From Terriglobales bacterium (GTDB lineage: Bacteria > Acidobacteriota > Terriglobia > Terriglobales > Acidobacteriaceae), in the NCBI GenBank assembly GCA_036770325.1, contig DAIPJJ010000002.1, positions 1-62,569 on the forward strand: a stretch of 62,569 nucleotides of DNA, read 5' to 3'. The translations under genes were made by a program, and so were the position numbers. The notes under the pieces were generated by a model. That model was not told the origin of the DNA. It was given only the letters and a program-made list of their open reading frames with translations, and did no database searches. Below are positions 1 through 62,569 of the stretch, piece by piece. How positions within the stretch are numbered: the first letter of the stretch is position 1; the number at the start of each line of letters is the position of its first letter.

Positions 1-149
1 CGTCTCTAACCATTACGGGAACTATCGGCGGGCTGCCGGTGAGCGGCACGGTGCCAGTGCAGTAGGCACTGGATCCTGGGCAATTGAATTCGGCCGCGAG
101 CCTATTCTTCGCCGCGTGCAGCAGAATCGTAAGAGGGTGGATGTTAACT

Positions 150-215
150 TGAGAGCATTGTGCTTTTCGTCTGGAAACAGCAGGTTCCTCACCGCTAAAG
201 CGGTTCGGAATGACA
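150..215 (-). repeat. partial copy of MITE-like family A element (terminal motif TGTCATTCCGA)
   Basis: The reverse complement starts tgtcattccgaaccgctttagcggtgaggaacctgct. This parallels the left end of the 21462-21597 element (tgtcattccgaggcgtttcgcttgcgaaacaacgaggaacctgct). The inner boundary is uncertain. Confidence 0.55.
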
Positions 216-236
216 TCAATATAAAGGCGAATTTGA

Positions 237-260
237 CACGACTGAAGTCGTGCCCTTCCC
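237..260. repeat. family B hairpin repeat (cacgac-tgaa-gtcgtg + cccttccc)
   Basis: The 24-nt string cacgactgaagtcgtgcccttccc is identical to 55504-55527 and is the exact reverse complement of 53956-53979. It forms a 6-bp stem with a 4-nt loop. Confidence 0.8.
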
Positions 261-394
261 AGGCCTGCTCGCATTCAATTTTGCCGTGATCCGCTCTGCG
301 GTTCGCGATCCGCCCCGTTTGACCTTAACCTCTTGCAGCGATTAGGATTTCCCTTTGTCCCCGCAGTCCAACTAAATTCTGAGCGAGGAGCCAC

Positions 395-640
395 ATGGCA
401 GCCGTTGATGAAAAAGTGAAGCAGATTATCGTGGAACAACTGGGAGTGGACGAAGGCGAAGTAACCCCTACCGCTTCGTTCGTGGACGACCTGGGCGCCG
501 ACTCGCTGGACACCGTCGAACTCGTCATGGCATTCGAAGAAGCTTTCGAAATCGAGATACCCGATGAGGACGCGGAGAAGATCCGCACCGTGCAGGACGC
601 CATCGACTACATCGGCAAGCACGCGAAAGCGGGGAAGTAA
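395..640 (+). CDS. acpP: acyl carrier protein
   Basis: 81-aa ORF with the phosphopantetheine-attachment motif [12 protein letters not shown]. It is followed 3 nt later by fabF, the conserved acpP-fabF arrangement. Confidence 0.97.
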
Positions 641-643
641 CGG

Positions 644-1879
644 GTGCGGCGAGTTGTCGTCACCGGACTTGGCCTGATCTGCGCGCTCGGCAATAAAACT
701 GAAGAAGTCTGGCGGAACCTTCTGGCCGGAAAGAGCGGCGTTGGGCGAATCACGCAGTTCGATGCGTCGAAACACGCCTGCCAGATCGCGGCCGAAGTCA
801 AGAATTTCGACCCCCTGCAGTTCATCGAGAAAAAAGAAGTAAAGAAGATGGGGCGTTTCATCCACTTCGCCCTCGCCGCGGCGGAAGAGGCGATGTGTAC
901 GTCAGGCCTGAAGGTCACTCCGGAAAACGCCGAAATGGTCGGCGTGCATATCGGGTCGGGCATTGGCGGGTTCGACGTTATCGAGCGCGAGCACACGGCG
1001 CTGATGGAAGGCGGCCCGCGCAAGATTTCTCCTTTCTTTATTCCGGCGGCAATTGTGAACCTCGCGGCGGGTCACGTGTCGATGCGTTTTGGCGCGAAAG
1101 GACCGAACGAAGCCACCGCGACCGCATGCACCACCAGCGCACATTCGGTCGGCGATTCGTTTCGAATCATTCAGCATGGCGATGCGGACGTGATGATTGC
1201 CGGCGGATCAGAAGCTGCGATCACGCCGATGGGCGTGGGCGGATTCGCCGCCATGCGCGCTTTGTCCACCAGAAACGACGAGCCGGAAAAATCGAGCCGC
1301 CCGTGGGATCGCGACCGCGATGGATTCGTGATCGGCGAAGGCGCGGGAATTCTAATCCTTGAAGAACTGGAGCATGCGAAAGCTCGTGGCGCCAAGCCAA
1401 TTGCAGAGATCGTGGGTTATGGAATGAGTGGTGATGCGTATCACATCACGCAGCCTGCGCCTGAGCACGAAGGCGGATTCCGGGTAATGAAAAACGCGGC
1501 GCGTGATGCCAAGATCAAGCCGACCGACATCGGATACGTGAACGCTCACGGGACGTCAACACCGATTGGCGACACGCTCGAAGCCCACGCGATTCGCAAT
1601 TTCTTTGGCGATCACAAAATCGCGGTCAGTTCCACCAAGTCGATGACCGGACACCTGCTCGGCGGCGCTGGCGGCCTTGAAGCAGGCGTGACTGTGCTCG
1701 CATTACGCGACCAAATTCTTCCGCCGACAATCAATCTCGAGAATCAGGACCCTGACACGGCAGGCATGGACTTCGTCCCTAACCAAGCGCGCAAAGCTTC
1801 GGTCGACTACGCGATGTCGAATTCCTTCGGCTTCGGCGGAACGAACGGCGCACTTCTGTTCAAGAAGTGGTCTGAGTAG
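644..1879 (+). CDS. fabF: beta-ketoacyl-ACP synthase II
   Basis: 411 aa with a GTG start. It has the active-site Cys context ATACTTS, the His motifs VNAHGTSTP and KSMTGHLLG, and the C-terminal NSFGFGGTN typical of KAS II. Confidence 0.95.
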   Translation: MRRVVVTGLGLICALGNKTEEVWRNLLAGKSGVGRITQFDASKHACQIAAEVKNFDPLQFIEKKEVKKMGRFIHFALAAAEEAMCTSGLKVTPENAEMVGVHIGSGIGGFDVIEREHTALMEGGPRKISPFFIPAAIVNLAAGHVSMRFGAKGPNEATATACTTSAHSVGDSFRIIQHGDADVMIAGGSEAAITPMGVGGFAAMRALSTRNDEPEKSSRPWDRDRDGFVIGEGAGILILEELEHAKARGAKPIAEIVGYGMSGDAYHITQPAPEHEGGFRVMKNAARDAKIKPTDIGYVNAHGTSTPIGDTLEAHAIRNFFGDHKIAVSSTKSMTGHLLGGAGGLEAGVTVLALRDQILPPTINLENQDPDTAGMDFVPNQARKASVDYAMSNSFGFGGTNGALLFKKWSE

Positions 1880-1930
1880 CTCCTAAACGAAGAGAAGAGT
1901 TTCTGTGCGAACTTCAATTCACCCTGCGAT

Positions 1931-1960
1931 CTCTGCGGTTAAAAGCCTGTAACCGCAGAG
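1931..1960. repeat. family C REP-like hairpin (ctctgcggtta / taaccgcagag)
   Basis: Perfect 11-bp inverted repeat with an 8-nt loop, lying between the convergent fabF and DUF892 genes. The same word family (tgcggttaa / ccgcagag, ccacagag, ccacggag variants) recurs at 32150-32240, 32735-32930, 36161-36224 and 49391-49487. It may also act as a bidirectional terminator. Confidence 0.7.
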
Positions 1961-2012
1961 CGCGCAGAGGACAGGCAAAGTTCGCCGAGAATGCTGCTGG
2001 CCAGTTTCAAAA

Positions 2013-2522
2013 TTATGCGGCGCGGCGCTCCTGAGCTGCGCTGGCGTTGATACGGCTTTCTCCAAGCTGCGTCAGTTTCGCGTCGGCGGCTTTTTCTTCC
2101 TGCAGAGTTTGTTGCAGCAATTGCACGGCATCCCGGTATCCGAGTTGCTGAGCGAAGGAAACCAGCGTTCCGTAAATTGCCATTTCGTAGTGTTCGACCA
2201 GGTTGCCATTGACGATCAGGGCTGCGTCGCGGAGGCTGCCGTCTTCAACCTCGCTGATCGAATCCTTTACGGCGCTTGAAATTTCATCGAACACATCATT
2301 GTCTTCGGCCTTTGCGTCCAGGCCACAAATAGAGAACACCCGCTCCAGCCTGGACACATGATTTCTGGTCTCCTGCAAATGCTGCTCCAGGCCCTGACGG
2401 AGTTCAGGCGAATTCGCCGCCTCAATCATAGTTGGCAGGCCCTTTTTCACAAGTTGTTGTTCACAATCGTAAGCGTAGCGAAGTTCGATTTCGAAGAGAT
2501 CGCGAAAGCTCTCAACCTTCAT
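2013..2522 (-). CDS. ferritin-like DUF892 (YciE/YciF family) protein
   Basis: 169-aa ORF. The overall pattern (LRYAYDCEQQL ... EHYEMAIYGTL) matches the four-helix YciE/YciF stress-protein family as I recognise it. An AT-rich upstream region and the SD aaaggag precede the ATG. Confidence 0.8.
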   Translation of the reverse strand: MKVESFRDLFEIELRYAYDCEQQLVKKGLPTMIEAANSPELRQGLEQHLQETRNHVSRLERVFSICGLDAKAEDNDVFDEISSAVKDSISEVEDGSLRDAALIVNGNLVEHYEMAIYGTLVSFAQQLGYRDAVQLLQQTLQEEKAADAKLTQLGESRINASAAQERRAA

Positions 2523-2657
2523 TTCGGCTCCTTTTTTTATTTGGTTTGAATTAATGATGATTATTTGACCAAGCGCGGTTGCGCTATGAGCACAGGAAAT
2601 CGCAAGCTGCGGGTCTGCTCGGGCGGTTTTCAGAAAAGATGGTGAACGGCTGGAAAA

Positions 2658-3356
2658 TTAGAGCGCAGCGGCAGTGCTGGTTCCGGCAGCGGCGAAAACG
2701 TCTTCTGCTTCTTGCTCTGCGAGCGGAATGAAGGCTTGGACGACGTCAAGATCAAACTGGGTTCCCGAACTCTCGAGCAGCCGCCGCACGGCTTCTGCAT
2801 GAGGCAGGCCTTTGCGGTAGCAGCGGTTTGAAACCATGGCATCATAGGCATCGATGACACACACGATGCGAGAGACCAGCGGAATATCGGATCCCTTCAG
2901 CTTTGCGGGATATCCACTGCCATCGACACTCTCGTGGTGATGCAGCGTGTAAAGGCTGGCATCTTCAAGCCCGGGCAGCAGGCGCAAAATCGACCAACTG
3001 TATTCTGAGTGCCGATTGATGACAGCGCGCTCGTCGGGCGTGAGGGGCCCTTGCTTTTTCAGTATCGCATCCGGCACGCCCACTTTGCCGATATCGTGCA
3101 GCAATGCCGCTACTTCCACCTGATACATGTGCTCTTCGGGAATATTCAGCTTGCGTGCGACACGCAGCGCCCATTCAGCGAGGCGCGTACTGTGCACGCC
3201 GGTGCTGATGTCTTTAAGGTCGAGAAGCTGATTGAACGCGCACACCAGGGAGTTGCGAAACGCAGACTGCTGCTCCTCGAGTTCTTTCACTCGAAAGAGC
3301 AGCAGTCCGGAATCAGCAAGTACAGTGTTAAGCGTTGCGCTCATTGTTGAGAACAA
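2658..3356 (-). CDS. HD-GYP domain protein (putative c-di-GMP phosphodiesterase)
   Basis: 232 aa with HDIGK and HHESVDGSGYP motifs. It starts 4 nt downstream of the subtilase stop. Confidence 0.85.
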   Translation of the reverse strand: MFSTMSATLNTVLADSGLLLFRVKELEEQQSAFRNSLVCAFNQLLDLKDISTGVHSTRLAEWALRVARKLNIPEEHMYQVEVAALLHDIGKVGVPDAILKKQGPLTPDERAVINRHSEYSWSILRLLPGLEDASLYTLHHHESVDGSGYPAKLKGSDIPLVSRIVCVIDAYDAMVSNRCYRKGLPHAEAVRRLLESSGTQFDLDVVQAFIPLAEQEAEDVFAAAGTSTAAAL

Positions 3357-3360
3357 TGGG

Positions 3361-4695
3361 TCACAGCAATCCGTGGCAGGATTTCACCGCGGAGTAGGAG
3401 TCCAACCGTCCCCAACCCAACTGCGGGTTGAAGATGGCGTCGGCGTGCGCCAGACCGGAGGCGACTTTCGTAGAAGAGCAGCCGCCGTTGTTCCCGAGCA
3501 TCAGAGCAGCCGTACCAGCGACGAAAGGTGTGCTGAATGACGTGCCCCAGCCCGCGGCGTAGGTTCCCGACGGATACAGCGTCATGATGCCTTCGCCAGG
3601 CGCCGCCATGAATACCGGCGGGTTGCCATAGTTGGTGAACGTGGACTGAATGTCCTGGTCTGAAGTGGAAGCGATGTTGATCACGCCAGGCAAAGCGCCG
3701 GGATAGACCTTCTCGTATTTCCCATCGTTACCGGCTGAAGCGACTGCGACCACGCCCTTGCTCTGGGCATAACTTACGGCCGAGGCAAGTTCGCTCGAGT
3801 AGCTCGGGAAATCCCAGCTCATGTTCAGGACCTTCGCGCCGTTTTGCGTTGCGTAGTAGATTGCGCGCAGAATGTCAGACTCGTAGCCTGAACCGTCGGC
3901 AGAAAATGCCTTCAATGGCATGATCTTCGCCTGCGGAGCTACCAGGTGAACGATGCCTGCGGTCATGGTGCCATGGCCGAAAGCGGTGTAATTTCCGCCA
4001 TCGAGCACCGCGACCGTGCGCTGGTCGAGAACTGCGATGGTCCGCTGGTTTACGTAGCCGGCCTGCGCATCGGACGGATCAGATGAAACATTGACGTCCG
4101 CATTCTCGGATCCGCCGCTCACGTTGCGCGTAAAGTCGTAGCCGTTGACCAGAACTCCGCGCAGCGCCGGATGGTTCGGATCGACGCCGGTGTCGATCAC
4201 CGCCACGGTCACTCCCGAACCAGTAACTCCCCACGAAGACTGCGTAAAGCTGCTGCTGACCAACTGGTTCCCGGGCTGCACCAGATATCCATGCCATACC
4301 GGGTTTCCGTAATAGGAGGTCAGAGTCTTGTCCGTCAGGTACGACGGCATCCCGCCCGCATTCGGCTGCTTCGCAGTAACCGTCTGGTCAACCTCAACAG
4401 ATAGAATGCCCAGCACATTGACGTTCAGCTTGAGCAGCGCGGTCAGCGGATTGAGAATTCTTGGAAATGTAACCACGAAGAGCTGACCTTGCGGATCACC
4501 TAAGCTGTTTCCCACCTTGCAGCCCAGTAACAGGCAGGTAATCCTAAGTCCAGACAAGCCGAGTGAGTCGCGAACGATCAGGCGGCTTTGTGCTTCCGCC
4601 TGCTGCGCGAGCATCGGCATCACCATGAGCACCATGCACATTAATGCGCGCCGGGCCCTGGATTTCAAATTTTCGATTGTGAAATTCGTCTTCAT
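3361..4695 (-). CDS. secreted S8 family serine peptidase (subtilase)
   Basis: 444 aa with an N-terminal signal-like segment. The catalytic triad contexts are AVIDTGVD, HGTMTAG and GTSFSTPFVAG. Confidence 0.9.
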   Translation of the reverse strand: MKTNFTIENLKSRARRALMCMVLMVMPMLAQQAEAQSRLIVRDSLGLSGLRITCLLLGCKVGNSLGDPQGQLFVVTFPRILNPLTALLKLNVNVLGILSVEVDQTVTAKQPNAGGMPSYLTDKTLTSYYGNPVWHGYLVQPGNQLVSSSFTQSSWGVTGSGVTVAVIDTGVDPNHPALRGVLVNGYDFTRNVSGGSENADVNVSSDPSDAQAGYVNQRTIAVLDQRTVAVLDGGNYTAFGHGTMTAGIVHLVAPQAKIMPLKAFSADGSGYESDILRAIYYATQNGAKVLNMSWDFPSYSSELASAVSYAQSKGVVAVASAGNDGKYEKVYPGALPGVINIASTSDQDIQSTFTNYGNPPVFMAAPGEGIMTLYPSGTYAAGWGTSFSTPFVAGTAALMLGNNGGCSSTKVASGLAHADAIFNPQLGWGRLDSYSAVKSCHGLL

Positions 4696-4779
4696 TTTCC
4701 CCTGCTCCCCAACTTCGGGGCGGTTCCGAAAGTCTAAGTTCTTGCCGTCCCCTTAGCTACTTACACCTGTAATACCGTG

Positions 4780-5424
4780 CTAGTTACTGTCGTTGGAGGC
4801 GCTATCGCCCCCTTCATGCTTTAGACTCGCAAGGGGGATGCGAATCAGTGCCCTTCCAACTACTTGAATCGAAAGCCTCAGGTTGTGCTGCGGCTCAAGC
4901 TCCAGATTGAACTCGCCGAAGGCGTTCGTCCTGGTTTCAGCCAGCGCCATGCCCTTTGCCGTCCATAAAATCACCGGAGAATTCTCCACCGCAGCCCGTG
5001 GCACCCGTCTATCCAACACCTGACCGGTAACAAAAATCGTTCTGGATAGCCCTGGCCCGTCGAACCGTAAATCGACGGCAAGCCCGTCGGCTTCAAACAC
5101 CATTTGCCGGGCCGCCGCAGCGGCCGAGCGAACTCCAGCAAGTGCGGGCCGCGCCAGTGTGTCAAACACCAGCTTTGCGAGCACCGGCTGCTTACTCTTC
5201 TCGAACGAGTGCGCGGCAAACTCCAGCTTCGCCATCCGGACGGCATTAATCGGGGGAGCGTAATTACTCTCGCGCAGCGCTATCGCGTGCACCCGTTGCC
5301 AAGTGTCGCGGACGATTGCGCAATGGTTGCATCCACTGGCAAGGTGTGACTCTATGTCCTTGCGCTCAGAGTTGCCGATTCCACGAACGAAATCAGCCCA
5401 GGCTTGCTCCGAAAAATGCTCCAT
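4780..5424 (-). CDS. TM-less protein with an N-terminal ZAS-like Cys/His motif (putative soluble anti-sigma factor) and a beta-sandwich-like C-terminus
   Basis: 214 aa. The N-terminus WADFVRG...HLASGCNHC resembles zf-HC2 anti-sigma factors (H-x4-C-x2-C). The C-terminal VTGQVLD...AFGEFNLEL resembles a carboxypeptidase-regulatory-like fold. There is no hydrophobic span. The function is an inference. Confidence 0.5.
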   Translation of the reverse strand: MEHFSEQAWADFVRGIGNSERKDIESHLASGCNHCAIVRDTWQRVHAIALRESNYAPPINAVRMAKLEFAAHSFEKSKQPVLAKLVFDTLARPALAGVRSAAAAARQMVFEADGLAVDLRFDGPGLSRTIFVTGQVLDRRVPRAAVENSPVILWTAKGMALAETRTNAFGEFNLELEPQHNLRLSIQVVGRALIRIPLASLKHEGGDSASNDSN

Positions 5425-5550
5425 TCTTAACCCTCACAGTTTTGTTGTGTACGGCGAATGCGGCTACCGTCCAACGCGAGTGTGTTCGCTTTCTATTCAT
5501 AAAGGGACGTCAAGGGGAGAAAAAATATAGGGGAGTAACAAAAAAACAGC

Positions 5551-8412
5551 TTACCCCTTTCCTATCAATAAGAAAGGAGCCCAGTAATAGGGATGCGGGC
5601 ACTTTTCGCGCAACTTCAGCATGGCGTTTCGCAGAGAGACCGCTTTTGAGCCGCCAGTCTGCAAGCCTGAGTAAAAGGCGATCATGAACTCTTTAGTGCT
5701 GGCGTCATGAACGTCCCAAAGACTCAAGATCATCGATTGCGCACCTGCCTGCAGTAAGCCGCGGACGAGCCCGATCTGCTCGTCTCCCGGCTTGACGACG
5801 TTCAGTCCGGTCGCGCACCCGCTCAGTACGACCAGTTCGGCCGGCAGCGTCAGGTGGTACAGGTCGTACAGGCTGAGGTACGAGTCGCCCAGGCGGATCG
5901 AGGAAAACATCGGATTGTCCTGGCGAAAGTAGCCGTGCGTGGCGATGTGGACGATCCGGCTCTTCGGCCCGTGCTCTTCAAGAGCGGCCTGGGTTGCGTT
6001 CTCGCCAATGAACAAGCGCGCGTTCGGCAGAATATTTTTTAGCGCAGCCACTTCATCGAGAATGGAGGGCGCCTGCGCGTCGGCAATCCCCATGATCAGG
6101 GATTCGCTCGACGAGTTCCCCGGCTGCGACTGGCACATGGCGTAAATGCTCGCGCTCGGGGCGTAAGAGATGGAGAACTTGTCGATCACGTAGTTCTCGC
6201 CGTCGTGCAGCGCGTGCATGGGAACGTAGTGCAGGAGGCCGTGCGGAACAAACACGAGGTGGCGCGCGTTGAGAGAGTTCTGCAAAGGCGCAAGCAGCTC
6301 CTGATACAGGTTCTTCAGGTGCGCCTGGGTCGATTCGAGCAGCGAGTCCTGGAACATGTTCACGTATTGCGGGTCGAGGCGGAATTTCGAGAGCTGAAAT
6401 TGCAGAAGCTGAAGCATCTTCTGCACTCGCGACTGGAGGGTCACCGGAAAGACTTGCAGGCCGTCTCGGCTAAGAACGCATGCCAGCACGCGGTCCTGAA
6501 CGCAGAAGTATTCGACGAGAATTGTTTCGTCCGGCAGGGCAGTGCGAATCTCTTCGATCGAAACACTGGCTGGCGCGCGCTGCAGGCCGGCTTGATTGAT
6601 TTCGAGGTCAGTCGCTTCCTGCAATGAGCGGAGCAGCTCGGTCTCGCGTGCCTTCGCCTGCTGTTCGAGATTTTCGATTCGAGCGGGCGAGTTCTCTTCT
6701 GGCCGCAGTTGCTCGCGCTCGATTAAGTTGTAGTACCAGTTCAACTCCTCCCGAAGGTTGCGGATGGAGCGCACCAGCTCGCTTTGTCCGGCATCAGCGT
6801 CAGAAGCCGTATGCACTGGCTGCGAGAGCAGTTCCATCAGGCTGCGCGATTTCGCCTGCTCCATGTAACCGAACGCTTCTTCGAGAGAATTCGGTCGGCG
6901 CAGACAGAGATCGACGAGCTGCTCGTAAACTTCGAGCTTGTTATTGAAGAATGCGATTTTCAGCTCCTCGCCGCGAAGGCTTCCGCGCAGGGTTTCGAGC
7001 GACGCCCGCGCCCGCGAGTAGGCTTGGTAGGCGGCATCCTGATTGCCCGTGCTGCGCTCGATTTCTGCGAGCAGGAACTCAGCGTCGTAAGTGAGAATGG
7101 GTGATTCGAGCGCTGCCGACTTCTCAAGCGCGGCCCGGCAACGCTCACGCGCCGCATTCCGGTCATTCATGCGGAACGCAATTCGCGCGAGTAGCAACTC
7201 GGCCAGAACGGCTTTCCTCTTCAGCGTGGATTTCGCGAAGAATTCGTGTGCGCTGGTGCAGAGCTGGCGGGCCTCGAACAAACGGCCTTCATTCAGCAGC
7301 ACGAGTGACTTGTACAAATCAATCAGCGAAGGCCAGACCAGGTTGTTATCGCGGACGAACATTTCCTTGGCTTCTGTGAAGAGCTTCAGTCCTTCAAAAG
7401 CCTGGCCGAGACGGCTGGCCGCGATTGCTGCGAACGCCAGTGCTTTCGCACCTTCGTATCCAAAACCGAGACGCTGGAAGCCGTCGTGTGCTTTGTGGGC
7501 GAGTTCCACAGCTTCCGCGCTCAGGTTCACTTCGATGTAGATTTCCGAGAGGTCCAGATCGCAGAGCGCAAGCTGGTAGGCATCGCGTGCATTTCGCGCA
7601 CTTGACGCTGCCTCGCGCAGCATCTTGATCGCCCGTCCATACTCGCCGCGTAAGAAATAAAGGTAAGCGATGTTGTAGTCGGCATACGCGACCAGGATCG
7701 GCATGCCTTTCTTTTCGCAGTATTCCCGAGCCTTCTGGTGGAATTCGAGCGCTCGCGGAAAGTCGTTCAGGAAAATGCAGCAGAGCGCAAGATTGCTGAG
7801 CACCGCGGCGAGACCTTCCGCGTCATCGCGCGTAACCAGATCGTCGTATGCCCGCTGGTAGTGCTGAAGCGCATCGGCGAACCTGTCCTGTCGCTGGTAG
7901 ATATTTCCGATGTTGATTTCAAGGCGCGCCAGCCGCCATTCATTGCCCTGCTCAGAAAAAATTTTCCGGGCGCGTTCGGCTGCCGCCAGGGCTTCGTCGT
8001 AGCGACCAAGCAATAAGTAGGGTTGGATCGATCCGCTTAGTGTCCTCGCCAGTTCGTTCTTTTCACCAACTTGATCAAAGAGCGCCGCCGCGCTGCGGTG
8101 CATTTCGATCGCGGCCGCGTGCTGGTCCATCGCGTACAGCGTGTTCGCCTTTGCGCGCTGGCTTCTCGCAAGCGCGACTTTGCTGCCGATTGCGTCGGCA
8201 ACGATCATCGCTATTTCGGCTATGCGCTGCGCATTCCCGATATTGACACTTATTTCCTGGCGGGCCTGGTCGGTCAGAGTGGAAACAACCGAGTCCCATT
8301 CGGCAAGGGGATGCTGTGCAATCAGCCCACGCAGGGCGGGCTCGTCACGCGCGGCAAGAAGCCTCGCGATCATCGCGTCGCACTCGGTCTGGGGGGCAGC
8401 TTTTGTGCTCAT
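5551..8412 (-). CDS. TPR-repeat CHAT-domain protein (caspase-like protease family)
   Basis: 953 aa. A long array of TPR-like helices is followed by a C-terminal CHAT domain with an intact His (IVHIATHGYF, codon 5935-5937) and Cys (VVLSGCATG, codon 5815-5817). Confidence 0.9.
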   Translation of the reverse strand: MSTKAAPQTECDAMIARLLAARDEPALRGLIAQHPLAEWDSVVSTLTDQARQEISVNIGNAQRIAEIAMIVADAIGSKVALARSQRAKANTLYAMDQHAAAIEMHRSAAALFDQVGEKNELARTLSGSIQPYLLLGRYDEALAAAERARKIFSEQGNEWRLARLEINIGNIYQRQDRFADALQHYQRAYDDLVTRDDAEGLAAVLSNLALCCIFLNDFPRALEFHQKAREYCEKKGMPILVAYADYNIAYLYFLRGEYGRAIKMLREAASSARNARDAYQLALCDLDLSEIYIEVNLSAEAVELAHKAHDGFQRLGFGYEGAKALAFAAIAASRLGQAFEGLKLFTEAKEMFVRDNNLVWPSLIDLYKSLVLLNEGRLFEARQLCTSAHEFFAKSTLKRKAVLAELLLARIAFRMNDRNAARERCRAALEKSAALESPILTYDAEFLLAEIERSTGNQDAAYQAYSRARASLETLRGSLRGEELKIAFFNNKLEVYEQLVDLCLRRPNSLEEAFGYMEQAKSRSLMELLSQPVHTASDADAGQSELVRSIRNLREELNWYYNLIEREQLRPEENSPARIENLEQQAKARETELLRSLQEATDLEINQAGLQRAPASVSIEEIRTALPDETILVEYFCVQDRVLACVLSRDGLQVFPVTLQSRVQKMLQLLQFQLSKFRLDPQYVNMFQDSLLESTQAHLKNLYQELLAPLQNSLNARHLVFVPHGLLHYVPMHALHDGENYVIDKFSISYAPSASIYAMCQSQPGNSSSESLIMGIADAQAPSILDEVAALKNILPNARLFIGENATQAALEEHGPKSRIVHIATHGYFRQDNPMFSSIRLGDSYLSLYDLYHLTLPAELVVLSGCATGLNVVKPGDEQIGLVRGLLQAGAQSMILSLWDVHDASTKEFMIAFYSGLQTGGSKAVSLRNAMLKLREKCPHPYYWAPFLLIGKG

Positions 8413-8413
8413 G

Positions 8414-9004
8414 TCAGAATCCCAGTTTTTCGAGCTGTTTTCTCAGCTTCTGAAGACAGCGCCCGCGAATGAATCCGATGGATCCGGTCGCGATACCCAG
8501 TTCCCGCGCAACGTCCTGATAGGGCCGGGGCGGGTTTTCGAAGAACAACATCTTCACCATCTGCTCGCAGCGGTCCGGCAATTGGGCGATTGAGTCCCGC
8601 ACCATCTGTTCTTTCTGGAGTTCCGCCAGCATGCGCTCGGGCAAGGGCTGGCCGGAGACGAGTGGCAAGTCCTCTCCTTTTTCGTCAGTCAGCGGCGAAG
8701 TTCGTTCTGCGCGCTTTCGATACTGCAGGCATTTGTGATAACTCGCCTGCATGATCCATTTGGGCAAAGCTTTCGGCTCGCGCAGCTTGGGAAGTCCGGT
8801 CAGCAGGTCGACGCAGACGGCTTGGAAAATATCGGCAGCATCGTCGTACATGCGAAGCTTGATGGGAACGGAGTAGATCAGGTTCTTGTACTTGTCGATC
8901 AGGGCCGACCAGGCCTCCTGATTGCCTTTCAGGCATTCAGAAACCAGGCGCTCGTCAGTCCATTGCGGCTGACGTTCCCGTTGCAGCTTGGCGGCAATCT
9001 TCAC
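8414..9004 (-). CDS. ECF-type RNA polymerase sigma-70 factor
   Basis: 196 aa with sigma-70 region 2 (AWSALIDKYKNLIYSV...DIFQ) and region 4 HTH (YQDVARELGIATGSIGFIRGRCLQKLR). The GTG start overlaps the SBP stop (GTGA). The stop lies 1 nt before the CHAT gene start. Confidence 0.88.
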   Translation of the reverse strand: MKIAAKLQRERQPQWTDERLVSECLKGNQEAWSALIDKYKNLIYSVPIKLRMYDDAADIFQAVCVDLLTGLPKLREPKALPKWIMQASYHKCLQYRKRAERTSPLTDEKGEDLPLVSGQPLPERMLAELQKEQMVRDSIAQLPDRCEQMVKMLFFENPPRPYQDVARELGIATGSIGFIRGRCLQKLRKQLEKLGF

Positions 9005-10779
9005 CGCAGGCCGGCCCGCTCCACGCCTGCGTTCTGGCGCAGATAAAGCTCGTCAGCATTCCAGAGTGTGTAATGGTCGAGCACGGCAGGATGAAAGTTG
9101 CCGATCTGAGCTTTCGCCCCAACCAGCACATCGGGCGTGGCCAGAAAGATGAAGGGCAGGTTCTGCGCGACTAACTCCTGTACACGGTCATACATCCGCT
9201 TGCGCTTTGCGTAATTGAGCGTGACCATCTGCTGCTGCATGAGTTGGTCGATTTCGCGCTCCCAATCGGTGGCAGGTTTCGATTCATTCAAGTGCCAGAT
9301 GTGGGTTGCGCCGTTTGAAAGCCATACGTTCATCTCAGGATTCGGATCGGGATCTCCGCCGCCGAGGCCCATAATTGCCGCGTCGTAATTGAAGCTCTGG
9401 AACACGCGGTCGAGCATGGCGCGGAAATCCAGCGGCACCACGCTTACCTGCACGCCTAACTTTGCGAGATCGTCTTGCACCAACGTCGCCATTTTCATGC
9501 GCTGCGTGTTCGACGAGCTGGTGACAATCGAGAACGAAACCTGCTTGCCGGAAGCATCAAGCAGTTGCCCGGTGCTGTTCCAGCTGAATCCTGCCGATTT
9601 CAATAGTTGGCGGGCGGTGTCGAGCGAGCGCTGCGGATGCGGAATTAAGTTATCCAGCCAGAGTTTGTTGCCCGGGCCGACATTGCCCCACAGCGGAGTC
9701 CCTCTCGCTCCGTAGACCAGCTTGACAATTGAGTTGCGATCAATCGCAAGTGAAACCGCCTGGCGGAATTTGAGATCGCGAAACCAGGCTTGTTTGCTGG
9801 CGACGTCGCCCAGCTTTTTCGCATCGATGTCGTTCAGATTAAAAACCAGGAAGTTATATTCGAGGCTTGGGCCGAGGTCGGCAAGCTGCCAGCCGTTGCG
9901 CGAGCTCTCTTTTGAAAGCAGCGCGTAGTTCTCCGCGCTCAGGCGGCTGACCATGTCGGTTTCGCCGGCTTCGAAGCGCATCACCTGCTGGTCTTCGCTG
10001 CCGACGAACAGGAACACAAGTTCATCGAGATACGGCAAGCGGTGGTTCTCGCGGTCGGCTTTCCAGTAGTAAGGATTGCGTTCGAGAACGATCCGCTGTC
10101 CGGCGACATACTGCTTCACGCGAAATGGGCCGAGTCCGGCAATTTCGGAAGGCTGCGTGTTCAATGACCAGGTCTGGTCAAAATGGCCTTCTTTGTACGG
10201 CTTTTCGAGCAGATGTTTCGGCAGCATCGCGAGCCCGTCGAACAAGCGCTCGGCGGCTGCGTACGGTCGAGGCAAAGTGAAGCGGACGGTGTATTGATCA
10301 AGCTTCGCAACTTCGAGCGGCTTGCCGTCAATCACAAGCAGATCGCGCTGCGGCGAACCGACATTCTCGTCGAGATAGAGTGCGAACGAAAAAACGACGT
10401 CATCGGCATCGAACGGCTGCCCGTCTGAAAAGCGAATGCCTTTGCGCAGATGTAACGTGAAGACGCGGCCATCGGGCGATGTCTTCCACGATTCGGCCAG
10501 TGCAGGCTCGGTCTTCTGCGATACGCGGTTGATGCTGATCAAATCTGCATTCAAGCGTCCGGTCACTTCGCGGGAGATTGCGTCAGTCGCGGTGACCGGA
10601 TTCAATGTCTTCGGCTCAGCACGCTGCCCAATGACGAGGCGTCCGCCGTAGCGGCCAACTTCATCATTTACGTGCTGAATGTCTTCTGAAGAACTAATGG
10701 GCGCCGGAGACGGGCCAGAGGCCACCGCTACGGCTGCAAGAAGGCACACGATGAGGGCAAGGCGAGCTATGGTTTTCAT
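9001..10779 (-). CDS. ABC transporter substrate-binding protein, family 5 (peptide/nickel type)
   Basis: About 590 aa with a signal peptide MKTIARLALIVCLLAAVAVA and DppA/OppA-like length and composition. It is the last gene of the ABC gene set. The ATG at 10779 is preferred over the GTG at 10794. Confidence 0.88.
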   Translation of the reverse strand: MKTIARLALIVCLLAAVAVASGPSPAPISSSEDIQHVNDEVGRYGGRLVIGQRAEPKTLNPVTATDAISREVTGRLNADLISINRVSQKTEPALAESWKTSPDGRVFTLHLRKGIRFSDGQPFDADDVVFSFALYLDENVGSPQRDLLVIDGKPLEVAKLDQYTVRFTLPRPYAAAERLFDGLAMLPKHLLEKPYKEGHFDQTWSLNTQPSEIAGLGPFRVKQYVAGQRIVLERNPYYWKADRENHRLPYLDELVFLFVGSEDQQVMRFEAGETDMVSRLSAENYALLSKESSRNGWQLADLGPSLEYNFLVFNLNDIDAKKLGDVASKQAWFRDLKFRQAVSLAIDRNSIVKLVYGARGTPLWGNVGPGNKLWLDNLIPHPQRSLDTARQLLKSAGFSWNSTGQLLDASGKQVSFSIVTSSSNTQRMKMATLVQDDLAKLGVQVSVVPLDFRAMLDRVFQSFNYDAAIMGLGGGDPDPNPEMNVWLSNGATHIWHLNESKPATDWEREIDQLMQQQMVTLNYAKRKRMYDRVQELVAQNLPFIFLATPDVLVGAKAQIGNFHPAVLDHYTLWNADELYLRQNAGVERAGLR

Positions 10780-10803
10780 AACGCCCTTCCCCACAGAACT
10801 TGG

Positions 10804-11847
10804 TCAGATTGAATGAGATTGTAACCAGTGATGGATGGCGTCGGCCAGAAGCCAGTAAGTAACTGAAGTAACTACCAGCGCGAACGCCGGTGCCAGCAGC
10901 CAGTAGTAAGAAACCAGCACGTTGTATTGCTGCAGGGTGCTCATCATGTTTCCCCAGCTTGCGACAGGCTCAGAGATGCCAAGCCCGAAGAAGGACAAAA
11001 CGGCCTCAGCCGCGACATATTGCGGAACAAGCAGCGCCGCTTGCGTGAGAAGGATTCCGAATGTTTCGGGCAGAACGTGACGCTTCAAGAGATAAAAGTT
11101 CGACGCACCGAACCCGCGTGCCGCCACAACGTAATTGCGATTGCGCGCGCTGAGCACGATGCCTCGCACAAGCCGCGCCGGCCGCGCCCAGCCGATTACG
11201 CCGATGACGCAGATGATCAGGAAGAACGTACTTATCGCGCTGAGATGCAACGGCAGGAATGCGCGGACTCCGATCAAAAAGTAAAACCAGGGCAGGGACA
11301 AAAACAGTTCTGCCGAACCCATCAGTGATTCGTCAACCAGCTTGCCGTAATAACCGGAGATGGTGCCGACGACGGCAGCGACGGATAGCGTGATCAGCGT
11401 CGCGAGTAGCCCGGCTGCCAGCGAAATCTGGCCACCATACAGTAAGCGCGAAAATTCGTCGCGGCCGTAGGAATCTGTGCCGAAGAGAAATATGTGGCCC
11501 GGAAAATTGGCGCCAAAAAGGTGCACTGAGCTTGGAATCAAGCCGAGTATCTTGTACCGATCGCCGCTTACGAAAAAGTGCAGCGGATATTCGTGCGCGT
11601 AGTCTTCGTGCAGGCCGTCGGAGTCAGGAGTGAGCTCATATACAAATGGCCGCAGGTGCAAACCGGATCGACCGACAAAATGCAGGCGGGTAGGCTGCGC
11701 GTACGCAAGCTCCCGATTCTGCGCAGCCGGATCGTACGGCGCGACGAATCCCGCCAGCAGGATGGCAAGATGCGCGGCGGCCAATACGATTATCAGCACA
11801 ACTGTCCTACGCCGCATCGGACTCTCCTGCGCGTATTCGCGGGTCAC
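10804..11847 (-). CDS. ABC transporter permease (DppC/OppC-like)
   Basis: 347-aa polytopic membrane protein of the BPD_transp_1 type. It overlaps the upstream permease gene. An alternative start is at 11817. Confidence 0.88.
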   Translation of the reverse strand: MTREYAQESPMRRRTVVLIIVLAAAHLAILLAGFVAPYDPAAQNRELAYAQPTRLHFVGRSGLHLRPFVYELTPDSDGLHEDYAHEYPLHFFVSGDRYKILGLIPSSVHLFGANFPGHIFLFGTDSYGRDEFSRLLYGGQISLAAGLLATLITLSVAAVVGTISGYYGKLVDESLMGSAELFLSLPWFYFLIGVRAFLPLHLSAISTFFLIICVIGVIGWARPARLVRGIVLSARNRNYVVAARGFGASNFYLLKRHVLPETFGILLTQAALLVPQYVAAEAVLSFFGLGISEPVASWGNMMSTLQQYNVLVSYYWLLAPAFALVVTSVTYWLLADAIHHWLQSHSI

Positions 11848-12784
11848 ACGTAAACAGCAGTAGGTCGGCGATCAAATTGCCCGCCAGCATAAACAACGCC
11901 GAAAGCATCACTGCGCCGATCACAACATAAAGATCACGCGCCATGGTGGCTTCAAGAACCAAAGATCCAAGGCCTGGCCAGCCGGTCACGACTTCGACCA
12001 GCAGCGAACCGCCGAGCAGGCCAGCGATTGAAAATCCGAAGAGCGAAATTGCCGGATTGGCGGCCAACGGCAGCACATGGCGAAACATCAGTCTCGCTTT
12101 GCTGATCCCGAGTCCGCGCGCAGCCTGAATGCATGGCGCGTCGAGTACTTCGAGTACGCTTGTGCGCACGTGACGCTCGACAATGGCGACACCACCGGGA
12201 ACCAGAATCGAAACCGGCAGCAGCATGTGACGAAGCACATCGGTGAATTTGGCCCAGCCCGAGAGATCGTCAAAATCCAACGACACCATTCCGCCGACAG
12301 GAACAATGCGCGAACGAACCGCCAACGCGAGTAAAGCAATAGAGACAACAATTTCCGGCAAAGAAATCAGTAGGGAGCTTCCTGTGCCAATGACTCGGTC
12401 AGTGACTCTGCCCCGTGAGCTCGCGCTCCAGACACCCAGCGGCAACCCAATGATCCATGTGAAGACGAGTGCGACCGATGTGAGCACCAGAGTGTTCTTT
12501 GCGCGTTCCCAAAGCAGGGGCGCTACGGGCGAGTTATAGCCCAGTGAGAATCCAAAGTCGCCGCGCGCCAGCGACGTTATCCAATGTCCATATCGCACAA
12601 CTAATGGCTGACTAAGTCCAAAGTGTTGCTGCAAATTGGCGATTGTTTCCGGCGAAATCTGCGGGTTCAATCGCATCTCGTCAAAAAAGCTTCCCGGAGC
12701 AAGTTCCGTGAACATGAAACAAAGTGCGGAAACTCCAATGAGGAGCAGCACCGCGCGCGCGAATCTTTGCGCGAGATGTTTCAT
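11807..12784 (-). CDS. ABC transporter permease (DppB/OppB-like)
   Basis: 325 aa with N-terminal MKHLAQRFARAVLLLIGVSALCF typical of DppB/OppB, and multiple TM segments. It has a 4-nt overlap with the upstream ATPase gene. Confidence 0.9.
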   Translation of the reverse strand: MKHLAQRFARAVLLLIGVSALCFMFTELAPGSFFDEMRLNPQISPETIANLQQHFGLSQPLVVRYGHWITSLARGDFGFSLGYNSPVAPLLWERAKNTLVLTSVALVFTWIIGLPLGVWSASSRGRVTDRVIGTGSSLLISLPEIVVSIALLALAVRSRIVPVGGMVSLDFDDLSGWAKFTDVLRHMLLPVSILVPGGVAIVERHVRTSVLEVLDAPCIQAARGLGISKARLMFRHVLPLAANPAISLFGFSIAGLLGGSLLVEVVTGWPGLGSLVLEATMARDLYVVIGAVMLSALFMLAGNLIADLLLFTCDPRIRAGESDAA

Positions 12785-13647
12785 GCTGAGGCTCCTTGCT
12801 CAAGTTTCCCTTTCAGCCGTTGGGCGCTCGCGATCAGCTCCCGCGTTTCCGCATGTTGCGGGTCTGAGATGATCTTGTGCGTCGGCCCTTGTTCGACAAT
12901 TCGCCCCGCCGAAATAACAGCAACCGACTCAGCTATCCGTGCAACCAATGCGAGGTCGTGCGAGATAAGAAGATAAGTCAGTGAGTACTTTGCCTGCAGC
13001 TTCCGCAGCATCTGCGCAATTTCGGCTTGCGTTGAAAGATCGAGGCCAGACAGGGCTTCGTCGAGAACCAGGATCTTCGGCTGCAGCGTCAACGCCCGCG
13101 CGATTGCGATTCGTTGTTTTTGCCCGCCGCTGAATTCTGTGATCCTCCGATCGAGCCAGTCAGGTGAAAGCGCCACTTCTTCCATCAACTCTGCGGCGCG
13201 GCTTCGGCGTTGCTCGCGGGTGACGCGATTCTGAATCAGCAGCGGTTCTTCGATGGTCTCGGCGGCGGTCATTCGCGGGTTCATCGCGGTGCTGGGATCC
13301 TGAAAAATCATCTGAATCTGGTGGCGAAAAGGCTGCAATTCACGCGCTGAAAGGCGCGCGATGTTGACGTCGTTCAGCCAGATGTCGCCTGAATCCGGCC
13401 TCTCTAATCTCGTGACACAACGAGCGATCGTCGATTTGCCGGAACCCGAAGTTCCGACCAGTGCCAACGTCGTACCCGCAGAAATTTCGAAGCTCACGCC
13501 GGCGGCGGCGTTTACCTCTTTACGTCGCCAGAACTGGCTTCGGACTGCGTAGCGCTTCGACAGCCCGCAAACGCCAAGCGCAATCGGCCCCGAAATTCGA
13601 GAATCAGTGAGCATATTGGGTAGAACTGGCAGCAGCACCGAGAGCAA
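12781..13647 (-). CDS. ABC transporter ATP-binding protein (OppF/DppF-like)
   Basis: Walker A GTSGSGKST, ABC signature FSGGQKQR and Walker B ILVLDEALS. An alternative start is at 13614. Confidence 0.9.
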   Translation of the reverse strand: MLSVLLPVLPNMLTDSRISGPIALGVCGLSKRYAVRSQFWRRKEVNAAAGVSFEISAGTTLALVGTSGSGKSTIARCVTRLERPDSGDIWLNDVNIARLSARELQPFRHQIQMIFQDPSTAMNPRMTAAETIEEPLLIQNRVTREQRRSRAAELMEEVALSPDWLDRRITEFSGGQKQRIAIARALTLQPKILVLDEALSGLDLSTQAEIAQMLRKLQAKYSLTYLLISHDLALVARIAESVAVISAGRIVEQGPTHKIISDPQHAETRELIASAQRLKGKLEQGASA

Positions 13648-14431
13648 ATTCTTTGGCTAATCCGACCAGAGTGCGTGTGTAAGGATGAGCAGGCTTTCGG
13701 AACAGATCGGTTGTCGCGCCGTGCTCAACTATTCGGCCCGCCTGCATCACTGCGGTATTGTCCGCAAATCCAGCAAGCGTGGCCGGGTCATGCGTGATCC
13801 AAATTAGAGCGGTCCCATCCCGTCGCACGATTGCAGACATCAAGGACTGAATTTGCACCTGTAGCGCCGGATCGAGTTTGCTCGTGGCCTCATCGGCAAT
13901 AACTAACGCCGGACTGCATGCGATTGCCTGCGCAATCACAACCCGCTGTCGCTGGCCGCCGCTGAGCTGGTGCGGATACGAGTCCGCGATCCGCTCGGGA
14001 TCATCGAGGCCGACTTCACCAAGCAATTCGCCCACGCGCACTTTGCGTTCCGCGCGTGTTAGCTCAAGGTGCGCACGCAATACTTCTGAAACCTGCGTTC
14101 CCGCGCGCATTATGGGATTCAACGACATCGCCGGGTCCTGCGGGATTATCGAAATCTGGCGGCCACGAATTTTTCGTAGCTGGCGGTCATCCAACTCCGT
14201 CAACTCGCAACCGCCGAGCAGAATTGAGCCGCTGACCTCAGCCGATGCAGGCAGCAATCGCACGATCGCGGCCGCCAAGGTGCTCTTCCCCGATCCTGAC
14301 TCACCGAGAATCCCGAGGACCTCTCCTTGCCCGATCCGCAGACTCACATTGTCAAGCGCAAGCACCGGCGTGCCCCGCTCGGGAACGTAGCGGACACACA
14401 AATGCCGGACCTCTGCGAGGGCGCAAGTCAT
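13604..14431 (-). CDS. ABC transporter ATP-binding protein (OppD/DppD-like)
   Basis: Walker A GESGSGKST, signature LSGGQRQR and Walker B ALVIADEATS. I chose the start at ATG 14431 (MTCALAEVRHLCVRY). The 143-aa upstream extension in the ORF track is low-complexity and overlaps the divergent methyltransferase gene. Confidence 0.88.
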   Translation of the reverse strand: MTCALAEVRHLCVRYVPERGTPVLALDNVSLRIGQGEVLGILGESGSGKSTLAAAIVRLLPASAEVSGSILLGGCELTELDDRQLRKIRGRQISIIPQDPAMSLNPIMRAGTQVSEVLRAHLELTRAERKVRVGELLGEVGLDDPERIADSYPHQLSGGQRQRVVIAQAIACSPALVIADEATSKLDPALQVQIQSLMSAIVRRDGTALIWITHDPATLAGFADNTAVMQAGRIVEHGATTDLFRKPAHPYTRTLVGLAKEFALGAAASSTQYAH

Positions 14432-14496
14432 GCCTTCATAGTGAGCTTTCGGGGGCGCGGTGTGGAGGTTACTTCGGTGTTCGTATGTCTCCCTGA

Positions 14497-15285
14497 ATGC
14501 ACTATTTCGCTCTGAACTTAGTGAGTTACCTCTTCGTGATCCCGTCTCGGTTAAATTTGGATGAAATGGCACATTACTTCCCAATCGCGTTGCCACAACG
14601 CGATTCACTGCTGAAAACGGCAGATGCCCGCCTGCATCCCTCTTTGCGCGATCCCAACTTCCTGGTGCTTCGTTCGCGCAAAATGATTCTTGAAAAATGG
14701 ATTGCCGAACTCGAAGGCACAGAGCTAAACGTGCTCGACGTAGGCGGGCGGTACCAACCGTATCGACCGCTGTTTGGAGAGCGTGCAAAGCGTTACTACG
14801 CGTGTGATATTTTGCAGACTGAGTTGGTTGATGTTTTGGGGAGTGGGGAGTCGCTGCCATTCGCTGACAATACCTTCGACGTTGTCATTGCCACGCAGGT
14901 GTTTGAATATTTTGCAAGACCACACAACGCGGCGGAGCAAATCTGCCGAGTGCTCAAACCGGGCGGGTCTCTGCTGATGAGCGTTGCCGCCTTGGCCCCG
15001 CGCTTCGTGGACGAGGAGTGCTGGAGGTTTACACCGCGAGGCATTCGCGCTACTCTCGTGACTTTTTCCGATGTGAAGATCGTCCCCGAGCTTTCGAGTG
15101 CCGGCGGAACACTGCGGACGTTGAATCTTGCTGTGCAAAGTTTTTCCAGATACAAGCCGCTGCAGGCGATCGCTAGAGTTACAACGTGTCCCATGCTGAA
15201 CGTCGCTGGGCTTGCGGTTGACGCACTCCGCCTGACAGACAACGATCAGTTCACATCGAACTACAGCGTTCTGGCGAGGAAGTGA
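14497..15285 (+). CDS. class I SAM-dependent methyltransferase
   Basis: Motif I VLDVGGR, a post-I acidic residue and LKPGGSLLMSV (Methyltransf_11-like). The true start may be ATG 14566 (MAHYFPI). Confidence 0.78.
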   Translation: MHYFALNLVSYLFVIPSRLNLDEMAHYFPIALPQRDSLLKTADARLHPSLRDPNFLVLRSRKMILEKWIAELEGTELNVLDVGGRYQPYRPLFGERAKRYYACDILQTELVDVLGSGESLPFADNTFDVVIATQVFEYFARPHNAAEQICRVLKPGGSLLMSVAALAPRFVDEECWRFTPRGIRATLVTFSDVKIVPELSSAGGTLRTLNLAVQSFSRYKPLQAIARVTTCPMLNVAGLAVDALRLTDNDQFTSNYSVLARK

Positions 15286-15360
15286 TTTCCGCAAAAAGTG
15301 GTGGATAAAACAAAAGGCTCCGGCATTCCGCCGAAGCCCTGTGCCCGAAAAACACCTCGG

Positions 15361-17214
15361 CTAAGGTAAGTAATAACGGAACGAGGTGAGAAACATATTC
15401 TCAACCCCGTGCGGCGCAGTGAAGTGTGAAGTCACACACGGGCCGGTAAGCGCAGCGGGTCCGCAAGCCTCCCATGAGTTGCGCATGAGATACGAGTATT
15501 GCGGCCCCCATTGCAGCGTCCCTTTCGGCCCTTTGTAGAAGCGATACCAGAAACCCGCGGTGCCTTCGATCACGTTGCGCGTGTTCGCCGTGCAGTTCGC
15601 AGGATTGCTGGGCAGGAATCCGCTGGATGAAACCGGTACCTGACCAGCGGTCGGAGTTTGACCGGGAACGATCTCCAGATAGCAGCCCGAATTGTTTGCC
15701 GTCGGAGAACCATACCCTACCGTGGCTCCTTTGCCGTTGAATTCGTAGTGCCTGCCCACGAATTCAGCACCGGCATTCAGATACAGGTCCAGCTTTGCGG
15801 TGTGGAACTCCAACATGCCGAGCCCCTGAGCGCTCTTTAAGAGCGCCAGAGTTCCATCCGGATTCACAGTAACGTCGGGAAGGCCTGCAGCGCCGTAGCG
15901 TCCCATGCCGTCGCCGCCAAGGAAGTGCCCAACGATGTCGAGATGCTTGTTGAGCACCGTGAATCGCGCATTCGCTCCAACGCCAGCAGCGGTGGTCGAA
16001 AAATTGCGCGCTCCTGCCGCTGTCGGGGTAGTCGCTGTTGCGCCCGGATAGATTCGATCGCGGAAGTCACGGATCACGCCGAAGAGTTCAAAGTGTCCGA
16101 AACCCGGCTCTGCGGCGGCTTTGAGAATAATGTCAGGTGAAGGATTGAACGTGTACGTCGCGGTCGGGTTATACAGACCTCCACTGGTTCCGGCAGAGCC
16201 AAGCAGGAAATTTTGTGCCTGCCCGCTCGCCGAGAAAATTCCCTGCGCATTTTCAACTGCGGCCCCCAGCCAGAACTTGTTTGCGAAGTTCTTCGTGACC
16301 CGGAACCCGTACTGCCGAGACCAACTGAAACCGACGTTATACGAAGGATCGATATTCATTGGAATGCCTTCGCTGCGGTTATCGAGGCCTTTCTTTGTTT
16401 CTGTTACAAGGCTCCACATTTGTCCGGCGGTGAAGGTGAATCCATCATCGAGCGCCGCCTGCCCCCAAACCTGACGTTGCCGCAGCGAGTAGCTGTTGCT
16501 TTGGTTGGCATTGGAGGTGATACCTGCCGAAAGGAAATCGGCTTCCACGTATCCGGCGAGTTTCGCAATGTTGGTCTTGCCTTCGGCCAGCATCGAGACT
16601 CGCGATTGACGTCCGGTGCCATAGAACTCGCTCATGTGGGTCGCATCGGCGCCGGGCATAGAGATCGAGTTGAACGGCGTGTTGATGTCGGATCCGAGCG
16701 AGTGCTGGCGCCAGACGGTTTCTGCAGCTAGAAAGCCTCCAGGCGTGATCGTGATGCCCTTGTAGTGGATCGCAGCCGGGCTCTCAAGCGCCGTGTGGAT
16801 GTTCTTTTGCGTTTCCTGCAGCGCGACCGCCGAGTTGGTCACGTTCGATTTGAGGTCCGCGACATCGCTCTTGAGCGAAGTCACGGTCTGTTGCTGCTCC
16901 GCCGTTTGCGAGGCAGCAGCGTCGGCCTTCGATTCCGCCTGCGAGGTGGCCGACTGGCTTTGGTTCACCTGCTGTTGTAATTGCTGCAGTTCACGGTCAC
17001 GGCTCTGCAGTTGATCGCTGAGCTGCTTGATCTGTTGTTGCTGGGCATCAATCGCCTGCTTCAGTTGGTCCAACTGGGCAGCAATCGCCGAATCGCTTTT
17101 CGAAGCTGCGGCCCTGTGTCGCGTGGTTTTAGTAGCCGCCGCCGTACTTTGCTGGGCTTGCGCCGCGAACGTCGAAAATACAAACGTCAGCGCCAAAGCC
17201 ATGAATCGCTTCAT
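15361..17214 (-). CDS. putative outer-membrane beta-barrel (porin-like) protein with an N-terminal Q-rich coiled coil
   Basis: Start at ATG 17214 with the SD aggaga. It has a signal peptide MKRFMALALTFVFSTFAAQA, about 130 aa of heptad-like Q/S/A-rich sequence, then about 450 aa of alternating aromatic/Gly-rich beta-strand-like sequence. The family assignment is tentative. Confidence 0.6.
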   Translation of the reverse strand: MKRFMALALTFVFSTFAAQAQQSTAAATKTTRHRAAASKSDSAIAAQLDQLKQAIDAQQQQIKQLSDQLQSRDRELQQLQQQVNQSQSATSQAESKADAAASQTAEQQQTVTSLKSDVADLKSNVTNSAVALQETQKNIHTALESPAAIHYKGITITPGGFLAAETVWRQHSLGSDINTPFNSISMPGADATHMSEFYGTGRQSRVSMLAEGKTNIAKLAGYVEADFLSAGITSNANQSNSYSLRQRQVWGQAALDDGFTFTAGQMWSLVTETKKGLDNRSEGIPMNIDPSYNVGFSWSRQYGFRVTKNFANKFWLGAAVENAQGIFSASGQAQNFLLGSAGTSGGLYNPTATYTFNPSPDIILKAAAEPGFGHFELFGVIRDFRDRIYPGATATTPTAAGARNFSTTAAGVGANARFTVLNKHLDIVGHFLGGDGMGRYGAAGLPDVTVNPDGTLALLKSAQGLGMLEFHTAKLDLYLNAGAEFVGRHYEFNGKGATVGYGSPTANNSGCYLEIVPGQTPTAGQVPVSSSGFLPSNPANCTANTRNVIEGTAGFWYRFYKGPKGTLQWGPQYSYLMRNSWEACGPAALTGPCVTSHFTAPHGVENMFLTSFRYYLP

Positions 17215-17479
17215 GTTCTCTTCTCCTGATGAACACAAGTTAAAACTGCTGAACAAAAAGAAATTTGGGGTTGTCTTTTCAAGATGCGAAAGCGATCGCG
17301 AGTAAGCTCCATGCTAGTTGCCGCGTGGTTAAGACCGAATGAACGCACTTTTAATGTTGCGTGAATTCTGAGCGGCTTTAACGCAAATTACAGGCAAGCG
17401 TTGGCGAATGGGATACTTTGAAAGCGGCCTCTTTCGGCTGAAGATCGCTTCAGAACGCTAACTCAGGATGCGAAATGAG

Positions 17480-17516
17480 TGCTGAAAAGTTGCCCTCCGG
17501 CTGATGGCCGGAGGGC
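17480..17516 (-). terminator. rho-independent terminator of the SYLF gene
   Basis: Perfect 10-bp GC-rich stem gccctccggc/gccggagggc (17492-17501 / 17507-17516) with a 5-nt loop. On the minus strand it is followed by aactttt. It lies 34 nt downstream of the stop at 17550. Confidence 0.65.
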
Positions 17517-17549
17517 GATACTGGCGGCTTCCATGATCCATTCTGATTC

Positions 17550-18257
17550 TTACTCGAGCGACTTGGGGTCAGAGAGGTTCCTGGGCGAAGATTTCTGCAG
17601 TTGAGCGTCCAACAGATGGGCGGCGGCGGGGGTACCCACTTTGCCTTCCCTCAGGATTTCTTTGGCAGTTAACTTTCGCCCATAAAGTTTCTCATTCGCG
17701 CCATTGTCAGGACGGAGCGTTGAGCCCTCGAGCGAAACGCCGGCAAATAATCCGCGCGAGCGCGAGTACGAAAGGATTTCTGCTCGCATCGCCACGTCGG
17801 TTGCGGCGGTTGTAGTGCGCCCTTTCGGTCCTGCGGCCGCGGCGGCGTCGGCGCCGAGTTTCACTTTGCTTGCCATCAGCGACTCCGCTCCTCTTGGGTT
17901 CATTACGAGCAGGACGAAATCCGTCGCCTGGCCTCCGAGCTGAAAGCCGATATTTCCGCCTTCAAGCGCGTACATGGCGGGCGCACCCCATGAACCCTTG
18001 AAGTGCTCGCCCGTCCGGCAAACCATTACGCCTCGGCCATAACTTGCGCCGATGCCGACGGCAAGCTTCTTAACTGATGGCAACACGATGACGCACTCCG
18101 CGCGGTCGAGTAAATCCTGGGGAATGTCATCGGGAATGTTCAATATTTCCTTCAAAACGACGCCCGCGTCTTTGACCCGGTCGACTTCCTTCTCGTTGTC
18201 GGCAGCGAAAGCAGGCAGGGACAGAAGCGTCAGCAAGAATGCGATGCACTTTTTCAT
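17550..18257 (-). CDS. SYLF (Ysc84/DUF500) lipid-binding domain protein, secreted
   Basis: 235 aa with a signal peptide MKKCIAFLLTLLSLPAFA. The pattern CVIVLPSVKK...GIGASYGRGV...GGNIGFQLGG is characteristic of SYLF domains. Confidence 0.8.
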   Translation of the reverse strand: MKKCIAFLLTLLSLPAFAADNEKEVDRVKDAGVVLKEILNIPDDIPQDLLDRAECVIVLPSVKKLAVGIGASYGRGVMVCRTGEHFKGSWGAPAMYALEGGNIGFQLGGQATDFVLLVMNPRGAESLMASKVKLGADAAAAAGPKGRTTTAATDVAMRAEILSYSRSRGLFAGVSLEGSTLRPDNGANEKLYGRKLTAKEILREGKVGTPAAAHLLDAQLQKSSPRNLSDPKSLE

Positions 18258-18478
18258 TGGCTTTCCTCGATTTTAGATTTCCAGCATTTTACCTTCCGCG
18301 CGAACCGCGCCGGGCGAGTAAATCTTGCCGCCTAGTGACCGTTTGAGTGCTCCTTTTGTAACTTGGAGAAGCCGCGCCAGTAGCCTAGATTCAAGCGAAC
18401 GGGGGAGTTGGCCGGGGAGCGTCTTCGGCAAGCCACGTGCATCTAATGATTGAGGGGTAGCCTCCGCCGTGGCTATCC

Positions 18479-19462
18479 ATGCAATTTTTGGGCGGTTTGG
18501 GAATGAAGTACATACCTTGGAGTTTCGCGCTGGCGCTATTAGCACTGCTACCTGTGCAGGGGCAGAACGCCTACATGAATTCCTCCAATGGTCTCGGGGC
18601 CTCCTCGGGGATCGACCCGAACTCCATTATCACAATCAAGTCCCACGTCAATGAAGTCAATGTTTTGTTCATCGCAACGGACAAGCATGGGAAGTTCGTC
18701 CGCGATCTGAACCAGAAAGACTTCAACATTCTTGACGATCACAAGCCGCCGCAATCTATTGTCCGGTTTTCGCAGGAAACCGATTTGCCCTTGCAGATCG
18801 GTCTTTTGATCGACACCAGCGGCTCGATCCATGGAAGGTTTCAGTTTGAGCAGGATGCCGCTGCCGGCTTCCTGCAGCACACCATTCGCCCTCACTATGA
18901 TCATGCATTTGTAATGGGCTTTAATGCGCGGAACAAAGTCGCCCAGGACTTCACCGATAATGTCGGCCTGCTTTCTGTTGGAATCCAACATTTGGAGGAC
19001 GGCGGCGGGACGGCCCTTTACGACGCCATTTATTCGGCGTGCAAAGACAAACTTTTGAAGGACGACTCGGACCGTCCGGTGCGCCGGGCCCTGGTTATCG
19101 TGAGCGATGGCGAGGACAATCAGAGCGAACACACGCTGAATCAGGCAATCTGGATGGCGGAACGCGCCCAGGTCATCATTTACACCATCTCGACCGACGA
19201 CAGCGGCCTGATTTTGCGCGGCGACAAGATTCTGCAGCAGGTCTCGGACGCAACCGGCGGACGGGCGTTTTTCCCGTTCAAAATGAAGGACATCAAGAGC
19301 TCGTTTTCCGCCATTGAGGATGAACTCCGCAGCCAGTACATAATCTCCTATCATCCGGCAGACTTTGAGACGGACGGCCGCTTCCGCCCGATCGAAATCA
19401 CTGCCCTGAAAAAAGACCTGCAAGTCCGCGCCCGCAAAGGTTACTTCGCCCCTCAGCAGTAA
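18479..19462 (+). CDS. VWA domain protein (VWFA-related acidobacterial-type)
   Basis: 327 aa with a signal peptide, the MIDAS motif LLIDTSGSI, and later VIVSDGEDN and IYTIS, as in von Willebrand A domains. An alternative start is ATG 18503. Confidence 0.85.
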   Translation: MQFLGGLGMKYIPWSFALALLALLPVQGQNAYMNSSNGLGASSGIDPNSIITIKSHVNEVNVLFIATDKHGKFVRDLNQKDFNILDDHKPPQSIVRFSQETDLPLQIGLLIDTSGSIHGRFQFEQDAAAGFLQHTIRPHYDHAFVMGFNARNKVAQDFTDNVGLLSVGIQHLEDGGGTALYDAIYSACKDKLLKDDSDRPVRRALVIVSDGEDNQSEHTLNQAIWMAERAQVIIYTISTDDSGLILRGDKILQQVSDATGGRAFFPFKMKDIKSSFSAIEDELRSQYIISYHPADFETDGRFRPIEITALKKDLQVRARKGYFAPQQ

Positions 19463-19520
19463 TCCCCGGCTGTAATCAATGATCTACTCCGGTTGAGTGC
19501 TAGAATCGCTCTAAAAGAAG

Positions 19521-19655
19521 TGACTGGTGGTTCGTGATCGGTGGCTCGTAGTCCAAGTAGCTTGGCATTTTGTTTGTGCAAGGAAACTGACTCACGAGCG
19601 TCTAGTTACGAGCTCCTGGTTTACTAGTCACGAGCCACTAATCACGGGCCACGGG
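19521..19655. repeat. large imperfect palindrome built from degenerate words (cacgagccac / gtggctcgtg)
   Basis: The left arm 19521-19552 (tgactggtggttcgtgatcggtggctcgtagt) is an approximate reverse complement of the right arm 19623-19655 (actagtcacgagccactaatcacgggccacggg). The element ends 6 nt before the start codon at 19662. Confidence 0.6.
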
Positions 19656-19661
19656 TTTTAG

Positions 19662-20468
19662 ATGTTTCGTCCTCTCCTCAACTCGACAATGCTGGTGCTG
19701 TTCGCAGGCGCATTGGCCGCCGCGAGTCCGCAGCACCGGCCCAAAGCGGCAAAGCCTTCACCGCAGGTCGCTGCCTCTCAAAAGGAAGCTGCTCCGGCCC
19801 AGGCTTCTGCTGCTGCACCGATGAACCCGCAACAGCCCGTCAGTCCCGAACATGGCCCATCTTCGCCGCCGGACGTCAGCTTTCAACAAGGGAAACTGAC
19901 GATCGTCGCAAAAAATTCGACGTTAGGCGATGTCCTGAATGCTGTGAAGCAAAAGACCGGTGCTTCGGTCGACATGCCTGCGGCTTCGGGCGATCGAGTC
20001 TTTGGGCAGTTCGGACCGGGCGCTCCTCGCGACGTGATGGCGCAATTGCTGAACGGATCGCACTTTGACTATGTGCTGGTGGGATCGCCATCCGATCCGC
20101 TCGCGTTAAAAAAGATTGTGCTCACCGCTAAAGCCACCGGCCCCGAGCCTGCCCCGCCTCCGCCGCAACCAAATCAGCAGGCGGAGCAAAATGAGCCGTT
20201 GCAGGCAGTCCCTGAGGTTGAAAGCGAGAACCCGAATCTGGACGAGACCGGCGGAGAGGCTTCGCCTAATGTCGTGACTCAGCCTGAGGAAGAGGCCCCG
20301 CCAGCAGACCAGGGCGATCAGCAACAGGGCCAGCCGGTGGTGAAGACGCCCGAACAGTTGCTGCGCGAACTGCAGCAGCAGCAACAACAGCAGCAACAGC
20401 AACAACAACAGCAGCAGCCGGAAGAGGAGCAGCCGCCTCCAGGCGCTCCCGGCGCGCCTCCGCAGTAA
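19662..20468 (+). CDS. secreted/anchored P- and Q-rich protein of unknown function
   Basis: 268 aa. It has an N-terminal hydrophobic segment, a compact central domain (GKLTIVAKNSTLGDVLNAVKQKTG...) and a low-complexity P/E/Q tail with a 15-residue polyQ. Confidence 0.6.
   Translation: MFRPLLNSTMLVLFAGALAAASPQHRPKAAKPSPQVAASQKEAAPAQASAAAPMNPQQPVSPEHGPSSPPDVSFQQGKLTIVAKNSTLGDVLNAVKQKTGASVDMPAASGDRVFGQFGPGAPRDVMAQLLNGSHFDYVLVGSPSDPLALKKIVLTAKATGPEPAPPPPQPNQQAEQNEPLQAVPEVESENPNLDETGGEASPNVVTQPEEEAPPADQGDQQQGQPVVKTPEQLLRELQQQQQQQQQQQQQQQPEEEQPPPGAPGAPPQ
20373..20417 (+). repeat. (CAG/CAA)15 trinucleotide tract encoding polyQ
   Basis: Direct reading: cag cag cag caa caa cag cag caa cag caa caa caa cag cag cag, in frame in the 19662-20468 CDS. 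Confidence 0.95.
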
Positions 20469-20496
20469 TCCCTACCGTTTGTGTTGAAATAGCCGT

Positions 20497-21456
20497 GTGC
20501 AGCTTGGCCAAACCCTGAACGTAGCGATTGAACGTCTCATGGCGGCACGCGTTCCTTCTCCGCGCATGAACGCCGAGTTGCTGCTTATGTTTGTGCTGGG
20601 GCGCGACCGAGCATATGTCTATGGGCATCCTGAGCACGAACTCGGCGCTGATGAGCAGGCGAGGTATGAAGATGCTCTGGCGCAACGCTCTCAGGGCATT
20701 CCCGCGCAATACATCACTGGCCATCAGGAATTCTGGGGCATGGACCTGATCGTGAGTCCGGCGGTGCTGATCCCGAGGCCCGAAACGGAGCATGTGGTTG
20801 AGAGGGTGCTTGAGATCGCGAGCACAACTCGTGCGGAGCCTGCCCTGAGCTTGTCGAAGGGGCGGACATTCTTGTCCGGCAATGCTCTTAGAAAAACGAT
20901 GAACGGAAAGACAACCAGTAAGCCGGCAACGCGGGCGGGGGCGCCGGCGCCACATGTTCGCATTGTCGATGTTGGCACCGGATCTGGATGCATTGCCCTT
21001 GCGCTTGCGAAAGAGCTGCCCAATGCGCAGATCCATGCGACCGACATCTCTCCCGCTGCCCTTGAAATCGCACGCGCCAACGCCGCACGGCATCAACTCG
21101 AATCACGGATTCAGTTTCATCAAACCGACCTGTTGCAAGGGATCGAGAAGAATGCATTCGACTTTGTAATTTCAAATCCACCCTACGTTGGCGAATCGGA
21201 AGAAGACTCAGTGCAGTTGGAAGTCCGCAAGTTCGAGCCGCGCACCGCGGTTTTTGCCGGGCCGACCGGCATGGAAGTAATCGAGCGCCTCATTCCCCAG
21301 GCCCGCGAAGTGCTTAGCCCGGGCGGCTGGCTCATCATGGAAATCAGTGGAACAATCGCGCAGCGAGTCCGTGATTTGTTGTCTGGCTGGCAGGACCTGC
21401 AGATCACAAACGACTTGCAGGCAATACCGCGCGTGGCTTCGGCACGAAAATTTTAA
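20497..21456 (+). CDS. prmC: peptide chain release factor N5-glutamine methyltransferase
   Basis: SAM motif VDVGTGSGCIALALA and catalytic VISNPPYV, with a GTG start. It is 319 aa and includes an insertion of about 40 aa (see findings). Confidence 0.9.
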   Translation: MQLGQTLNVAIERLMAARVPSPRMNAELLLMFVLGRDRAYVYGHPEHELGADEQARYEDALAQRSQGIPAQYITGHQEFWGMDLIVSPAVLIPRPETEHVVERVLEIASTTRAEPALSLSKGRTFLSGNALRKTMNGKTTSKPATRAGAPAPHVRIVDVGTGSGCIALALAKELPNAQIHATDISPAALEIARANAARHQLESRIQFHQTDLLQGIEKNAFDFVISNPPYVGESEEDSVQLEVRKFEPRTAVFAGPTGMEVIERLIPQAREVLSPGGWLIMEISGTIAQRVRDLLSGWQDLQITNDLQAIPRVASARKF

Positions 21457-21461
21457 CTCCA

Positions 21462-21597
21462 TGTCATTCCGAGGCGTTTCGCTTGCGAAACAACGAGGAA
21501 CCTGCTCTTCCATGCGAGAAGCAGATTCCCATCGACTCCTTCCCTGCGGTCAGTCGCTCAGGGCAGGCTCTCACGCCTAAAGGCGTTCGGAATGACA
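21462..21597. mobile_element. MITE-like family A element with terminal inverted repeats
   Basis: 136 bp. The left end is tgtcattccgaggcg and the reverse complement of the right end is tgtcattccgaacgc (11/11 perfect TIR, then partial). It has no coding capacity and lies between the convergent prmC and purF. Its core recurs inside the gene at 31291-31344. Confidence 0.65.
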
Positions 21598-21615
21598 GCA
21601 CGAATGATTTGTAGG

Positions 21616-21633
21616 GACGGGCATCCCGCCCGT
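21616..21633. repeat. GC hairpin gacgggc-atcc-gcccgtc
   Basis: Perfect 7-bp stem with a 4-nt loop, just downstream of the purF stop. It belongs to the same hairpin class as 25061-25080 and 48381-48397. Confidence 0.6.
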
Positions 21634-21640
21634 CAAGAAA

Positions 21641-23071
21641 CTATCTCTTCTCCACCACAGCCGGCTGAATCTCTTCCACATCGACCAGGTTGGTCGGGTA
21701 GCGCCCCGTGTAACATGCTGTGCAGTACGTCGTCTTTTCGCCGTCACGGCAGGCTTTCTTCAAGCCGTCCAGCGAAAGATACGCCAGTGAATCTGCGCCG
21801 ACATATTGCCGGATTTGCTCAATGGTGTTGTTCGCCGCGATGAGCTCGTTCCTGCGCGGCGTGTCCACGCCGTAGAAGCACGGCGAAATGGTCGGAGGGC
21901 AGGAGATGCGCATGTGAACTTCTTTCGCGCCCGCACTGCGCACCATGCGGACAATTTTTCGGCTGGTCGTCCCGCGCACGATGGAATCGTCGATCAATAC
22001 AACACGCTTGCCCTCAAGCAGGCTGCGCACCGGATTCAGCTTGAGCCGCACTCCGAAATCGCGTACTGATTGCTGTGGCTCAATGAACGTGCGGCCGACA
22101 TAGTGATTGCGAATCAGCCCGAAGCGCAGCGGCAGGCCGCTTTCAGCGGCATAGCCCATTGCCGCGGTTACGCCTGAGTCGGGAACAGGCACGACGACGT
22201 CGGCATCGGCTGGAGCTTCGATGGCAAGCTCTCGCCCCAGTTGTTCGCGGCTCTCTTGCACAGCGCGTCCGAACACTCGGCTGTCCGGGCGAGAAAAATA
22301 AACATGCTCGAAGATGCAGCTCGACTGTGCCGCTGCCGGAGCATAGAACCGCGAACTCGTCCCCTCAGGACCAACAATTACCAGTTCGCCGGGCTTGACC
22401 TCGCGCTCGTAGGTTGCGCCGATGAGATCAAAAGCGCAGGTTTCAGAGGCGAAAACAATTGTGTCGTGCAGGCGATCTCCGCTCGCAGCAATGCGCCCCA
22501 TCGCAAGCGGCCTGAATCCGTGGGGATCGCGTACGGCAAAGATACGATCGCGACTGATCATCACCAGTGAGAACGCGCCTTCCACCCGGCGCAGCGCATC
22601 GGCAATCGCTTCCGGCAACGTCTGTTCCCGGGATTGCGCGATGAGATGAACAATAACTTCGGTATCGCTGCTGGTCTGGAAGATCGAGCCTTGCGCTTCC
22701 ATGCGGGCGCGAATCTCACCTGCATTCGTGAGATTGCCATTGTGCGCCAGGGCGATCATGCCTTTATTGGACTGCACCATGATCGGTTGCGCGTTCAAGA
22801 GGGCCGAGTCGCCGGTGGTCGAATAGCGCGTGTGGCCGATGGCGAGGGTTCCGCGAATTCGCGAGAGCTTCTCTTCGGTGAAGATATCGGCCACGAGGCC
22901 CATCGACTTGTGAATGTGCAGCGACATGCCATCGGAGGTGACGATGCCTGCCGATTCTTGCCCCCGATGTTGCAGCGCATGCAGGCCCAGGTAGGCGAGC
23001 GTCTCCGCCTCAGGATGCGAGTAGATCGCTACTACGCCGCACTCATCGCGAAATTTGTCGCTTTTAGCCAT
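21641..23071 (-). CDS. purF: amidophosphoribosyltransferase
   Basis: 476 aa. It has the N-terminal propeptide plus catalytic Cys context DECGVVAIY, and the PRPP-binding VVLIDDSIVRGTT. Confidence 0.95.
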   Translation of the reverse strand: MAKSDKFRDECGVVAIYSHPEAETLAYLGLHALQHRGQESAGIVTSDGMSLHIHKSMGLVADIFTEEKLSRIRGTLAIGHTRYSTTGDSALLNAQPIMVQSNKGMIALAHNGNLTNAGEIRARMEAQGSIFQTSSDTEVIVHLIAQSREQTLPEAIADALRRVEGAFSLVMISRDRIFAVRDPHGFRPLAMGRIAASGDRLHDTIVFASETCAFDLIGATYEREVKPGELVIVGPEGTSSRFYAPAAAQSSCIFEHVYFSRPDSRVFGRAVQESREQLGRELAIEAPADADVVVPVPDSGVTAAMGYAAESGLPLRFGLIRNHYVGRTFIEPQQSVRDFGVRLKLNPVRSLLEGKRVVLIDDSIVRGTTSRKIVRMVRSAGAKEVHMRISCPPTISPCFYGVDTPRRNELIAANNTIEQIRQYVGADSLAYLSLDGLKKACRDGEKTTYCTACYTGRYPTNLVDVEEIQPAVVEKR

Positions 23072-23175
23072 CAGCCGTCAGCCCTCAGCTTTCAGCAAAA
23101 ACAAACACCTGTCATCCTGAGCGAAGCAGAATCACTCGCTTGCGGATGATTCTACGAAGTCGAAGGACCTATGTA
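23066..23175. repeat. composite repeat: family D (agccatcagccgtcagccctcagc) plus a family A variant (tgtcatcctgagcgaagc...gaagtcgaaggacct)
   Basis: The 24-nt block at 23066-23089 is the reverse complement of a block inside tilS (about 47853-47876). The gtcatcctgagcgaag / gaagtcgaaggacct words recur at 53480-53505. The element abuts the purF start codon. Confidence 0.7.
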
Positions 23176-23185
23176 CTTTCCGCAT

Positions 23186-25507
23186 TCAATTTACCGCGAC
23201 CGCCACTTCACTTCTCAATGCTCGCTCCAACGAGTTTTCGTATTCGTCGTTCAACTCAGTTATGCGAGCCGAGACCACACTCCCCCCGTCTAGCTTAATC
23301 TCTATTTTCTCAGGAACTGTCTCGCCCAGCAGATCGGCAAAAATGCCGTGTTTCTTCGCCACTTCTTTGATTCGCACCACGTTGGCTGGGTCGCAGGAGA
23401 TCACGATCCGGCTGGCATCTTCGCCAAACAGCACAAATTCCGGAGCAAGTCCGCCGGTATTCATATCCACCGAACACCCAATCCTCTTCGGTAACGAACA
23501 CCTAGCCAGCCCGACAGCGAGCCCGCCTTCCGAGCAATCATGCGCGGAATCGACCAACCCTGCCCCGATCAACTCGACGATCGTCTTCTGCAGCGCGGCC
23601 TCTTTTTCGAGCTCAAGCGCGGGTGGAAATCCCCAAAGCCCCCCGACAACTTCTTTGGCGTACTCCGATGAACCAAACTCAGTTTCTGCATCGGTCGCAT
23701 CACCCGGCTCTGAGCCGCGCAACAGAACCACAGCGCGCTCCGCTTCGCGGAAATGCGGGAACGTCGCTTTCGTCGAATCTTCCAGAATTCCAACCACTCC
23801 GAGCACCGGAGTCGGATAAATCGCTTCACCCAAGGTTTCGTTGTAGAAGCTGACATTGCCACCCGTAATCGGGATTTCCAACTCCTCGCACGCCCGAGTG
23901 ATTCCATCAATGGCCTGGGAGAACTGCCACATAATCGGTGGCTTCTCGGGATTGCCAAAGTTCAGACAATTCGTCGCGCCGACCGGCACTGCTCCCGAAC
24001 AAGCCACGTTTCGTGCGGCTTCCGCCACGGCGTGCATCGCGCCGAGCTTGGGATCGAGATAGCACCAGCGTCCATTTCCATCGAGCGCCATCGAAAGCGC
24101 GCGCTGCGAGCCCTTGATTCGAATCACGCCCGCGTCGCCCGCGCCCGGGCCTTCAACGGTGTTCGTCTGCACCATCGAATCGTATTGCTGATAAATCCAT
24201 CGCTTGCTGCAGATGTTTTCGCTGGCGAGCAGCCGTTTCAAATCATCGGTGTAATCGGATTTCCCGCCGAGCTTCACATGCTCCGGCATCTCGCGCGAAA
24301 CCGGCGGCTCCCAGCGCTGCATCGGGCGCTTGTAAACCGGAGCGTCGTCGGTGAGCGCGGTGTTCGGAACTTCTGCCACAACTTCACCGTGCTGCAAGAC
24401 GCGCATCGTGTTCTCGCCAATGACTTTTCCGACTTCGACGGCGTCCAGTCCCCACTTGCGGAACACGCGATAGACTTCCTCCTCGCGTCCCTTCTGCGCG
24501 ACCAGCAGCATGCGCTCCTGCGACTCGCTCAGCATGATCTCGTAGGCGCTCATGCCGGTTTCTCGTTGCGGCACGCGGTCCATCTCGATCTCGACTCCTA
24601 CACCGCCGCGCGCGCCCATCTCGCAGGTGGAGCATGTCAGGCCTGCAGCGCCCATGTCCTGAATGCCAATAATGGCGCCGGTTTGCATGGCTTCGAGGCA
24701 GGCTTCGAGCAGAAGCTTTTCTAAAAACGGATCGCCAACCTGCACATTCGGCCGCTTGGCTTCTGATTCTTCGCTGAATTCCTCGCTGGCCATGGTCGCG
24801 CCATGAATACCGTCGCGGCCGGTTTTCGCGCCAACGTAAATCACTGGATTGCCAACGCCGGAAGCCTTGGCATAAAAAATCTGGTCTTTGCGCACGAGTC
24901 CCAGAGCAAACGCATTCACCAGAGGATTGCCGGAGTAGCAGGGCTCAAACTTCGTCTCGCCGCCGAGATTCGGAACTCCGAAGCAATTGCCGTAGTGCGC
25001 GATGCCGCTGACCACACCTTCGAGGATAGAGTGATTGCGATGAATGTCGGACTGTGAACTGGCGGGCGAGGGCGCCCGCCCCACATGGGACTTAACCGGT
25101 CCGAACCGCAGCGAGTCCATCACCGCTACCGGCCTTGCGCCCATGGTGAAAATGTCGCGCAGGATTCCGCCGACGCCCGTGGTCGCTCCCTGGAATGGCT
25201 CAATAAACGAAGGATGGTTGTGGGACTCGATCTTGAACGCGCATGTCCAGCCGTCACCGATATCGATGATGCCTGCGTTTTCTCCCGGCCCTTGTACCAC
25301 ACGGCGGCTGCGGGTCGGCAGGCGCTTCAGATGTACACGCGAAGACTTATACGAGCAGTGCTCACTCCACATCACGCTAAAAATACCGAGCTCGGTCAAG
25401 GTGGGCTCGCGCCCGCCAAGCAGCGATTTAATACGGTCGTATTCCTCGCTGGTCAGTCCATGGTCACGCAGGACTTGAGGGGTGATGTCCAGTGTGGCGG
25501 TGGTCAT
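23186..25507 (-). CDS. purL: phosphoribosylformylglycinamidine synthase subunit PurL
   Basis: 773 aa with the PurL N-terminal pattern [32 protein letters not shown] and duplicated AIR-synthase-like domains. It is adjacent to purF. Confidence 0.95.
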
Positions 25508-25742
25508 GTGGGGAAACTCTATTGTCGCATTTTTCGCGATGAATGAAGCGCGAAATTTTGAGGTAACTGAGAGTAACCGAGTGGCGCGCCCAGAGTGCGA
25601 GGATCGACCTTCCTCGAATATGAAACTTCAATTCGCCAGTAGAAGAACGTTGTACTAACCCCTGATCCCAATTATCCTGACGGGCGAAATCTTGTCAGGT
25701 TTCGCGCATCTCGGAACACCAACACTCGTTCGCGGAGATCCC

Positions 25743-28700
25743 ATGCAGCGGAAGCTTTCTGCGTTTTCGTCTGTTTTCATCACCATGCTTCTAACCCTCG
25801 TCCCGTGGTCAAGAAGTTATTCTCAGGCCCCAACCAGTGACCAGCCGGCCTACGGTCCCTACAATGCCGTTTTCCTTCCGGACGGCGATGGACTCGAAAA
25901 GAGCCTCAGTAAAGACGACCCAATTTTTCGCGCCGATTCGCCGTGGTCGTTCTACGCCTGGGTGCAGTGGAACGAGGCTATCAGCGCGCCGACTCTGATC
26001 GCAGGTTTGGGCGATCCCAGCGAGGAGTATTCGAGGTATGTCGGTCTCGACAGCAGCCATCTCTTTTTGTACTCCGGCAGAGACAGCAGATTGTCAGGGG
26101 CCGCTTCGCTGGCGCCTGACAAATGGCATTTTTTGGCAGCAACTTTCGACGGACAGAGCTTTACGCTTTACGCCGATGGGGCCCAAGTCGCGTCCGGCAA
26201 ACTTGACCTCGGCAGCGTGAGTCCAGTTTTGAAGATGGCGCCTGCCGCGCCCGTCGGAGCAAGTTGGCGTCACTTCGGTGGCAAGATCGCTGGGCTGAAG
26301 GTGGTTGGACATGCATTGACCGCCGATGAAGTCAGGCAACTCGCTCGGCAATCGCAAGACTTTTCCCTGCTCGAATTCGAGGAAGGTTCCAAGCCCTGGC
26401 CGGTGCAGACTCGTGAGCAGGCGGGCTACCGAGCGCCGCAGGATCCCTCGACCATGCCGCACACGAATGCAGCGTTTTCTCGGCTTGTCGCGAAGCCTTT
26501 GCCCCCTGCGCAGGAAACTCTGCAATCGCATGGCGACAACGAGTGGTTTCTCGCAGCCAACTGGAAGCTGATTTCCGCACCCAAACTCAACGCGGACGGC
26601 TCCGCCATCTCGCAATCCGGATTCAGCACGCGCGACTGGATGGCCGCCACCGTTCCCGGAACCGTGCTCACCACTATGATCGATCGCGGAATTTATCCTG
26701 ATCCTGACTACGGCCTGAACAATCTCGTCATTCCCGAAAGCCTGAATAAGCAGGACTACTGGTATCGCGTGGAATTCCGCGTTCCAAGTTCAGTACAGGG
26801 CCGGCGGCTCACGCTGAATTTCGAAGGCATCAACTACGCTGCGGAAGTGTGGCTGAACGGCAAGCAACTCGGTTCGATCAAGGGCGCATTCATTCGCGGA
26901 ATTTTCGATGTAAGTAACGCTGTGAAGCGCGATACGGCAAATGTTCTCGCCGTGAAAATTTCTCCTCCACCGCATCCTGGCATTCCACAGGAGCAGTCGA
27001 TCAAGGGCGGGCCGGGCGAAAACGGCGGAATCATGTGCCTGGATGGGCCAACGTTCGTTGCCACAGAAGGATGGGATTGGATTCCCGCCATTCGCGATCG
27101 CGATTCGGGAATCTGGCAACCGGTCACTCTCACTGCAAGTGGTGAAGCGAAAATCGGCGACCCACACGTGGTCACGACTTTGCCCTTGCCCGACACCAGC
27201 CGCGCCGATGTTGAGATCACGGTTCCCGTCGAGAATGCTTCCAATGCTCCCCTGAACGGAACTCTCAAAGCTTCTTTCGGCGAGACATCGATTGCTAAAC
27301 AAATCACGCTAGCGCCGGGCGAGAATTCTGTGAAGTTAGCCCCCGCTGAATTTCCGCAGTTGACGGTTCAGCATCCGCGCCTCTGGTGGCCGAACGGCTA
27401 TGGCAAGCCAGAGCTTTACACGCTGGAACTCAGCTTCACCGACGCGAGCGGCACAACCACGACCAAGCGCCTGCGCTTTGGAATTCGCGAAGTCACATAC
27501 GAACTAAGTTTGTTCGACACATCTGGCCACCTGCGCCGGCTTGAGTATTCGCCGACCACGGCCCATGCAAAGAACGAACAGGTCATTGATGTTCGCCATG
27601 ATGCGATCCGCAATATTCCTCCCACAGATCCGTTTCCGCCTGACTGGCCGAAAGAATGGAAAGAAGGTTGGAAGTCGTGGGTGTATTCGCTCGCTCCGGG
27701 CGGCGAAACATCTTCGGCGGTGCGAATGCTCGACGACACGCAAATGACGCCATATCTTGCCCTCAAAGTGAACGGCGTGCGAATCGCCGCGCGCGGCGGC
27801 AACTGGGGCATGGACGACTCGCGCAAGCGGGTTTCGCGCGAAAAGCTCGAGCCGTATTTCCGCCTGCATCGTGACGCGCACCTCAACATTATTCGCAACT
27901 GGGTCGGCCAGGACACGGAAGAGACTTTCTACCAACTCGCCGACGAATACGGCTTGATGATCTGGAACGACTTCTGGGAATCAACACAGAATTACAACGT
28001 CGAAGCACAGGACCCCGATCTGTTTCTGCGCAACGCGCGCGACACGATTCTCCGCTTCCGCAACCATCCGTCAATCGTTGTGTGGTGCGGACGCAATGAG
28101 GGCGTGCCGCAACCCATCATCAACGAGGGCCTTGCTGATCTGATTCGAACTCTCGACGGCACTCGCTACTACTCGCCCAGCTCGAACGAAATCAACCTGC
28201 AGCACAGCGGGCCCTACAAGTACATGGACCCGTCACTCTACTTCACCGCGTTGAATCATGGCTTCTCGGTCGAGACAGGAACGCCATCGTTCTCAACGCT
28301 CGAATCTTTTCGCGCGTGGATTCCGAAAGAAGACCTGTGGCCGATCAGCGACGATTGGGCTTACCACGACTGGCACCAGAGCGGGAACGGCGACATGGCT
28401 CCGTTCATGGCGCAAATGCAAACTGAGTTCGGCGCCCCCACCAGTCTTGAAGATTTTGAGCGCAAGGCCCAGATGCTCGACTATGTCGATCATCGCGCGA
28501 TCTTTGAAGGAATGAACGCGCACCTCTGGAACCCGAACAGTGGCCGCATGTTGTGGATGACGCAACCCGCGTGGCCGAGCAATACCTGGCAGATCATGAC
28601 CTCGGACTACGACACCCAGTCTTCATACTACGGGGTAAAGAAGGCCTGCGAGCCGCTGCACGTGCAGTTGGACCTCTCGAACTACACCGTCTCGATCGTT

Positions 28701-29264
28701 GACACCACAACTGAAGTTCGGCCTGGGCTCTCGGTTACTGCCAACGTGTATTCGCTAAGCAACAAACTTCTGCTCCATCGCGAAGAGAAGCACGACTTGC
28801 CTGCGAACGCCGCAAGCGATGCGTTCAAGCTTGACCTGGCGCCGCTGTTTGCGACGAATCCTGTCGTGCTAGTGAAGCTCGAGCTTCGCGATCCGCAAGG
28901 CGAGATGATCTCGGATAATTTCTACTGGCTCGCCGCCGACAGCGCCTCATACCGCGCTCTCAACAAGCTGCCTGCAAGTTCTGTGTCGGCTACGGCAAAT
29001 TCGTCGCGAGACGGAGACGACACACGCATTCGAGTCCAACTACAAAACACCGGAACGAGTGCATCGATCGAGAACAAGCTCACTTTGCTCAATGCTGACG
29101 GTTCGCGAATCCTTCCGGCGTATTACTCCGACAATTATGTTTCGCTTCTGCCCGGCGAGAAACGAGAGATTGATATCGAGTTTTCCAGCAAGTCAAACAG
29201 CGGTCGGATGCAGGTTGGAATTCGGGGATGGAACACCCCCACGCAGACGATTGCCGTGCAATAG
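25743..29264 (+). CDS. secreted LamG-like + glycoside hydrolase family 2 protein (exo-beta-D-glucosaminidase/beta-mannosidase-like)
   Basis: About 1170 aa starting at ATG 25743, with a signal peptide. An N-terminal concanavalin/LamG-like module comes first (WHFLAATFDGQSFTLYADG). Then come the GH2 sugar-binding, Ig-like and TIM-barrel regions with VVWCGRNEG (acid/base NE) and WNDFWES. Confidence 0.82.
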   Translation: MQRKLSAFSSVFITMLLTLVPWSRSYSQAPTSDQPAYGPYNAVFLPDGDGLEKSLSKDDPIFRADSPWSFYAWVQWNEAISAPTLIAGLGDPSEEYSRYVGLDSSHLFLYSGRDSRLSGAASLAPDKWHFLAATFDGQSFTLYADGAQVASGKLDLGSVSPVLKMAPAAPVGASWRHFGGKIAGLKVVGHALTADEVRQLARQSQDFSLLEFEEGSKPWPVQTREQAGYRAPQDPSTMPHTNAAFSRLVAKPLPPAQETLQSHGDNEWFLAANWKLISAPKLNADGSAISQSGFSTRDWMAATVPGTVLTTMIDRGIYPDPDYGLNNLVIPESLNKQDYWYRVEFRVPSSVQGRRLTLNFEGINYAAEVWLNGKQLGSIKGAFIRGIFDVSNAVKRDTANVLAVKISPPPHPGIPQEQSIKGGPGENGGIMCLDGPTFVATEGWDWIPAIRDRDSGIWQPVTLTASGEAKIGDPHVVTTLPLPDTSRADVEITVPVENASNAPLNGTLKASFGETSIAKQITLAPGENSVKLAPAEFPQLTVQHPRLWWPNGYGKPELYTLELSFTDASGTTTTKRLRFGIREVTYELSLFDTSGHLRRLEYSPTTAHAKNEQVIDVRHDAIRNIPPTDPFPPDWPKEWKEGWKSWVYSLAPGGETSSAVRMLDDTQMTPYLALKVNGVRIAARGGNWGMDDSRKRVSREKLEPYFRLHRDAHLNIIRNWVGQDTEETFYQLADEYGLMIWNDFWESTQNYNVEAQDPDLFLRNARDTILRFRNHPSIVVWCGRNEGVPQPIINEGLADLIRTLDGTRYYSPSSNEINLQHSGPYKYMDPSLYFTALNHGFSVETGTPSFSTLESFRAWIPKEDLWPISDDWAYHDWHQSGNGDMAPFMAQMQTEFGAPTSLEDFERKAQMLDYVDHRAIFEGMNAHLWNPNSGRMLWMTQPAWPSNTWQIMTSDYDTQSSYYGVKKACEPLHVQLDLSNYTVSIVDTTTEVRPGLSVTANVYSLSNKLLLHREEKHDLPANAASDAFKLDLAPLFATNPVVLVKLELRDPQGEMISDNFYWLAADSASYRALNKLPASSVSATANSSRDGDDTRIRVQLQNTGTSASIENKLTLLNADGSRILPAYYSDNYVSLLPGEKREIDIEFSSKSNSGRMQVGIRGWNTPTQTIAVQ

Positions 29265-29301
29265 TTCACTCTGAAGTAGAATTGCGGACTGTTCGAAGTA
29301 C

Positions 29302-30774
29302 ATGCCACGAAAGGTTTGCGGAATGCGTATGCGATTTCTGCTTTGCGCTCTTGCTTTGATCGGGATAGCGATAGCTCAATCTGCGAAAGATAGCGACGTT
29401 GCCGAGTTCATCGCCCTCAACGCCCAGGTTTTGGTGCTGAACCATGTGCGCGTGATAGACGGAACCGGCGCTCCAGCGAAAGATGATCAGGCGGTCGTCA
29501 TCGCGAACGGGAAAATTCAGGCGATCGGCCCAGCCGGCTCTGTGCAAATTCCGGCGGGAGCCCAGCAGATCGACCGCGCGGGTTACACCGTCATTCCCGG
29601 GCTTGTCGGCATGCACGACCATCTTTATTACACAAATTCGATTTCAGTTCAGGTGGCCGCTGGACACATAGCCGAGCCGGGATTATTTGTTGCGGAACTT
29701 CCGTTCACCGCACCTCGGCTCTATCTTGCCGCTGGCGTCACCACCATGCGGACGACCGGCAGTGTTGAGCCGTATACCGATTTGAAGATTAAGAACCGGA
29801 TCGACGCGAACCTGATGCCCGGGCCGAACCTCGACGCGACCGCGCCCTATCTGGAAGGTGCGCCGACGATCTTTGCCCAGATGCACGAGCTCACCGGGCC
29901 TGACGATGCCAAGCGTATGGTGGACTATTGGGCCGACACGGGCATGACCTCGTACAAGGCTTACATGAACATCTCGCGCGCGGAACTCGGCGCAGCGATT
30001 CAGGAAGCGCATGCACGCCATCTGAAGTTGACAGGCCATCTGTGTTCCGTAACCTGGCCCGAGGCAATCGCGCTTGGAATCGATGATTTCGAGCACGGGC
30101 CTGTCTTCACGGATACGGAATTTGCGGCTGATAAAAAGCCCGACCTTTGCCCACCTAAGGAAGGCGAAGAGGGATGGTCGAAGCAGGAGATCAACGGCGC
30201 GCAAGTGCAGGACCTGATCCACTCGCTCGTTTCGCACCATATTGCAGTGACCTCGACTTTGCCGGTGTTTGAAGCAAGCGTCCCCGGCCGACCGAAGTTG
30301 GAACAGCGTACCCTCGATGCGATGTCCGACGAAGCTGCGAAGAGCTATCTCACGGCGCGCGCACGGGTCTCACTGAAGTCGCCATTAGGCGCTCTCATGC
30401 GCAAAGAAATGGATTTTGAACTTGCGTTTGTGAAAGCAGGTGGATTGCTCCTTGCCGGTCCGGATCCGACCGGCAACGGCGGCGTGTTGCCCGGATTCGG
30501 CGACCAGCGCGAAGTTGAGCTGCTGGTCGAAGCAGGCTTCACGCCCGTGCAGGCAATTCAGATCGCTACCCAGAACGGCGCTACTTACCTCGGGCGCGAA
30601 AATGACATCGGAACGCTTGCGCCGGGCAAGCACGCAGACCTCGTTCTGATCAAAGGCGATCCTTCTAAAAAGATCGAGGATATAGAAAACGTCGAAACAG
30701 TCTTCAAGGCCGGCGTCGGATACGATTCCGAAAAGCTGATCGACAGCGTACGCGGGCAAGTCGGGATCCGCTGA
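29302..30774 (+). CDS. amidohydrolase family protein
   Basis: 490 aa with a signal peptide. It has the metal-binding motif PGLVGMHDHLY and the C-terminal GTLAPGKHADLVLI typical of the amidohydrolase superfamily. An alternative start is at 29323. Confidence 0.85.
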   Translation: MPRKVCGMRMRFLLCALALIGIAIAQSAKDSDVAEFIALNAQVLVLNHVRVIDGTGAPAKDDQAVVIANGKIQAIGPAGSVQIPAGAQQIDRAGYTVIPGLVGMHDHLYYTNSISVQVAAGHIAEPGLFVAELPFTAPRLYLAAGVTTMRTTGSVEPYTDLKIKNRIDANLMPGPNLDATAPYLEGAPTIFAQMHELTGPDDAKRMVDYWADTGMTSYKAYMNISRAELGAAIQEAHARHLKLTGHLCSVTWPEAIALGIDDFEHGPVFTDTEFAADKKPDLCPPKEGEEGWSKQEINGAQVQDLIHSLVSHHIAVTSTLPVFEASVPGRPKLEQRTLDAMSDEAAKSYLTARARVSLKSPLGALMRKEMDFELAFVKAGGLLLAGPDPTGNGGVLPGFGDQREVELLVEAGFTPVQAIQIATQNGATYLGRENDIGTLAPGKHADLVLIKGDPSKKIEDIENVETVFKAGVGYDSEKLIDSVRGQVGIR

Positions 30775-30825
30775 GGGCGCGATTCTTCCACTAGCCTGTG
30801 AGCAGGGTCTCATTACAATACTGCT

Positions 30826-32130
30826 GTGCTCACGCGCGTGCTGAGTTTTTCGCCTGCTACGGACGAGAGCTTCTTTCATGAGCTTCCGGCGTCGGCCGCG
30901 GTGTTCCTGCTTCGCGGCGAAGGCGAGCCGTACGTCAGCAAGACCGCTAATCTGCGCCGGCGAATGCTGCGCCTGCTCGGCCGGCCTGTCGAGCAGAGTA
31001 AACGGCTGAATCTTCGTGATCGGGTCAGGGAAATTGAATTCACTCTGACGGGATCAGATTTTGAATCGCAGTTGCTTCTTTACAGGCTGCTGCGTGAGCA
31101 TTTTCCGAAGACCTACTCGGCGCGGCTTCGGCTGCGGCCGGCCCCTTTGGTTAAGTTGCACTTGGAGAATGAGTATCCGCGCGCATCGGTCACGACGCGA
31201 CTGGGAAAACTTCCGGGTTTGCAACAAAGTCAATCCTTTCATGTCGAGCGAGGTTCCATTGAGAGCGAAGCGAGCGATGCAACGCAGTCGAGAGCCTGCC
31301 CTGAGCGATTGACCCCAGGGAAGGAGTCGAACGGAAACCTGCTTTTTGATAAGGCCCAAGCTTCAAACCTCTACTATGGCCCTTTCCCATCCCGCACTGC
31401 CGCTGAAAAATTCGCCAACGATGCGCTGGATTTTTTCAAAATGCGACGCTGCACGGACGATCTTCATCCCGATCCATCGTTCCCTGGGTGCGTCTATTCC
31501 GAAATGAAGATGTGCCTGGCGCCGTGCTTTAAAGGCTGCAGCGATGACGACTACCACGCCGAAGTCCGCCGCGTGCAGACATTCTTTGATTCACGAGGCG
31601 AATCCCTCTCCCGCGAGCTTGCTGAACAGCGCGATCACGCCTCGCAGGAGCTCGCTTTCGAAGAGGCGGCCGCAATTCACGCGAAGGCCGAGAAACTCAA
31701 GCCAGTGCTGGCACAACTGCCCGAAATTATGCACAGGATTGATCGGCTACAGGCGATCATCATTCAGCCTTCAGCCGAAGAGAAGTCAGTAGCACTGTAT
31801 CGTTTTTCGCGTGCAATCTTGCACGGCCCAGTTCAATTCAGCATCGAGCAGAGCGGCGAGCCGCAATCGATGGAGTCGAGAGTTGAGAAGACCTTCGCTG
31901 AGTTCCCCGGCGAGGCGCGTTCGTCAGCCGTCGAGCAAACAGAGCACCTGGCCATCCTCAAACGCTGGTATTACCGTTCGCACCGCATCGGCGAGATCTT
32001 TTTTGCAGATGAGAAGGGTTACTGGCCGCTCCGGCGCATCGTGCGTGCAATCGGACGTGTCTATCGCGGAGAAAAGGAGACTGAGCCGAGTTCTTTTTCT
32101 GCGACCCCGCCGGCGACAACGCCATCGTAA
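30826..32130 (+). CDS. UvrC N-terminal-half homologue (Cho-like) with a degenerate GIY-YIG motif and a UVR domain
   Basis: 434 aa with a GTG start. AVFLL...EPYVSKTANLRRRM resembles GIY-YIG. It also has a Cys-rich MRRCTD...CVYSEMKMCLAPCFKGC and a UVR-like ELAFEEAAAIHAKAEKLK. It lacks the C-terminal UvrC endonuclease/HhH half. Confidence 0.6.
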   Translation: MLTRVLSFSPATDESFFHELPASAAVFLLRGEGEPYVSKTANLRRRMLRLLGRPVEQSKRLNLRDRVREIEFTLTGSDFESQLLLYRLLREHFPKTYSARLRLRPAPLVKLHLENEYPRASVTTRLGKLPGLQQSQSFHVERGSIESEASDATQSRACPERLTPGKESNGNLLFDKAQASNLYYGPFPSRTAAEKFANDALDFFKMRRCTDDLHPDPSFPGCVYSEMKMCLAPCFKGCSDDDYHAEVRRVQTFFDSRGESLSRELAEQRDHASQELAFEEAAAIHAKAEKLKPVLAQLPEIMHRIDRLQAIIIQPSAEEKSVALYRFSRAILHGPVQFSIEQSGEPQSMESRVEKTFAEFPGEARSSAVEQTEHLAILKRWYYRSHRIGEIFFADEKGYWPLRRIVRAIGRVYRGEKETEPSSFSATPPATTPS

Positions 32131-32149
32131 AGGGAGGTTTTGGCGAACT

Positions 32150-32240
32150 TTGCGAAATCTTCGCGTTCTTTGCGGTTAAGATCTTTTACCGCAAAGGTCG
32201 CAAAGGCTGTGCCAAGGTCGCAAAGAAAAATCAGTCAGAA
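32150..32240. repeat. family C repeat cluster (tttgcggttaa / taccgcaaaggtcgcaaagg)
   Basis: It has the same word family as 1931-1960 and 32735-32930. It generates the spurious N-terminal extension of ORF 32140-32727. Confidence 0.65.
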
Positions 32241-32247
32241 AGACCCC

Positions 32248-32727
32248 ATGAACACCGACGAATCTCTTCGCAAGCACCTGCTCGAACTGCTCGATGGCGG
32301 GCATGCCCACGCGACTTTTGACGACGTGATCAAAGATTTTCCGGCAAAGTTCCGCGGCGAAATTCCCAATGGCCTGCCGCATTCGGCCTGGATGCTGCTC
32401 GAGCACATGCGGATCGCGCAATGGGACATCCTGGATTTCAGCCGCAATGCGAACTACAAGGCGCTGAAGTGGCCGGCCGACTACTGGCCGAAGAATCCCG
32501 CTCCAGCAAGCACGATCGCGTGGGAAAAGAGTATTGAGCGCTTCCACAATGATCTCGATGCAATGAAGAAGTTGGTGAGCGATCCTAAAACAGATCTGTT
32601 TGCAAAGCTTCCCTGGGGAGATGGACAGACCATTTTGCGCGAGGCGATGCTCGTGGCCGACCACAATGCGCACCATTTGGGCCAGCTCATCGATTTGCGC
32701 AGGTTACTCGGAATCTGGAAACAGTAA
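32248..32727 (+). CDS. DinB family protein
   Basis: 159 aa from ATG 32248. It has DinB-type His positions (GGHAHATFDDV ... DHNAHHLGQL). Confidence 0.8.
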   Translation: MNTDESLRKHLLELLDGGHAHATFDDVIKDFPAKFRGEIPNGLPHSAWMLLEHMRIAQWDILDFSRNANYKALKWPADYWPKNPAPASTIAWEKSIERFHNDLDAMKKLVSDPKTDLFAKLPWGDGQTILREAMLVADHNAHHLGQLIDLRRLLGIWKQ

Positions 32728-32734
32728 AAGATTT

Positions 32735-32930
32735 GACCGTCCAGCTCGCAGAGCTACCGCAAAGGTCGCAGAGAACATCTTCGCTACGATTTCTGGCCGG
32801 GCAAAGGTCCTTTGCGAACTTAGCGACTCCTTGGCGTGCTTTGCGGTTAAAGTCTTTCGCTCGCTTTTCGGCGAACTCAGCTTTCCTCCCGGCGTTCTCT
32901 GCGGTTAAGAGCTTTTGGTCAGACAGGCAA
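32735..32930. repeat. family C repeat cluster
   Basis: Contains ctaccgcaaaggtcgcagagaac, gctttgcggttaaag and ttctctgcggttaagag in mixed orientations, between convergent genes. Confidence 0.65.
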
Positions 32931-32931
32931 G

Positions 32932-34473
32932 CTAAACAGCCTTCCTGAGCTGCGCGGTTTGCGGCCTCTTCCGGAAGACAACCTTTACTTCTTTCCTCCA
33001 TAGCTCGTTTATTCCGAGCAACGTCCAATCGATGTGTGGGGAAACATATTTGAGCAACGTGTCGGTCGTCGGGTGCACGCGCAGTGCGGGCGCGACCATG
33101 ATCAGTAGCGGCTTTTGCGGAGAAAGTTCACGCCCTGCGAAGTAGCCGAATTTCTGAAACTCGCCGCGCGCATGATGCCATTCCACACGCGACCAATAGT
33201 CAATCCCCTGCAAGGGCAGGTGGATGTCTTCGTCGGCTTTCAGTTCCACGACCGCCAGCCGTCCGGTGCGAGTAACGGTCAGCACGTCGATCATGGCGCG
33301 ATCAGCGGCCGAAAATGCCGGCACTTGAGAGTAATTCCACCGCGAATCGAGCTGATCATCAAGCGCGGCAACATTTTTCACCACCAGTGACTCCAGCCAG
33401 CGCTCCGGATGCAAGCGCCAGTATGGGCTGTCGCTGGGGCCCTCCGCATGCCGTGCCTCGCCAATGCTGTGCACCAGCCGCTCGAATTGAGCGAAGTCGC
33501 TTCCATCGAGAACGCGCTCACCCGCCCCCAGGCCAAACACAATTTCCGGTGCGCTATTGAAGTCGCCAGGTTTGGCGGAGAGCCGCGCGCGCGCGAATTC
33601 CTGTCCGTGGCAGCGAAATGCAATCTCGGCTGGACTTGAAATTCCGATTTCGACCTCGGGCATCACGGTCTGGACTAGAGCAATCGGCTCGGCAAATCGG
33701 GTTCGCACCGCAGATTCATCCGTGCAGCGAACGAGCCGGGTGGCAACATTGCCGCGGTCGGGAATTTCGACTGGGATCAACTCATCGGTTCGTTCATTCA
33801 GTTCGAAAAGCTGCCATTTCGCAATTTCCGGGTTCAGCTGCGAAATGCGTTCGCGTATCAGCTCTGATCGTCCCTGGGGAACGAACAGTTTCAGTCCTTC
33901 GATCACCAGCTTTCCGGCGTTCGCTTGCCGGCAGACATCCAGCCACAAAATTCCAAAGGTCAGTGAGGCGTCGATGGAGGACTGCAGTTCCTGCGAGTTC
34001 GCTCCAAGCACAGCGAACGCCGACTGCCCACGTCGAACGAGCCCTCGCGCATAGATCGGCCCGAAGGATTTCTCAAGGTCCATCGACGTGCTCAGTTGTG
34101 CGACGGTGAAATCCGGGAACCGCTTCCGCAGCACTCGTTCGAGGACTCGCTGGTAAGCAGCACGGGCGGCGCGCTTAACAGATGGAGAACGCCGGTCACG
34201 ATCGCGACAGATTTCGAGCTTCGTCGGCCGGGCTTGCCCAATTCTTTGAACTGTAATCCGCAGAGTCTCGCCTTTGCTTTCGACGTCGAGCACACGACGC
34301 ACAACGTTTCGCTCAGAAGACCACAAGTGCAGGAGGCATTTGTTGCTTTCTCCGGAAATCGAGTACTTTGCGCTTTCGAGATCGAAGACTACTGCCCCGT
34401 CCTCGATTACGACGGCGCTGCTGCTTTGGGAAAGAAATCCTTCGAGCATGTTCGCCAGTATCTGCGGAGTCAT
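32932..34473 (-). CDS. uncharacterised protein with a C-terminal PD-(D/E)xK nuclease-like motif
   Basis: The 513-aa ORF shows clean coding statistics relative to the shadow ORFs. The C-terminal MIDVL...RLAVVELKADED fits a D...ExK restriction-endonuclease-like core. I recognise no other family. Confidence 0.6.
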   Translation of the reverse strand: MTPQILANMLEGFLSQSSSAVVIEDGAVVFDLESAKYSISGESNKCLLHLWSSERNVVRRVLDVESKGETLRITVQRIGQARPTKLEICRDRDRRSPSVKRAARAAYQRVLERVLRKRFPDFTVAQLSTSMDLEKSFGPIYARGLVRRGQSAFAVLGANSQELQSSIDASLTFGILWLDVCRQANAGKLVIEGLKLFVPQGRSELIRERISQLNPEIAKWQLFELNERTDELIPVEIPDRGNVATRLVRCTDESAVRTRFAEPIALVQTVMPEVEIGISSPAEIAFRCHGQEFARARLSAKPGDFNSAPEIVFGLGAGERVLDGSDFAQFERLVHSIGEARHAEGPSDSPYWRLHPERWLESLVVKNVAALDDQLDSRWNYSQVPAFSAADRAMIDVLTVTRTGRLAVVELKADEDIHLPLQGIDYWSRVEWHHARGEFQKFGYFAGRELSPQKPLLIMVAPALRVHPTTDTLLKYVSPHIDWTLLGINELWRKEVKVVFRKRPQTAQLRKAV

Positions 34474-34519
34474 ACCAACAAGTTTTCCAAAGAAGGCGAG
34501 CTTTGTCTGTGACGGATGA

Positions 34520-34660
34520 ACATCTAGGAATCGGGTGATCGGGCGATCTGGCCATCGGGTGATCTGGAGCGTGTGTTCTGGCCCTGTGCGGTTCTAAATC
34601 ACCTGGTGACCCGATCATCCGATGGCCCGATTACCCGGCACTTGATGTGGGATAATGGCC
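34520..34660. repeat. degenerate-word palindrome (cgggtgatc / gatcacccg units; translates as SPDHPI)
   Basis: The left half is aatcgggtgatcgggcgatctggccatcgggtgatc. The reverse complement of the right half is gtaatcgggccatcggatgatcgggtcaccaggtgat. It lies in the divergent intergenic region upstream of tldD. Confidence 0.6.
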
Positions 34661-34700
34661 CTATCCCGAGCCTTTCCGGCCCAAAGGTCATCCAATAACT

Positions 34701-36152
34701 GTGGACAATAATCATTTTTTCTTTGAGCACTATGGCCTGACCAACCGCGACCTGGAGCGCTACTTAGCGGCGGCGCTTTCGGCCGGAGGGGACTACGCAG
34801 ACGTTTATTTTGAGTATCTTTCCTCGACTGCGCTGACGGTCGATGAATCGATGGTCAAGTCGGCTTCGCAGGGCATCTCCGCTGGCTGCGGGATCCGCGT
34901 CATCTCCGGCGAGCGCACAGGGTACGCCTATACCGACGATCTTTCCCCCGCTCGCATTCTGCACGCCGCCCGGACCGCGGCCCTGATCGCCAGCGGCCCC
35001 GCCAAGACCCCCAGTGCCGGATTTCAACAAACCCAGGCGCGAAGTTTGTATCCGCTGACTTTGCCGTCCGTAGATGCCGAGATTACGGCCAAGGTCGAGT
35101 TGGTGATGCGTGCGGATTCGGCTGCGCGCGCTTACGATCCGCGAATCAAGGAAGTCCGCGCGAACTATGCCGACGAGCTGCGGAACATTCTCGTGGTCGG
35201 ATCAGATGGGACCTATGCAGAAGATTCGCAACCGCTCGCTCGCCTGAATGTCTCCTGCATTGCGAAAACTGATCGCAATTCTGCTCGCGGCAGTGCGGGC
35301 GGTGGTGGCCGGGTAGCGCTCGACTTTTTCTTTGGTGACAAGACCCCTGAGTATTTTGCGAAGGAAGCATCGCGGCAGGCGATTCTGCAGCTTGACGCCC
35401 GCGAAGCCCCGGCAGGCGACATGGAAGTAGTGCTCGGCCCAGGCTGGCCGGGAGTCTTGATTCACGAGGCCGTCGGTCACGGGCTCGAAGCCGACTTCAA
35501 TCGTAAGCAGACATCTGCGTTTGCGGGATTGATTGGCAAGAAAGTAGCGAGTGAAAAATGCACTGTGGTCGATAACGGGACCATGCCCTGGCGGCGCGGC
35601 TCCCTCAACGTGGACGACGAAGGCCACAGCACGCAGGAAACGGTGCTGATCGAAAAAGGGATTCTGAAGGGCTATTTGAGCGACAAGCTTTCCGCGAAGC
35701 TGATGGGTATGGCTGATACCGGGAACGGCAGGCGCGAGAGCTATGAACACATCCCCATGCCGCGCATGACGAACACATATTTGCTGGCTGGTGAAGACGC
35801 ACCGGAAGATATTATTCGATCCGTGAAGCGCGGGATTTACGCGGTGAATTTCGGTGGCGGGCAGGTCGATATCACGAACGGCAAGTTCGTTTTTTCTGCC
35901 TCCGAGGCCTATTTGATCGAAGACGGCCACGTGACTGCGCCGATTCGCGGCGCGACACTGATCGGCAACGGCCCGGATGCGCTGACTCGTGTGTCGATGG
36001 TCGGCAACGACCTGCGTCTCGATGAAGGCGTTGGAACCTGCGGGAAGGATGGGCAAGCTGTTCCTGTCGGCGTGGGAATGCCGACTACAAAGCTAGATCG
36101 GTTAACCGTCGGCGGCACCGCACGGAAAGACACCGGCGGATTTATGCAGTAA
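34701..36152 (+). CDS. tldD: metalloprotease TldD
   Basis: 483 aa with a GTG start. It has the TldD motif VLIHEAVGHGLEADF and is followed by pmbA. Confidence 0.92.
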   Translation: MDNNHFFFEHYGLTNRDLERYLAAALSAGGDYADVYFEYLSSTALTVDESMVKSASQGISAGCGIRVISGERTGYAYTDDLSPARILHAARTAALIASGPAKTPSAGFQQTQARSLYPLTLPSVDAEITAKVELVMRADSAARAYDPRIKEVRANYADELRNILVVGSDGTYAEDSQPLARLNVSCIAKTDRNSARGSAGGGGRVALDFFFGDKTPEYFAKEASRQAILQLDAREAPAGDMEVVLGPGWPGVLIHEAVGHGLEADFNRKQTSAFAGLIGKKVASEKCTVVDNGTMPWRRGSLNVDDEGHSTQETVLIEKGILKGYLSDKLSAKLMGMADTGNGRRESYEHIPMPRMTNTYLLAGEDAPEDIIRSVKRGIYAVNFGGGQVDITNGKFVFSASEAYLIEDGHVTAPIRGATLIGNGPDALTRVSMVGNDLRLDEGVGTCGKDGQAVPVGVGMPTTKLDRLTVGGTARKDTGGFMQ

Positions 36153-36160
36153 GACCTTTC

Positions 36161-36224
36161 TCACCACGGAGTCACGGAGAAATCATTGAGTAATTTTCTT
36201 CTTTTCTCCGTGCCTCCGTGGTGA
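36161..36224. repeat. family C-variant long hairpin (tcaccacggagtcacggagaa / tttctccgtgcctccgtggtga)
   Basis: The roughly 21-nt arms are nearly perfectly complementary. The hairpin fills the whole tldD-pmbA spacer and ends at the pmbA ATG. Confidence 0.75.
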
Positions 36225-37613
36225 ATGATTCTTATGTCTCAAACCATTCTTGAAGCACAAACCGAGACTGACCTGAAACAACTCGCTCAGGACATCGTTC
36301 GCCGGGCCATGGCCGGCGGCGCGACTGCAGCCGAGTGCGTCATTCGTGAAGGGGACGAATTCTCTACGCTCGTTCGCCTCGGCCAGGTTGAGACGTTGAA
36401 AGAATCGGGATCGAAATCTATTGGGGTGCGAGTCTTTAATGGTAAGCGCGCGGCCAGCACGCATTCGAGCGATTTCACCCGTGCAGGGCTCGACCGCATG
36501 TTGAGCTCGGCGCTTGAGCTTTCGAAGATCACCTCTGAAGATCCATTCTCCGGAATTCCAGACGCGGACCAACTCGGCTCGATCTCCGGCGATCTCGACC
36601 TTTATTCCCCTGACGTTTACTCTCTGCCTGGGCAAGAGCGCATCGCCTACGCTCGCCGGGCAGAAAAAGCTGCGCTCGATTCCGATCCGCGCATCAAGAA
36701 TTCCGAAGGCGGATCATTCGACGCCGCAACGGGCCACAAGATTTTTGCAAATTCGCATGGCTTCGTCGGCGAGTATCGGCGATCGTACTGCTCGGTCGCG
36801 GCCGTTCCCATTGCACAAGAAGACAATGGCGCCATGCAGCGCGACTACTGGTTTTCGGTCTCGCGCAACCTGGCGAAGCTCGAATCGCCGGAGGAAGTCG
36901 GCAAAATTGCGGCTCAGCGCGCACTTCGACGCCTGGGCGCTCGCAAAGTCAAAACGCAACAGGTTCCTGTCGTTTTCGATCCGCTGGTTGCTACTTCGAT
37001 TCTCAGCCACATCTTCGAAGGCGTGAATGGAGACTCGGTTTACCGCGGCGCGTCTTTCCTGGCGGGAAAGCTGGGCGAGAAGATCGCCTCCGACAATGTA
37101 ACCGTCATCGACGACGGAACCATGGTCGGCGGCTTCGGTACCAGTCCGTTTGACGGCGAAGGCATTCCGACCCGCCGCACCGTTGTGATCGAGAACGGCG
37201 TGCTCAAGTCCTATCTGCTGAATACCTACACGGCGAAGAAACTTGGCTTGCAAACCACCGCTAACGCTTCTCGCGGACTCGCCGGGACACCGGGCATTGG
37301 GCCGGGGAACTATTTTCTGCAAGCTGGAAGCAAGACTCCGCAGCATCTGATCGGCGAAATTAAAGAAGGCCTTTACGTCACCGAGTTTCTCGGCATGGGC
37401 GTGAATCTCGTCACCGGAGACTATTCTCGCGGCGCATCCGGACTCTGGATTTCCGGCGGCGAGCTGACGTATCCGGTCGAAGAGATCACGGTCGCGGGAA
37501 ATTTGAAAGACATGTTTCTGAACATTTCTGCAATCGCCGATGACCTCGAATTTCGCGGCTCGGTCGCATCGCCTACAATCCGTATTGACGGGCTTACCGT
37601 CGGCGGCGAATAG
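36225..37613 (+). CDS. pmbA: metalloprotease PmbA/TldE
   Basis: 462 aa, a TldD/PmbA-family paralogue without the HExxxH-like motif, immediately downstream of tldD. An alternative start is ATG 36234. Confidence 0.9.
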   Translation: MILMSQTILEAQTETDLKQLAQDIVRRAMAGGATAAECVIREGDEFSTLVRLGQVETLKESGSKSIGVRVFNGKRAASTHSSDFTRAGLDRMLSSALELSKITSEDPFSGIPDADQLGSISGDLDLYSPDVYSLPGQERIAYARRAEKAALDSDPRIKNSEGGSFDAATGHKIFANSHGFVGEYRRSYCSVAAVPIAQEDNGAMQRDYWFSVSRNLAKLESPEEVGKIAAQRALRRLGARKVKTQQVPVVFDPLVATSILSHIFEGVNGDSVYRGASFLAGKLGEKIASDNVTVIDDGTMVGGFGTSPFDGEGIPTRRTVVIENGVLKSYLLNTYTAKKLGLQTTANASRGLAGTPGIGPGNYFLQAGSKTPQHLIGEIKEGLYVTEFLGMGVNLVTGDYSRGASGLWISGGELTYPVEEITVAGNLKDMFLNISAIADDLEFRGSVASPTIRIDGLTVGGE

Positions 37614-38018
37614 ATGAAATTTGCGAAAATCGTTTTCCTGATCGCTGGAATTCTCGGCCTTCTCGAGCTCACCCCGCTTTACTTCATGTTCAACATCATC
37701 AGCCGACAGGATCCGCCGGCGATCACTCATCCAGCGTTCTTTTACGGGTTCGTTGGAATCGGCCTCGCATGGCAAATTGCGTTTCTGGTGATCTCTCGCG
37801 ACCCAGTACGACTACGCCCAATAATGATTCCCGCCGTCATCGAAAAATTCGCCTACGCCGGCACTGCCATCGCGCTCTACATGCAATCGCGATTACACGC
37901 CTCGGATCTCACATTCGGCATCATCGATCTGTTATTTGGGATCCTCTTCCTCACTGCATTCTTCAAGACTTCGACTGCATCCGCGAAGGCAATACCCGCG
38001 CAATCAGCGCGTGCCTAG
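37614..38018 (+). CDS. small integral membrane protein, unknown function
   Basis: 134 aa with four hydrophobic spans. Its ATG directly follows the pmbA stop. Confidence 0.6.
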   Translation: MKFAKIVFLIAGILGLLELTPLYFMFNIISRQDPPAITHPAFFYGFVGIGLAWQIAFLVISRDPVRLRPIMIPAVIEKFAYAGTAIALYMQSRLHASDLTFGIIDLLFGILFLTAFFKTSTASAKAIPAQSARA

Positions 38019-38044
38019 AATCGAGAAGTTTCGAAGGAGCTCAC

Positions 38045-38482
38045 ATGAAGCACGTACTCTTCTGTCTTGCTTTGTGCATTCCACTCTTGCCGCTGGCCAG
38101 CTCTGCCGAATCGCCAGATGAGAATCGGATTCTCGCACTCGAGAACGCGTGGAATCAGGCGCAACTGCATCATGATGCAACGGCACTGCGCCACCTGTTG
38201 CCTGACTCGTTCATCTACACCGACTATGACGGCACCGTCATGGACAAATCGCAATTCCTCGCCGATCTGCAGGACCCCGACTACCAGGCCAGTCTCGTCA
38301 CGAATGAAAACGTGAAAGTGTTTACCTACCCGAGCGCCGCGATCGTAGCCGGGACGTATCACACAAAAGGAAAATATAAAGGCAAGCCATTTGAGCACTG
38401 GGGACGTTTCACTGACACCTGGGTCTTCCAGAACAATCTCTGGCAGTGTGTGGCCAGCCATACCACTCTGGTAAAGAAATAG
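38045..38482 (+). CDS. secreted SnoaL-like/DUF4440 (NTF2-fold) protein
   Basis: 145 aa from ATG 38045 with the SD gaaggag. It has a signal peptide, and the pattern ALENAWNQA...D.F.YTDYDGTV...W.R.TDTWVFQNNLWQCVASH is typical of DUF4440. Confidence 0.75.
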   Translation: MKHVLFCLALCIPLLPLASSAESPDENRILALENAWNQAQLHHDATALRHLLPDSFIYTDYDGTVMDKSQFLADLQDPDYQASLVTNENVKVFTYPSAAIVAGTYHTKGKYKGKPFEHWGRFTDTWVFQNNLWQCVASHTTLVKK

Positions 38483-38515
38483 CCTGCCCGGGCGCGAACG
38501 ACATACAATCCTCGT

Positions 38516-39022
38516 ATGGGCGGTTGGATTCAGCCGTCGCCGGTGGCGCAGGAACCGGATTCCAGCCGGCGAATCATTATTATTGTTGCCATAGCCGCGG
38601 TCGCGATCGTTGCGATTGGCATCGCGCTATTGCTGCGTGCATCGCCCAAACCGCAAGAACAAATTCCACCCTACGCTTCTCAACTGAAGATTTCCGACCT
38701 GAAGATGAGCCAGTCACAAAATTTTGTGGGCGCCAACGTCACATACATCGACGGAACCTTGGCGAACGCAGGCAACAAGACCGTGGGGCATACGACGGTG
38801 CGGGTAACCTTCAAGGACCTTTACGGCCAAGTGGCGCAGATCGAAGAAGTGCCCATTAAGATCCTGCAGACGAACGGCCCCTACCCTGACACGGTGGATC
38901 TTTCGGTCGTGCCACTCGCGCCCGGGCAGTCGAAGCCGTTCCGGCTGATCTTCGAGCACGTCAGCGAGCAGTGGAACCAGGCGTATCCCGAGCTTCAGAT
39001 CGTGAATATTCAACTGAAGTGA
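38516..39022 (+). CDS. membrane-anchored protein with a beta-sandwich-like ectodomain, unknown function
   Basis: 168 aa with a single TM (IIIIVAIAAVAIVAIGIALLL) followed by a beta-rich domain. I do not confidently recognise a family. Confidence 0.55.
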   Translation: MGGWIQPSPVAQEPDSSRRIIIIVAIAAVAIVAIGIALLLRASPKPQEQIPPYASQLKISDLKMSQSQNFVGANVTYIDGTLANAGNKTVGHTTVRVTFKDLYGQVAQIEEVPIKILQTNGPYPDTVDLSVVPLAPGQSKPFRLIFEHVSEQWNQAYPELQIVNIQLK

Positions 39023-39398
39023 ACGCTGCTACCTCAAGCGCAATCGTTCATCATCGTGTTGTGCGGCTGAGACTATAAGATCGTCTCTAAGATCACGCTG
39101 TTGTTTGTTAAACGCGAGCCGTACCATAACTGCTCCCGCCCCTAACCCCAGGAGAAAGACCCCCAACGCAAAAGAAAACATAAGCGCATGATGGACGGAA
39201 TTTTTGTCGCGCAAAAAAGTTTTCCATCGTTTTTACAGAAATGGAACAAACTGATTGTTCTGCAATGAATATCGGACTTCGAGGAGCTTCGCAGTAATTT
39301 AGTTGCCGCGTCGCCAAGCTTCACTGTTCCGCTTTCGTAACAACTTCCTGCGCAGCGTTAAGGGGAGCAGCTCCCCGACTCTCCTCTACAATATCTGC

Positions 39399-40544
39399 AT
39401 GTCGCGAACGAAAGCCGTGCGGTTGACCGAGACGGTTAAAGCCGCAGGTTGAGCTTCCAAGCTGAGTCCGGCGGCGCTGGACAAGGTGCTTGGGAAATTA
39501 GCCCGGCAACATGATCCGAACGTCCTTGTCGGCTTTGATCACGCCGACGACGCGGGCGTGTATCTAATCGCGCCTGAGCAGGCACTGGTTCAGACAGTCG
39601 ATTTCTTTACGCCAATCATTGATGATCCCTATACTTTCGGCCAGATCGCGGCGACGAATTCTCTAAGCGACATTTACGCGATGGGCGGAAAACCGCTGAC
39701 CGCGCTCGCGCTGGTGTGCTTCCCGGGAAAAGGTGATCTCGAAGTTCTTGAGCGAATCCTGGCCGGCGGGCTCTCAAAGATGGTCGAGGCCGGATGCACG
39801 ATCATCGGCGGCCACAGCATTCGCGATGAGGAAACAAAGTTTGGATATTCGGTCACAGGGACAGTGAATCCGAAGCGAGTGCTGCAAAACGGCGGGGCGC
39901 GTGCCGGTGATCGACTGCTTTTGACGAAGCATATCGGCACGGGAGTGATTTCCACTGCGATAAAGAAAGGCGTCGCCAAGCAATCCTGGATCGATGCGGC
40001 CGTAAAGTCGATGACGACACTGAACAAGAGCGCGGCGGAGGTAATTGCCGGATTTGAGGAAGATCAACATCCCCACCCTCCCCTGAAGGGGAAGGATGGG
40101 GCGCACCGTTCGTCGGCGAACGACCAACGACCGACGACCGACGACGGCTTTTTCGTTCACGCCCTTACCGACGTCACGGGCTTCGGACTGATCGGTCACC
40201 TTCGCGAAATGCTGCTAGCTTCGGATGGCGTTTCCGCGAGACTGCAGGCCTCGAAAATTCCTTTGCTAGAAGGCGCGCTTGATTGTGTCCGCGCCGGACA
40301 CATCCCTGGCGGACTTAACGCCAACCGCGAATTCGCGGAATGCATTGTGGATTACGGGGACGCCGTCCCAGAGAATCTCAAAACAATCCTTTTCGATCCC
40401 CAGACCGCCGGAGGACTACTCATATCTGCGTCGGAGGGGACAGCTTCAGGTCTCAAGAGTGCCCTTGTGAGTGCCGGAGTTCACGCTGTCGAAATCGGAG
40501 AGATAGTCGAAGCTACGAAAGCCGTGATTATGATCGATCCCTAG
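39399..40544 (+). CDS. selD: selenide, water dikinase (selenophosphate synthetase), selenocysteine-containing
   Basis: The ORF-track entry 39486-40544 lacks the conserved N-terminus. Reading in the same frame from ATG 39399 gives MSRTKAVRLTETVKAAG-U-ASKLSPAALDKVL, with TGA at 39450-39452. This aligns to the E. coli SelD [25 protein letters not shown] region, with U at the catalytic Cys17 position. Confidence 0.85.
39457..39493 (+). promoter_or_regulatory. candidate bacterial SECIS stem-loop
   Basis: Starts 5 nt after the UGA. The lower stem is ccaagc/gcttgg (39457-62 / 39488-93). The upper stem is gtccggc/gctggac (39466-72 / 39476-82, one G-U) with a small G-rich apical loop. Confidence 0.5.
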
Positions 40545-40564
40545 TGTTGACTACTGGCAACCGA

Positions 40565-41092
40565 TCAGCGAATCAGCTCCCAGATTCTGGCCAGATGATG
40601 ATCGTCGTGCTCGGCGACGAAATAGAGGTGGTCAATCAGCCGCATCGCTTGTTTCAACCGTGGGTGCAACATGGTGCGCGAGAACAGTTCCGGCTGAAGT
40701 TCCTCTAGTCGCTCCAAAAGACGTGATCGAGCCGTGCGGAACTGGGCCAAAATGTCCTCAGCCTTCGTGGAATTGTGATTGGCTTCGTGCGTCTTACGGT
40801 TGCTCAAGTCTGCGACGGTGAGCTCCGCACCTCCGACCACAAAATCCTCTACTCGCGCAAGCCAGAGCGGTTCCAGATCCAAAAGGTGTCCCGCTTGTTC
40901 CTGCGCTGACCATTTATTGGCTGGCTTGCGCACCAGAACTTCGCGCGAGACGCTTCGCACCATTTCCTCAAGCCGCGCCGGAGTGCCACGCAGCCGGACA
41001 ATCAGATTTGGAAACTGCTCAACTGGAAAAGTAAACTCGAACTTCCGTTCAAACCATAGCGGAACTGAACTCATGGATTTTTCCCGTGTCAC
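40565..41092 (-). CDS. DinB family protein
   Basis: 175 aa with the C-terminal AEHDDHHLARI and DinB-like four-helix pattern. An alternative start is ATG 41074. Confidence 0.8.
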   Translation of the reverse strand: MTREKSMSSVPLWFERKFEFTFPVEQFPNLIVRLRGTPARLEEMVRSVSREVLVRKPANKWSAQEQAGHLLDLEPLWLARVEDFVVGGAELTVADLSNRKTHEANHNSTKAEDILAQFRTARSRLLERLEELQPELFSRTMLHPRLKQAMRLIDHLYFVAEHDDHHLARIWELIR

Positions 41093-41177
41093 TTAAGACG
41101 TTAGCGGCATCTAGAACACGAGCAATCTGATTCTTGTAAACACGTTCCAGCTTCTTTTTTCGTCTGAGGAGGTGACA

Positions 41178-42170
41178 ATGAAAACTCGCCAGCTTGGCCG
41201 CAGTGGTCTGGCCGTTTCTGCCGAAGGACTCGGCTGCATGGGTATGTCGGAGTTTTACGGGCCCGGAGATGAGGCCGAATCGATTCGCACTATTCATCGC
41301 GCTATCGAACTCGGAATCAATTTCCTCGACACGGCTGATATCTACGGGCCGTTCAAGAATGAGGAACTTGTAGGCCGCGCGATCAAAGGCAAGCGCGACA
41401 AGCTGATTATTGCGACAAAGTTCGGCATCGTTCGGGATCCCGCGAATCCGAAGAGCCGTGGAGTAAACGGCAAACCCGAGTACGTGCGAAAGGCTTGCGA
41501 GGCGAGCCTGAAACGTCTGGGGATCGACTACATCGATCTCTATTACCAGCACCGCGTTGATCCCAACACGCCAATCGAAGAGACCGTCGGCGCCATGGCC
41601 GATTTAGTCAGGGAAGGAAAGATTCGCCACATCGGGCTCTCCGAAGCCCGCCCGAACAACCTGCGGCGCGCGGCAAAAGTTCACGCCATAACTGCGCTGC
41701 AGTCGGAGTATTCGCTATGGACTCGCGATCATGAAGCGGATGTGATTCCCACCTGCCGTGAACTGGGCATCGGCTTTGTCGCGTATAGCCCGCTCGGGCG
41801 CGGGTTTCTCACCGGGCAAATCAAGAAGTTTGACGACTTCGCTCCTGACGATTTCCGCCGCAATTCGCCGCGCTTTCAAGGAGAGAACTTCCAGAAGAAC
41901 CTCGATCTTGTAAGCAAAGTTCAGGAGCTCGCTGGAAAGAAAAACTGCACGCCCTCGCAGTTAGCGCTGGCATGGGTACTCGCCAAAGGAGACCACTTCG
42001 TTCCGATTCCCGGCACCAAGCGGGTGAAATATCTGGAAGAAAACATCGGTGCGCTGGAAGTGAAATTAAGTACCGACGAACTCACCGGACTCGAGAAAGT
42101 GTTTCCGCCGGGAGCTGCCGCCGGCGACCGCTACAACGAGCAAGGCTTACAGATGATCAATGCGGCGTAA
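41178..42170 (+). CDS. aldo/keto reductase
   Basis: About 330 aa starting at ATG 41178, 5 nt after the SD gaggagg. It has AKR motifs [16 protein letters not shown] and YYQHRVD. Confidence 0.9.
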
Positions 42171-42204
42171 TTCTTGGCGCGGACTCCCCGTCCGCGCCAC
42201 AAAT

Positions 42205-43119
42205 TTATTCGGCTGCAGGGGCGGGCGGCGGTAACTTGATCAGGAACCGGTCGGCCTTTTCGTCCACGACTTTGTAATCGGATGGCACAACGAACAGTGA
42301 GCTGTCCGGCTCGGCAGTATTGACGCTGCTGAACTGCATCTTCATTTCTCCGGCCCACGGATCGTTGTGTTTGGTCATGATCGTCGCCTTCAACTCAGGC
42401 GAATACCAGCGCTCGGAAGTCACTACAATCGGCTGCTCGTTCCCCATTTTGCCCGCGGGAATTGTTGTCGTCATGCGCCTACCTGTCGCATGGATGCCCT
42501 CAATCGTCTGGTCGCCGAGATCTTCAGATTGTGCTCCCTTACTGGCTCCAGGGCCGCCTTCTGTGTTGATAAAAACATTGCCAAACGCAACATCAGCGGC
42601 GGGTTCAGGCCCCTGGCGGAAAAACATCACCTTTTCTTTCACCGCGGGACCGCCGTTTTGGCGGGCGCCTTTTTCCACGATTCCACCTCCCGCAGAAGGA
42701 AGAACCATTTTGCGGGCAGTCTTGCTGTTCGGGTCGAGAACATACCGAAAGCCCGCAACCGAATCAATGATGGTGATGAGTTTCGTCGCAGGCCTTTGCG
42801 ATGTCGCTCCCAAAAGGTTTAGCTCAGATTCACGACGAGTACGCCCCTCGCTGTCCCGGCAGAGGGTCGAGTTGTCGCTGGTGTGTATGCGGTTGCCGTC
42901 AGCGAATAGCTGTGTGTGCTCAGTTGTAACGACTGCGCAGAACGGAGCACCCTTGACCTGCGCGGTCTCCATGCCGTCCATAGCGACGCTCACGCCAATT
43001 TTCGGCGGCATGGTGGCGAGAACTTGCGCAGCCATGGTTCCGGCGCCGATATCTGGCGTTTGCGCCTGGGCCGCCAGTGTCACGGTCGCCATCAGGAAAA
43101 ACAAAGTAGTTCTAGACAT
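42205..43119 (-). CDS. secreted protein of unknown function (third gene of the sigma/anti-sigma module)
   Basis: Starts at ATG 43119 with the SD ggagga and has a signal peptide MSRTTLFFLMATVTLAAQAQ. The upstream anti-sigma stop at 43134 is 14 nt upstream of this start. Confidence 0.6.
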   Translation of the reverse strand: MSRTTLFFLMATVTLAAQAQTPDIGAGTMAAQVLATMPPKIGVSVAMDGMETAQVKGAPFCAVVTTEHTQLFADGNRIHTSDNSTLCRDSEGRTRRESELNLLGATSQRPATKLITIIDSVAGFRYVLDPNSKTARKMVLPSAGGGIVEKGARQNGGPAVKEKVMFFRQGPEPAADVAFGNVFINTEGGPGASKGAQSEDLGDQTIEGIHATGRRMTTTIPAGKMGNEQPIVVTSERWYSPELKATIMTKHNDPWAGEMKMQFSSVNTAEPDSSLFVVPSDYKVVDEKADRFLIKLPPPAPAAE

Positions 43120-43133
43120 AACTTCCTCCAATC

Positions 43134-43880
43134 TCAATGCACAATGCGAATGCCCCGAGCGAAGCCGTCAGGGCCGATCAGGACGTCGGCAGTGACGAAT
43201 CCGCTGGGCGAAGCAGAAACTTGCGTGAGTCCGGCTGCCCGGGCCGGCAACTCTACCCGCACCATTTGCATTCCGCCACCGCAGCTCAGGTCGTCGCAAT
43301 ACATCAGGCTGCGAAATCCCTCCGCAGGCGAAGTTTCCAAACCATCAGCGATAGGCGTTGGAACGGTTGCAGAAATTAGACGGTCCGAGGTTGTTTCGTG
43401 CTTCTGGGTGTTGAGCATGCGGGCGACCGCTGGTTGTCGGTGAATCGCAGGCGGCGGGGAATTCGGAGCGATCGACTGATGTGCGACGCCGGTCTGCGGA
43501 ATCGGTAAGATGCTTGGCTTTTTTGTCGCCCAATAAGCCATCGCCGCCAATCCACCAATCAGTACGACCGCAACAAATGCAGATGCTAATCGCCAAGCGG
43601 TAAAGCGAAAGTGCCTGCGCGTTGGTTCGGCTTCAGAAGCAGCAACTTGCCTCCGATAGTTCGCAAGGACCTTGGCGTTGAAGGAAGCTGGAATCGGAGG
43701 AGTGGTCTCGCGTAGCAAACGCAAAGAAGCAGCGGTCTCACTCCTGATTTCGAAGAACTCCCTGCAACGCCGACAGTCGGAAAGGTGTTCAGAGATCTCG
43801 CTTTCCCGGGCCGCAAGAACATCGAAAATTGAACCTTTTTCTAAGTACGCGCGGAGTTCTTTGCAGTTCATATCAGGCAT
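43134..43880 (-). CDS. membrane anti-sigma factor (zf-HC2 type)
   Basis: 248 aa with an N-terminal CKELRAYL...HLSDCRRCREF (HxxxCxxC) and one central TM (LASAFVAVVLIGGLAAMAYW). It overlaps the 3' end of the sigma gene by 13 nt. Confidence 0.78.
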   Translation of the reverse strand: MPDMNCKELRAYLEKGSIFDVLAARESEISEHLSDCRRCREFFEIRSETAASLRLLRETTPPIPASFNAKVLANYRRQVAASEAEPTRRHFRFTAWRLASAFVAVVLIGGLAAMAYWATKKPSILPIPQTGVAHQSIAPNSPPPAIHRQPAVARMLNTQKHETTSDRLISATVPTPIADGLETSPAEGFRSLMYCDDLSCGGGMQMVRVELPARAAGLTQVSASPSGFVTADVLIGPDGFARGIRIVH

Positions 43881-44494
43881 CCTTCAGCACCGGCCGCTCG
43901 AATTGCTGCGTTTCCGTCCCTGAGCGGCTTCAACTTTTTTGCCAGCAGGTTGTGCGCGCGGTTCAAACGCGACCGGACGGTTCCGACTGCACATCCCAGA
44001 CGCGAGGCGGCTTCGACGTATGAGAATTCACATAGATCGCAGAGAACGATCACTTGTGCGTAGTGCTCAGGGAGCGATCGCACGGCCGCACGGACCTGCT
44101 CGGCTGCCTGGTTGCGGATCATCCTCCTTTGCAGCGCCTCCGGCTCGATTACCAGACTCGCAGCCATGCGCTGGATGGTTTCGTCGTCTGGCAGAGGCTC
44201 GTATGCACGTTCCCGCCGCGCGCGGCGGACGAAGTTGCGGACGAATCCGAATACAAATGCGCCCACATCCCCGCGCTCCTCACGATACTTCCGTCCCTCT
44301 TTCAATAAAGCCATGAACGCTTCCTGCGTGACTTCCTCTGCAGCCGTAATCGACCCCGTCATATAAACCGCGTAGCGAAAAATGCCGCCCTTTAACTTCT
44401 CATAAAGCACAAGGAACGCGGGCTCCTCTCCGGCCAGTGCTGCGCAGAGGAGTTCGGCATCTGACCGGGCTTCGACCATATCTGTGCTTGCCAT
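43868..44494 (-). CDS. ECF-type RNA polymerase sigma-70 factor
   Basis: 208 aa from ATG 44494, with region 2 (FLVLYEKLKGGIFRYAVYMTG..AEEVTQEAF) and region 4 (FSYVEAASRLGCAVGTVRSRLNRA). The longer track ORF (to 44788) overlaps ftsH and is rejected. Confidence 0.85.
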   Translation of the reverse strand: MASTDMVEARSDAELLCAALAGEEPAFLVLYEKLKGGIFRYAVYMTGSITAAEEVTQEAFMALLKEGRKYREERGDVGAFVFGFVRNFVRRARRERAYEPLPDDETIQRMAASLVIEPEALQRRMIRNQAAEQVRAAVRSLPEHYAQVIVLCDLCEFSYVEAASRLGCAVGTVRSRLNRAHNLLAKKLKPLRDGNAAIRAAGAEGCLI

Positions 44495-44595
44495 CGCGGG
44501 TGTCGGTTTGACGTTTATGCTGTCACTCTGTCTTCGCAGCAGGGAAGGATAAAGTTCCTCAAATTGTGGGATGCAGTGCAGTGCATCGCCAAAGC

Positions 44596-44624
44596 AGAAA
44601 AGAAAAGGCGGCCAGTGGCCGCCC
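44596..44624 (-). terminator. rho-independent terminator of ftsH
   Basis: On the minus strand, ggcggcc-act-ggccgcc is followed by ttttcttttct. It lies about 37 nt downstream of the ftsH stop. Confidence 0.65.
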
Positions 44625-44660
44625 AAAGGTTTTGCAGATAGCTGAAGGCTGAGAGGTCGA

Positions 44661-46568
44661 CTACGCTGGCGCCGGATGCTCGCCGCCCTTGGCGATTCCT
44701 GGACGTCCCGGCTCGGGCTTGAGCACCTGCTGCACGCCGGAGTCGTCGCCGCTCGATGGTGGAATGATCTTCGGCAGCTCTTTGCCATCGATGATCAGCT
44801 TGATCTCGTTGGCGTCGAGCACTTCGCGCTCGAGCAACGCAAGCGCAATTCGCACCAGGGTATCGTGATTGGCGGCAAGAATGCCTTTGGCAGTCTCGTA
44901 GCCCTTGCCGACCAGCCGCTTCACCTCGTCATCGATCTTGATGGCAGTCGCTTCGCTGTAGTCGCGGTGCTGATTGATCTCGCGACCCAGGAAAATTTGC
45001 TCTTCCTTCTTGCCAAAGGTCAATGGGCCGAGGTCGCTCATGCCGAACTCGCAAACCATCTTGCGGGCGAGTTCGGTGGCGCGCTCAATGTCATTGCCTG
45101 CGCCGGTGCTCATCTGGTTCAGGAACAATTCTTCTGCGAGGCGACCACCCATCATGATGGCGATCTCGGTTTCCAGATACTCTTTGGTGTAGTTGTGCTT
45201 GTCGTCGATCGGCAATTGCATGGTTACGCCCAGCGCCATTCCACGAGGAATGATCGTCACCTTGTGCAACGGATCGGAGTTCGGCAGCTTCGCCGCGACC
45301 AGCGCGTGGCCGGCTTCGTGGTATGCCGTAACTTTCTTTTCTTCCTCTGAAAGCAGCAGCGACTTGCGCTCCACTCCCATCAGGACTTTGTCCTTGGCGA
45401 GCTCGAAATCGTACATCAGCACGGCTTTGCGGTTCTGCCGGGCAGCCGCCAAGGCAGCTTCATTCACCATATTGGCGAGGTCAGCACCGGAGAATCCCGG
45501 TGTTCCGCGCGCGAGGACCGAAAGATCGACGTCATCGGCAAGAGGAATTTTGCGCGTATGCACCCGCAGAATCTCTTCTCGTCCGCGAACATCGGGCCGG
45601 TTCACCACTACGCGGCGGTCGAATCTTCCAGGCCGCAGCAACGCGGGATCGAGAACATCGGGACGGTTCGTTGCCGCCATCAGGATCACGCCTTCGTTCG
45701 ATTCGAAACCGTCCATCTCAACCAGAAGTTGATTCAGCGTCTGCTCACGTTCGTCGTGCCCGCCGCCGAGACCTGCGCCACGATGACGCCCCACCGCATC
45801 GATTTCATCAATAAAGATGATGCAGGGAGCGTTCTTCTTTCCCTGCTCGAACAAGTCGCGGACGCGGGAAGCACCAACGCCTACGAACATCTCGACGAAA
45901 TCAGAACCGGAGATTGAAAAGAACGGAACATTCGCTTCGCCGGCTACAGCTCGGGCCAGCAGGGTCTTACCCGTTCCTGGAGGACCAACCAGCAACACAC
46001 CTTTCGGAATGCGCCCGCCGAGTTTCTGGAATTTTTGGGCCTCACGCAGGAACTCGATGATTTCGCGGAGCTCTTCCTTGGCTTCGTCAACCCCCGCAAC
46101 ATCTTTAAACGTCACCTTCTTCTGCTGCATGGAGAGCAGGCGAGCCCGGCTCTTGCCGAACGACAGAGCTTTGTTCCCACCGGTCTGCATCTGGCGGATC
46201 ATGAAATACCAGAGCGCGGCAAGGAGGGCCAAAGGCGCAATTAGATTGATCAACCATCCCCAGCTGCTGTTTCCAACGTCCTGCACAGTAATGTTGACGT
46301 TCTTGTCCTGGAGCTTCTTGTACATGTCTGGGTAATTGGAAGGTACTGTAGTGTGATAGGCAGAACCGTCGGCCAGCTTCCCCTTAACTTCCATGCCGGT
46401 CAGGGTCGCGTCCTTCACGGTTCCCTGGTCAACTTCCGACATGAAGCGCGAGAAGTTGATCTCTTGTACCTTCTGACCGGAGTTCGCCGTCTTCACCACC
46501 TGCCATAGGGCGACCGCCGAGATCAGAATGACTACCCAAAAAATGATCGTTTTTACAGTTGAATTCAC
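44661..46568 (-). CDS. ftsH: ATP-dependent zinc metalloprotease FtsH
   Basis: 635 aa with two N-terminal TM segments, Walker A GPPGTGKT, the AAA SRH region and the zinc motif HEAGHA. Confidence 0.97.
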
Positions 46569-46769
46569 TGAAAAGCTCCTGAGAAAGGACCCTCGCCGAA
46601 CCGCTCTGGCCTAAAACCGTGCTCGGGAAATGACGGTCCGTCGCGGCATACTCTCCCAATCAGATTAGATGCCCGTCCCGAAAATTAGATCGTCGAAATC
46701 GACGCTCCCTTATTCTACCCCGCTTACGCAAAAAAAGTTCTGCTCAGTTCGAATGACTTAGGTCATTAG

Positions 46770-46870
46770 GACACTGGTCGTCAGTCCTCGGCGAGAAGGA
46801 CGTTGCCCGTTAGTAGTTGTCCGTCACGGGACCGTTAGCGAATCATTGAACGATGTCATCTCGATGGGCC
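46770..46870. repeat. degenerate-word repeats in the tilS-ftsH spacer
   Basis: Contains ctggtcgtcagtcctcggcg and gttgcccgttagtagttgtccgtcacgggaccgttagcg plus a tgtcatc word. It has the same style as the 19521-19655 and 34520-34660 elements. The boundaries are approximate. Confidence 0.4.
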
Positions 46871-46922
46871 TCAGCCGGCCGGAACCTGCTTTTCTGCGCA
46901 AAACTCCGGTTTCTTGCGGCTC

Positions 46923-48356
46923 TCACCTGATGCTCTGGCCAGTTAGCTCCGCCTCTCGAATCAGTACGCCTTCACTACCCTGCGCCTGAAAGTCGCGCCT
47001 GACCCCGAATCCGCGCAGCCAGACGACCTCAGCGCCGCTTGCCACCACCGGCCAGAGTCTTTTCCGCTCGCCTGTGATGTGCCTGTCTTGCAGCAGTTCC
47101 TTGATCTTTTTAGGTTGTTTGGTGTGTGCGGGCCAGAAGCGCTCACCCGCCCGCCAATTACGGACTGCAAAGCCCGCTCTTGTCTGGCCGGGATCGATCA
47201 GATGTTGCGGATCATGCTTTTGATCATTTTCTGAGCCTACCAACACCGTCTCGATCCGGATTCCCGCTTCCGGTACAACGAGGATACCTGGTACCGACAG
47301 GTCGTAGCAGTAGTCAGAAGTTCTTTCGGAAGAACTGCAGAACTGGAGCTCGCTTCTATGCCGAGTAACAACCAGGCTGGCTTGCACGACGGTGCGGTTT
47401 CCTTCACGCGTCAGGCCCAGGATTTCTTCCACGTGCCGGAACTCAAGCGCCAGCCCCATCGATTCCGCCGCCGCGCGGATGAGCCGCCTCCGCAGAGCCA
47501 GCGGCAGTTTTCCCAGCGCGCACCAATTGAGATTTCCGCAGCCTTCGTTCTTAAGCCAAAGCTGAGGCAACAATCGCCTGATCTCGTGTTCCCAATATTC
47601 TTCCTCTCCGCGCGCAATACCTGCCGTTTCAGCCAGGACTTCGCAAATCGAAGGATTCAACTCCTCTTCGAGGCGCGGAAGAATTTCGTGACGGATCCGG
47701 TTCCGGGTATGCCGCAAGTCCTGGTTGGTCGCGTCTTCGCGCCAGCTTTGGCCAATTTCGGCCAGATATTCCCGCAATTGCGATCGGCGCGTCCCAAGCA
47801 GCGGGCGAATGACACACGGACGTGTATCTCGAAAATCTGCTGAGTTGTCTTGGCTGAGGGCTGACGGCTGATGGCTGACGGCTAGCTTTGGGAAAATCCC
47901 TGCCAACCCCCTCGTTCCCGCCCCTCTTACAAGTTTCAACAGCACCGTTTCAGCTTGATCATCCAAGGTGTGTGCGGTCGCAACCCGATCAACTCCCGAC
48001 TGCAAAATGCGCCGAAAGAATTCATACCGCAGTTCCCGAGCGGCAGCTTCCAGGCTCAACTTCTTCTCGGCAGAATGTCTCTTGACGTCCCGGCTTTCGC
48101 AATTGATTTCCAGCCCATGCGTGGCCGCCAGCGAGCGAACGAACTGCTCGTCTGCGTCCGAATCTGTGCCCCTCAGATTGTGATTCAGGTGAATAGCAGA
48201 AGGGACAATGCCGAGCTCATCCCTCAATTCGAGCATCAAGCGCAGCAGCGCAACCGAGTCCGCACCGCCGGAAACAGCAACGCCGACCCGATCACCCGCA
48301 CGTACTAGCTGGTGCTTGCGAATGTAGCCGAACACCGATTGCGGCAGCTTGCGCAC
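46923..48356 (-). CDS. tilS: tRNA(Ile)-lysidine synthase
   Basis: 477 aa with the PP-loop VAVSGGADSVALL. It lies upstream of ftsH, as in many bacteria. Confidence 0.9.
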   Translation of the reverse strand: MRKLPQSVFGYIRKHQLVRAGDRVGVAVSGGADSVALLRLMLELRDELGIVPSAIHLNHNLRGTDSDADEQFVRSLAATHGLEINCESRDVKRHSAEKKLSLEAAARELRYEFFRRILQSGVDRVATAHTLDDQAETVLLKLVRGAGTRGLAGIFPKLAVSHQPSALSQDNSADFRDTRPCVIRPLLGTRRSQLREYLAEIGQSWREDATNQDLRHTRNRIRHEILPRLEEELNPSICEVLAETAGIARGEEEYWEHEIRRLLPQLWLKNEGCGNLNWCALGKLPLALRRRLIRAAAESMGLALEFRHVEEILGLTREGNRTVVQASLVVTRHRSELQFCSSSERTSDYCYDLSVPGILVVPEAGIRIETVLVGSENDQKHDPQHLIDPGQTRAGFAVRNWRAGERFWPAHTKQPKKIKELLQDRHITGERKRLWPVVASGAEVVWLRGFGVRRDFQAQGSEGVLIREAELTGQSIR

Positions 48357-48375
48357 GGCTCAATGGTACAACCGT

Positions 48376-48399
48376 GTAGGTCGGACATTCTTGTCCGAC
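48376..48399. repeat. hairpin repeat gtaggtcggacattcttgtccgac
   Basis: The 16-nt block cggacattcttgtccg is identical to 20863-20878 inside prmC. It lies between the tilS start and the stop of the upstream gene. Confidence 0.7.
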
Positions 48400-48405
48400 A
48401 AATGC

Positions 48406-49242
48406 TCAAGTTAACATTCGGTTAACTTCCGTGCCCGCAACCGCGCCTTCAAGGTTGGCGTACGTGCCCGAGGTGAACAATTCGCGGGCTATTCTGTTGG
48501 CGAGACCGAGCGTTGCCCGCATTGCGCCCGAACCAATGGTGACCCTCGCAACGCCGGCATTTTGGAGCTCTGAAATCGATGGTGATCCGGGACCGGCAAG
48601 AATGTTGATCGGGTGCCGCAGCTCGCGGACGAATCGTTCGATGGTAGGCAGATCGCGAACACCGGGGATGAAAAGGCAATCCGCCCCCGCGTCACGGAAT
48701 GCGTTCAGCCGGCGCAGAGCTTCTTCGAACCGAGTCTCAGGAGCTCCAACTTGACGAAGATAAATGTCGGTCCGCGCATTCAGCACCAGCGGGACTCCGG
48801 CTTTGCGGCCCGTCTCTATAACGGCTGGAATTTTTTCGAGTTGCAGCGACAAGTCGGCCAGCGGTTTCTTGGAGTTCCCGGTGCCGTCCTCAAGATTCAT
48901 TCCAACCGCGCCAGCTTCGATCACCACTTTCGCAGTCAATGCTGCGTCTTCGGGGCGAGGACCATAGCCAGCTTCCATGTCGGCACTGACCGGAATCCTC
49001 ACCTTGGACGCGATCCGAGCAACAGCCGAGGCCATCTCCTCGCGCGGGATTTTCTCTCCATCGGGATAGCCAAGACTGAATGCGATTCCTGCGCTGGTGG
49101 TTGCGATCGCCGGAGCGCCGGTTTCTTCGAAAATTCGCGCACTGGCGACATCCCAGGCGTTCAGCAGAACCAGCAGCTTTGGCCCGCGATGAAGTTGGCG
49201 AAGAGTTTCCGCTTTGGCGGCTTGAGCGCTAATGTCAGTCAT
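48406..49242 (-). CDS. isocitrate lyase/PEP mutase family protein (2-methylisocitrate lyase-like)
   Basis: About 278 aa from ATG 49242. It has a PEP_mutase-like pattern (LVLLNAWDVASA...ATTSAG...GMNLEDG...). Specificity is not assignable. Confidence 0.82.
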   Translation of the reverse strand: MTDISAQAAKAETLRQLHRGPKLLVLLNAWDVASARIFEETGAPAIATTSAGIAFSLGYPDGEKIPREEMASAVARIASKVRIPVSADMEAGYGPRPEDAALTAKVVIEAGAVGMNLEDGTGNSKKPLADLSLQLEKIPAVIETGRKAGVPLVLNARTDIYLRQVGAPETRFEEALRRLNAFRDAGADCLFIPGVRDLPTIERFVRELRHPINILAGPGSPSISELQNAGVARVTIGSGAMRATLGLANRIARELFTSGTYANLEGAVAGTEVNRMLT

Positions 49243-49390
49243 GGCTCTATTTTGAATCAAAAACAAGAAGCCGGTGCGTGGCGCCGGCTCAGAGTTATGG
49301 ACTTGAGAGTGCTTACGATTTACTTAGTCGCTATCTTGGAGCTTCTCATTTCTCAGACGGCGCCGTAACAGCGTGAGGGGGCAAAAATCC

Positions 49391-49487
49391 TGACCACAGA
49401 GAGCACAGAGGTACACACAGAAAAGCCACGGAGTTAATCAGAAGCTCTGTGGACGTTCTCTGTGGAACTCGGTGATCTCTGTGGTTG
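49391..49487. repeat. family C-variant repeat cluster (ccacagagagcacagag / ctctgtggacgttctctgtgg)
   Basis: Multiple inverted copies of the cacagag/ctctgtg word lie between two same-strand genes. Confidence 0.7.
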
Positions 49488-49536
49488 CACTTTTTACTGA
49501 TCCCGAATAAAAAGCTCTAACCTTCGCATCGCGAAG

Positions 49537-50217
49537 CTAGGCCCTGAAGATTCGCGCCGCTTCGATCCCATCGAGCGCCGCCCACAATTTTTTTGCCGAA
49601 CTCTCAGCCGCGTTCAACGCACGCTTGGCAGCCTCGGTGTCGTCCTCAACAACCTTCGCTAGCTGGTGCTTCCATACTCGCGAATGATAAACGTCAGCCG
49701 TGGTGTGGAGCGTGAAGTATTCGCACGTGTTCTCGTCGGCGCCGTACATTTCACGCAGTCCACGCGCTTTCTCGGCGGCCACGCGAGGCACTTGTGATTC
49801 GTAAGCGTAAAAGGCCGCAAGCGCTTCTTCAGGAGATCCATCGCCAGCCACCGAGTGAAACGATTCGGTCAACTCGCGAATCTCCGCGACCGGAGTGTCG
49901 GCGAGCTTCCGCCCGCCGCCCATGCCTTCCTGAAAATTCAGCCACAATTCCGCATGCGGACGTGAGCCGTCCGCGCCAATCTCTTCATCCCGATTCGCCA
50001 ATACCGCACGCTTCATCTGACCTTCTGGCAATCGTGCCGCAAACTCGGCCAGATACTCGGGAAACCCATTCACCTGATGAAAATAATTCCGCGCGTACTC
50101 CTGCAGGTCTTCACGCGTAAGCTCGCCTGCGGCCCACGCCTTGTAAAAAGGATGGCAAAGCAGATCATATTTCGCGATCCGCGCGTCCAACTGCTCGAAA
50201 AATTCCGCTGTCGTCAT
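49537..50217 (-). CDS. CADD/PqqC-like (haem-oxygenase-like fold) iron-dependent protein
   Basis: About 226 aa from ATG 50217 with the SD ggagga. The N-terminus FFEQLDARIAKYDLLCHPFYKAWAAGELTREDLQEYARNYFHQV is typical of the TenA/PqqC/CADD family. Confidence 0.75.
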   Translation of the reverse strand: MTTAEFFEQLDARIAKYDLLCHPFYKAWAAGELTREDLQEYARNYFHQVNGFPEYLAEFAARLPEGQMKRAVLANRDEEIGADGSRPHAELWLNFQEGMGGGRKLADTPVAEIRELTESFHSVAGDGSPEEALAAFYAYESQVPRVAAEKARGLREMYGADENTCEYFTLHTTADVYHSRVWKHQLAKVVEDDTEAAKRALNAAESSAKKLWAALDGIEAARIFRA

Positions 50218-50281
50218 CTTTCCTCCGTGCTTCGGCAGCATGTCACCCACAATACATGCTGCGAGCATCTACTTTCAATCT

Positions 50282-52462
50282 TCAGTCGGCCGCCGGTGCG
50301 AAGTGAATCCCGAGCTGGTCAAATAAGAAGCTGAGCACATCGGAGCTCTGCGCGATCTGCTCATTCAGCGACGTTCCAATGCCGTGACCCGCGCTCGCGG
50401 TCGTGCGCAGCAGGATCGGATGGCCGGACGCATTCGCGGCTTGCAGTCGCGCCGTCATCTTTCGCGATTGCATCGGGTTGACGCGGTGATCGTTTTCGCC
50501 GGTCAGGAACAAAATCGCCGGATACTTCGTCCCATCTTTCACATGGTGATATGGCGAGTACGCGTACAGCGCCTTAAATTGTTCCGGATCTTTCACCGTC
50601 CCAAATTCCGTCACGTTGAACGCACCATTCGGATCAAGCTCGACACGCAGCATGTCGTAAATTCCCACGAACGAAACCACCGCGCGGAACAGGCCCGGCC
50701 GCTGGGTCAAAGCTGCGCCCATCAACAAGCCGCCGTTGCTTCCCCCTTCAATCGCGAGGTGAGCAGGCGAAGTGTACTTACGCTGAATCAAGTGTTCCGC
50801 GCTGGCGATGAAATCATCAAACACGTTCTGCTTGTGCGTACGATTTCCCGCCTTGTGCCACTCCTCGCCGTACTCGCTCCCGCCGCGCAGGTTCGCAATC
50901 GCGTAAACTCCGCCCTGGTCGAGCCACAGCCTGGTCACTGCTCCGGCAAAACGCGGCGTTAGGTTGACTCCGTACCCGCCGTATCCGTAAAGAATCGTGG
51001 GATTCGTGCCGTCGAGTTTGGTCCCTTTGCGACGGATGATGTTTACCGGGACCTTGGTTCCATCTTTCGAAGTCGCAAACTCGCGTACGACTTCGGCGTC
51101 ATCGAACTTCACGGGAGATGTTTCAACCAGCGCCGTCTTGCTCGCCTTTCCCGTGGTCGCGTCCAGGCTGTACCACGCTGCTGGAGTCAGATACGTCGAG
51201 ACGCGAAACACGACATTGTCACCCGAGGTGTGCACCACGTCGTCGATCGCCGAAATCTCAGGCGCAGGCAAGGTGCCCAGATCTTTCCCGTGATGATCGA
51301 AAATCCGCACTCGCGATGGCCCGCCGATCTCATCTTCTACATAGAGCCGCGAATTGGTGGGAACGAACCCCACAATCGATCCCCGAGAATCGTCGCCGCT
51401 CCCCACGCCTGAACTCTGCGGAACAATTTCTTCAGCCTTTGGGAGCTGCGGATCGGCGAGGTCCACCCGCAGAATCTTGCCGCGCGGCGCGTCATGCCGC
51501 GAGAGCAGATACAGGCTCGGGTCGCCTCCGGTCCCAAGCTCCGAGCCCACGATCTCATCGTCAAAGTGCGTGACCTGCGTCCACTTGCCGGACGAATCCA
51601 TCACGTAGTGTTCGAACTGGCCGCCGTCGCCATTCGAGACTGCCGCCAGAATCCACTTGCCGTCGTCACTCTGAGCAAGATGTATCTCGGCAATGCGCGG
51701 GAAATCCTTGCCGAGCACATAAGTGTCTTCGCCGCTTTGCGTGCCGAGTTTGTGAAAATAAATTTCCTGGTAAAAGTTCGCGTCCTCCGGTGGACGCTCG
51801 TTGCCCTGCGGATAGCGCGCGTAGTAAAAGCCTGTTCCATCAGCATTCCATGCAAAGCTTCCCCCGGCAGTCCCAAAATTCACGCGCGGAACGCGGTCGC
51901 TGAGTTCTTTTCCGGTTGCAGTTTCGAAGATGTGCGCCGTGCCATCTTCTGATCCGCCCTGCGAGAGGGAAACGGCTACGAGTTTTCCGTCGATGGACGG
52001 AACATAGAAGTCGATCTCGGTCGTGCCCTTTTCATCCAGCGTGTTCGGATCGACAACCACCTTCCCAGTCGCCGGATCGTCCGCCGTCTGCAAAGCCACC
52101 AGCATCGGCTGCTGTTGCGGCGGCTGCATCTTCAAAGCGAAAAGCGTGCCGCCCCAGTAGCTCATCGCGAAGTATCGACTGGAGGATTGCGAAAGCAGCT
52201 TTGATAATTTTGCTTTGATCTCCGCGCGCGCCGGCAAATGATCGAGGTATGCGCGCGTCCTCGCATTCTGTGCCGCTGTCCACTGCTTTACTTCGGCATT
52301 GTCCCAATCCTCGAGCCAGCGGTAGTTATCGACCACCTTCACGCCGTGATATTCGTCGGTGACGGGGCGCTTGGGCGTGGGTGGCGGCGCAGGGATGTTC
52401 TGGGCAAGTGCGAGGACGGCGATAGTTACGGACAGCAGAAATGCACGCAGCAATCGGTTCAT
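50282..52462 (-). CDS. prolyl oligopeptidase family S9A serine peptidase, secreted
   Basis: 726 aa with a signal peptide, DEYHGVKVVDNYRWLED at the N-terminus, the nucleophile motif EGGSNGGLL and a C-terminal GHG. Confidence 0.9.
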   Translation of the reverse strand: MNRLLRAFLLSVTIAVLALAQNIPAPPPTPKRPVTDEYHGVKVVDNYRWLEDWDNAEVKQWTAAQNARTRAYLDHLPARAEIKAKLSKLLSQSSSRYFAMSYWGGTLFALKMQPPQQQPMLVALQTADDPATGKVVVDPNTLDEKGTTEIDFYVPSIDGKLVAVSLSQGGSEDGTAHIFETATGKELSDRVPRVNFGTAGGSFAWNADGTGFYYARYPQGNERPPEDANFYQEIYFHKLGTQSGEDTYVLGKDFPRIAEIHLAQSDDGKWILAAVSNGDGGQFEHYVMDSSGKWTQVTHFDDEIVGSELGTGGDPSLYLLSRHDAPRGKILRVDLADPQLPKAEEIVPQSSGVGSGDDSRGSIVGFVPTNSRLYVEDEIGGPSRVRIFDHHGKDLGTLPAPEISAIDDVVHTSGDNVVFRVSTYLTPAAWYSLDATTGKASKTALVETSPVKFDDAEVVREFATSKDGTKVPVNIIRRKGTKLDGTNPTILYGYGGYGVNLTPRFAGAVTRLWLDQGGVYAIANLRGGSEYGEEWHKAGNRTHKQNVFDDFIASAEHLIQRKYTSPAHLAIEGGSNGGLLMGAALTQRPGLFRAVVSFVGIYDMLRVELDPNGAFNVTEFGTVKDPEQFKALYAYSPYHHVKDGTKYPAILFLTGENDHRVNPMQSRKMTARLQAANASGHPILLRTTASAGHGIGTSLNEQIAQSSDVLSFLFDQLGIHFAPAAD

Positions 52463-52603
52463 GTTGGTCTCTTAAGGAGGCGACGTTTGTCGAACGCGAG
52501 ATTATACGCCGTGTGTGAAGGGTGGTTTCATAACGGGAATGCTTGGAAGGAATATTTTGACAGCAGTATTCACATCCTCGATTTTGCGTGACATTATCGC
52601 CGG

Positions 52604-53257
52604 ATGCAGCTCACGCCGGGTCGCCTATCAATCGTGGTGCTGCTCGCACTTCGCATGACTGCGCTCGGCGCTCAGGACGACGCCCGTATTCCCCCCGAGG
52701 TCCGATTCAAGTCCGGCTACACAAATTCCGTTTTCAAGCCGCCGGATTTTGCGTCCGCCATGTTGTGGGGAATTGCAATTGCGGACAGCCGCGTGGCCGG
52801 ATATGAAAAAGCACAAATCGAAGTTGCACACACTCAACTCTCATGCCGCGTTGATGGCCGTGATGTCGTTCTGAACGATGACTACGGCAGCGTCCGCGGC
52901 GGACTCTTCCGCCGATATCCCTGGTTTGGCACCGATGCCCACGAGACGATGCCGCTGGCGTTTTCAGATGATCACAGAACCGTAATCCTGAAAGTCGGCA
53001 CCCATCCCGACCGCGTCTGGCATTTCTGGGCGGCATCGCCACGGGCGGAAATTCCGGCGGGTAAGCTCAAGGGTTGCACCATCAAAATCCTCGCACGAAT
53101 TTCGCCCGGAGCTCTCCTTCAGGTCGGCTTCGACTACTGGCGCAACTCTACGATTGGCTATGGTTCTGGGGGCAACAATCACGAAACCGGCGCCAGCAAG
53201 TGGTACTTACCATCGGATGCCTGGCAAGAAGCCGTGTTTAGCGATATTAAGCATTAG
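52604..53257 (+). CDS. secreted hypothetical protein
   Basis: 217-aa ORF with a signal-like N-terminus, divergent from the peptidase gene. I recognise no family. Confidence 0.5.
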   Translation: MQLTPGRLSIVVLLALRMTALGAQDDARIPPEVRFKSGYTNSVFKPPDFASAMLWGIAIADSRVAGYEKAQIEVAHTQLSCRVDGRDVVLNDDYGSVRGGLFRRYPWFGTDAHETMPLAFSDDHRTVILKVGTHPDRVWHFWAASPRAEIPAGKLKGCTIKILARISPGALLQVGFDYWRNSTIGYGSGGNNHETGASKWYLPSDAWQEAVFSDIKH

Positions 53258-53372
53258 CGGCGAGCATCGAGCGGTGAGCGATGAGCAACATTCGTGCTCG
53301 CTCGTCGCTCGCGGCTCACTGCTCGCCGCTCCCCCGGTCCGTTGTAAGCTAGGAGCTAACAGCTAACAGCTT
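53256..53372. repeat. degenerate-word palindrome (gagcgatgagc / gctcgctcgtc) plus agctaacagctaacagc tandem words
   Basis: gcggcgagcatcgagcggtgagcgatgagc is approximately the reverse complement of gctcgctcgtcgctcgcggctcactgctcgccgc. It lies immediately upstream of the mnmG 5' duplication. Confidence 0.5.
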
Positions 53373-53522
53373 ACTTTGCAGTTCACTGAACAGTTCGATG
53401 TGGTTGTCGTCGGGGCCGGGCACGCCGGCTGCGAAGTTGAGGCGTTTACGCGGCGTCTGAGCCGCGTGCCGAATCCTGAGCGAAGTCGAAGGACCTCGCC
53501 GAGCAGAGAAGAATCGAAACGG

Positions 53523-55946
53523 ATGCAGTTTACTGAACAATTCGATGTTGTTGTCGTCGGAGCCGGACATGCCGGTTGCGAGGCCGCCGTCGCCTGCGCG
53601 CGCATGGGCCTGAAGACTGCGCTCTACACACTCAATGTCGATCTCATCGCCCAAATGTCGTGCAATCCGGCTGTGGGTGGCATCGCCAAGGGGCACCTCG
53701 TCCGCGAGGTGGATGCCCTCGGCGGCATCATGGGAGAAGTCACAGACGCGGTCGGCATTCAGTTTCGCTTGCTTAACACTTCGCGCGGCCCGGCGGTCTG
53801 GTCTCCGCGGGCGCAGTGTGACAAGCAAGCCTATCGCCTGAAGATGCGCGAGGTTCTCGAATCGCAGCCCAATCTGAAGATCAAGCAGGCGGAAGTGGCG
53901 GATCTGATCGTGGAGACTAGCCAACAGCCATCAGCCATGAGCCGTCAGCAAGAACGGGAAGGGCACGACTTCAGTCGTGCCGATAGTGGTCGCGAAGAGA
54001 ACAAGGCAGCTCTAGCTGCGCAGGATTTCATCGACGACCACCGCCGAGTTCTCGGCATCACGCTGCGCGACGGCCGCACCGTAGGCGCCAAGGCCGTGAT
54101 CATCACCACGGGGACCTTCCTCAATGGGCTGATTCATTGCGGCGAGCAGCAATATCCCGCGGGCCGCTCCGGTGAGCCCAATGCCGTTCTGCTCGGCGAA
54201 TCCCTCAAGAAGCTCGGTCTCCGCGGATGCCGTTTGAAGACCGGAACTCCGCCGCGGCTCGATGGCAGAACTATCGACTGGTCGAAATTCCAGGTCCAGC
54301 CCGGAGATCCCGATCCCACGCCGTTCAGCTTCCGCACGAAACGTGTCGCGCATCACGACTCGCAAGTACCGTGCTACATCGCCTGGACTACGCCGGAAAC
54401 GCATCGCATCATTCACGAAAATGTTCACCGCTCACCGATGTACAGCGGCCAGATACAGTCGATCGGCCCGCGCTATTGTCCTTCGATCGAAGACAAAATC
54501 GTCAAATTTCCGGACAAGACGACGCATCAGCTCTTCCTTGAGCCCGAAGGCCTGAACACGCACGAGATTTATGTAAATGGGATGAGCACCTCACTGCCGG
54601 TGGAAGTGCAATTGGCGATCTTGAAGTCCGTTCCCGGGCTCGAAACCGCTGAGATGCTGCGCCCGGGCTATGCGATCGAGTACGACGCCATCGATCCGAC
54701 CGAACTCGAGCGCACGCTCGAAACCAAGAAAATTGCTGGATTGTTTCTCGGCGGCCAGATCAACGGCACCTCCGGATATGAAGAGGCCGCTTGCCAGGGA
54801 TTGATGGCCGGGATCAACGCGGGACTGAAAGTAAAGAACCAGCCGCCGCTGATTCTCGACCGCACAGAAGCCTATACGGCAATTTTGATTGATGACCTGA
54901 TTTCGAAAGGCACAAACGAGCCTTATCGCATGTTTACCTCGCGCGCGGAATTTCGCCTGCACCTGCGGATTGATAACGCCGACCGCCGCCTTACCCCGCA
55001 CGGCCGCCGCGTGGGATTGATTTCCGATGAGGCCTGGTCGGATTTTTTGGCCAAGCAGGAACGCCAGCAGCGTATGAAAGAGCTGCTGGAGAAAACGAAG
55101 CTGACTACGGCAATGCTGGAGAGCATTCAGCACTCAGCATTCAGCACTCAGGAATCGTCATTGGCCCCTTCGGCGCTCCGCTCCTCAGGGCAAGCTAAGA
55201 ACGGTCGTTCGTCGTTGGCCAATCAGCGCAAGATTGCTGATAGCGACTCTGCTCTGGAACGAAAGCACGACCGGGAAGGGCACGAGTTTACTCGTGCCGA
55301 AAACGTAGACGTAGATGATGCGGCTTCAGCCGCTCAGGGCACTAGAACCGATCTGACCTCGGCCCTCGGCCAGCCGCTTGCGCAGTTGCTCAAACGCCCA
55401 GAGATCACGATTGAGCATCTGGTTCCCGTTCTCCGCAAGCTTGTGCCGGAGCTCTTTAGACCCTCAGCGGCTAAAGCCGAGAATTCCAGTCACGCTGGTT
55501 CGGCACGACTGAAGTCGTGCCCTTCCCGATCCGTAGATGATCCGGGTTCGTTGTGGCCCGACCAATCAGAAAACCGAGGCTCACCGATAGACAATCAAGC
55601 TCTTGCCAACGACCAACGACCAACGGCCCACGGCGCCTTGCCTTCTTCCATCCGCAATGAACTCAAGTCCGTCGAAACTGAGATCAAATACGAAGGCTAT
55701 CTCCAGCAGCAGCAGCGCGCCATTGAGCGCCTGAAAAAAGCCGAGCAGCGCAACATACCCGAGTGGTTCGACTACCGCTCCGTCAGCGGCCTCTCGCGCG
55801 AAATGCAGGAGAAGCTCACCAAAATCCGCCCGCGCACTCTCGGATACGCTTCGCGCATCCCCGGCGTCACGCCCGCGGCCGTATCACTCGTAAATGTGTA
55901 CATCGAGATTCAGGCCAAGCGCCGCGAACAAGTGGCGGCGATTTAA
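53523..55946 (+). CDS. mnmG: tRNA uridine 5-carboxymethylaminomethyl modification enzyme MnmG (GidA)
   Basis: FAD motif [14 protein letters not shown], plus [32 protein letters not shown] and the C-terminal [12 protein letters not shown] prefer the ATG at 53523. The in-frame TTG at 53376 begins a duplicated copy of the first 20 codons. The protein carries three long non-homologous inserts. Confidence 0.92.
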
Positions 55947-55997
55947 GCGCCTTTTCTCTTCACTTCAGCTCACGCCAGAGTTAAGCTTGGCGCACCT

Positions 55998-58850
55998 ATG
56001 TTCCGCAGTTTGCTTTTCGGGTGTCTGGTATTTGCCTGCACCGCTGCAGCCCAAGAGGGATGCCCGTTGGCTCCGTCGCTGGAAAAGCCATCCTCGACTG
56101 AAAACATGTTTTCTGACGCCCAGGAAGTCGATCTCGGCGATGCCATGGCCGAAACTATCGCGCTGCATGTGAATGTCATTCAGGATGAGGGGCCCACGGC
56201 GCATTTGCGAGACTTGGGCATGCGGCTTGTGCAACACCTTCCACCCACTCATCTGAATTTTCGCTTTTATCTCGCCGATTTACCGGAGGTGAACGCCTTC
56301 AGCATCGCCGGCGGAAGAGTCTACGTGAGCCGCAAACTTGTCGCCTTCGTGCAGAGCGATGATGAGCTTGCCGGCGTTCTCGCCCATGAACTCGGGCACA
56401 TCGTTACTCACCAGACTGCTCTCGAAATGACGCACGCTTTTCGCGAACTAGGTGTTACCCACGTCAGCGACCGCGCTGATATTTTTCGGAGGTTCCATGA
56501 GTATGTAGAAAACGCCTCAGGCACTCGCCGAAGCAAGAGGCATGGCGAAGAGCGAGACCAACTGCAGGCGGACCAGATTGCTATTTACGCGGCGGCGCGA
56601 GCAGGGTTCCCGCCGCAAGCGATGATTGAGTTTTGGGACCGCTTTAACGAGTTGCATGGTAAAACCGGCAGTTGGTGGTCAGATATGTTCGGCACCACCA
56701 CTCCCCAGGAACACCGCCTTCGCGAGATGCTCAAGAATACCGCCGCCCTTCCTTCCTCCTGTGTAGATCATCGCTCCGAAACAGGCGAAGCGAGCTTTCG
56801 GCTGTGGCAAGAAGAAGTAGTCGGTTTCGATGATTCTCAACACGCAGAGTCGCTGCCGGGGCTGATCGAAAAGAAAAAGCTGACAAACAGGCTCCGGTCG
56901 GAATTCACCAACTTGCGTTTCAGTCCTGATGGAAAATACATCCTGGCGCAGGATGATGGCGGAATCAATGTTCTCTCGCGTGAGCCGTTTGCGTTTCTGT
57001 TCTATATCCCGGCGCCCGATGCTCACGATGCGCACTTCTCGCCGGACTCGAGCCTGATCGTTTTTCATACCCAAGGCTTGCGGGTTGAAACTTGGGCCGT
57101 CGGTGACCGAAAGCGAAGATCCGTGCATGAAATTACCCTTCGAGAAGCCTGCATGCAAACCGACCTTTCTCTCGACGGCAACACGCTCGCATGCCTTGAT
57201 TCACAATTCTCGCTTTTACTGGTCAACGTCGCAGACAGCACAGTCCTCTACCGCCAACAAAAATTTTTCGCGCCTTCGCTTTCGGAACTTGTCACCTTAC
57301 TCTTTGGCAGAGTTGCGGCTCCATCAGACAATGCGGATTCCGGCGCTCCGGCCGACGCTTTGCGGTTTATCAATGTGGAGTTCTCACCTGACGGCAAGTT
57401 CCTGCTTGCCAGTCATGGAGTCGCGCATTTCGAGTCCGGCATCTTGGGCGGACAACCGGTGGCTGCGCCAACCTCCGTGTTGCTTTACGACCTTGCGAAT
57501 CGCCACCCGGTTAGCGTTCCTGGATCAATAAAGAACATCGTTGGGACGAGTTTCGCGTTCGTCGGCCCAGACAAGATCGTCGGCATAAACGCAACTTCGC
57601 CCCAAAAATCTCCCGTGTTGAAATTTCCTTCAGGAGAAAAGGTTGAAGAAGTTCAGTTGGGAGTGGACATTAGTTTGCGCGGTGCCACTCGCGGGGATTT
57701 CTTGTTCGTTGGTCCTCTTAAAGACTATCCGCTCGGGATACTTGATCTGGCTTCCAGGCACATTGACGTCGAAATCAAACAGAAGACTGCTGATATGTAT
57801 GACGGCGTTTTTCTTACCGAAAGGGTCAATGGTGAACTCGCGCTGCACATGAAGGAGGCCCCTGCTCCCCTTGCGGTCGCGCGCATCCCGGAATCTGGAA
57901 TCGGCAAGATCAAAGCTGCGGCCGTTTCTTCCGACCTGAATTATCTGGCAATTTCCACGCGCAGCCGCGGCGTGCTTTGGGATATTTCGCATGACACGCG
58001 CGTCTTCTACACGCGTGCTTTCACCGGTGCTGGTGTCGATTCTTCGGCCCTGTACGCGGATTTTCCAAAGTTTGAAGCAAATCCCCGCCAGTTGGTTCGC
58101 CTTCACTTCGACCGTTCTCCTCCCGGAATAGCAGACGTCAAGGAACGGCTTGTAGTGCAACACGGACTGTTCTTGACCGAAATCAAGCCACGAAATAGGA
58201 ACGGAACGCCTTGGTCAGATGCTGACCTTCAGATCGAAGATCTTGCAAGCGGGAACGTGCTGTGGTCGCGGCACTTCAATAAAGATATGCCAACTGTAAA
58301 TTTCACTCCGCAGGCGGCTTCGGTTTTATTGTGGTGGCGCATGTTTCAGCCAGGCGCACAAGCCGAACTTCACAATTTGCCCGAGTTGAAGACCTCGTAT
58401 GGCAAAGACGACTATCTTTGCGAAGTCGCCGATGCCCACGTCGGCGGCCTGATGGGCTACTTCATTGCAAAAACCAAAGGTGGCTCTCTGCGCTTCCTGA
58501 ACGGCACCGCAAATCGGAATTGGGCGGTGTTAGAGGCAACTGGAGATCAGGACGTGGTCTATACCCTCCCAATGGGAGAGGAAAAATCTCACTTCTTCGG
58601 CACCCATCCCATCATTTCTTCCCTTGGATTGCTTGCGCTGGAAACGGGTAAACGAGAAGTTGCGGTATACGACGTGACCACCTCAGATGAATTTCAGCAT
58701 TACACCTTCGCTGAACCCGTTGCCTTCAAAGCATTTTCTGCGGATGGAGCCACGCTGCTTGTCTTCACAAATGATCAAACGGTTTATTTGCTCGACATGA
58801 AAAGGCCTTCGCCGGCTCAAAGCGTGGCAGGCGCCACTCCGGTGCACTGA
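55998..58850 (+). CDS. secreted M48 family metallopeptidase fused to a long beta-propeller-like region
   Basis: 950 aa with a signal peptide, the zinc motif LAHELGHIV in an M48-like N-terminal domain, then about 650 aa of repetitive beta-strand-rich sequence (FSPDGKYIL, FSPDSSLIV and FSPDGKFLL repeats). Confidence 0.8.
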   Translation: MFRSLLFGCLVFACTAAAQEGCPLAPSLEKPSSTENMFSDAQEVDLGDAMAETIALHVNVIQDEGPTAHLRDLGMRLVQHLPPTHLNFRFYLADLPEVNAFSIAGGRVYVSRKLVAFVQSDDELAGVLAHELGHIVTHQTALEMTHAFRELGVTHVSDRADIFRRFHEYVENASGTRRSKRHGEERDQLQADQIAIYAAARAGFPPQAMIEFWDRFNELHGKTGSWWSDMFGTTTPQEHRLREMLKNTAALPSSCVDHRSETGEASFRLWQEEVVGFDDSQHAESLPGLIEKKKLTNRLRSEFTNLRFSPDGKYILAQDDGGINVLSREPFAFLFYIPAPDAHDAHFSPDSSLIVFHTQGLRVETWAVGDRKRRSVHEITLREACMQTDLSLDGNTLACLDSQFSLLLVNVADSTVLYRQQKFFAPSLSELVTLLFGRVAAPSDNADSGAPADALRFINVEFSPDGKFLLASHGVAHFESGILGGQPVAAPTSVLLYDLANRHPVSVPGSIKNIVGTSFAFVGPDKIVGINATSPQKSPVLKFPSGEKVEEVQLGVDISLRGATRGDFLFVGPLKDYPLGILDLASRHIDVEIKQKTADMYDGVFLTERVNGELALHMKEAPAPLAVARIPESGIGKIKAAAVSSDLNYLAISTRSRGVLWDISHDTRVFYTRAFTGAGVDSSALYADFPKFEANPRQLVRLHFDRSPPGIADVKERLVVQHGLFLTEIKPRNRNGTPWSDADLQIEDLASGNVLWSRHFNKDMPTVNFTPQAASVLLWWRMFQPGAQAELHNLPELKTSYGKDDYLCEVADAHVGGLMGYFIAKTKGGSLRFLNGTANRNWAVLEATGDQDVVYTLPMGEEKSHFFGTHPIISSLGLLALETGKREVAVYDVTTSDEFQHYTFAEPVAFKAFSADGATLLVFTNDQTVYLLDMKRPSPAQSVAGATPVH

Positions 58851-58997
58851 CATTGCTGTGGGAACGTAGCTACAGGGCCCTTCGATCAGAGATTCAAGCG
58901 CGCCGCCGCGAGCAAGTAGCCGCGATCTAAGGCACGACATTCATGTCCGAAAACGGCCAGTCATTTTCGGCTGGTTGCGTTATCGTAAGCCTTAGCC

Positions 58998-60548
58998 ATG
59001 TTGATTGACGCTGCAACCTGCTCGCGCGCACGGTTCACCCGTGATCCCCGTTTCGACGGACGCTTCTTCATCGGCGTTCTGACGACGCGCATCTACTGCC
59101 GCCCGATTTGTCCAGCGCGCCCGCCCAAAGAAGAAAACGTGCGCTACTTTGCGACCGCCGCAGCCGCCGCCGAAGCTGGACTGCGCCCATGCTTGCGTTG
59201 TCGCCCGGAAGGCGCCCCGGGCACCCCGGCGTGGTCGGGAACGTCGGCTACGGTTTCCCGAGCTCTGCGCTTAATCAGTGAAAGCGCGCTCGAGGACGGC
59301 GGCGTAGAGACATTGTCGTCGCGACTTGGAATTGGTTCGCGTCATCTGCGCCGGTTGTTCTTGCAGCATCTTGGTGCGAGTCCCGTGACCGTTGCTCAGA
59401 CTCGCCGTCTCCACTTTGCAAAGAGGCTGTTAAACGAAACACAGTTGCCGATGCATCAGATTGCGCTGGCATCCGGCTTCGGCAGCGTGCGCCGTTTCAA
59501 CGCTTGCTTTCAGAAGACCTATGGCCGCGCTCCCAGCCAGTTGCGCAAGCTCGGGGCGAACCGTATGCGTGTTCCTGCAGACGAATACCGCTTCTCGCTG
59601 CGCTTCCGCCCGCCGTTCTGCTGGGATGCGTTGCTGGAGTTTCTCGCGCCACGTGCGACGCCCGGAGTTGAGCTGGTTGATAGAGGCACTTACCGCCGCA
59701 CAATTTTTCTCCAGGGTAAGTCGGGATGGATGGATGTCGCGCTCGACTCTGACGCAAACGCTCTCGACGTTCGCATCCACTATCCGCAGCCGCGCTGGCT
59801 GTTCTTAATTGTTGAACGGGTGCGCGCAATGTTCGATTTGGCCGCCGATCCCGAAAGTTTCATGCGCCATTTCCGCCGCGACCCGCTGCTCGGGCCGAGA
59901 ATCGCGAGCAGGCCCGGCCTGCGGGTTCCCGGCTCCTGGGATGGCTTCGAATTGGCAGTGCGCGCGGTACTTGGGCAGCAGGTGACGGTCCGCGGCGCGA
60001 CGACGCTTGCCGGAAGGCTGGTGCGCGAATTCGGAAGCAACATCGATGGCGCTCCGGGACTGACGCATCTCTTCCCCACGCCCGAGAAAATCGCCGACTC
60101 CGATCTTTCACGCATCGGACTGCCGCGAGCGCGGGCCAATACATTACGTTCGCTCGCACGCGCAGTGATCGATGGGCAGATCTGTTTTGCGGGCGTAGTG
60201 AACCCCGAAGAATTCATCAGCCGTTTCTGCCAGATTCCCGGAATCGGCGGGTGGACCGCACAATACGTCGCCATGCGCGCTCTCTCCGAGCCGGATGCGT
60301 TTCCCGCCAGCGACCTCGGGTTGTTACATGCCGCCGGCCTGCGCAATGCTCGTGAAATGCAAACTCGAGCCGAAGCTTGGCGTCCGTGGCGCGCGTACGC
60401 CGCAATGTATTTGTGGCAGGCAAGCGCCCAGCAGGTAAAAGCAAGACACGTAGTTCCGATCCGACTAGCCTCGAAGAAAGGATCCAATCATGCAAACGTC
60501 ATTTACTCAAATCGAAAGCCCGCTCGGACCGCTGCTACTGGCCTCTGA
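58998..60548 (+). CDS. bifunctional Ada-like regulator / DNA-3-methyladenine glycosylase II (Ada Zn-domain + AraC HTH + AlkA)
   Basis: 516 aa with the Ada zinc-binding Cys cluster (CRPICPAR...CLRCRP) and an AraC-type HTH (IALASGFGSVRRFNACFQKTYGRAPS). It also has an AlkA N-terminal domain and an HhH-GPD region (GIGGWTAQYVAMRAL). The non-conserved tail overlaps ogt by 59 nt. Confidence 0.85.
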   Translation: MLIDAATCSRARFTRDPRFDGRFFIGVLTTRIYCRPICPARPPKEENVRYFATAAAAAEAGLRPCLRCRPEGAPGTPAWSGTSATVSRALRLISESALEDGGVETLSSRLGIGSRHLRRLFLQHLGASPVTVAQTRRLHFAKRLLNETQLPMHQIALASGFGSVRRFNACFQKTYGRAPSQLRKLGANRMRVPADEYRFSLRFRPPFCWDALLEFLAPRATPGVELVDRGTYRRTIFLQGKSGWMDVALDSDANALDVRIHYPQPRWLFLIVERVRAMFDLAADPESFMRHFRRDPLLGPRIASRPGLRVPGSWDGFELAVRAVLGQQVTVRGATTLAGRLVREFGSNIDGAPGLTHLFPTPEKIADSDLSRIGLPRARANTLRSLARAVIDGQICFAGVVNPEEFISRFCQIPGIGGWTAQYVAMRALSEPDAFPASDLGLLHAAGLRNAREMQTRAEAWRPWRAYAAMYLWQASAQQVKARHVVPIRLASKKGSNHANVIYSNRKPARTAATGL

Positions 60549-60978
60549 CGGCGAAGGTTTGCGCGAAATTCAATTCGCCAATGGACGCCATTCCGCGCAC
60601 GCAAAACCTGAGTGGCGTGAAGATTCCGCCGCTTTGAAGCAAGCGATCGATCAGCTTCGCGCATACTTTGCCGGAGAGTTGAAGGAGTTCGATCTTCCTC
60701 TTGCGCCGCAGGGCACGCCGTTCCAGCAAAAGGTCTGGGGCGATCTTTGCAAAATTCCTTACGGCGAGACCATCTCTTACGGCGAACTGGCCCGCCGCAT
60801 TGGCAATCCGAACGCCAGCCGCGCCGTCGGCCTTGCCAACGGATCGAATCCCATTCCCATCATCATTCCGTGCCACCGCGTGATCGGCTCGAACGGCAAG
60901 CTCACGGGCTACGGCGGCGGCTTGCCAATCAAAGAAAAGCTGCTGGCACTAGAGAAGCGGCAGTTGCGGCTGCTGTAG
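60490..60978 (+). CDS. ogt: methylated-DNA--protein-cysteine methyltransferase
   Basis: 162 aa with the active site IIIPCHRVIG, and YGELARRIGNPNASRAVGLANGSNP. The SD is aaagga. Confidence 0.93.
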   Translation: MQTSFTQIESPLGPLLLASDGEGLREIQFANGRHSAHAKPEWREDSAALKQAIDQLRAYFAGELKEFDLPLAPQGTPFQQKVWGDLCKIPYGETISYGELARRIGNPNASRAVGLANGSNPIPIIIPCHRVIGSNGKLTGYGGGLPIKEKLLALEKRQLRLL

Positions 60979-61100
60979 AGCCGGTAAGTAGGGGATACCG
61001 CCGGGAGATCCCAACGCGAAAGTTTCGGCGCAGATAATTCGGCGCGACGAAGAAGACGCCCGCCAGAGATGGGCTTCGAAGCCGCAGGACAAGTGGTGAA

Positions 61101-61235
61101 GGGTGCCCCGTCCTTGTCTCGCGATTTGTGCGAGACAGGGCGGGGATTTTGACTCTTGATTCATCGTGGAAGACCTAAACCCGAAGTCAAAGTCCCCACC
61201 CTGTCGCAAAGTGCGCGACAAGGATGTGGCACCCT
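61101..61235. repeat. inverted pair of RAYT-associated REP elements
   Basis: 61101-61156 (gggtgccccgtccttgtctcgcgatttgtgcgagacagggcggggattttgac) is roughly the reverse complement of 61184-61235 (aagtcaaagtccccaccctgtcgcaaagtgcgcgacaaggatgtggcaccc). Each unit contains its own hairpin (ccctgtcgc...gcgacaagg). Confidence 0.8.
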
Positions 61236-61338
61236 AAAGTTCTTAGATATTCAGAGGTGAAATCGTCCACAGTTGGCTCCCTCATGGGGATGTTCATTCG
61301 TCACAGACATGCAGAGCTGGTGAGTCTAACGTCTGTAC

Positions 61339-61911
61339 ATGCCTTGGAGTCTCAAGCGGTTTCAACAAGCACGATGTCTGCACTTCATCACGTTTAGTTG
61401 TCGTCATCGCGAACCGTTACTCGGAACGCCCGAGTCACGTGACATGTTCGAGATCACGTTCGAACAAGTTCGGCGGTGGTACGAATTTTACGTTCGTGGA
61501 TACGTCGTGATGCCCGAGCACGTTCACCTGCTGATCAGTGAGCCGAAACGCGCAAAACTCTCGACTGCTCTACAGATGATCAAACAGAACGTAGCACGGG
61601 AACTGCGCCTTCCTGAGGGCAATCCGTTCTGGCAAGAGCGGTACTACGATTTCAATGTGTGGAGTGAGACGAAGCGCGTCGAGAAGTTACGGTACATTCA
61701 TCGCAATCCGGTGCGGCGAGGTTTGGTTGCAAGGCCGGAAGATTGGAAGTGGAGCAGCTTTCGACATTACGCGACTGGAGCTGAGGGAGTGGTCGAGATT
61801 GAATCGGAGTGGACGGTCAGGAAACGGGAGCGGATCACTTCTGTAAACCAAAGTCAAAATCCCCGCCCTGTCGCAAAGAACGCGACAAGGACGGGGCACC
61901 CTCGAAATTAG
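61339..61911 (+). CDS. REP-associated tyrosine transposase (RAYT; IS200/IS605 TnpA-like Y1 transposase)
   Basis: 190 aa with the HUH motif PEHVHLLISEP and the catalytic Tyr context LRYIHRNPVRRGLV. The N-terminus CLHFITFSCRHREPLL is typical of RAYTs. The 3' end runs into a REP copy. Confidence 0.85.
   Translation: MPWSLKRFQQARCLHFITFSCRHREPLLGTPESRDMFEITFEQVRRWYEFYVRGYVVMPEHVHLLISEPKRAKLSTALQMIKQNVARELRLPEGNPFWQERYYDFNVWSETKRVEKLRYIHRNPVRRGLVARPEDWKWSSFRHYATGAEGVVEIESEWTVRKRERITSVNQSQNPRPVAKNATRTGHPRN
61850..61901 (+). repeat. RAYT-associated REP element (downstream copy)
   Basis: aaagtcaaaatccccgccctgtcgcaaagaacgcgacaaggacggggcaccc has the same family and orientation as 61184-61235. It is inverted relative to 61101-61156, so the transposase gene is bracketed by inverted REPs. 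Confidence 0.8.
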
Positions 61912-61932
61912 TATTCTTATCAAACCGCATTC

Positions 61933-62569
61933 ATGGAAGTCTTCCTCGTTGACGGCACGTACGAGCTGTTTCGGCATTACTACGCCGTTCCTTCTGCGCG
62001 CGATAAGCAAGGGCGGGAAGTCGGCGCGGTGCGTGGCGTGCTCTCGTCGGTGCTGGGGATGATTAAGGGCGGGGCGACGCACGTCGCGGTGGCCACCGAT
62101 CACGTGATTGAGTCGTTTCGCAATCAGTTGTGGCCGGGATACAAGACCAGCGAAGGCGTTGAGCCGGAACTGCTGGCGCAATTTCAGTTGCTCGAGGATG
62201 TGCTCTCCGCGGCCGGCATTGTGGTTTGGCCGATGGTCGAGTTCGAGGCCGATGACGCTCTGGCTGCTGCGGCTGCGCTGGCGGAGAAAGACTCCCGCGT
62301 TGAGCGCGTGGTAATTTGCACGCCCGACAAAGACCTGGCGCAATCTGTGCGCGGCATGCGGGTGGTGCAACTCAATCGCCGCACGCGCGTGACGCTCGAT
62401 GAAGCAGGCATCATTCAGAAATTCGGTGTCCCGCCGCTGTCGATTCCGGATTATCTCGCGCTAGTGGGCGATTCGGCGGATGGCTATCCCGGGCTCGAAG
62501 GCTGGGGAGCGAAGTCGTCGGCTGCGGTGCTTGCCAAGTTCGGCCATCTGGAGGCGATCCCAAAAGATT
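61933..62569 (+). CDS. 5'-3' exonuclease (FEN/Pol I N-terminal domain family), 3'-truncated by the window edge
   Basis: From ATG 61933: MEVFLVDGTYELFRHYYA..., FEADDALAAAA, TPDKDLAQ and LVGDSADGYPG match the 5'-3' exonuclease/PIN-like and H3TH motifs. The frame stays open to the end of the window. Confidence 0.8.
   Translation, partial: MEVFLVDGTYELFRHYYAVPSARDKQGREVGAVRGVLSSVLGMIKGGATHVAVATDHVIESFRNQLWPGYKTSEGVEPELLAQFQLLEDVLSAAGIVVWPMVEFEADDALAAAAALAEKDSRVERVVICTPDKDLAQSVRGMRVVQLNRRTRVTLDEAGIIQKFGVPPLSIPDYLALVGDSADGYPGLEGWGAKSSAAVLAKFGHLEAIPKD

Follow-up and report, generated by a model that had tools for sequence, protein, structure and literature searches.

The window analysed here, a stretch of 62,569 nucleotides from a soil Acidobacterium, carries in order and on the same strand the genes for two ABC ATPases, two permeases, a binding protein, an ECF sigma factor, a TPR-CHAT protease, a ZAS-like protein, an S8 protease and an HD-GYP protein (Table 1). 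Re-reading the sequence placed six minus-strand open reading frames at the coordinates given in a preliminary description of this DNA, and its open reading frames, overlaps and HD-GYP gene were correct to the base. The stop of the binding-protein gene and the start of the sigma gene share a GTGA overlap, the sigma gene ends 1 nt before the CHAT gene at a junction that reads TGA-C-ATG, a spacer of 126 nt separates the CHAT gene from the 214-aa gene, and 4 nt lie between the S8 stop and the TTG start of the HD-GYP gene, a start that is uncertain. The mechanical open reading frame of the first ATPase extends to 14860, and its start was placed near 14419 from orthologues, which are 268-272 aa long in L001, L003, L005 and L006; tblastn alignments start at about residue 148 of the long frame in most loci. 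The binding protein is of the periplasmic family-5 (peptide/nickel) type with a hydrophobic N-terminal signal (19-residue Kyte-Doolittle maximum 2.34 at residue 9), and it scores below every NCBIfam equivalog cut-off.

Table 1. Genes and non-coding elements of the block, with positions in the window
Feature	Position	Strand	Match or remark
HD-GYP gene	2658-3356	-	Pfam HD_5/HD, E 5e-39
S8 gene	3361-4695	-	Pfam Peptidase_S8, E 2e-36
TAGAC element	4732-4736	-	candidate -10 region (TAGACT)
palindrome TTACAGGTGTAA (TTAC-N4-GTAA)	4761-4772	-	spacer before S8 gene
214-aa ZAS-like gene	4780-5424	-	without Pfam match
bipartite promoter-like motif CCT(A/G)TATTTTT-N14-CCCTT(A/T)T	5499-5531	-	107 nt upstream of 214-aa gene
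TPR-CHAT gene, 953 aa	5551-8412	-	Pfam CHAT, E 5e-66, and TPR_12
terminator-like hairpin over CHAT stop codon	5553-5580	-	12-pair stem then AAGCTGTTTT
ECF sigma gene, 196 aa	8414-9004	-	TIGR02937, E 1.5e-18
SBP_bac_5 binding-protein gene	9001-10794	-	Pfam SBP_bac_5, E 3e-90
ABC permease 2	10804-11847	-	Pfam BPD_transp_1, E 2e-20; position conserved across loci
ABC permease 1	11807-12784	-	Pfam BPD_transp_1, E 2e-33
second ABC ATPase	12781-13647	-	Pfam ABC_tran, E 1e-34; equivalent position in ~70 loci
first ABC ATPase	13604-14419	-	Pfam ABC_tran, E 7e-31, and oligo_HPY

Over its full length the sigma factor matches the sequences of SigW, RpoE and AlgU-type ECFs in the PDB, and the specific NCBIfam group models all score below cut-off. 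Its relatives number 4989 at E ≤ 1e-10, at least 97% of 86 sequences share each of five cysteines (C24, C64, C92, C146 and C183), and the linker between sigma-2 and sigma-4 is long and variable. The TPR-CHAT protein is built from a TPR superhelix (residues ~10-480), a helical linker and the CHAT domain (~620-953). Its dyad is intact, as had been claimed: CAC at 5935-5937 encodes His826 (IVHIATHG) and TGC at 5815-5817 encodes Cys866 (LSGCATG), and both residues are present in at least 97% of 71 orthologues and invariant in 24 of 24 A4 sequences. The AF2 model has a mean pLDDT of 76.8, with the TPR part at ~90 and the active-site region (825-902) low. The best three Foldseek matches of this model are to human separase, each aligned over 1,300 columns; Csx29 (8eey_B) stands at rank 19 and is matched over its full length, and most other top matches are TPR-only. 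The NCBIfam Csx29 model matches the CHAT domain alone, at 61 bits with a cut-off of 300. In the Kyte-Doolittle scan both a signal peptide and a membrane helix are absent from the TPR-CHAT protein, which is, judged from its sequence, cytoplasmic; no membrane helix was detected in the sigma, 214-aa or HD-GYP proteins either (19-residue maximum <1.7 in all four).

The last two genes encode predicted enzymes. The S8 protein (444 aa) has a probable propeptide and the triad D168/H241/S386, which, like N323, is shared by at least 97% of 69 orthologues, and a basic-hydrophobic-AxA pattern begins all 25 of the orthologue N-termini inspected, out of the 69 aligned. It is predicted to be a secreted subtilase with a signal-peptide-like N-terminus. 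It also contains a tandem QRT(I/V)AVLD repeat, encoded by a 24-nt tandem repeat at 4001-4049. The stand-alone HD-GYP protein (232 aa) is the best conserved in the block (62-93% identity), its HD (H87 D88) and GYP (G148 Y149 P150) residues are invariant in 68 orthologues, and it is predicted to be a c-di-GMP phosphodiesterase.

The 214-aa protein consists of a four-helix N-terminal domain, a disordered loop and a C-terminal CarboxypepD_reg-like beta-sandwich; its AF2 model (pLDDT 75) has helices at 6-74 and strands at 84-197, and falls below 50 in the loop at 92-102. No Pfam or NCBIfam match was found at E ≤ 0.01, nor any sequence match among the PDB chains, to which the Csx30 chain of 8EEY should belong. 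The family comprises 1648 clusters at 50% identity; CarboxypepD_reg is matched in 13 of 28 members, and a Pfam zf-HC2 match is missing in 27 of 28, and a member with canonical H-x3-C spacing does match it. JGI annotates one member as RsiW. The H-x4-C-x2-C motif noted previously is present, reading HLASGCNHC, and belongs to a ligand pattern H3-x23-H27-x4-C32-x2-C35. The earlier suggestion of a soluble ZAS-like partner gains from the invariance of all four ligands in 72 species, from the four predicted helices, from an hhalign match to ZAS domains (77% probability, E 2e-5, four ligands aligned, with manually entered ZAS sequences), and from locus L080, where a related sigma gene directly precedes a family member and the CHAT gene is absent. 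The 214-aa gene is also the fastest-evolving in the block, and fast evolution is usual for anti-sigmas. A soluble zinc-type anti-sigma is therefore a credible, predicted identity for this protein. In the loop (pattern P-x3-G-x-R, here P93-x3-G97-V-R99-S), at least 97% of 72 species have each of P93, G97 and R99. Elsewhere loop and sandwich come with a different N-terminus: in L092 it is a REC domain (hhalign 99.7%), Nonomuraea has a short helix there, and the L081 protein has no N-terminal domain at all. This distribution fits a putative shared docking and cleavage module with exchangeable cargo.

The ordered same-strand block recurs in nearly all of 80 acidobacterial species-representative genomes whose gene order was compared, an arrangement far beyond chance, and it persists complete even where identity of the ZAS-like protein falls to 32-33%. 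The preliminary description had named a lack of conserved synteny outside the source genome as its own first refuting test; synteny is strongly conserved, so this test does not refute it. Sigma and CHAT genes are spaced by -4 to +2 nt in 76 of 84 loci, a -4 overlap joins the binding-protein and sigma genes in 59 of 78 and the ATPase and permease 1 genes in 66 of 73, and the flanks differ among all four loci for which outer genes were listed. The distant locus L008 retains the sigma, CHAT, ZAS-like and S8 core (52, 48, 31 and 43% identity, respectively) without the ABC transporter or HD-GYP gene, and has a Crp-like HTH gene in the latter's place. The transporter and the HD-GYP gene are clade-specific additions to the core; given their absence from L008, the proposed link of output to HD-GYP activity and peptide uptake is plausible but lies outside the core. 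The exported protease that had been tied to the system does belong with it, S8 being conserved with the core at every locus examined. The block is best read as a signalling module that Acidobacteriota carry on the chromosome and inherit vertically, and its gene context relates it to the actinobacterial group ECF54.

The spacers hold further conserved elements. In the spacer alignment a T-rich run that follows the CHAT stop is conserved, terminator-like sites in the region are in total no more numerous than shuffling predicts, and the hairpin at this stop may perhaps be a terminator. The bipartite motif occurs at one site only in the whole 62.5-kb window. PWM matches scoring 14 bits or more are located in the 250 nt that precede the ZAS-like gene in 72 loci, most at 58-141 nt, against just 4 other matches across ~1.5 Mb of loci; the motif appears once per locus at a varying distance from the start codon. 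Distant L008 and CHAT-less L080 carry it as well, and in L081 it precedes a paralogue. We infer that it is a candidate target promoter of the sigma factor. The palindrome is found in 41 of 75 ZAS-S8 spacers, compared with 75 copies across all 1.57 Mb of loci, and TAGAC lies mostly 36 nt downstream of where the palindrome starts, the distance being 36-37 nt in almost every locus with both. The palindrome could be an operator, in a geometry that resembles a class II activator site.

How might these components work together? Translation of the sigma factor is coupled to that of a cytoplasmic TPR-CHAT protein, and a conserved non-coding spacer and a soluble two-domain protein follow. The reading that we favour, tentatively and at somewhat short of an even chance, is a protease-released sigma switch in which the ZAS-like protein holds the sigma factor and CHAT cuts the loop. 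By analogy with known systems, the 214-aa protein would be the candidate CHAT substrate: its zinc-finger helical N-terminal domain would bind and silence the sigma factor, and its C-terminal beta-sandwich with the disordered P-x3-G-V-R-S loop would dock on CHAT. A signal received by the TPR region would cause CHAT to cut the loop, the freed N-terminal fragment would be degraded, and the released sigma factor would read the bipartite motif CCT(A/G)TATTTTT-N14-CCCTTAT before the inhibitor gene, giving both negative feedback and read-through into the S8 and HD-GYP phosphodiesterase genes. Some observations count against this switch: the H-x4-C rather than H-x3-C spacing, the lack of a zf-HC2 match in 27 of 28 family members and of any PDB sequence match, an active site modelled at low confidence, the L080 pair with no CHAT gene beside it, actinobacterial relatives entirely without the zinc domain, in a group that the literature describes without an anti-sigma, and a motif that is unlike the common ECF GGAAC/CGTC pattern and was not found upstream of the operon holding the sigma gene. 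The switch also leaves the secreted S8 protease unexplained as an obligate core partner. Of the ECF switch as originally proposed, the anatomy, the synteny, the ZAS-like partner and the sigma/CHAT coupling stand, and the label "proteolysis-gated" draws on analogy.

The view that no characterised CHAT-controlled ECF signalling was known is outdated, as craspase, CalpL/CalpT/CalpS, DdvA/DdvS and the ECF54 proposal precede it (PMC10028731, 10.1101/2023.06.23.546230, PMC11506125, PMC8999054). In craspase, the TPR-CHAT protein Csx29 cleaves Csx30 in a loop of its C-terminal domain, relieving the inhibition of the ECF-like CASP-sigma that the Csx30 N-terminal domain holds (PMC10028731). Both systems place a cytoplasmic TPR-CHAT protein and a soluble two-domain partner beside an ECF sigma; the partner here has an anti-sigma-like N-terminus, a disordered loop and a C-terminal domain, and Csx29 is among the full-length Foldseek matches. 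The logic would mirror Csx29-Csx30-CASP-sigma, although the substrate proteins are unrelated and CRISPR plays no part: the window has no CRISPR array, the block and its near flanks have no Cas7-11 or Csx31, the Csx29 model scores far below its cut-off, the 214-aa protein is without a PDB match, the activating signal cannot be target RNA, and the block sits, vertically inherited, in a transporter operon. The cut made by separase follows an Arg that lies in an unstructured motif (PMC11506125). DdvA of Myxococcus xanthus is an anti-sigma that itself contains a TPR-CHAT domain, and CHAT is proposed to start sigma release by cutting a flexible linker (PMC11506125). As here, a zinc-binding anti-sigma domain and a TPR-CHAT domain serve one ECF sigma, but DdvA combines zinc domain, membrane helix and periplasmic TPR-CHAT in one polypeptide, needs RseP, governs a CBASS/CRISPR island and occurs only in Myxococcota, whereas here the proteins are separate, soluble and cytoplasmic, with no membrane helix predicted. 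The type III CRISPR proteins CalpL, CalpT and CalpS (10.1101/2023.06.23.546230) likewise form a tripartite set of soluble protease, cleaved soluble anti-sigma and ECF-like sigma; unlike CHAT, CalpL is a Lon-type protease that responds to cyclic oligoadenylate through SAVED, TPR and CHAT domains are absent, and the system is defence-linked.

The 214-aa protein can also be compared with the classical ZAS proteins RsrA, ChrR, RslA and RsiW. It shares their helical N-terminus, their His/Cys set and a first ligand ~23 residues before H-x-C-x2-C, but nearly all members of its family have H-x4-C instead of H-x3-C, significant Pfam zf-HC2 or PDB matches are absent, and its C-terminal domain and loop set it apart from known ZAS proteins. 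This likeness raises the most serious alternative, an unlikely one in our estimate, in which the 214-aa protein is a zinc- or redox-sensing anti-sigma of the RsrA/ChrR type from which oxidation or zinc loss frees the sigma factor uncut, with CHAT, S8 and HD-GYP as co-expressed effectors, or with CHAT acting on other substrates. The four invariant zinc-type ligands and the five nearly invariant cysteines of the sigma factor agree with it, as do the established redox roles of ZAS domains (discussed in PMC11506125) and the L080 pair, which, being without an adjacent CHAT gene, indicates that release need not depend on CHAT. It leaves unexplained the translational coupling of CHAT and sigma in nearly every locus, the travelling of loop and sandwich with other N-terminal domains, and the actinobacterial versions, in which CHAT and the loop module are retained while the zinc domain is missing.

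For the ECF54 group, described from Huang et al. 2015, Casas-Pastor et al. 2021 and a review (PMC8999054), protease control has been proposed, with CHAT, subtilase and carboxypeptidase-domain proteins conserved alongside (PMC8999054). The same trio neighbours the sigma gene here, the "carboxypeptidase" being CarboxypepD_reg-like. In Nonomuraea, a sigma gene (30% identical) lies between an S8 gene and a 156-aa open reading frame, a TPR-CHAT gene adjoins, and the loop and sandwich of the 156-aa product align with the 214-aa protein (hhalign 85%, E 6e-6). The differences are that ECF54 is described without an anti-sigma whereas the acidobacterial partner adds a zinc-finger four-helix N-terminus; that Nonomuraea has the order S8-sigma-partner with a divergent CHAT gene, compared with sigma-CHAT-partner-S8 here; that an ABC transporter and HD-GYP are added here; and that the 4Fe-4S protein near ECF54 (Casas-Pastor et al. 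2021) was not seen. A second alternative, somewhat less probable still than redox release, adopts this published proposal: CHAT or S8 would degrade or process the sigma factor itself, and the 214-aa protein would be a protease adaptor or inhibitor rather than an anti-sigma. The lack of an anti-sigma in the ECF54 description and of a zinc domain in Nonomuraea, which has TPR-CHAT, S8, sigma and a loop-plus-sandwich protein, would fit, as would the fixed sigma:CHAT ratio given by translational coupling and the length and variability of the sigma linker. Against this stand the anti-sigma-like N-terminal domain with conserved ligands in the acidobacterial protein, the predicted signal peptide of S8, because of which S8 cannot meet a cytoplasmic sigma factor, and the sigma linker itself, in which a conserved exposed Arg motif was not noted. 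That the block is a TPR-CHAT anti-phage or conflict system whose sigma factor turns on defence genes, as in craspase or DdvA/DdvS, is very improbable: the characterised CHAT and ECF pairings are all defence-linked, and there are weak matches to NCBIfam Csx29 (over the CHAT domain) and, for the subtilase, to PADLOC, but the Csx29 score is far from its cut-off, no meaningful PADLOC match was obtained for the sigma, 214-aa or CHAT proteins, no CRISPR array was found in the window (protein-coding genes being screened in the block and near flanks), mobile-element genes are absent from the flanks inspected, and the block, joined to the transporter operon except in L008, is present in hundreds of species, among which sequence identity follows relatedness.

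To the protease-released switch the present analysis adds an anti-sigma candidate, a loop at which it may be cut, a conserved motif resembling a promoter, and the coupling to a transporter and an HD-GYP protein. If the switch is real, Acidobacteriota would possess a gene switch released by proteolysis, of which the proven examples to date all belong to CRISPR defence.

How might an ECF sigma factor be controlled when the gene that follows it encodes a caspase-like protease? The window is a contig from a Terriglobales (Acidobacteriota) metagenome-assembled genome, and its minus-strand block is set out in the table below. The preliminary description, made from the sequence alone, proposed that proteolysis gates the sigma factor. 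Its gene set and coordinates were all borne out, and the junctions that it reported, a GTGA overlap between the binding-protein and sigma genes, a 1-nt gap between the sigma and CHAT genes, and spacers of 126 nt before the 214-aa gene and 4 nt before the HD-GYP gene, were verified directly in the sequence. What it observed therefore stands and what it made of the observation is supported in part; the span that it gave is only half of the conserved unit, which the transporter genes extend upstream. The four presumed cytoplasmic proteins have no stretch of membrane-helix hydrophobicity, and an Rfam scan of the block found no RNA family. Further upstream, a 631-aa ORF with no Pfam match ends in a strong hairpin of the intrinsic-terminator type (12 pairs, of which 7 are G-C, and a T-run), which lies immediately upstream of the methyltransferase gene and the block.

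Features of the block and its surroundings in the window
Feature	Position	Strand	Remark
fabF	644-1879
DUF892	2013-2522
HD_5/HD protein	2658-3356	minus
Subtilase (S8)	3361-4695	minus
24-nt tandem repeat in S8 gene	4001-4049
214-aa protein	4780-5424	minus	No match in Pfam or NCBIfam
Bipartite motif (single weight-matrix site)	5531-5499
TPR-CHAT protein, 953 aa	5551-8412	minus
ECF-type sigma factor	8414-9004	minus
Family-5 solute-binding protein	9001-10794	minus
Two permeases and two ABC ATPases, mutually overlapping	10804-14419	minus	5' of binding protein
ACACCGAAGTAACCTCCACA-like element	14454-14463	minus	Between first ATPase start (~14419) and divergent methyltransferase
Methyltransferase	14497-15285	plus	Divergent
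Terminator-like hairpin	15314-15340
631-aa ORF	15361-17256	minus	No Pfam match

The block is conserved far beyond this contig. One genome per species was scanned with an alignment of the sigma factor, 250 genomes were found to encode a relative, and the best 80 of the 250 loci were fetched and searched with the ten proteins of the window. In nearly every one of these 80 loci that is long enough, all ten genes are present on one strand with their order unchanged, so that the synteny sought across genomes was found. All 80 come from metagenome-assembled genomes, 78 of them labeled Acidobacteriota and mostly Terriglobales, and the remaining two, labeled Aquilonibacter and Verrucomicrobiia, come from one MAG study. 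The loci with these labels (L023/L002, Candidatus Aquilonibacter of the Eremiobacterota, and L025, Verrucomicrobiia) have a Terriglobales-like block with a sigma factor 64-66% identical, and mis-binning is probably a likelier explanation than transfer. Since the flanking genes differ among L001, L003, L005 and L006, the four loci for which outer genes were listed, it is the block that is conserved as a unit. Its fine structure is also kept: 59 of 78 loci have a 4-nt overlap between the binding-protein stop and the sigma start, the sigma-CHAT gap is between -4 and +2 nt in 76 of 84, the 214-aa gene is always preceded by a non-coding spacer of about 90-140 nt, and the S8 gene has a second spacer in front of it, about 80-140 nt long. 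In one locus (L029, 10540-15798) the distance from the start of the CHAT match to the 214-aa start is ~5.3 kb against ~3.0 kb elsewhere, which points to an insertion of ~2.3 kb between the two genes. The 214-aa protein evolves fastest in this census and the HD-GYP protein slowest. A distant acidobacterial genome (L008) keeps the order at 52% identity for the sigma factor, 48% for TPR-CHAT, 31% for the 214-aa protein and 43% for S8, lacks the transporter and has a Crp-like HTH gene in the HD-GYP position, and all ten genes are kept in two further loci despite a 214-aa homologue of only 32-33% identity. These three loci define the core as sigma factor, TPR-CHAT, 214-aa protein and S8, to which the transporter and HD-GYP genes are frequent additions.

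The 953-aa protein matches PF12770 (CHAT) at E 5e-66 and has the intact His-Cys dyad of a clan CD caspase-like cysteine protease; the dyad codons of the preliminary description were read directly as His826 (CAC, 5935-5937) and Cys866 (TGC, 5815-5817). His826-Gly827 and Cys866 are at least 97% conserved in 71 orthologues, as are many neighboring residues, and invariant in a 24-sequence alignment. CHAT chains in the PDB match the protein at E 1e-8 to 1e-6, and the match to solved Csx29/TPR-CHAT chains is confined to the CHAT domain. Identity with Csx29 itself was rejected: NCBIfam NF041237 gives 61.4 bits where 300 is required, and that match covers the CHAT domain alone, there is no CRISPR array in the window, and the neighbors are ABC transporter, S8 and HD-GYP genes. 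On sequence, the protein is best classified as a TPR-CHAT protease and not Csx29. Its structural model (mean pLDDT 76.8) predicts a confident TPR superhelix over residues 10-480, and the low confidence around the active site could be due to a shallow alignment or to a resting state. The top three Foldseek matches of this model are human separase, each aligned over 1,300 columns, with Csx29 (8eey_B) at rank 19 and the other top matches mostly TPR-only proteins.

What could be the substrate of this protease? The 214-aa protein belongs to a large family, with 1648 clusters at 50% identity (E<=0.001) in an exhaustive search of 1.84 billion representatives, nearly all of the matches being full-length proteins of 200-240 aa. 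Invariant in its alignments are H3, H27, C32 and C35 (H-x23-H-x4-C-x2-C), and also F87/D88, P93, G97, R99, G134-Q135 and G170-E171-F172. The AlphaFold2 model (mean pLDDT 75) has four helices (residues 6-74) and a nine-strand sandwich, with residues 92-102, coincident with the invariant P-x3-G-V-R-S, below a pLDDT of 50. Weak CarboxypepD_reg matches to the sandwich occur in 13 of 28 members, and Foldseek returned only generic Ig-like sandwiches, which swamp the small helical domain. Profile searches (HMMER) of PDB sequences with the whole family and then the N-terminus alone gave nothing meaningful, and tblastn of the plasmid collection with the 214-aa protein gave no match. The ligand spacing is H-x4-C whereas ZAS and zf-HC2 are defined by H-x3-C, and Pfam zf-HC2 matches just one of 28 members (E 0.018); a member with the canonical H-x3-C spacing carries zf-HC2, and one member is named RsiW by JGI. 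When the N-terminal profile was compared by hhalign with four manually entered ZAS domain sequences, the match had 77% probability at E 2e-5, with the four ligands in register across a one-residue gap. On moderate evidence, the N-terminus resembles a zinc-binding anti-sigma domain. Independent support for an anti-sigma-like N-terminus comes from a locus with no CHAT, S8, transporter or HD-GYP gene nearby (L080, 9965-11300), in which a related sigma gene (60% identity) is directly followed, across a motif-bearing spacer, by a 198-aa member of the family.

The C-terminal part of the 214-aa protein recurs without its zinc domain. In one locus (L092, 13091-13897) the loop and sandwich are joined to a receiver (REC) domain (hhalign 99.7%) directly after the block, and a second S8 gene follows (13948-15282); this suggests a portable module with a functional tie to S8, to CHAT, or to both. 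Another locus (L081) has a paralogue consisting of loop and sandwich without the N-terminal domain; a second strong copy of the bipartite motif described below (37 bits, about 2453, minus strand) precedes this paralogue, and a sigma-54-type response regulator follows it. In Nonomuraea gerenzanensis (L095) a 156-aa ORF right behind a 30%-identical sigma gene aligns with the family (hhalign 85%, E 6e-6) and has a short helical stretch lacking zinc ligands ahead of the loop and sandwich. In that locus (5676-11030) an S8 gene overlaps the sigma start, a P450 gene lies past the 156-aa ORF, and a TPR-CHAT gene, apparently split into two frames, adjoins on the opposite strand. We read the loop and sandwich as a putative common module that can carry different cargo. 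An unstructured motif is cut by separase after an Arg, and craspases cleave within flexible loops (PMC11506125); by analogy with these preferences we infer that the invariant Gly-x-Arg of the disordered loop is what would be expected of a CHAT recognition and cleavage site. The loop-plus-sandwich domain is suggested to be a portable CHAT-addressing module.

The sigma factor is a group IV (ECF) member of the sigma-70 family with sigma-2 and sigma-4 regions only, both of which match in Pfam; with TIGR02937 it reaches 67 bits (cut-off 42.9), and its full-length PDB matches are ECFs of the SigW, RpoE and AlgU type. Among actinobacterial sequences of the plasmid collection, its best relatives reach only 27-32% identity; the best of these matches, on a Streptomyces plasmid, lies in a polyketide cluster and not in a CHAT context, and was set aside as unrelated. 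A Miltoncostaea locus has the sigma and S8 genes only. Five cysteines of the 196-aa protein (C24, C64, C92, C146 and C183) are each at least 97% conserved in 86 orthologues, which is unusual for an ECF sigma factor and a hint that the sigma factor may itself bind a metal or be under redox control.

The spacer before the 214-aa gene contains the bipartite motif CCT(A/G)TATTTTT-N14-CCCTT(A/T)T, the only weight-matrix site in the 62.5-kb window. The motif lies at most 250 nt 5' of the 214-aa gene (mostly 58-141 nt) in 72 loci, has only four further sites in about 1.5 Mb, and persists in the distant L008 and the CHAT-less L080 as well as ahead of the paralogue in L081. Its fixed internal spacing together with the variable distance to the start codon makes it promoter-like, it is not sigma-70-like, and we propose that it may be the target of the block's own sigma factor. 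Because the motif is absent upstream of the transporter operon, which contains the sigma gene, classical autoregulation of the sigma gene through it is unsupported. A scan for sigma-70 promoters found fewer sites than the shuffle expectation, with the conserved motifs yielding none. The upstream transcript may end at a hairpin that spans the CHAT stop and is followed by a T-run. The S8 spacer carries TTAC-N4-GTAA in 41 of 75 loci, with TAGAC mostly 36 nt after it (36-37 nt in nearly all), a strong enrichment given just 75 copies across 1.57 Mb. As a general shared operator this element was rejected, being found before the first ATPase gene in only four of 69 loci, with a related half-site in eight more. 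At 44-56 nt 5' of the first ATPase start, the window and seven close relatives (L001, L003, L005, L006 and L011-L013) have the conserved ACACCGAAGTAACCTCCACA-like element, replaced by TTAC-N4-GTAA in four more distant loci, and this element may be the promoter or operator of the transporter-sigma-CHAT operon.

The two remaining enzymes have the motifs of their families. S8 matches PF00082 (E 2e-36), with D168, H241, N323 and S386 at least 97% conserved in 69 orthologues, and falls below every cut-off of the specific NCBIfam subtilase models. Between its catalytic Asp and His, the tandem repeat of its gene encodes QRTIAVLD-QRTVAVLD; 53 of the 69 orthologues have two copies and six have three, and L008 has four. 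The last protein of the block matches PF13487 (E 5e-39), with H87-D88 and G148-Y149-P150 invariant in 68 orthologues, and by HD_5 and both motifs it is assigned to the HD-GYP family as a predicted c-di-GMP phosphodiesterase. A second c-di-GMP link is the gene for a large MASE1-PAS-GGDEF-EAL protein that adjoins the HD-GYP end, in either orientation, in other loci (L001, 17109-19850; L003, 16399-19479); in the window DUF892 and fabF genes occupy that place.

How might these parts work together? The zinc-helical domain of the 214-aa protein would sequester the sigma factor, and the co-translated TPR-CHAT protease, once its TPR region is triggered, would cut the 214-aa protein at the invariant loop. 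We hold this full chain tentatively, at a little under an even chance, and the obligate secreted subtilase beside cytoplasmic components is unexplained by it. Release of the sigma factor by redox change or zinc loss, with no cleavage, we consider unlikely, and direct action of the CHAT protease on the sigma factor somewhat more so. A role in defense is very improbable in view of the vertical inheritance of the block, the absence of CRISPR arrays from the window, and PADLOC-DB searches in which the sigma factor and the 214-aa protein had no matches and CHAT, S8 and HD only weak generic ones. Sequestration and cleavage could also form part of a peptide loop, a speculative extension to which we give a low probability. 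The secreted S8 would generate or mature extracellular peptides, the co-transcribed Opp-like ABC importer would carry a peptide into the cytoplasm, and there it would bind the TPR superhelix and switch on the caspase-like activity. The protease would then cut the G-V-R-S loop of the zinc-finger anti-sigma factor, and the freed ECF sigma factor would drive the inhibitor, S8 and HD-GYP genes, closing the feedback and lowering c-di-GMP; the loop-plus-sandwich would serve as a general CHAT-addressing tag for other cargo, such as the REC domain in L092. In Gram-negative bacteria such a circuit would be the equivalent of RRNPP peptide signaling in Firmicutes, with the DNA-binding receptor replaced by a protease. 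If the transporter and secreted protease do feed the TPR sensor, this would be the first peptide-sensing CHAT protease.

The preliminary description knew of no characterized CHAT-controlled ECF signaling; this is outdated, as several cases now exist. Csx29, a TPR-CHAT protease, cuts Csx30 within a loop of the C-terminal domain; through its N-terminal domain Csx30 binds and inhibits the ECF-like CASP-sigma (PMC10028731), and CalpL/CalpT/CalpS is a Lon-type analogue of this module (10.1101/2023.06.23.546230). DdvA of Myxococcus is a membrane anti-sigma factor with its zinc domain inside the cell and its TPR-CHAT outside (PMC11506125). A precedent in gene context is ECF54, whose conserved neighbors are CHAT, subtilase and carboxypeptidase-type domains (PMC8999054, citing Huang et al. 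2015 and Casas-Pastor et al. 2021) and which the ECF classification paper describes as without a clear regulator. The block shares these neighbors: in nearly all loci the sigma gene is followed by CHAT (+1), a CarboxypepD_reg-like protein (+2) and S8 (+3). The Nonomuraea locus, whose homologue has no anti-sigma-like N-terminus, fits the ECF54 description, which makes the acidobacterial block the same kind of module. However, no anti-sigma factor is reported for ECF54, whereas the +2 protein of the block has an anti-sigma-like four-helix N-terminus with zinc ligands, and this domain, unreported in the ECF54 literature, is what the block adds. The module is widespread, and conceptually it was anticipated by the craspases and by the notes on ECF54 context.

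The literature searched contains no experimental test of an ECF54-type or acidobacterial module; the ECF54 context had been noted, and was read as lacking an anti-sigma factor. The block now offers experimental handles: a candidate anti-sigma factor, a candidate Gly-x-Arg cleavage loop, a candidate promoter and the catalytic residues. Release of an ECF sigma factor by a soluble caspase-like or Lon-like protease has been demonstrated so far only in CRISPR type III loci, and the module would extend this logic to an ordinary regulatory circuit that is passed on vertically in a phylum dominant in soils.

Follow-up and report, generated by a model that had tools for sequence, protein, structure and literature searches.

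Three order-wide hypervariable inserts in the MnmG of Terriglobales are probably repeat DNA of non-coding type that settled in permissive loops

The mnmG gene of a Terriglobales bacterium contains three in-frame inserts, each of which is a mosaic of dispersed repeats. We think it probable that repeat DNA of the non-coding type settled in frame in three permissive loops of MnmG and is translated there as disordered loops. The gene lies in the stretch of DNA that we analyzed (the window), which is 62,569 nucleotides of contig DAIPJJ010000002.1, and the same three sites carry inserts in all of the close relatives that we examined.

By sequence similarity, the host gene is mnmG (gidA). Its open frame (53376-55946 on the forward strand) encodes 856 amino acids if counted from the TTG at 53376, and this is the form that NCBI annotates; the database gene call starts from the ATG at 53523 and has 807 amino acids (53523-55946, forward strand). 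Precomputed Pfam assignments for the protein are GIDA, GIDA_C_1st, and SAM_GIDA_C, and the similarity spans the FAD-binding, insertion, and C-terminal helical domains of solved MnmG structures. A phmmer comparison with the PDB matched E. coli MnmG in three blocks (query 48-187, 214-588, and 763-850; E = 2.5e-188). The three segments that were left unaligned are exactly the inserts that had been proposed, in a sequence-only reading of this DNA, to have no E. coli counterpart and to account for the excess length. Deleting them leaves 807 - 177 = 630 amino acids, and this shortened protein and E. coli MnmG align end to end as a single block (3-624 versus 23-646 of the tagged chain, which are native residues 3-626), with E = 2e-201 and 674 bits, as compared to 631 bits in pieces with the inserts in place.

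The sequence-only reading also held that the frame and the flanking catalytic motifs are intact, and we agree. The FAD motif GxGxxG (G13-A14-G15-H16-A17-G18) and the catalytic cysteines C47 and C319 (in PRYCPS) are invariant across 97 homologues; these cysteines correspond to C47 and C277 of E. coli, whose importance has been described (PMC12397908). An uninterrupted second mnmG would have called the significance of the inserts into doubt. There is none on contig DAIPJJ010000002.1, and in the best 80 loci from relatives there is one locus per genome, which bears inserts. These loci include two complete chromosomes from long reads (OY970205.1 and OY970265.1, examined as 22-kb pieces).

All three inserts are on the forward strand and each has a length that is a multiple of 3, with boundaries that are accurate to a few codons (for example, the array in insert 2 begins at 55122). 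Insert 1 (53916-54041; 126 nt, 42 amino acids) is in the FAD-binding domain, between E131 and N132 of E. coli MnmG. Inserts 2 (55128-55349; 222 nt, 74 amino acids) and 3 (55458-55640; 183 nt, 61 amino acids) both fall in the C-terminal helical domain, where they interrupt the E. coli sequence at 493/494 and 534/535, respectively. They are separated by a conserved island (55350-55457, forward strand) whose P-E aligns with P516-E517 of E. coli MnmG, which are residues that contact MnmE (PMC12397908). An AlphaFold2 model of the 807-aa protein, built with 97 close homologues, had a mean pLDDT of just 57, with part of the conserved core below 50, so the placement of the inserts rests on the alignment to E. 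coli MnmG and on published domain limits. Used only locally, the model shows the inserts as coil with pLDDT below 50 and with confident flanks. The inserts had been expected to map to surface loops and the C-terminal helical domain; by alignment, inserts 2 and 3 are in that domain and insert 1 is at a beta-turn within the FAD domain.

Each insert contains one two-hairpin element of about 68 nt plus 7-nt tandem arrays, and the element has the forward orientation in two of them (inserts 1 and 2) and the inverted one in insert 3. In insert 1, the array (AGCCATC, 4.4 copies according to TRF; 53919-53949, forward strand) matches 23066-23089 and 47853-47885, and the element (53956-54024, forward strand) comprises GGGAAGG, an 8-bp hairpin at 53962-53981, a spacer, and a small hairpin (GCAGCTCTAGCTGC at 54006-54019). 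The array of insert 2 is AGCACTC/AGCATTC (4.3 copies by TRF; 55122-55151, forward strand), and in most homologues this site starts with the word IQxSAxSxQ. Its element (55273-55339, forward strand) belongs to a subfamily with a compensated stem pair and has the hairpins GGCACGAG-TTTA-CTCGTGCC at 55279-55298 and GCGGCTTCAGCCGC at 55320-55333. The inverted element of insert 3 (55461-55527, reverse strand; CCCTCAGCGGCTAAAGCCG ... GGCACGACTGAAGTCGTGCC-CTTCCC) is read as SAAKA...SARLKSCPS, and it is followed by an array of CCAACGA (4.3 copies by TRF; 55605-55634, forward strand) that is read as ANDQRPTA and matches 40116-40150. Besides the three period-7 arrays within the inserts, TRF identified two more upstream of mnmG.

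Several observations bear out the suggestion that the inserts are repeat DNA that happens to be read in frame. First, positions 237-260 of the window are matched at 24/24 nucleotides by both insert 1 (inverted) and insert 3; inserts 1 and 3 match each other at 29/29 positions, inverted; and insert 2 contains a 90% copy of the repeat. Second, a single hairpin encodes REGHDFSRA where it is forward (inserts 1 and 2) and SARLKSCPS where it is inverted (insert 3). Third, insert DNA gave 1295 HSPs at 186 sites outside of mnmG, while length-matched conserved controls gave 2. The 20-nt hairpin occurs at four sites in the window, three of them in mnmG, as compared to zero in 100 shuffles. The fourth is an intergenic copy of hairpin 1 (232-261, reverse strand) upstream of an acyl-carrier-protein gene. 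The repeat words had been described as intergenic, and for 237-260 this is so, but the copies at 40.1 kb and 47.86 kb are within selD and tilS.

The composition of the inserts also differs from that of the rest of the gene. In the core, the GC content of codon positions 1, 2, and 3 is.63/.43/.74, and in the inserts it is.66/.58/.60: the inserts show no GC structure by codon position and are composed like non-coding DNA. Just 16% of their residues are hydrophobic, versus 32% in the core, and among the six frames of the inserts, the one in use is the least hydrophobic. RNA folding gave z = -4.0 for insert 1 and -2.9 for the element in insert 3, versus +2.1 and 0 for conserved controls. An Rfam scan of mnmG found no family, with one chance sub-threshold match to a snoRNA in conserved sequence. 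If the extra segments were conserved across distant taxa, they would be genuine domains; the peptide of insert 2 matched no protein family in an exhaustive phmmer search of 1.84 billion representatives.

The consensus of the element, which we built from 112 metagenome copies, is a unit of about 67-69 nt with sharp ends and with two unlike hairpins, whose stems are 8 bp and 5 bp. The ends are unlike as well (the left end reads GGGAAGGGCAC, and the right end, in reverse complement, reads CCCTCAGCGGC), so the element does not have terminal inverted repeats. No GTAG or CGTC tag is present in GGGAAGGGCACGACTTCAGTCGTGCC or in the 112-copy consensus, and no consistent flank repeat is visible around the 112 aligned copies. 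Near the mnmG elements, there is a 58-nt direct duplication around the 5' element (discussed below), and there is a weak similarity (14/24) around insert 1.

An exact 26-mer from the element is present on at least 120 soil metagenome contigs. There, the element is read in all five open frames, in Lhr, GyrA, PheT, Dus, RNase R, and other enzymes; within mnmG, the hairpin uses two of the five open frames (88 and 11 cases, and 0 for the remaining three). Because the repeat is read in several frames, orientations, and hosts, it must be conserved at the level of DNA rather than protein. A doubled consensus of the element's peptide gave, in a word-indexed search of proteins, four weak matches to tiny hypothetical ORFs. 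We also considered whether the hairpin is concentrated in mnmG, as is the case for 15 of 20 sites in mnmG-centered loci. But among the matches listed, none of 122 metagenome sites is in mnmG, so we rejected this idea. At least 17 of these sites are in recognized genes, and the others either look intergenic or have no gene assigned to them. Finally, a stem pair of the hairpin covaries (D..S in 70 cases, E..T in 18, and mixed in about 2), and the hairpin 20-mer is identical at the first site in several species whose proteins are only about 75% identical. This points to either selection on the hairpin or ongoing homogenization, and not to plain neutrality.

A survey of relatives had been suggested, and it shows that the inserts are not private to one genome. 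All of the 200 close relatives that we examined carry mosaic inserts at these three sites (R1, R2, and R3), and the inserts are variable. Both the 120 database homologues (697-835 amino acids) and the loci from 78 species vary there, with differing repeat words. Across the 78 species, R1 is 9-75 amino acids and R2 is 17-82 amino acids; insert 3 is the longest R3 among the 78 aligned species representatives, and there are longer ones among the 120 database homologues. Two alleles that are about 96.5% identical have unrelated cassettes of about 110 nt at R3, within flanks that are about 99% identical. So the description of the inserts as repeat insertions stands, but the three sites are order-wide hypervariable hot spots with turnover of cassettes. 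The frame is open through all of the inserts in 79 of 80 species; the exception (L028) has a TGA within R2. Every relative keeps at least 9 amino acids at R1 and 17 at R2, and we saw no empty site, which leaves room for a linker that is needed.

In-frame insertion is not special to mnmG. In the window, tilS (46926-48359, reverse strand) has a repeat of the same heptamer family at 47852-47883 (reverse strand), within an insertion of about 17 amino acids that includes VSHQPSALSQDNSAD; selD (39453-40541, forward strand) has an insert at 40038-40154 (forward strand) with a GC-rich hairpin and a CGACCAA array (HPHPPLKGKDGAHRSSANDQRPTTDDG); and purL has a 15-aa insert at 25041-25088 (reverse strand) that contains the palindrome GGCGGGCGCCCTCGCCCGCC. 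With mnmG, this makes at least 4 hosts among 45 ORFs. Hosts beyond the window, also in frame, include tgt, mnmE, pheT, dus, lhr, and gyrA.

All three of the tRNA-related ORFs in the window (mnmG, tilS, and selD) are hosts, as compared to 1 of the 42 others (purL). Similarly, among the conserved neighbors of mnmG in 80 species, the only recurrent hosts are tgt, mnmE, and tilS (selD is a host in three loci), and dus and pheT are recurrent hosts in the unbiased metagenome sample. The repeats might prefer enzymes that handle tRNA, above all those acting at the wobble position, rather than landing randomly in tolerant genes, but we are doubtful. The stricter idea that only tRNA enzymes are hosts is weakened by insertions in purL, an agmatine deiminase, a HemN-like enzyme, an M56 peptidase, and GyrA. 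If the preference is real, then it would imply a targeting mechanism that is tied to these genes; alternatively, the hairpins or their peptides may have been co-opted to regulate the tRNA-modification machinery, with the hot spots as sites of cassette exchange.

Repeat DNA is also present at the start of mnmG. As had been claimed, its 5' end is duplicated: a copy of the first 58 nt or so lies upstream at 53377-53434 (forward strand) and is 88% identical to 53524-53581. The upstream copy is in the native upstream context, which is homologous to that of two other loci (L001 and L002) that start there with GTG or TTG. Between the two copies is a repeat-bearing element (53435-53522, forward strand) with CGCGGC-GTCTGA-GCCGCG plus the word cctgagcgaagtcgaaggacc; it shares words with 23114-23170 and is conserved in L004, L006, and L011. 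The duplicated architecture is found in those three loci and in L015, L029, L037, and L038. L011 and L015 appeared to have frameshifts, but these are due to the duplication and not to broken genes.

How might these mosaics have arisen? The building blocks would be the REP-like element of about 68 nt with its two hairpins, the 7-nt arrays, and short dispersed words, which together would form BIME-like mosaics. We propose that selection spares only the in-frame, stop-free, and hydrophilic versions of the inserts, which is why mnmG would remain functional. The inserts would be transcribed and then translated into surface loops, one in the beta-turn of the FAD domain and two on either side of LLKRPE, a conserved segment in the C-terminal helical domain. 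The conservation of the frame suggests translation, and the loops are probably disordered and may be close to neutral. Cassettes would be gained, lost, and swapped; the probable route is that dispersed copies recombine or that templates are switched between them, and the 7-nt arrays at the insert borders could supply the homology for recombination. Alternatively, a single-strand transposase that recognizes the hairpins could move them.

It is also possible, although we consider it unlikely, that the inserts are functional additions that were selected for: they could be disordered linkers that tune the assembly of MnmE with MnmG or the binding of tRNA, or the hairpins could regulate expression via translation pausing, mRNA stability, or a factor that recognizes REPs. 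That R1 and R2 are never empty in relatives would make sense in this case, as would the perfect stems that covary across species, the position of inserts 2 and 3 on either side of the segment whose P-E contacts MnmE, and the fact that the hosts neighboring mnmG (tgt, mnmE, tilS, and selD) are all tRNA wobble-base enzymes. But we do not see why functional additions would vary freely in sequence, length, and repeat family, even between alleles that are about 96.5% identical. Also, we found no conserved peptide, the composition resembles that of non-coding DNA, and the same element occurs in intergenic DNA and, in any frame, in unrelated enzymes; purL, the agmatine deiminase, and the HemN-like enzyme are hosts too.

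Multidomain enzymes commonly have hydrophilic linkers of low complexity, and at R1 and R2 every relative has at least a little sequence beyond the core. So the inserts could be ordinary fast-evolving linkers of Terriglobales MnmG, whose likeness to repeats is secondary (because the dispersed copies came from coding sequence or because of a shared compositional bias). This would be surprising given the exact matches of 24-29 nt in both orientations, the 1295 HSPs versus 2 for controls, the defined hairpin anatomy and sharp ends of the element, and the exact 26-mer on at least 120 metagenome contigs, with none in mnmG among the matches listed; we think it very unlikely.

We give even less weight to the idea that mnmG is a pseudogene or that the inserts are removed before the protein is made (as an intron, an intein, or by translational bypass). 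The TGA in R2 of L028 and the strong hairpins within the coding region might suggest this, but the core is strongly constrained with invariant catalytic residues, and removal at the level of RNA would not require lengths that are multiples of 3 or a frame that is open in 79 of 80 species. The lack of an Rfam match argues against an intron. As for inteins, segments of 42-74 amino acids are too short, and because the inserts vary freely between relatives, they do not have conserved motifs. Least probable of all is that repeat copies ended up in mnmG through misassembly of short reads: the window is from a metagenome-assembled contig that is rich in short repeats, but the same 856-aa protein is found, with 6 substitutions, in a second and independent assembly, and hundreds of independent assemblies (including OY970205.1 and OY970265.1) have inserts at the same sites and always in frame.

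Our best reading, by analogy, is that these selfish REP/BIME-like repeats work like the palindromic elements of Rickettsia, even though the elements are apparently unrelated and the phylum is different. Rickettsia palindromic elements (RPEs; Ogata et al. 2000) are hairpin repeats that lie in frame within housekeeping genes, whose proteins remain intact, and they also have non-coding copies (PMC10969869, PMC3733652). The repeats in mnmG are likewise dispersed and hairpin forming, and they are found in non-coding DNA as well as in frame in conserved genes that keep their ORFs. However, RPEs have units of 100-150 bp and belong to a reduced intracellular genome, while the units here are about 67-69 nt with two different hairpins and the host, from the phylum Acidobacteriota, lives freely in soil and has a large genome (we distinguish the element from RPE families by unit size and lineage). 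Furthermore, the repeats here form mosaics with 7-nt arrays, one gene has three or four insertions, and throughout an order these sites are hypervariable and swap cassettes.

The sequence-only reading knew of no description of such inserts for this lineage. We found no specific report of acidobacterial intragenic repeats in the literature, but in-frame REPs are already known from several phyla. These intragenic REPs, which bear a GTAG or CGTC tag (Di Nocera et al. 2013), in some cases add a few amino acids to the products of genes for DNA repair, RNA helicase, and tRNA synthetase and of truB (PMC3733652). That survey does not report acidobacterial intragenic copies; it does report RAYT-like "TIRYT" transposases in cultured Acidobacteria (PMC3733652). 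As in REP/RAYT (REPIN) systems, a short GC-rich palindrome (the 20-nt hairpin) is present in many copies. On the other hand, the mnmG hairpin lacks both of these tags, the element couples two unlike hairpins where REP systems form an inverted doublet, and the inserts (42-74 amino acids) are much longer than intragenic REPs.

The BIMEs of E. coli are extragenic mosaics of a palindromic unit and other short motifs, in variable order and orientation. The mnmG inserts are mosaics too, but they are predicted to be translated parts of genes. Cyanobacteria have short tandemly repeated repetitive sequences (STRRs), which are abundant and dispersed tandem repeats of heptanucleotides. Intergenic TAACTGA repeats in the Beggiatoaceae form 7-nt tandem arrays (PMC4679880). 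The arrays in mnmG have the same period but lie within coding sequence at the borders of inserts, and they give the same 7-aa periodic peptide from all three frames. Last, intragenic MITEs (such as the Coxiella QMITE, ERIC, and Anabaena MITEs) are non-autonomous repeats that fuse in frame with ORFs (PMC10969869). These are also small repeats within host ORFs, but the ends of the mnmG element are not inverted repeats.

Selfish DNA that sits within protein-coding genes has been associated with reduced intracellular genomes, and these results widen its range to the abundant free-living Acidobacteriota of soil. The apparent density is also much higher, with at least 4 of 45 ORFs as hosts in 62 kb and a single conserved enzyme that bears three or four insertions. 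For those who work with metagenome-assembled genomes from soil, there are practical consequences: such inserts inflate and fragment the alignments of marker genes, confuse start-codon calls (for example, 807 versus 856 amino acids), and can mislead domain annotation and phylogenomics. Because the same loops are re-used across the order with different cassettes, the genes amount to a natural and replicated experiment on which loops of a protein can take 10-100 extra residues. And inserts like those in mnmG illustrate how non-coding repeats turn into coding sequence.

An open reading frame at 53376-55946 (forward strand), on this contig from a metagenome-assembled genome of the Terriglobales (Acidobacteriota), encodes MnmG, the FAD enzyme that, together with MnmE, forms cmnm5U in the wobble position of tRNA. 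The protein has 856 amino acids if translation begins at the TTG at 53376 and 807 if it begins at the ATG at 53523. Both forms are present in the collection that we searched: the 807-aa gene call comes from this contig and the 856-aa NCBI annotation from a second assembly. When we searched solved structures with the protein, E. coli MnmG matched in three separate blocks, and the three segments that the sequence-only reading had singled out as lacking a canonical counterpart were left unaligned. These are insert 1 (53916-54041; 126 nt or 42 aa), insert 2 (55128-55349; 222 nt or 74 aa), and insert 3 (55458-55640; 183 nt or 61 aa), for a total of 177 aa. With the inserts deleted, the remaining 630 aa align to E. 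coli residues 3-626 in a single stretch, and the score is 674 bits instead of 631. The earlier coordinates and the expected core of about 630 aa were correct to within a few codons, and the frame and flanking motifs are intact as it had claimed: the gene is one open frame, and neither the FAD motif nor either catalytic cysteine varies in 97 homologues.

These inserts are repeat DNA and not protein domains. With BLAST, the insert DNA of 81 mnmG genes produced 1295 HSPs, which fall at 186 sites outside mnmG, as compared to 2 HSPs for length-matched conserved segments of the same gene. If the extra segments were conserved domains, an alternative that the sequence-only reading had named, we would look for relatives of the peptides, and the insert 2 peptide had no match at E <= 0.001 among 1.84 billion representative proteins. 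A scan against Rfam found no family either. The GC content at codon positions 1, 2, and 3 is.63,.43, and.74 in the core and is flat in the inserts (.66,.58, and.60). Hydrophobic residues make up 16% of the insert peptides and 32% of the core, and the five other frames of the insert DNA would all give more hydrophobic peptides than the one in use.

Each insert contains one copy of an element of about 68 nt, at 53956-54024 (insert 1, forward), 55273-55339 (insert 2, forward), and 55461-55527 (insert 3, inverted). Its consensus, from 112 copies, reads GGGAAGG, an 8-bp hairpin (GGCACGAC-TTCA-GTCGTGCC), a spacer of about 20 nt, a small hairpin (GCGGC-TTYA-GCCGC), and TGAGG. The 8-bp hairpin is read as REGHDFSRA or REGHEFTRA in the forward copies and as SARLKSCPS in the inverted copy. 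That the inserts are built of words also found between genes had been noticed from the sequence, and it is borne out by an intergenic copy at 237-260 that matches both insert 1 and insert 3 at 24/24 nt and by 29/29 identical nucleotides, in opposite orientation, between those two inserts. The hairpin 20-mer has four sites in the window and none in 100 shuffles. Each insert is also bordered by a tandem array of period 7 (53919-53949, 55122-55151, and 55605-55634, respectively), with relatives at 23066-23089, 40116-40150, and 47853-47885. Direct reading shows that all frames of a 7-nt array encode one and the same peptide of period 7 aa (QPSAISH for CAGCCAT and RPTTNDQ for CGACCAA, for example), which may help these arrays to survive in coding sequence. 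Another repeat family lies near the end of the contig: 58-nt direct repeats at 61178-61235 and 61845-61902 are 86% identical and have matching inverted copies at 61100-61161.

A survey of relatives, which the sequence-only reading had suggested, found variation at the same three places throughout. The best 120 database homologues (several named Terriglobales bacterium, and most of the others from metagenome assemblies of JGI and ENA) are 73-81% identical to this MnmG, have 697-835 aa, and all vary there. Among 78 species representatives, the corresponding regions between conserved anchors span 9-75 aa (R1), 17-82 aa (R2), and 2-52 aa (R3); in this set, R3 is longest in the window, whose R2 is also among the longest. 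The three sites are order-wide hot spots. Different species have different repeat words at the same site, including one whose reverse strand reads SLVVGRSS. Two mnmG alleles (P0043 and P0143) differ by 29 mismatches over 824 aa and have unrelated cassettes of about 110 nt at R3, within flanks whose DNA is about 99% identical; they give direct evidence that a cassette was recently replaced. Lengths are otherwise stable within 90% clusters. Several species whose MnmG proteins are only about 75% identical share an identical 20-nt hairpin in R1, and the hairpin is better preserved than the surrounding codons. Its stem pair 8 covaries: in R1 and R2 copies from the window and from the mnmG loci of related species L001-L041, GAC..AGT (D..S) occurs 70 times, GAG..ACT (E..T) 18 times, and mixed pairs about twice. 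Simple decay explains the identity and the covariation less well than does ongoing homogenisation or selection acting on the hairpin.

We placed the inserts by aligning the insert-deleted protein and subtracting the 20-residue tag of the PDB chain from the numbering. Inserts 2 and 3 (between E. coli residues 493 and 494 and between 534 and 535) lie in the C-terminal helical domain (398-629), where the sequence-only reading had expected the inserts to be, along with surface loops; insert 1 (between E131 and N132) lies in the FAD-binding domain (100-160), with domain limits from PMC12397908. From its context (DLIVE/NDRVVG), the insert 1 site appears to be a beta-turn. Inserts 2 and 3 flank a conserved island whose P-E aligns with E. 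coli P516-E517, which contact MnmE in the cryo-EM complex (PMC12397908). An AlphaFold model from 97 close homologues, which is poor overall (mean pLDDT 57), weakly suggests that all three inserts are coil (local pLDDT <50) between confident flanks.

The 5' duplication reported earlier is real: the ~58 nt at the start of mnmG are present in two copies (53377-53434 and 53524-53581, 88% identical), separated by an 88-nt repeat-bearing element. The same architecture, with copies about 143-147 nt apart, is found in L004, L006, L011, L015, L029, L037, and L038, so that 8 of 81 loci have it. The upstream copy is in the native upstream context, and the nearest species (L001 and L002) start there with GTG or TTG. 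Since the copies in L011 and L015 are in different frames, translation there has to begin at the downstream start, and the frameshifts in these two loci are only apparent. In the window the copies are in frame, so either start is possible; we favour the ATG at 53523. The two copies of one genome are more alike than copies from different genomes, a pattern that suggests concerted evolution or recurrent events. The upstream copy of L015 forms a short ORF whose terminal TGA overlaps the ATG of mnmG. Just upstream of the window's mnmG are a 31-nt imperfect inverted repeat (53256-53286 and 53300-53330) and, within 53256-53371, two more 7-nt arrays (CGCTCGC x4.7 and AGCTAAC x2.6), in the same style as the repeats within the gene.

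The inserts are not an assembly artefact, as a second assembly encodes the same protein with 6 substitutions and long-read complete chromosomes carry inserts as well. Including its inserts, mnmG is one open frame in 79 of 80 related species. The exception is L028 (CAVOWU010000002.1, a long-read MAG), with a single in-frame TGA in R2 (codon 539 of the match) in an otherwise intact gene; this may be an error of the sequencing, a nonsense mutation of recent origin, or a sign that the gene is split. If the segments were removed from the RNA, then there would be no need to keep the frame, so such removal is unlikely and we infer that the inserts are translated. The sequence-only reading had also named, as an alternative, a second uninterrupted mnmG with this copy unexpressed. 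There is no second mnmG on this contig, and each genome appears once among the best 80 mnmG loci; a more diverged copy could lie elsewhere in the genome.

At least 4 of the 45 ORFs in the window host in-frame repeat inserts. In tilS (tRNA-lysidine synthase; 46926-48359, minus strand), a CAGCCAT array at 47852-47883 adds about 17 aa in frame, including VSHQPSALSQDNSAD; insert 1 of mnmG has the same heptamer family. In selD (selenide, water dikinase; 39453-40541, plus strand), a GC-rich hairpin (CCCCACCCTCCCCTGAAGGGGAAGGATGGGG) and a CGACCAA array add about 32-39 aa in frame (around 40038-40154). In purL (23189-25507, minus strand), an in-frame insert of 15 aa relative to Thermus PurL (around 25041-25088) contains the palindrome GGCGGGCGCCCTCGCCCGCC, whose family is dispersed in related loci too. 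Nearby, the purF start codon (23069-23071, minus strand) lies inside the AGCCATC array at 23066-23089, the unit's CAT being the ATG; this array fills part of the purL-purF spacer and adjoins a gtcatcctgagcgaag-type repeat.

In the mnmG flanks of the 80 related species, repeats of the same families lie within 24 of 46 tgt, 13 of 33 mnmE, and 10 of 19 tilS ORFs (in tilS, at the same place as in the window), as well as in selD at three loci and at one site in PEP mutase. We found none within secD, secF, ftsH, ruvA, tonB, exbB, TPR proteins, thioredoxins, a kinase, or an aldo-keto reductase in these flanks. An exact 26-mer query occurs on at least 120 metagenome contigs. Of the 122 sites among the matches listed, none is in mnmG and at least 17 are in frame within recognised genes, where each of the hairpin's five open frames is in use: pheT (four sites, two confirmed by Pfam and two from a near-identical flanking peptide), dus (four), lhr and a class-28 methyltransferase (two each), and gyrA, RNase R, an M56 peptidase, agmatine deiminase, and a HemN-like enzyme (one each). 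Therefore, this element is a repeat with a wide distribution, and a substantial minority of the copies lie in coding sequence.

Palindromic repeats inserted in frame have been described in Rickettsia (RPEs). Intragenic REPs occur in DNA repair, helicase, tRNA synthetase, and truB genes of several other bacteria (PMC3733652), and intragenic MITEs are known as well (PMC10969869), with these REPs and MITEs at lower density. Our inserts work alike but belong to none of these groups: the hairpin lacks the GTAG or CGTC tag of REPs, the element lacks the terminal inverted repeats of MITEs, and, unlike RPEs, it is a unit of about 68 nt with two unlike hairpins, in another phylum. Our literature search found no description of such inserts for Acidobacteriota. 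As far as we have seen, what goes beyond published cases is the mosaic of repeats with heptamer arrays, the presence of three or four insertions in a single conserved enzyme, the repeated use of one set of loops throughout an order, with swapping of cassettes, and the apparent density of inserts.

We propose that dispersed REP/BIME-like repeats and 7-nt arrays enter genes and that only in-frame, stop-free, hydrophilic versions in tolerant loops would persist. A resident repeat would then provide a homologous stretch, or a hairpin to be targeted, through which more exchange with the pool of copies across the genome could take place, and this would yield hot spots whose content is mosaic and fast-changing. 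Mobility might come from a hairpin-recognising Y1/HUH transposase or from recombination and template switching; RAYT-like "TIRYT" genes have been reported in cultured Acidobacteria (PMC3733652). The recurrent hosts beside mnmG (tgt, mnmE, and tilS, with selD in three loci) are all linked to modification of the tRNA wobble base, and with dus and pheT among the metagenome sites it looks as if the hosts lean towards tRNA-handling enzymes. This leaning may only reflect which enzymes tolerate inserts.
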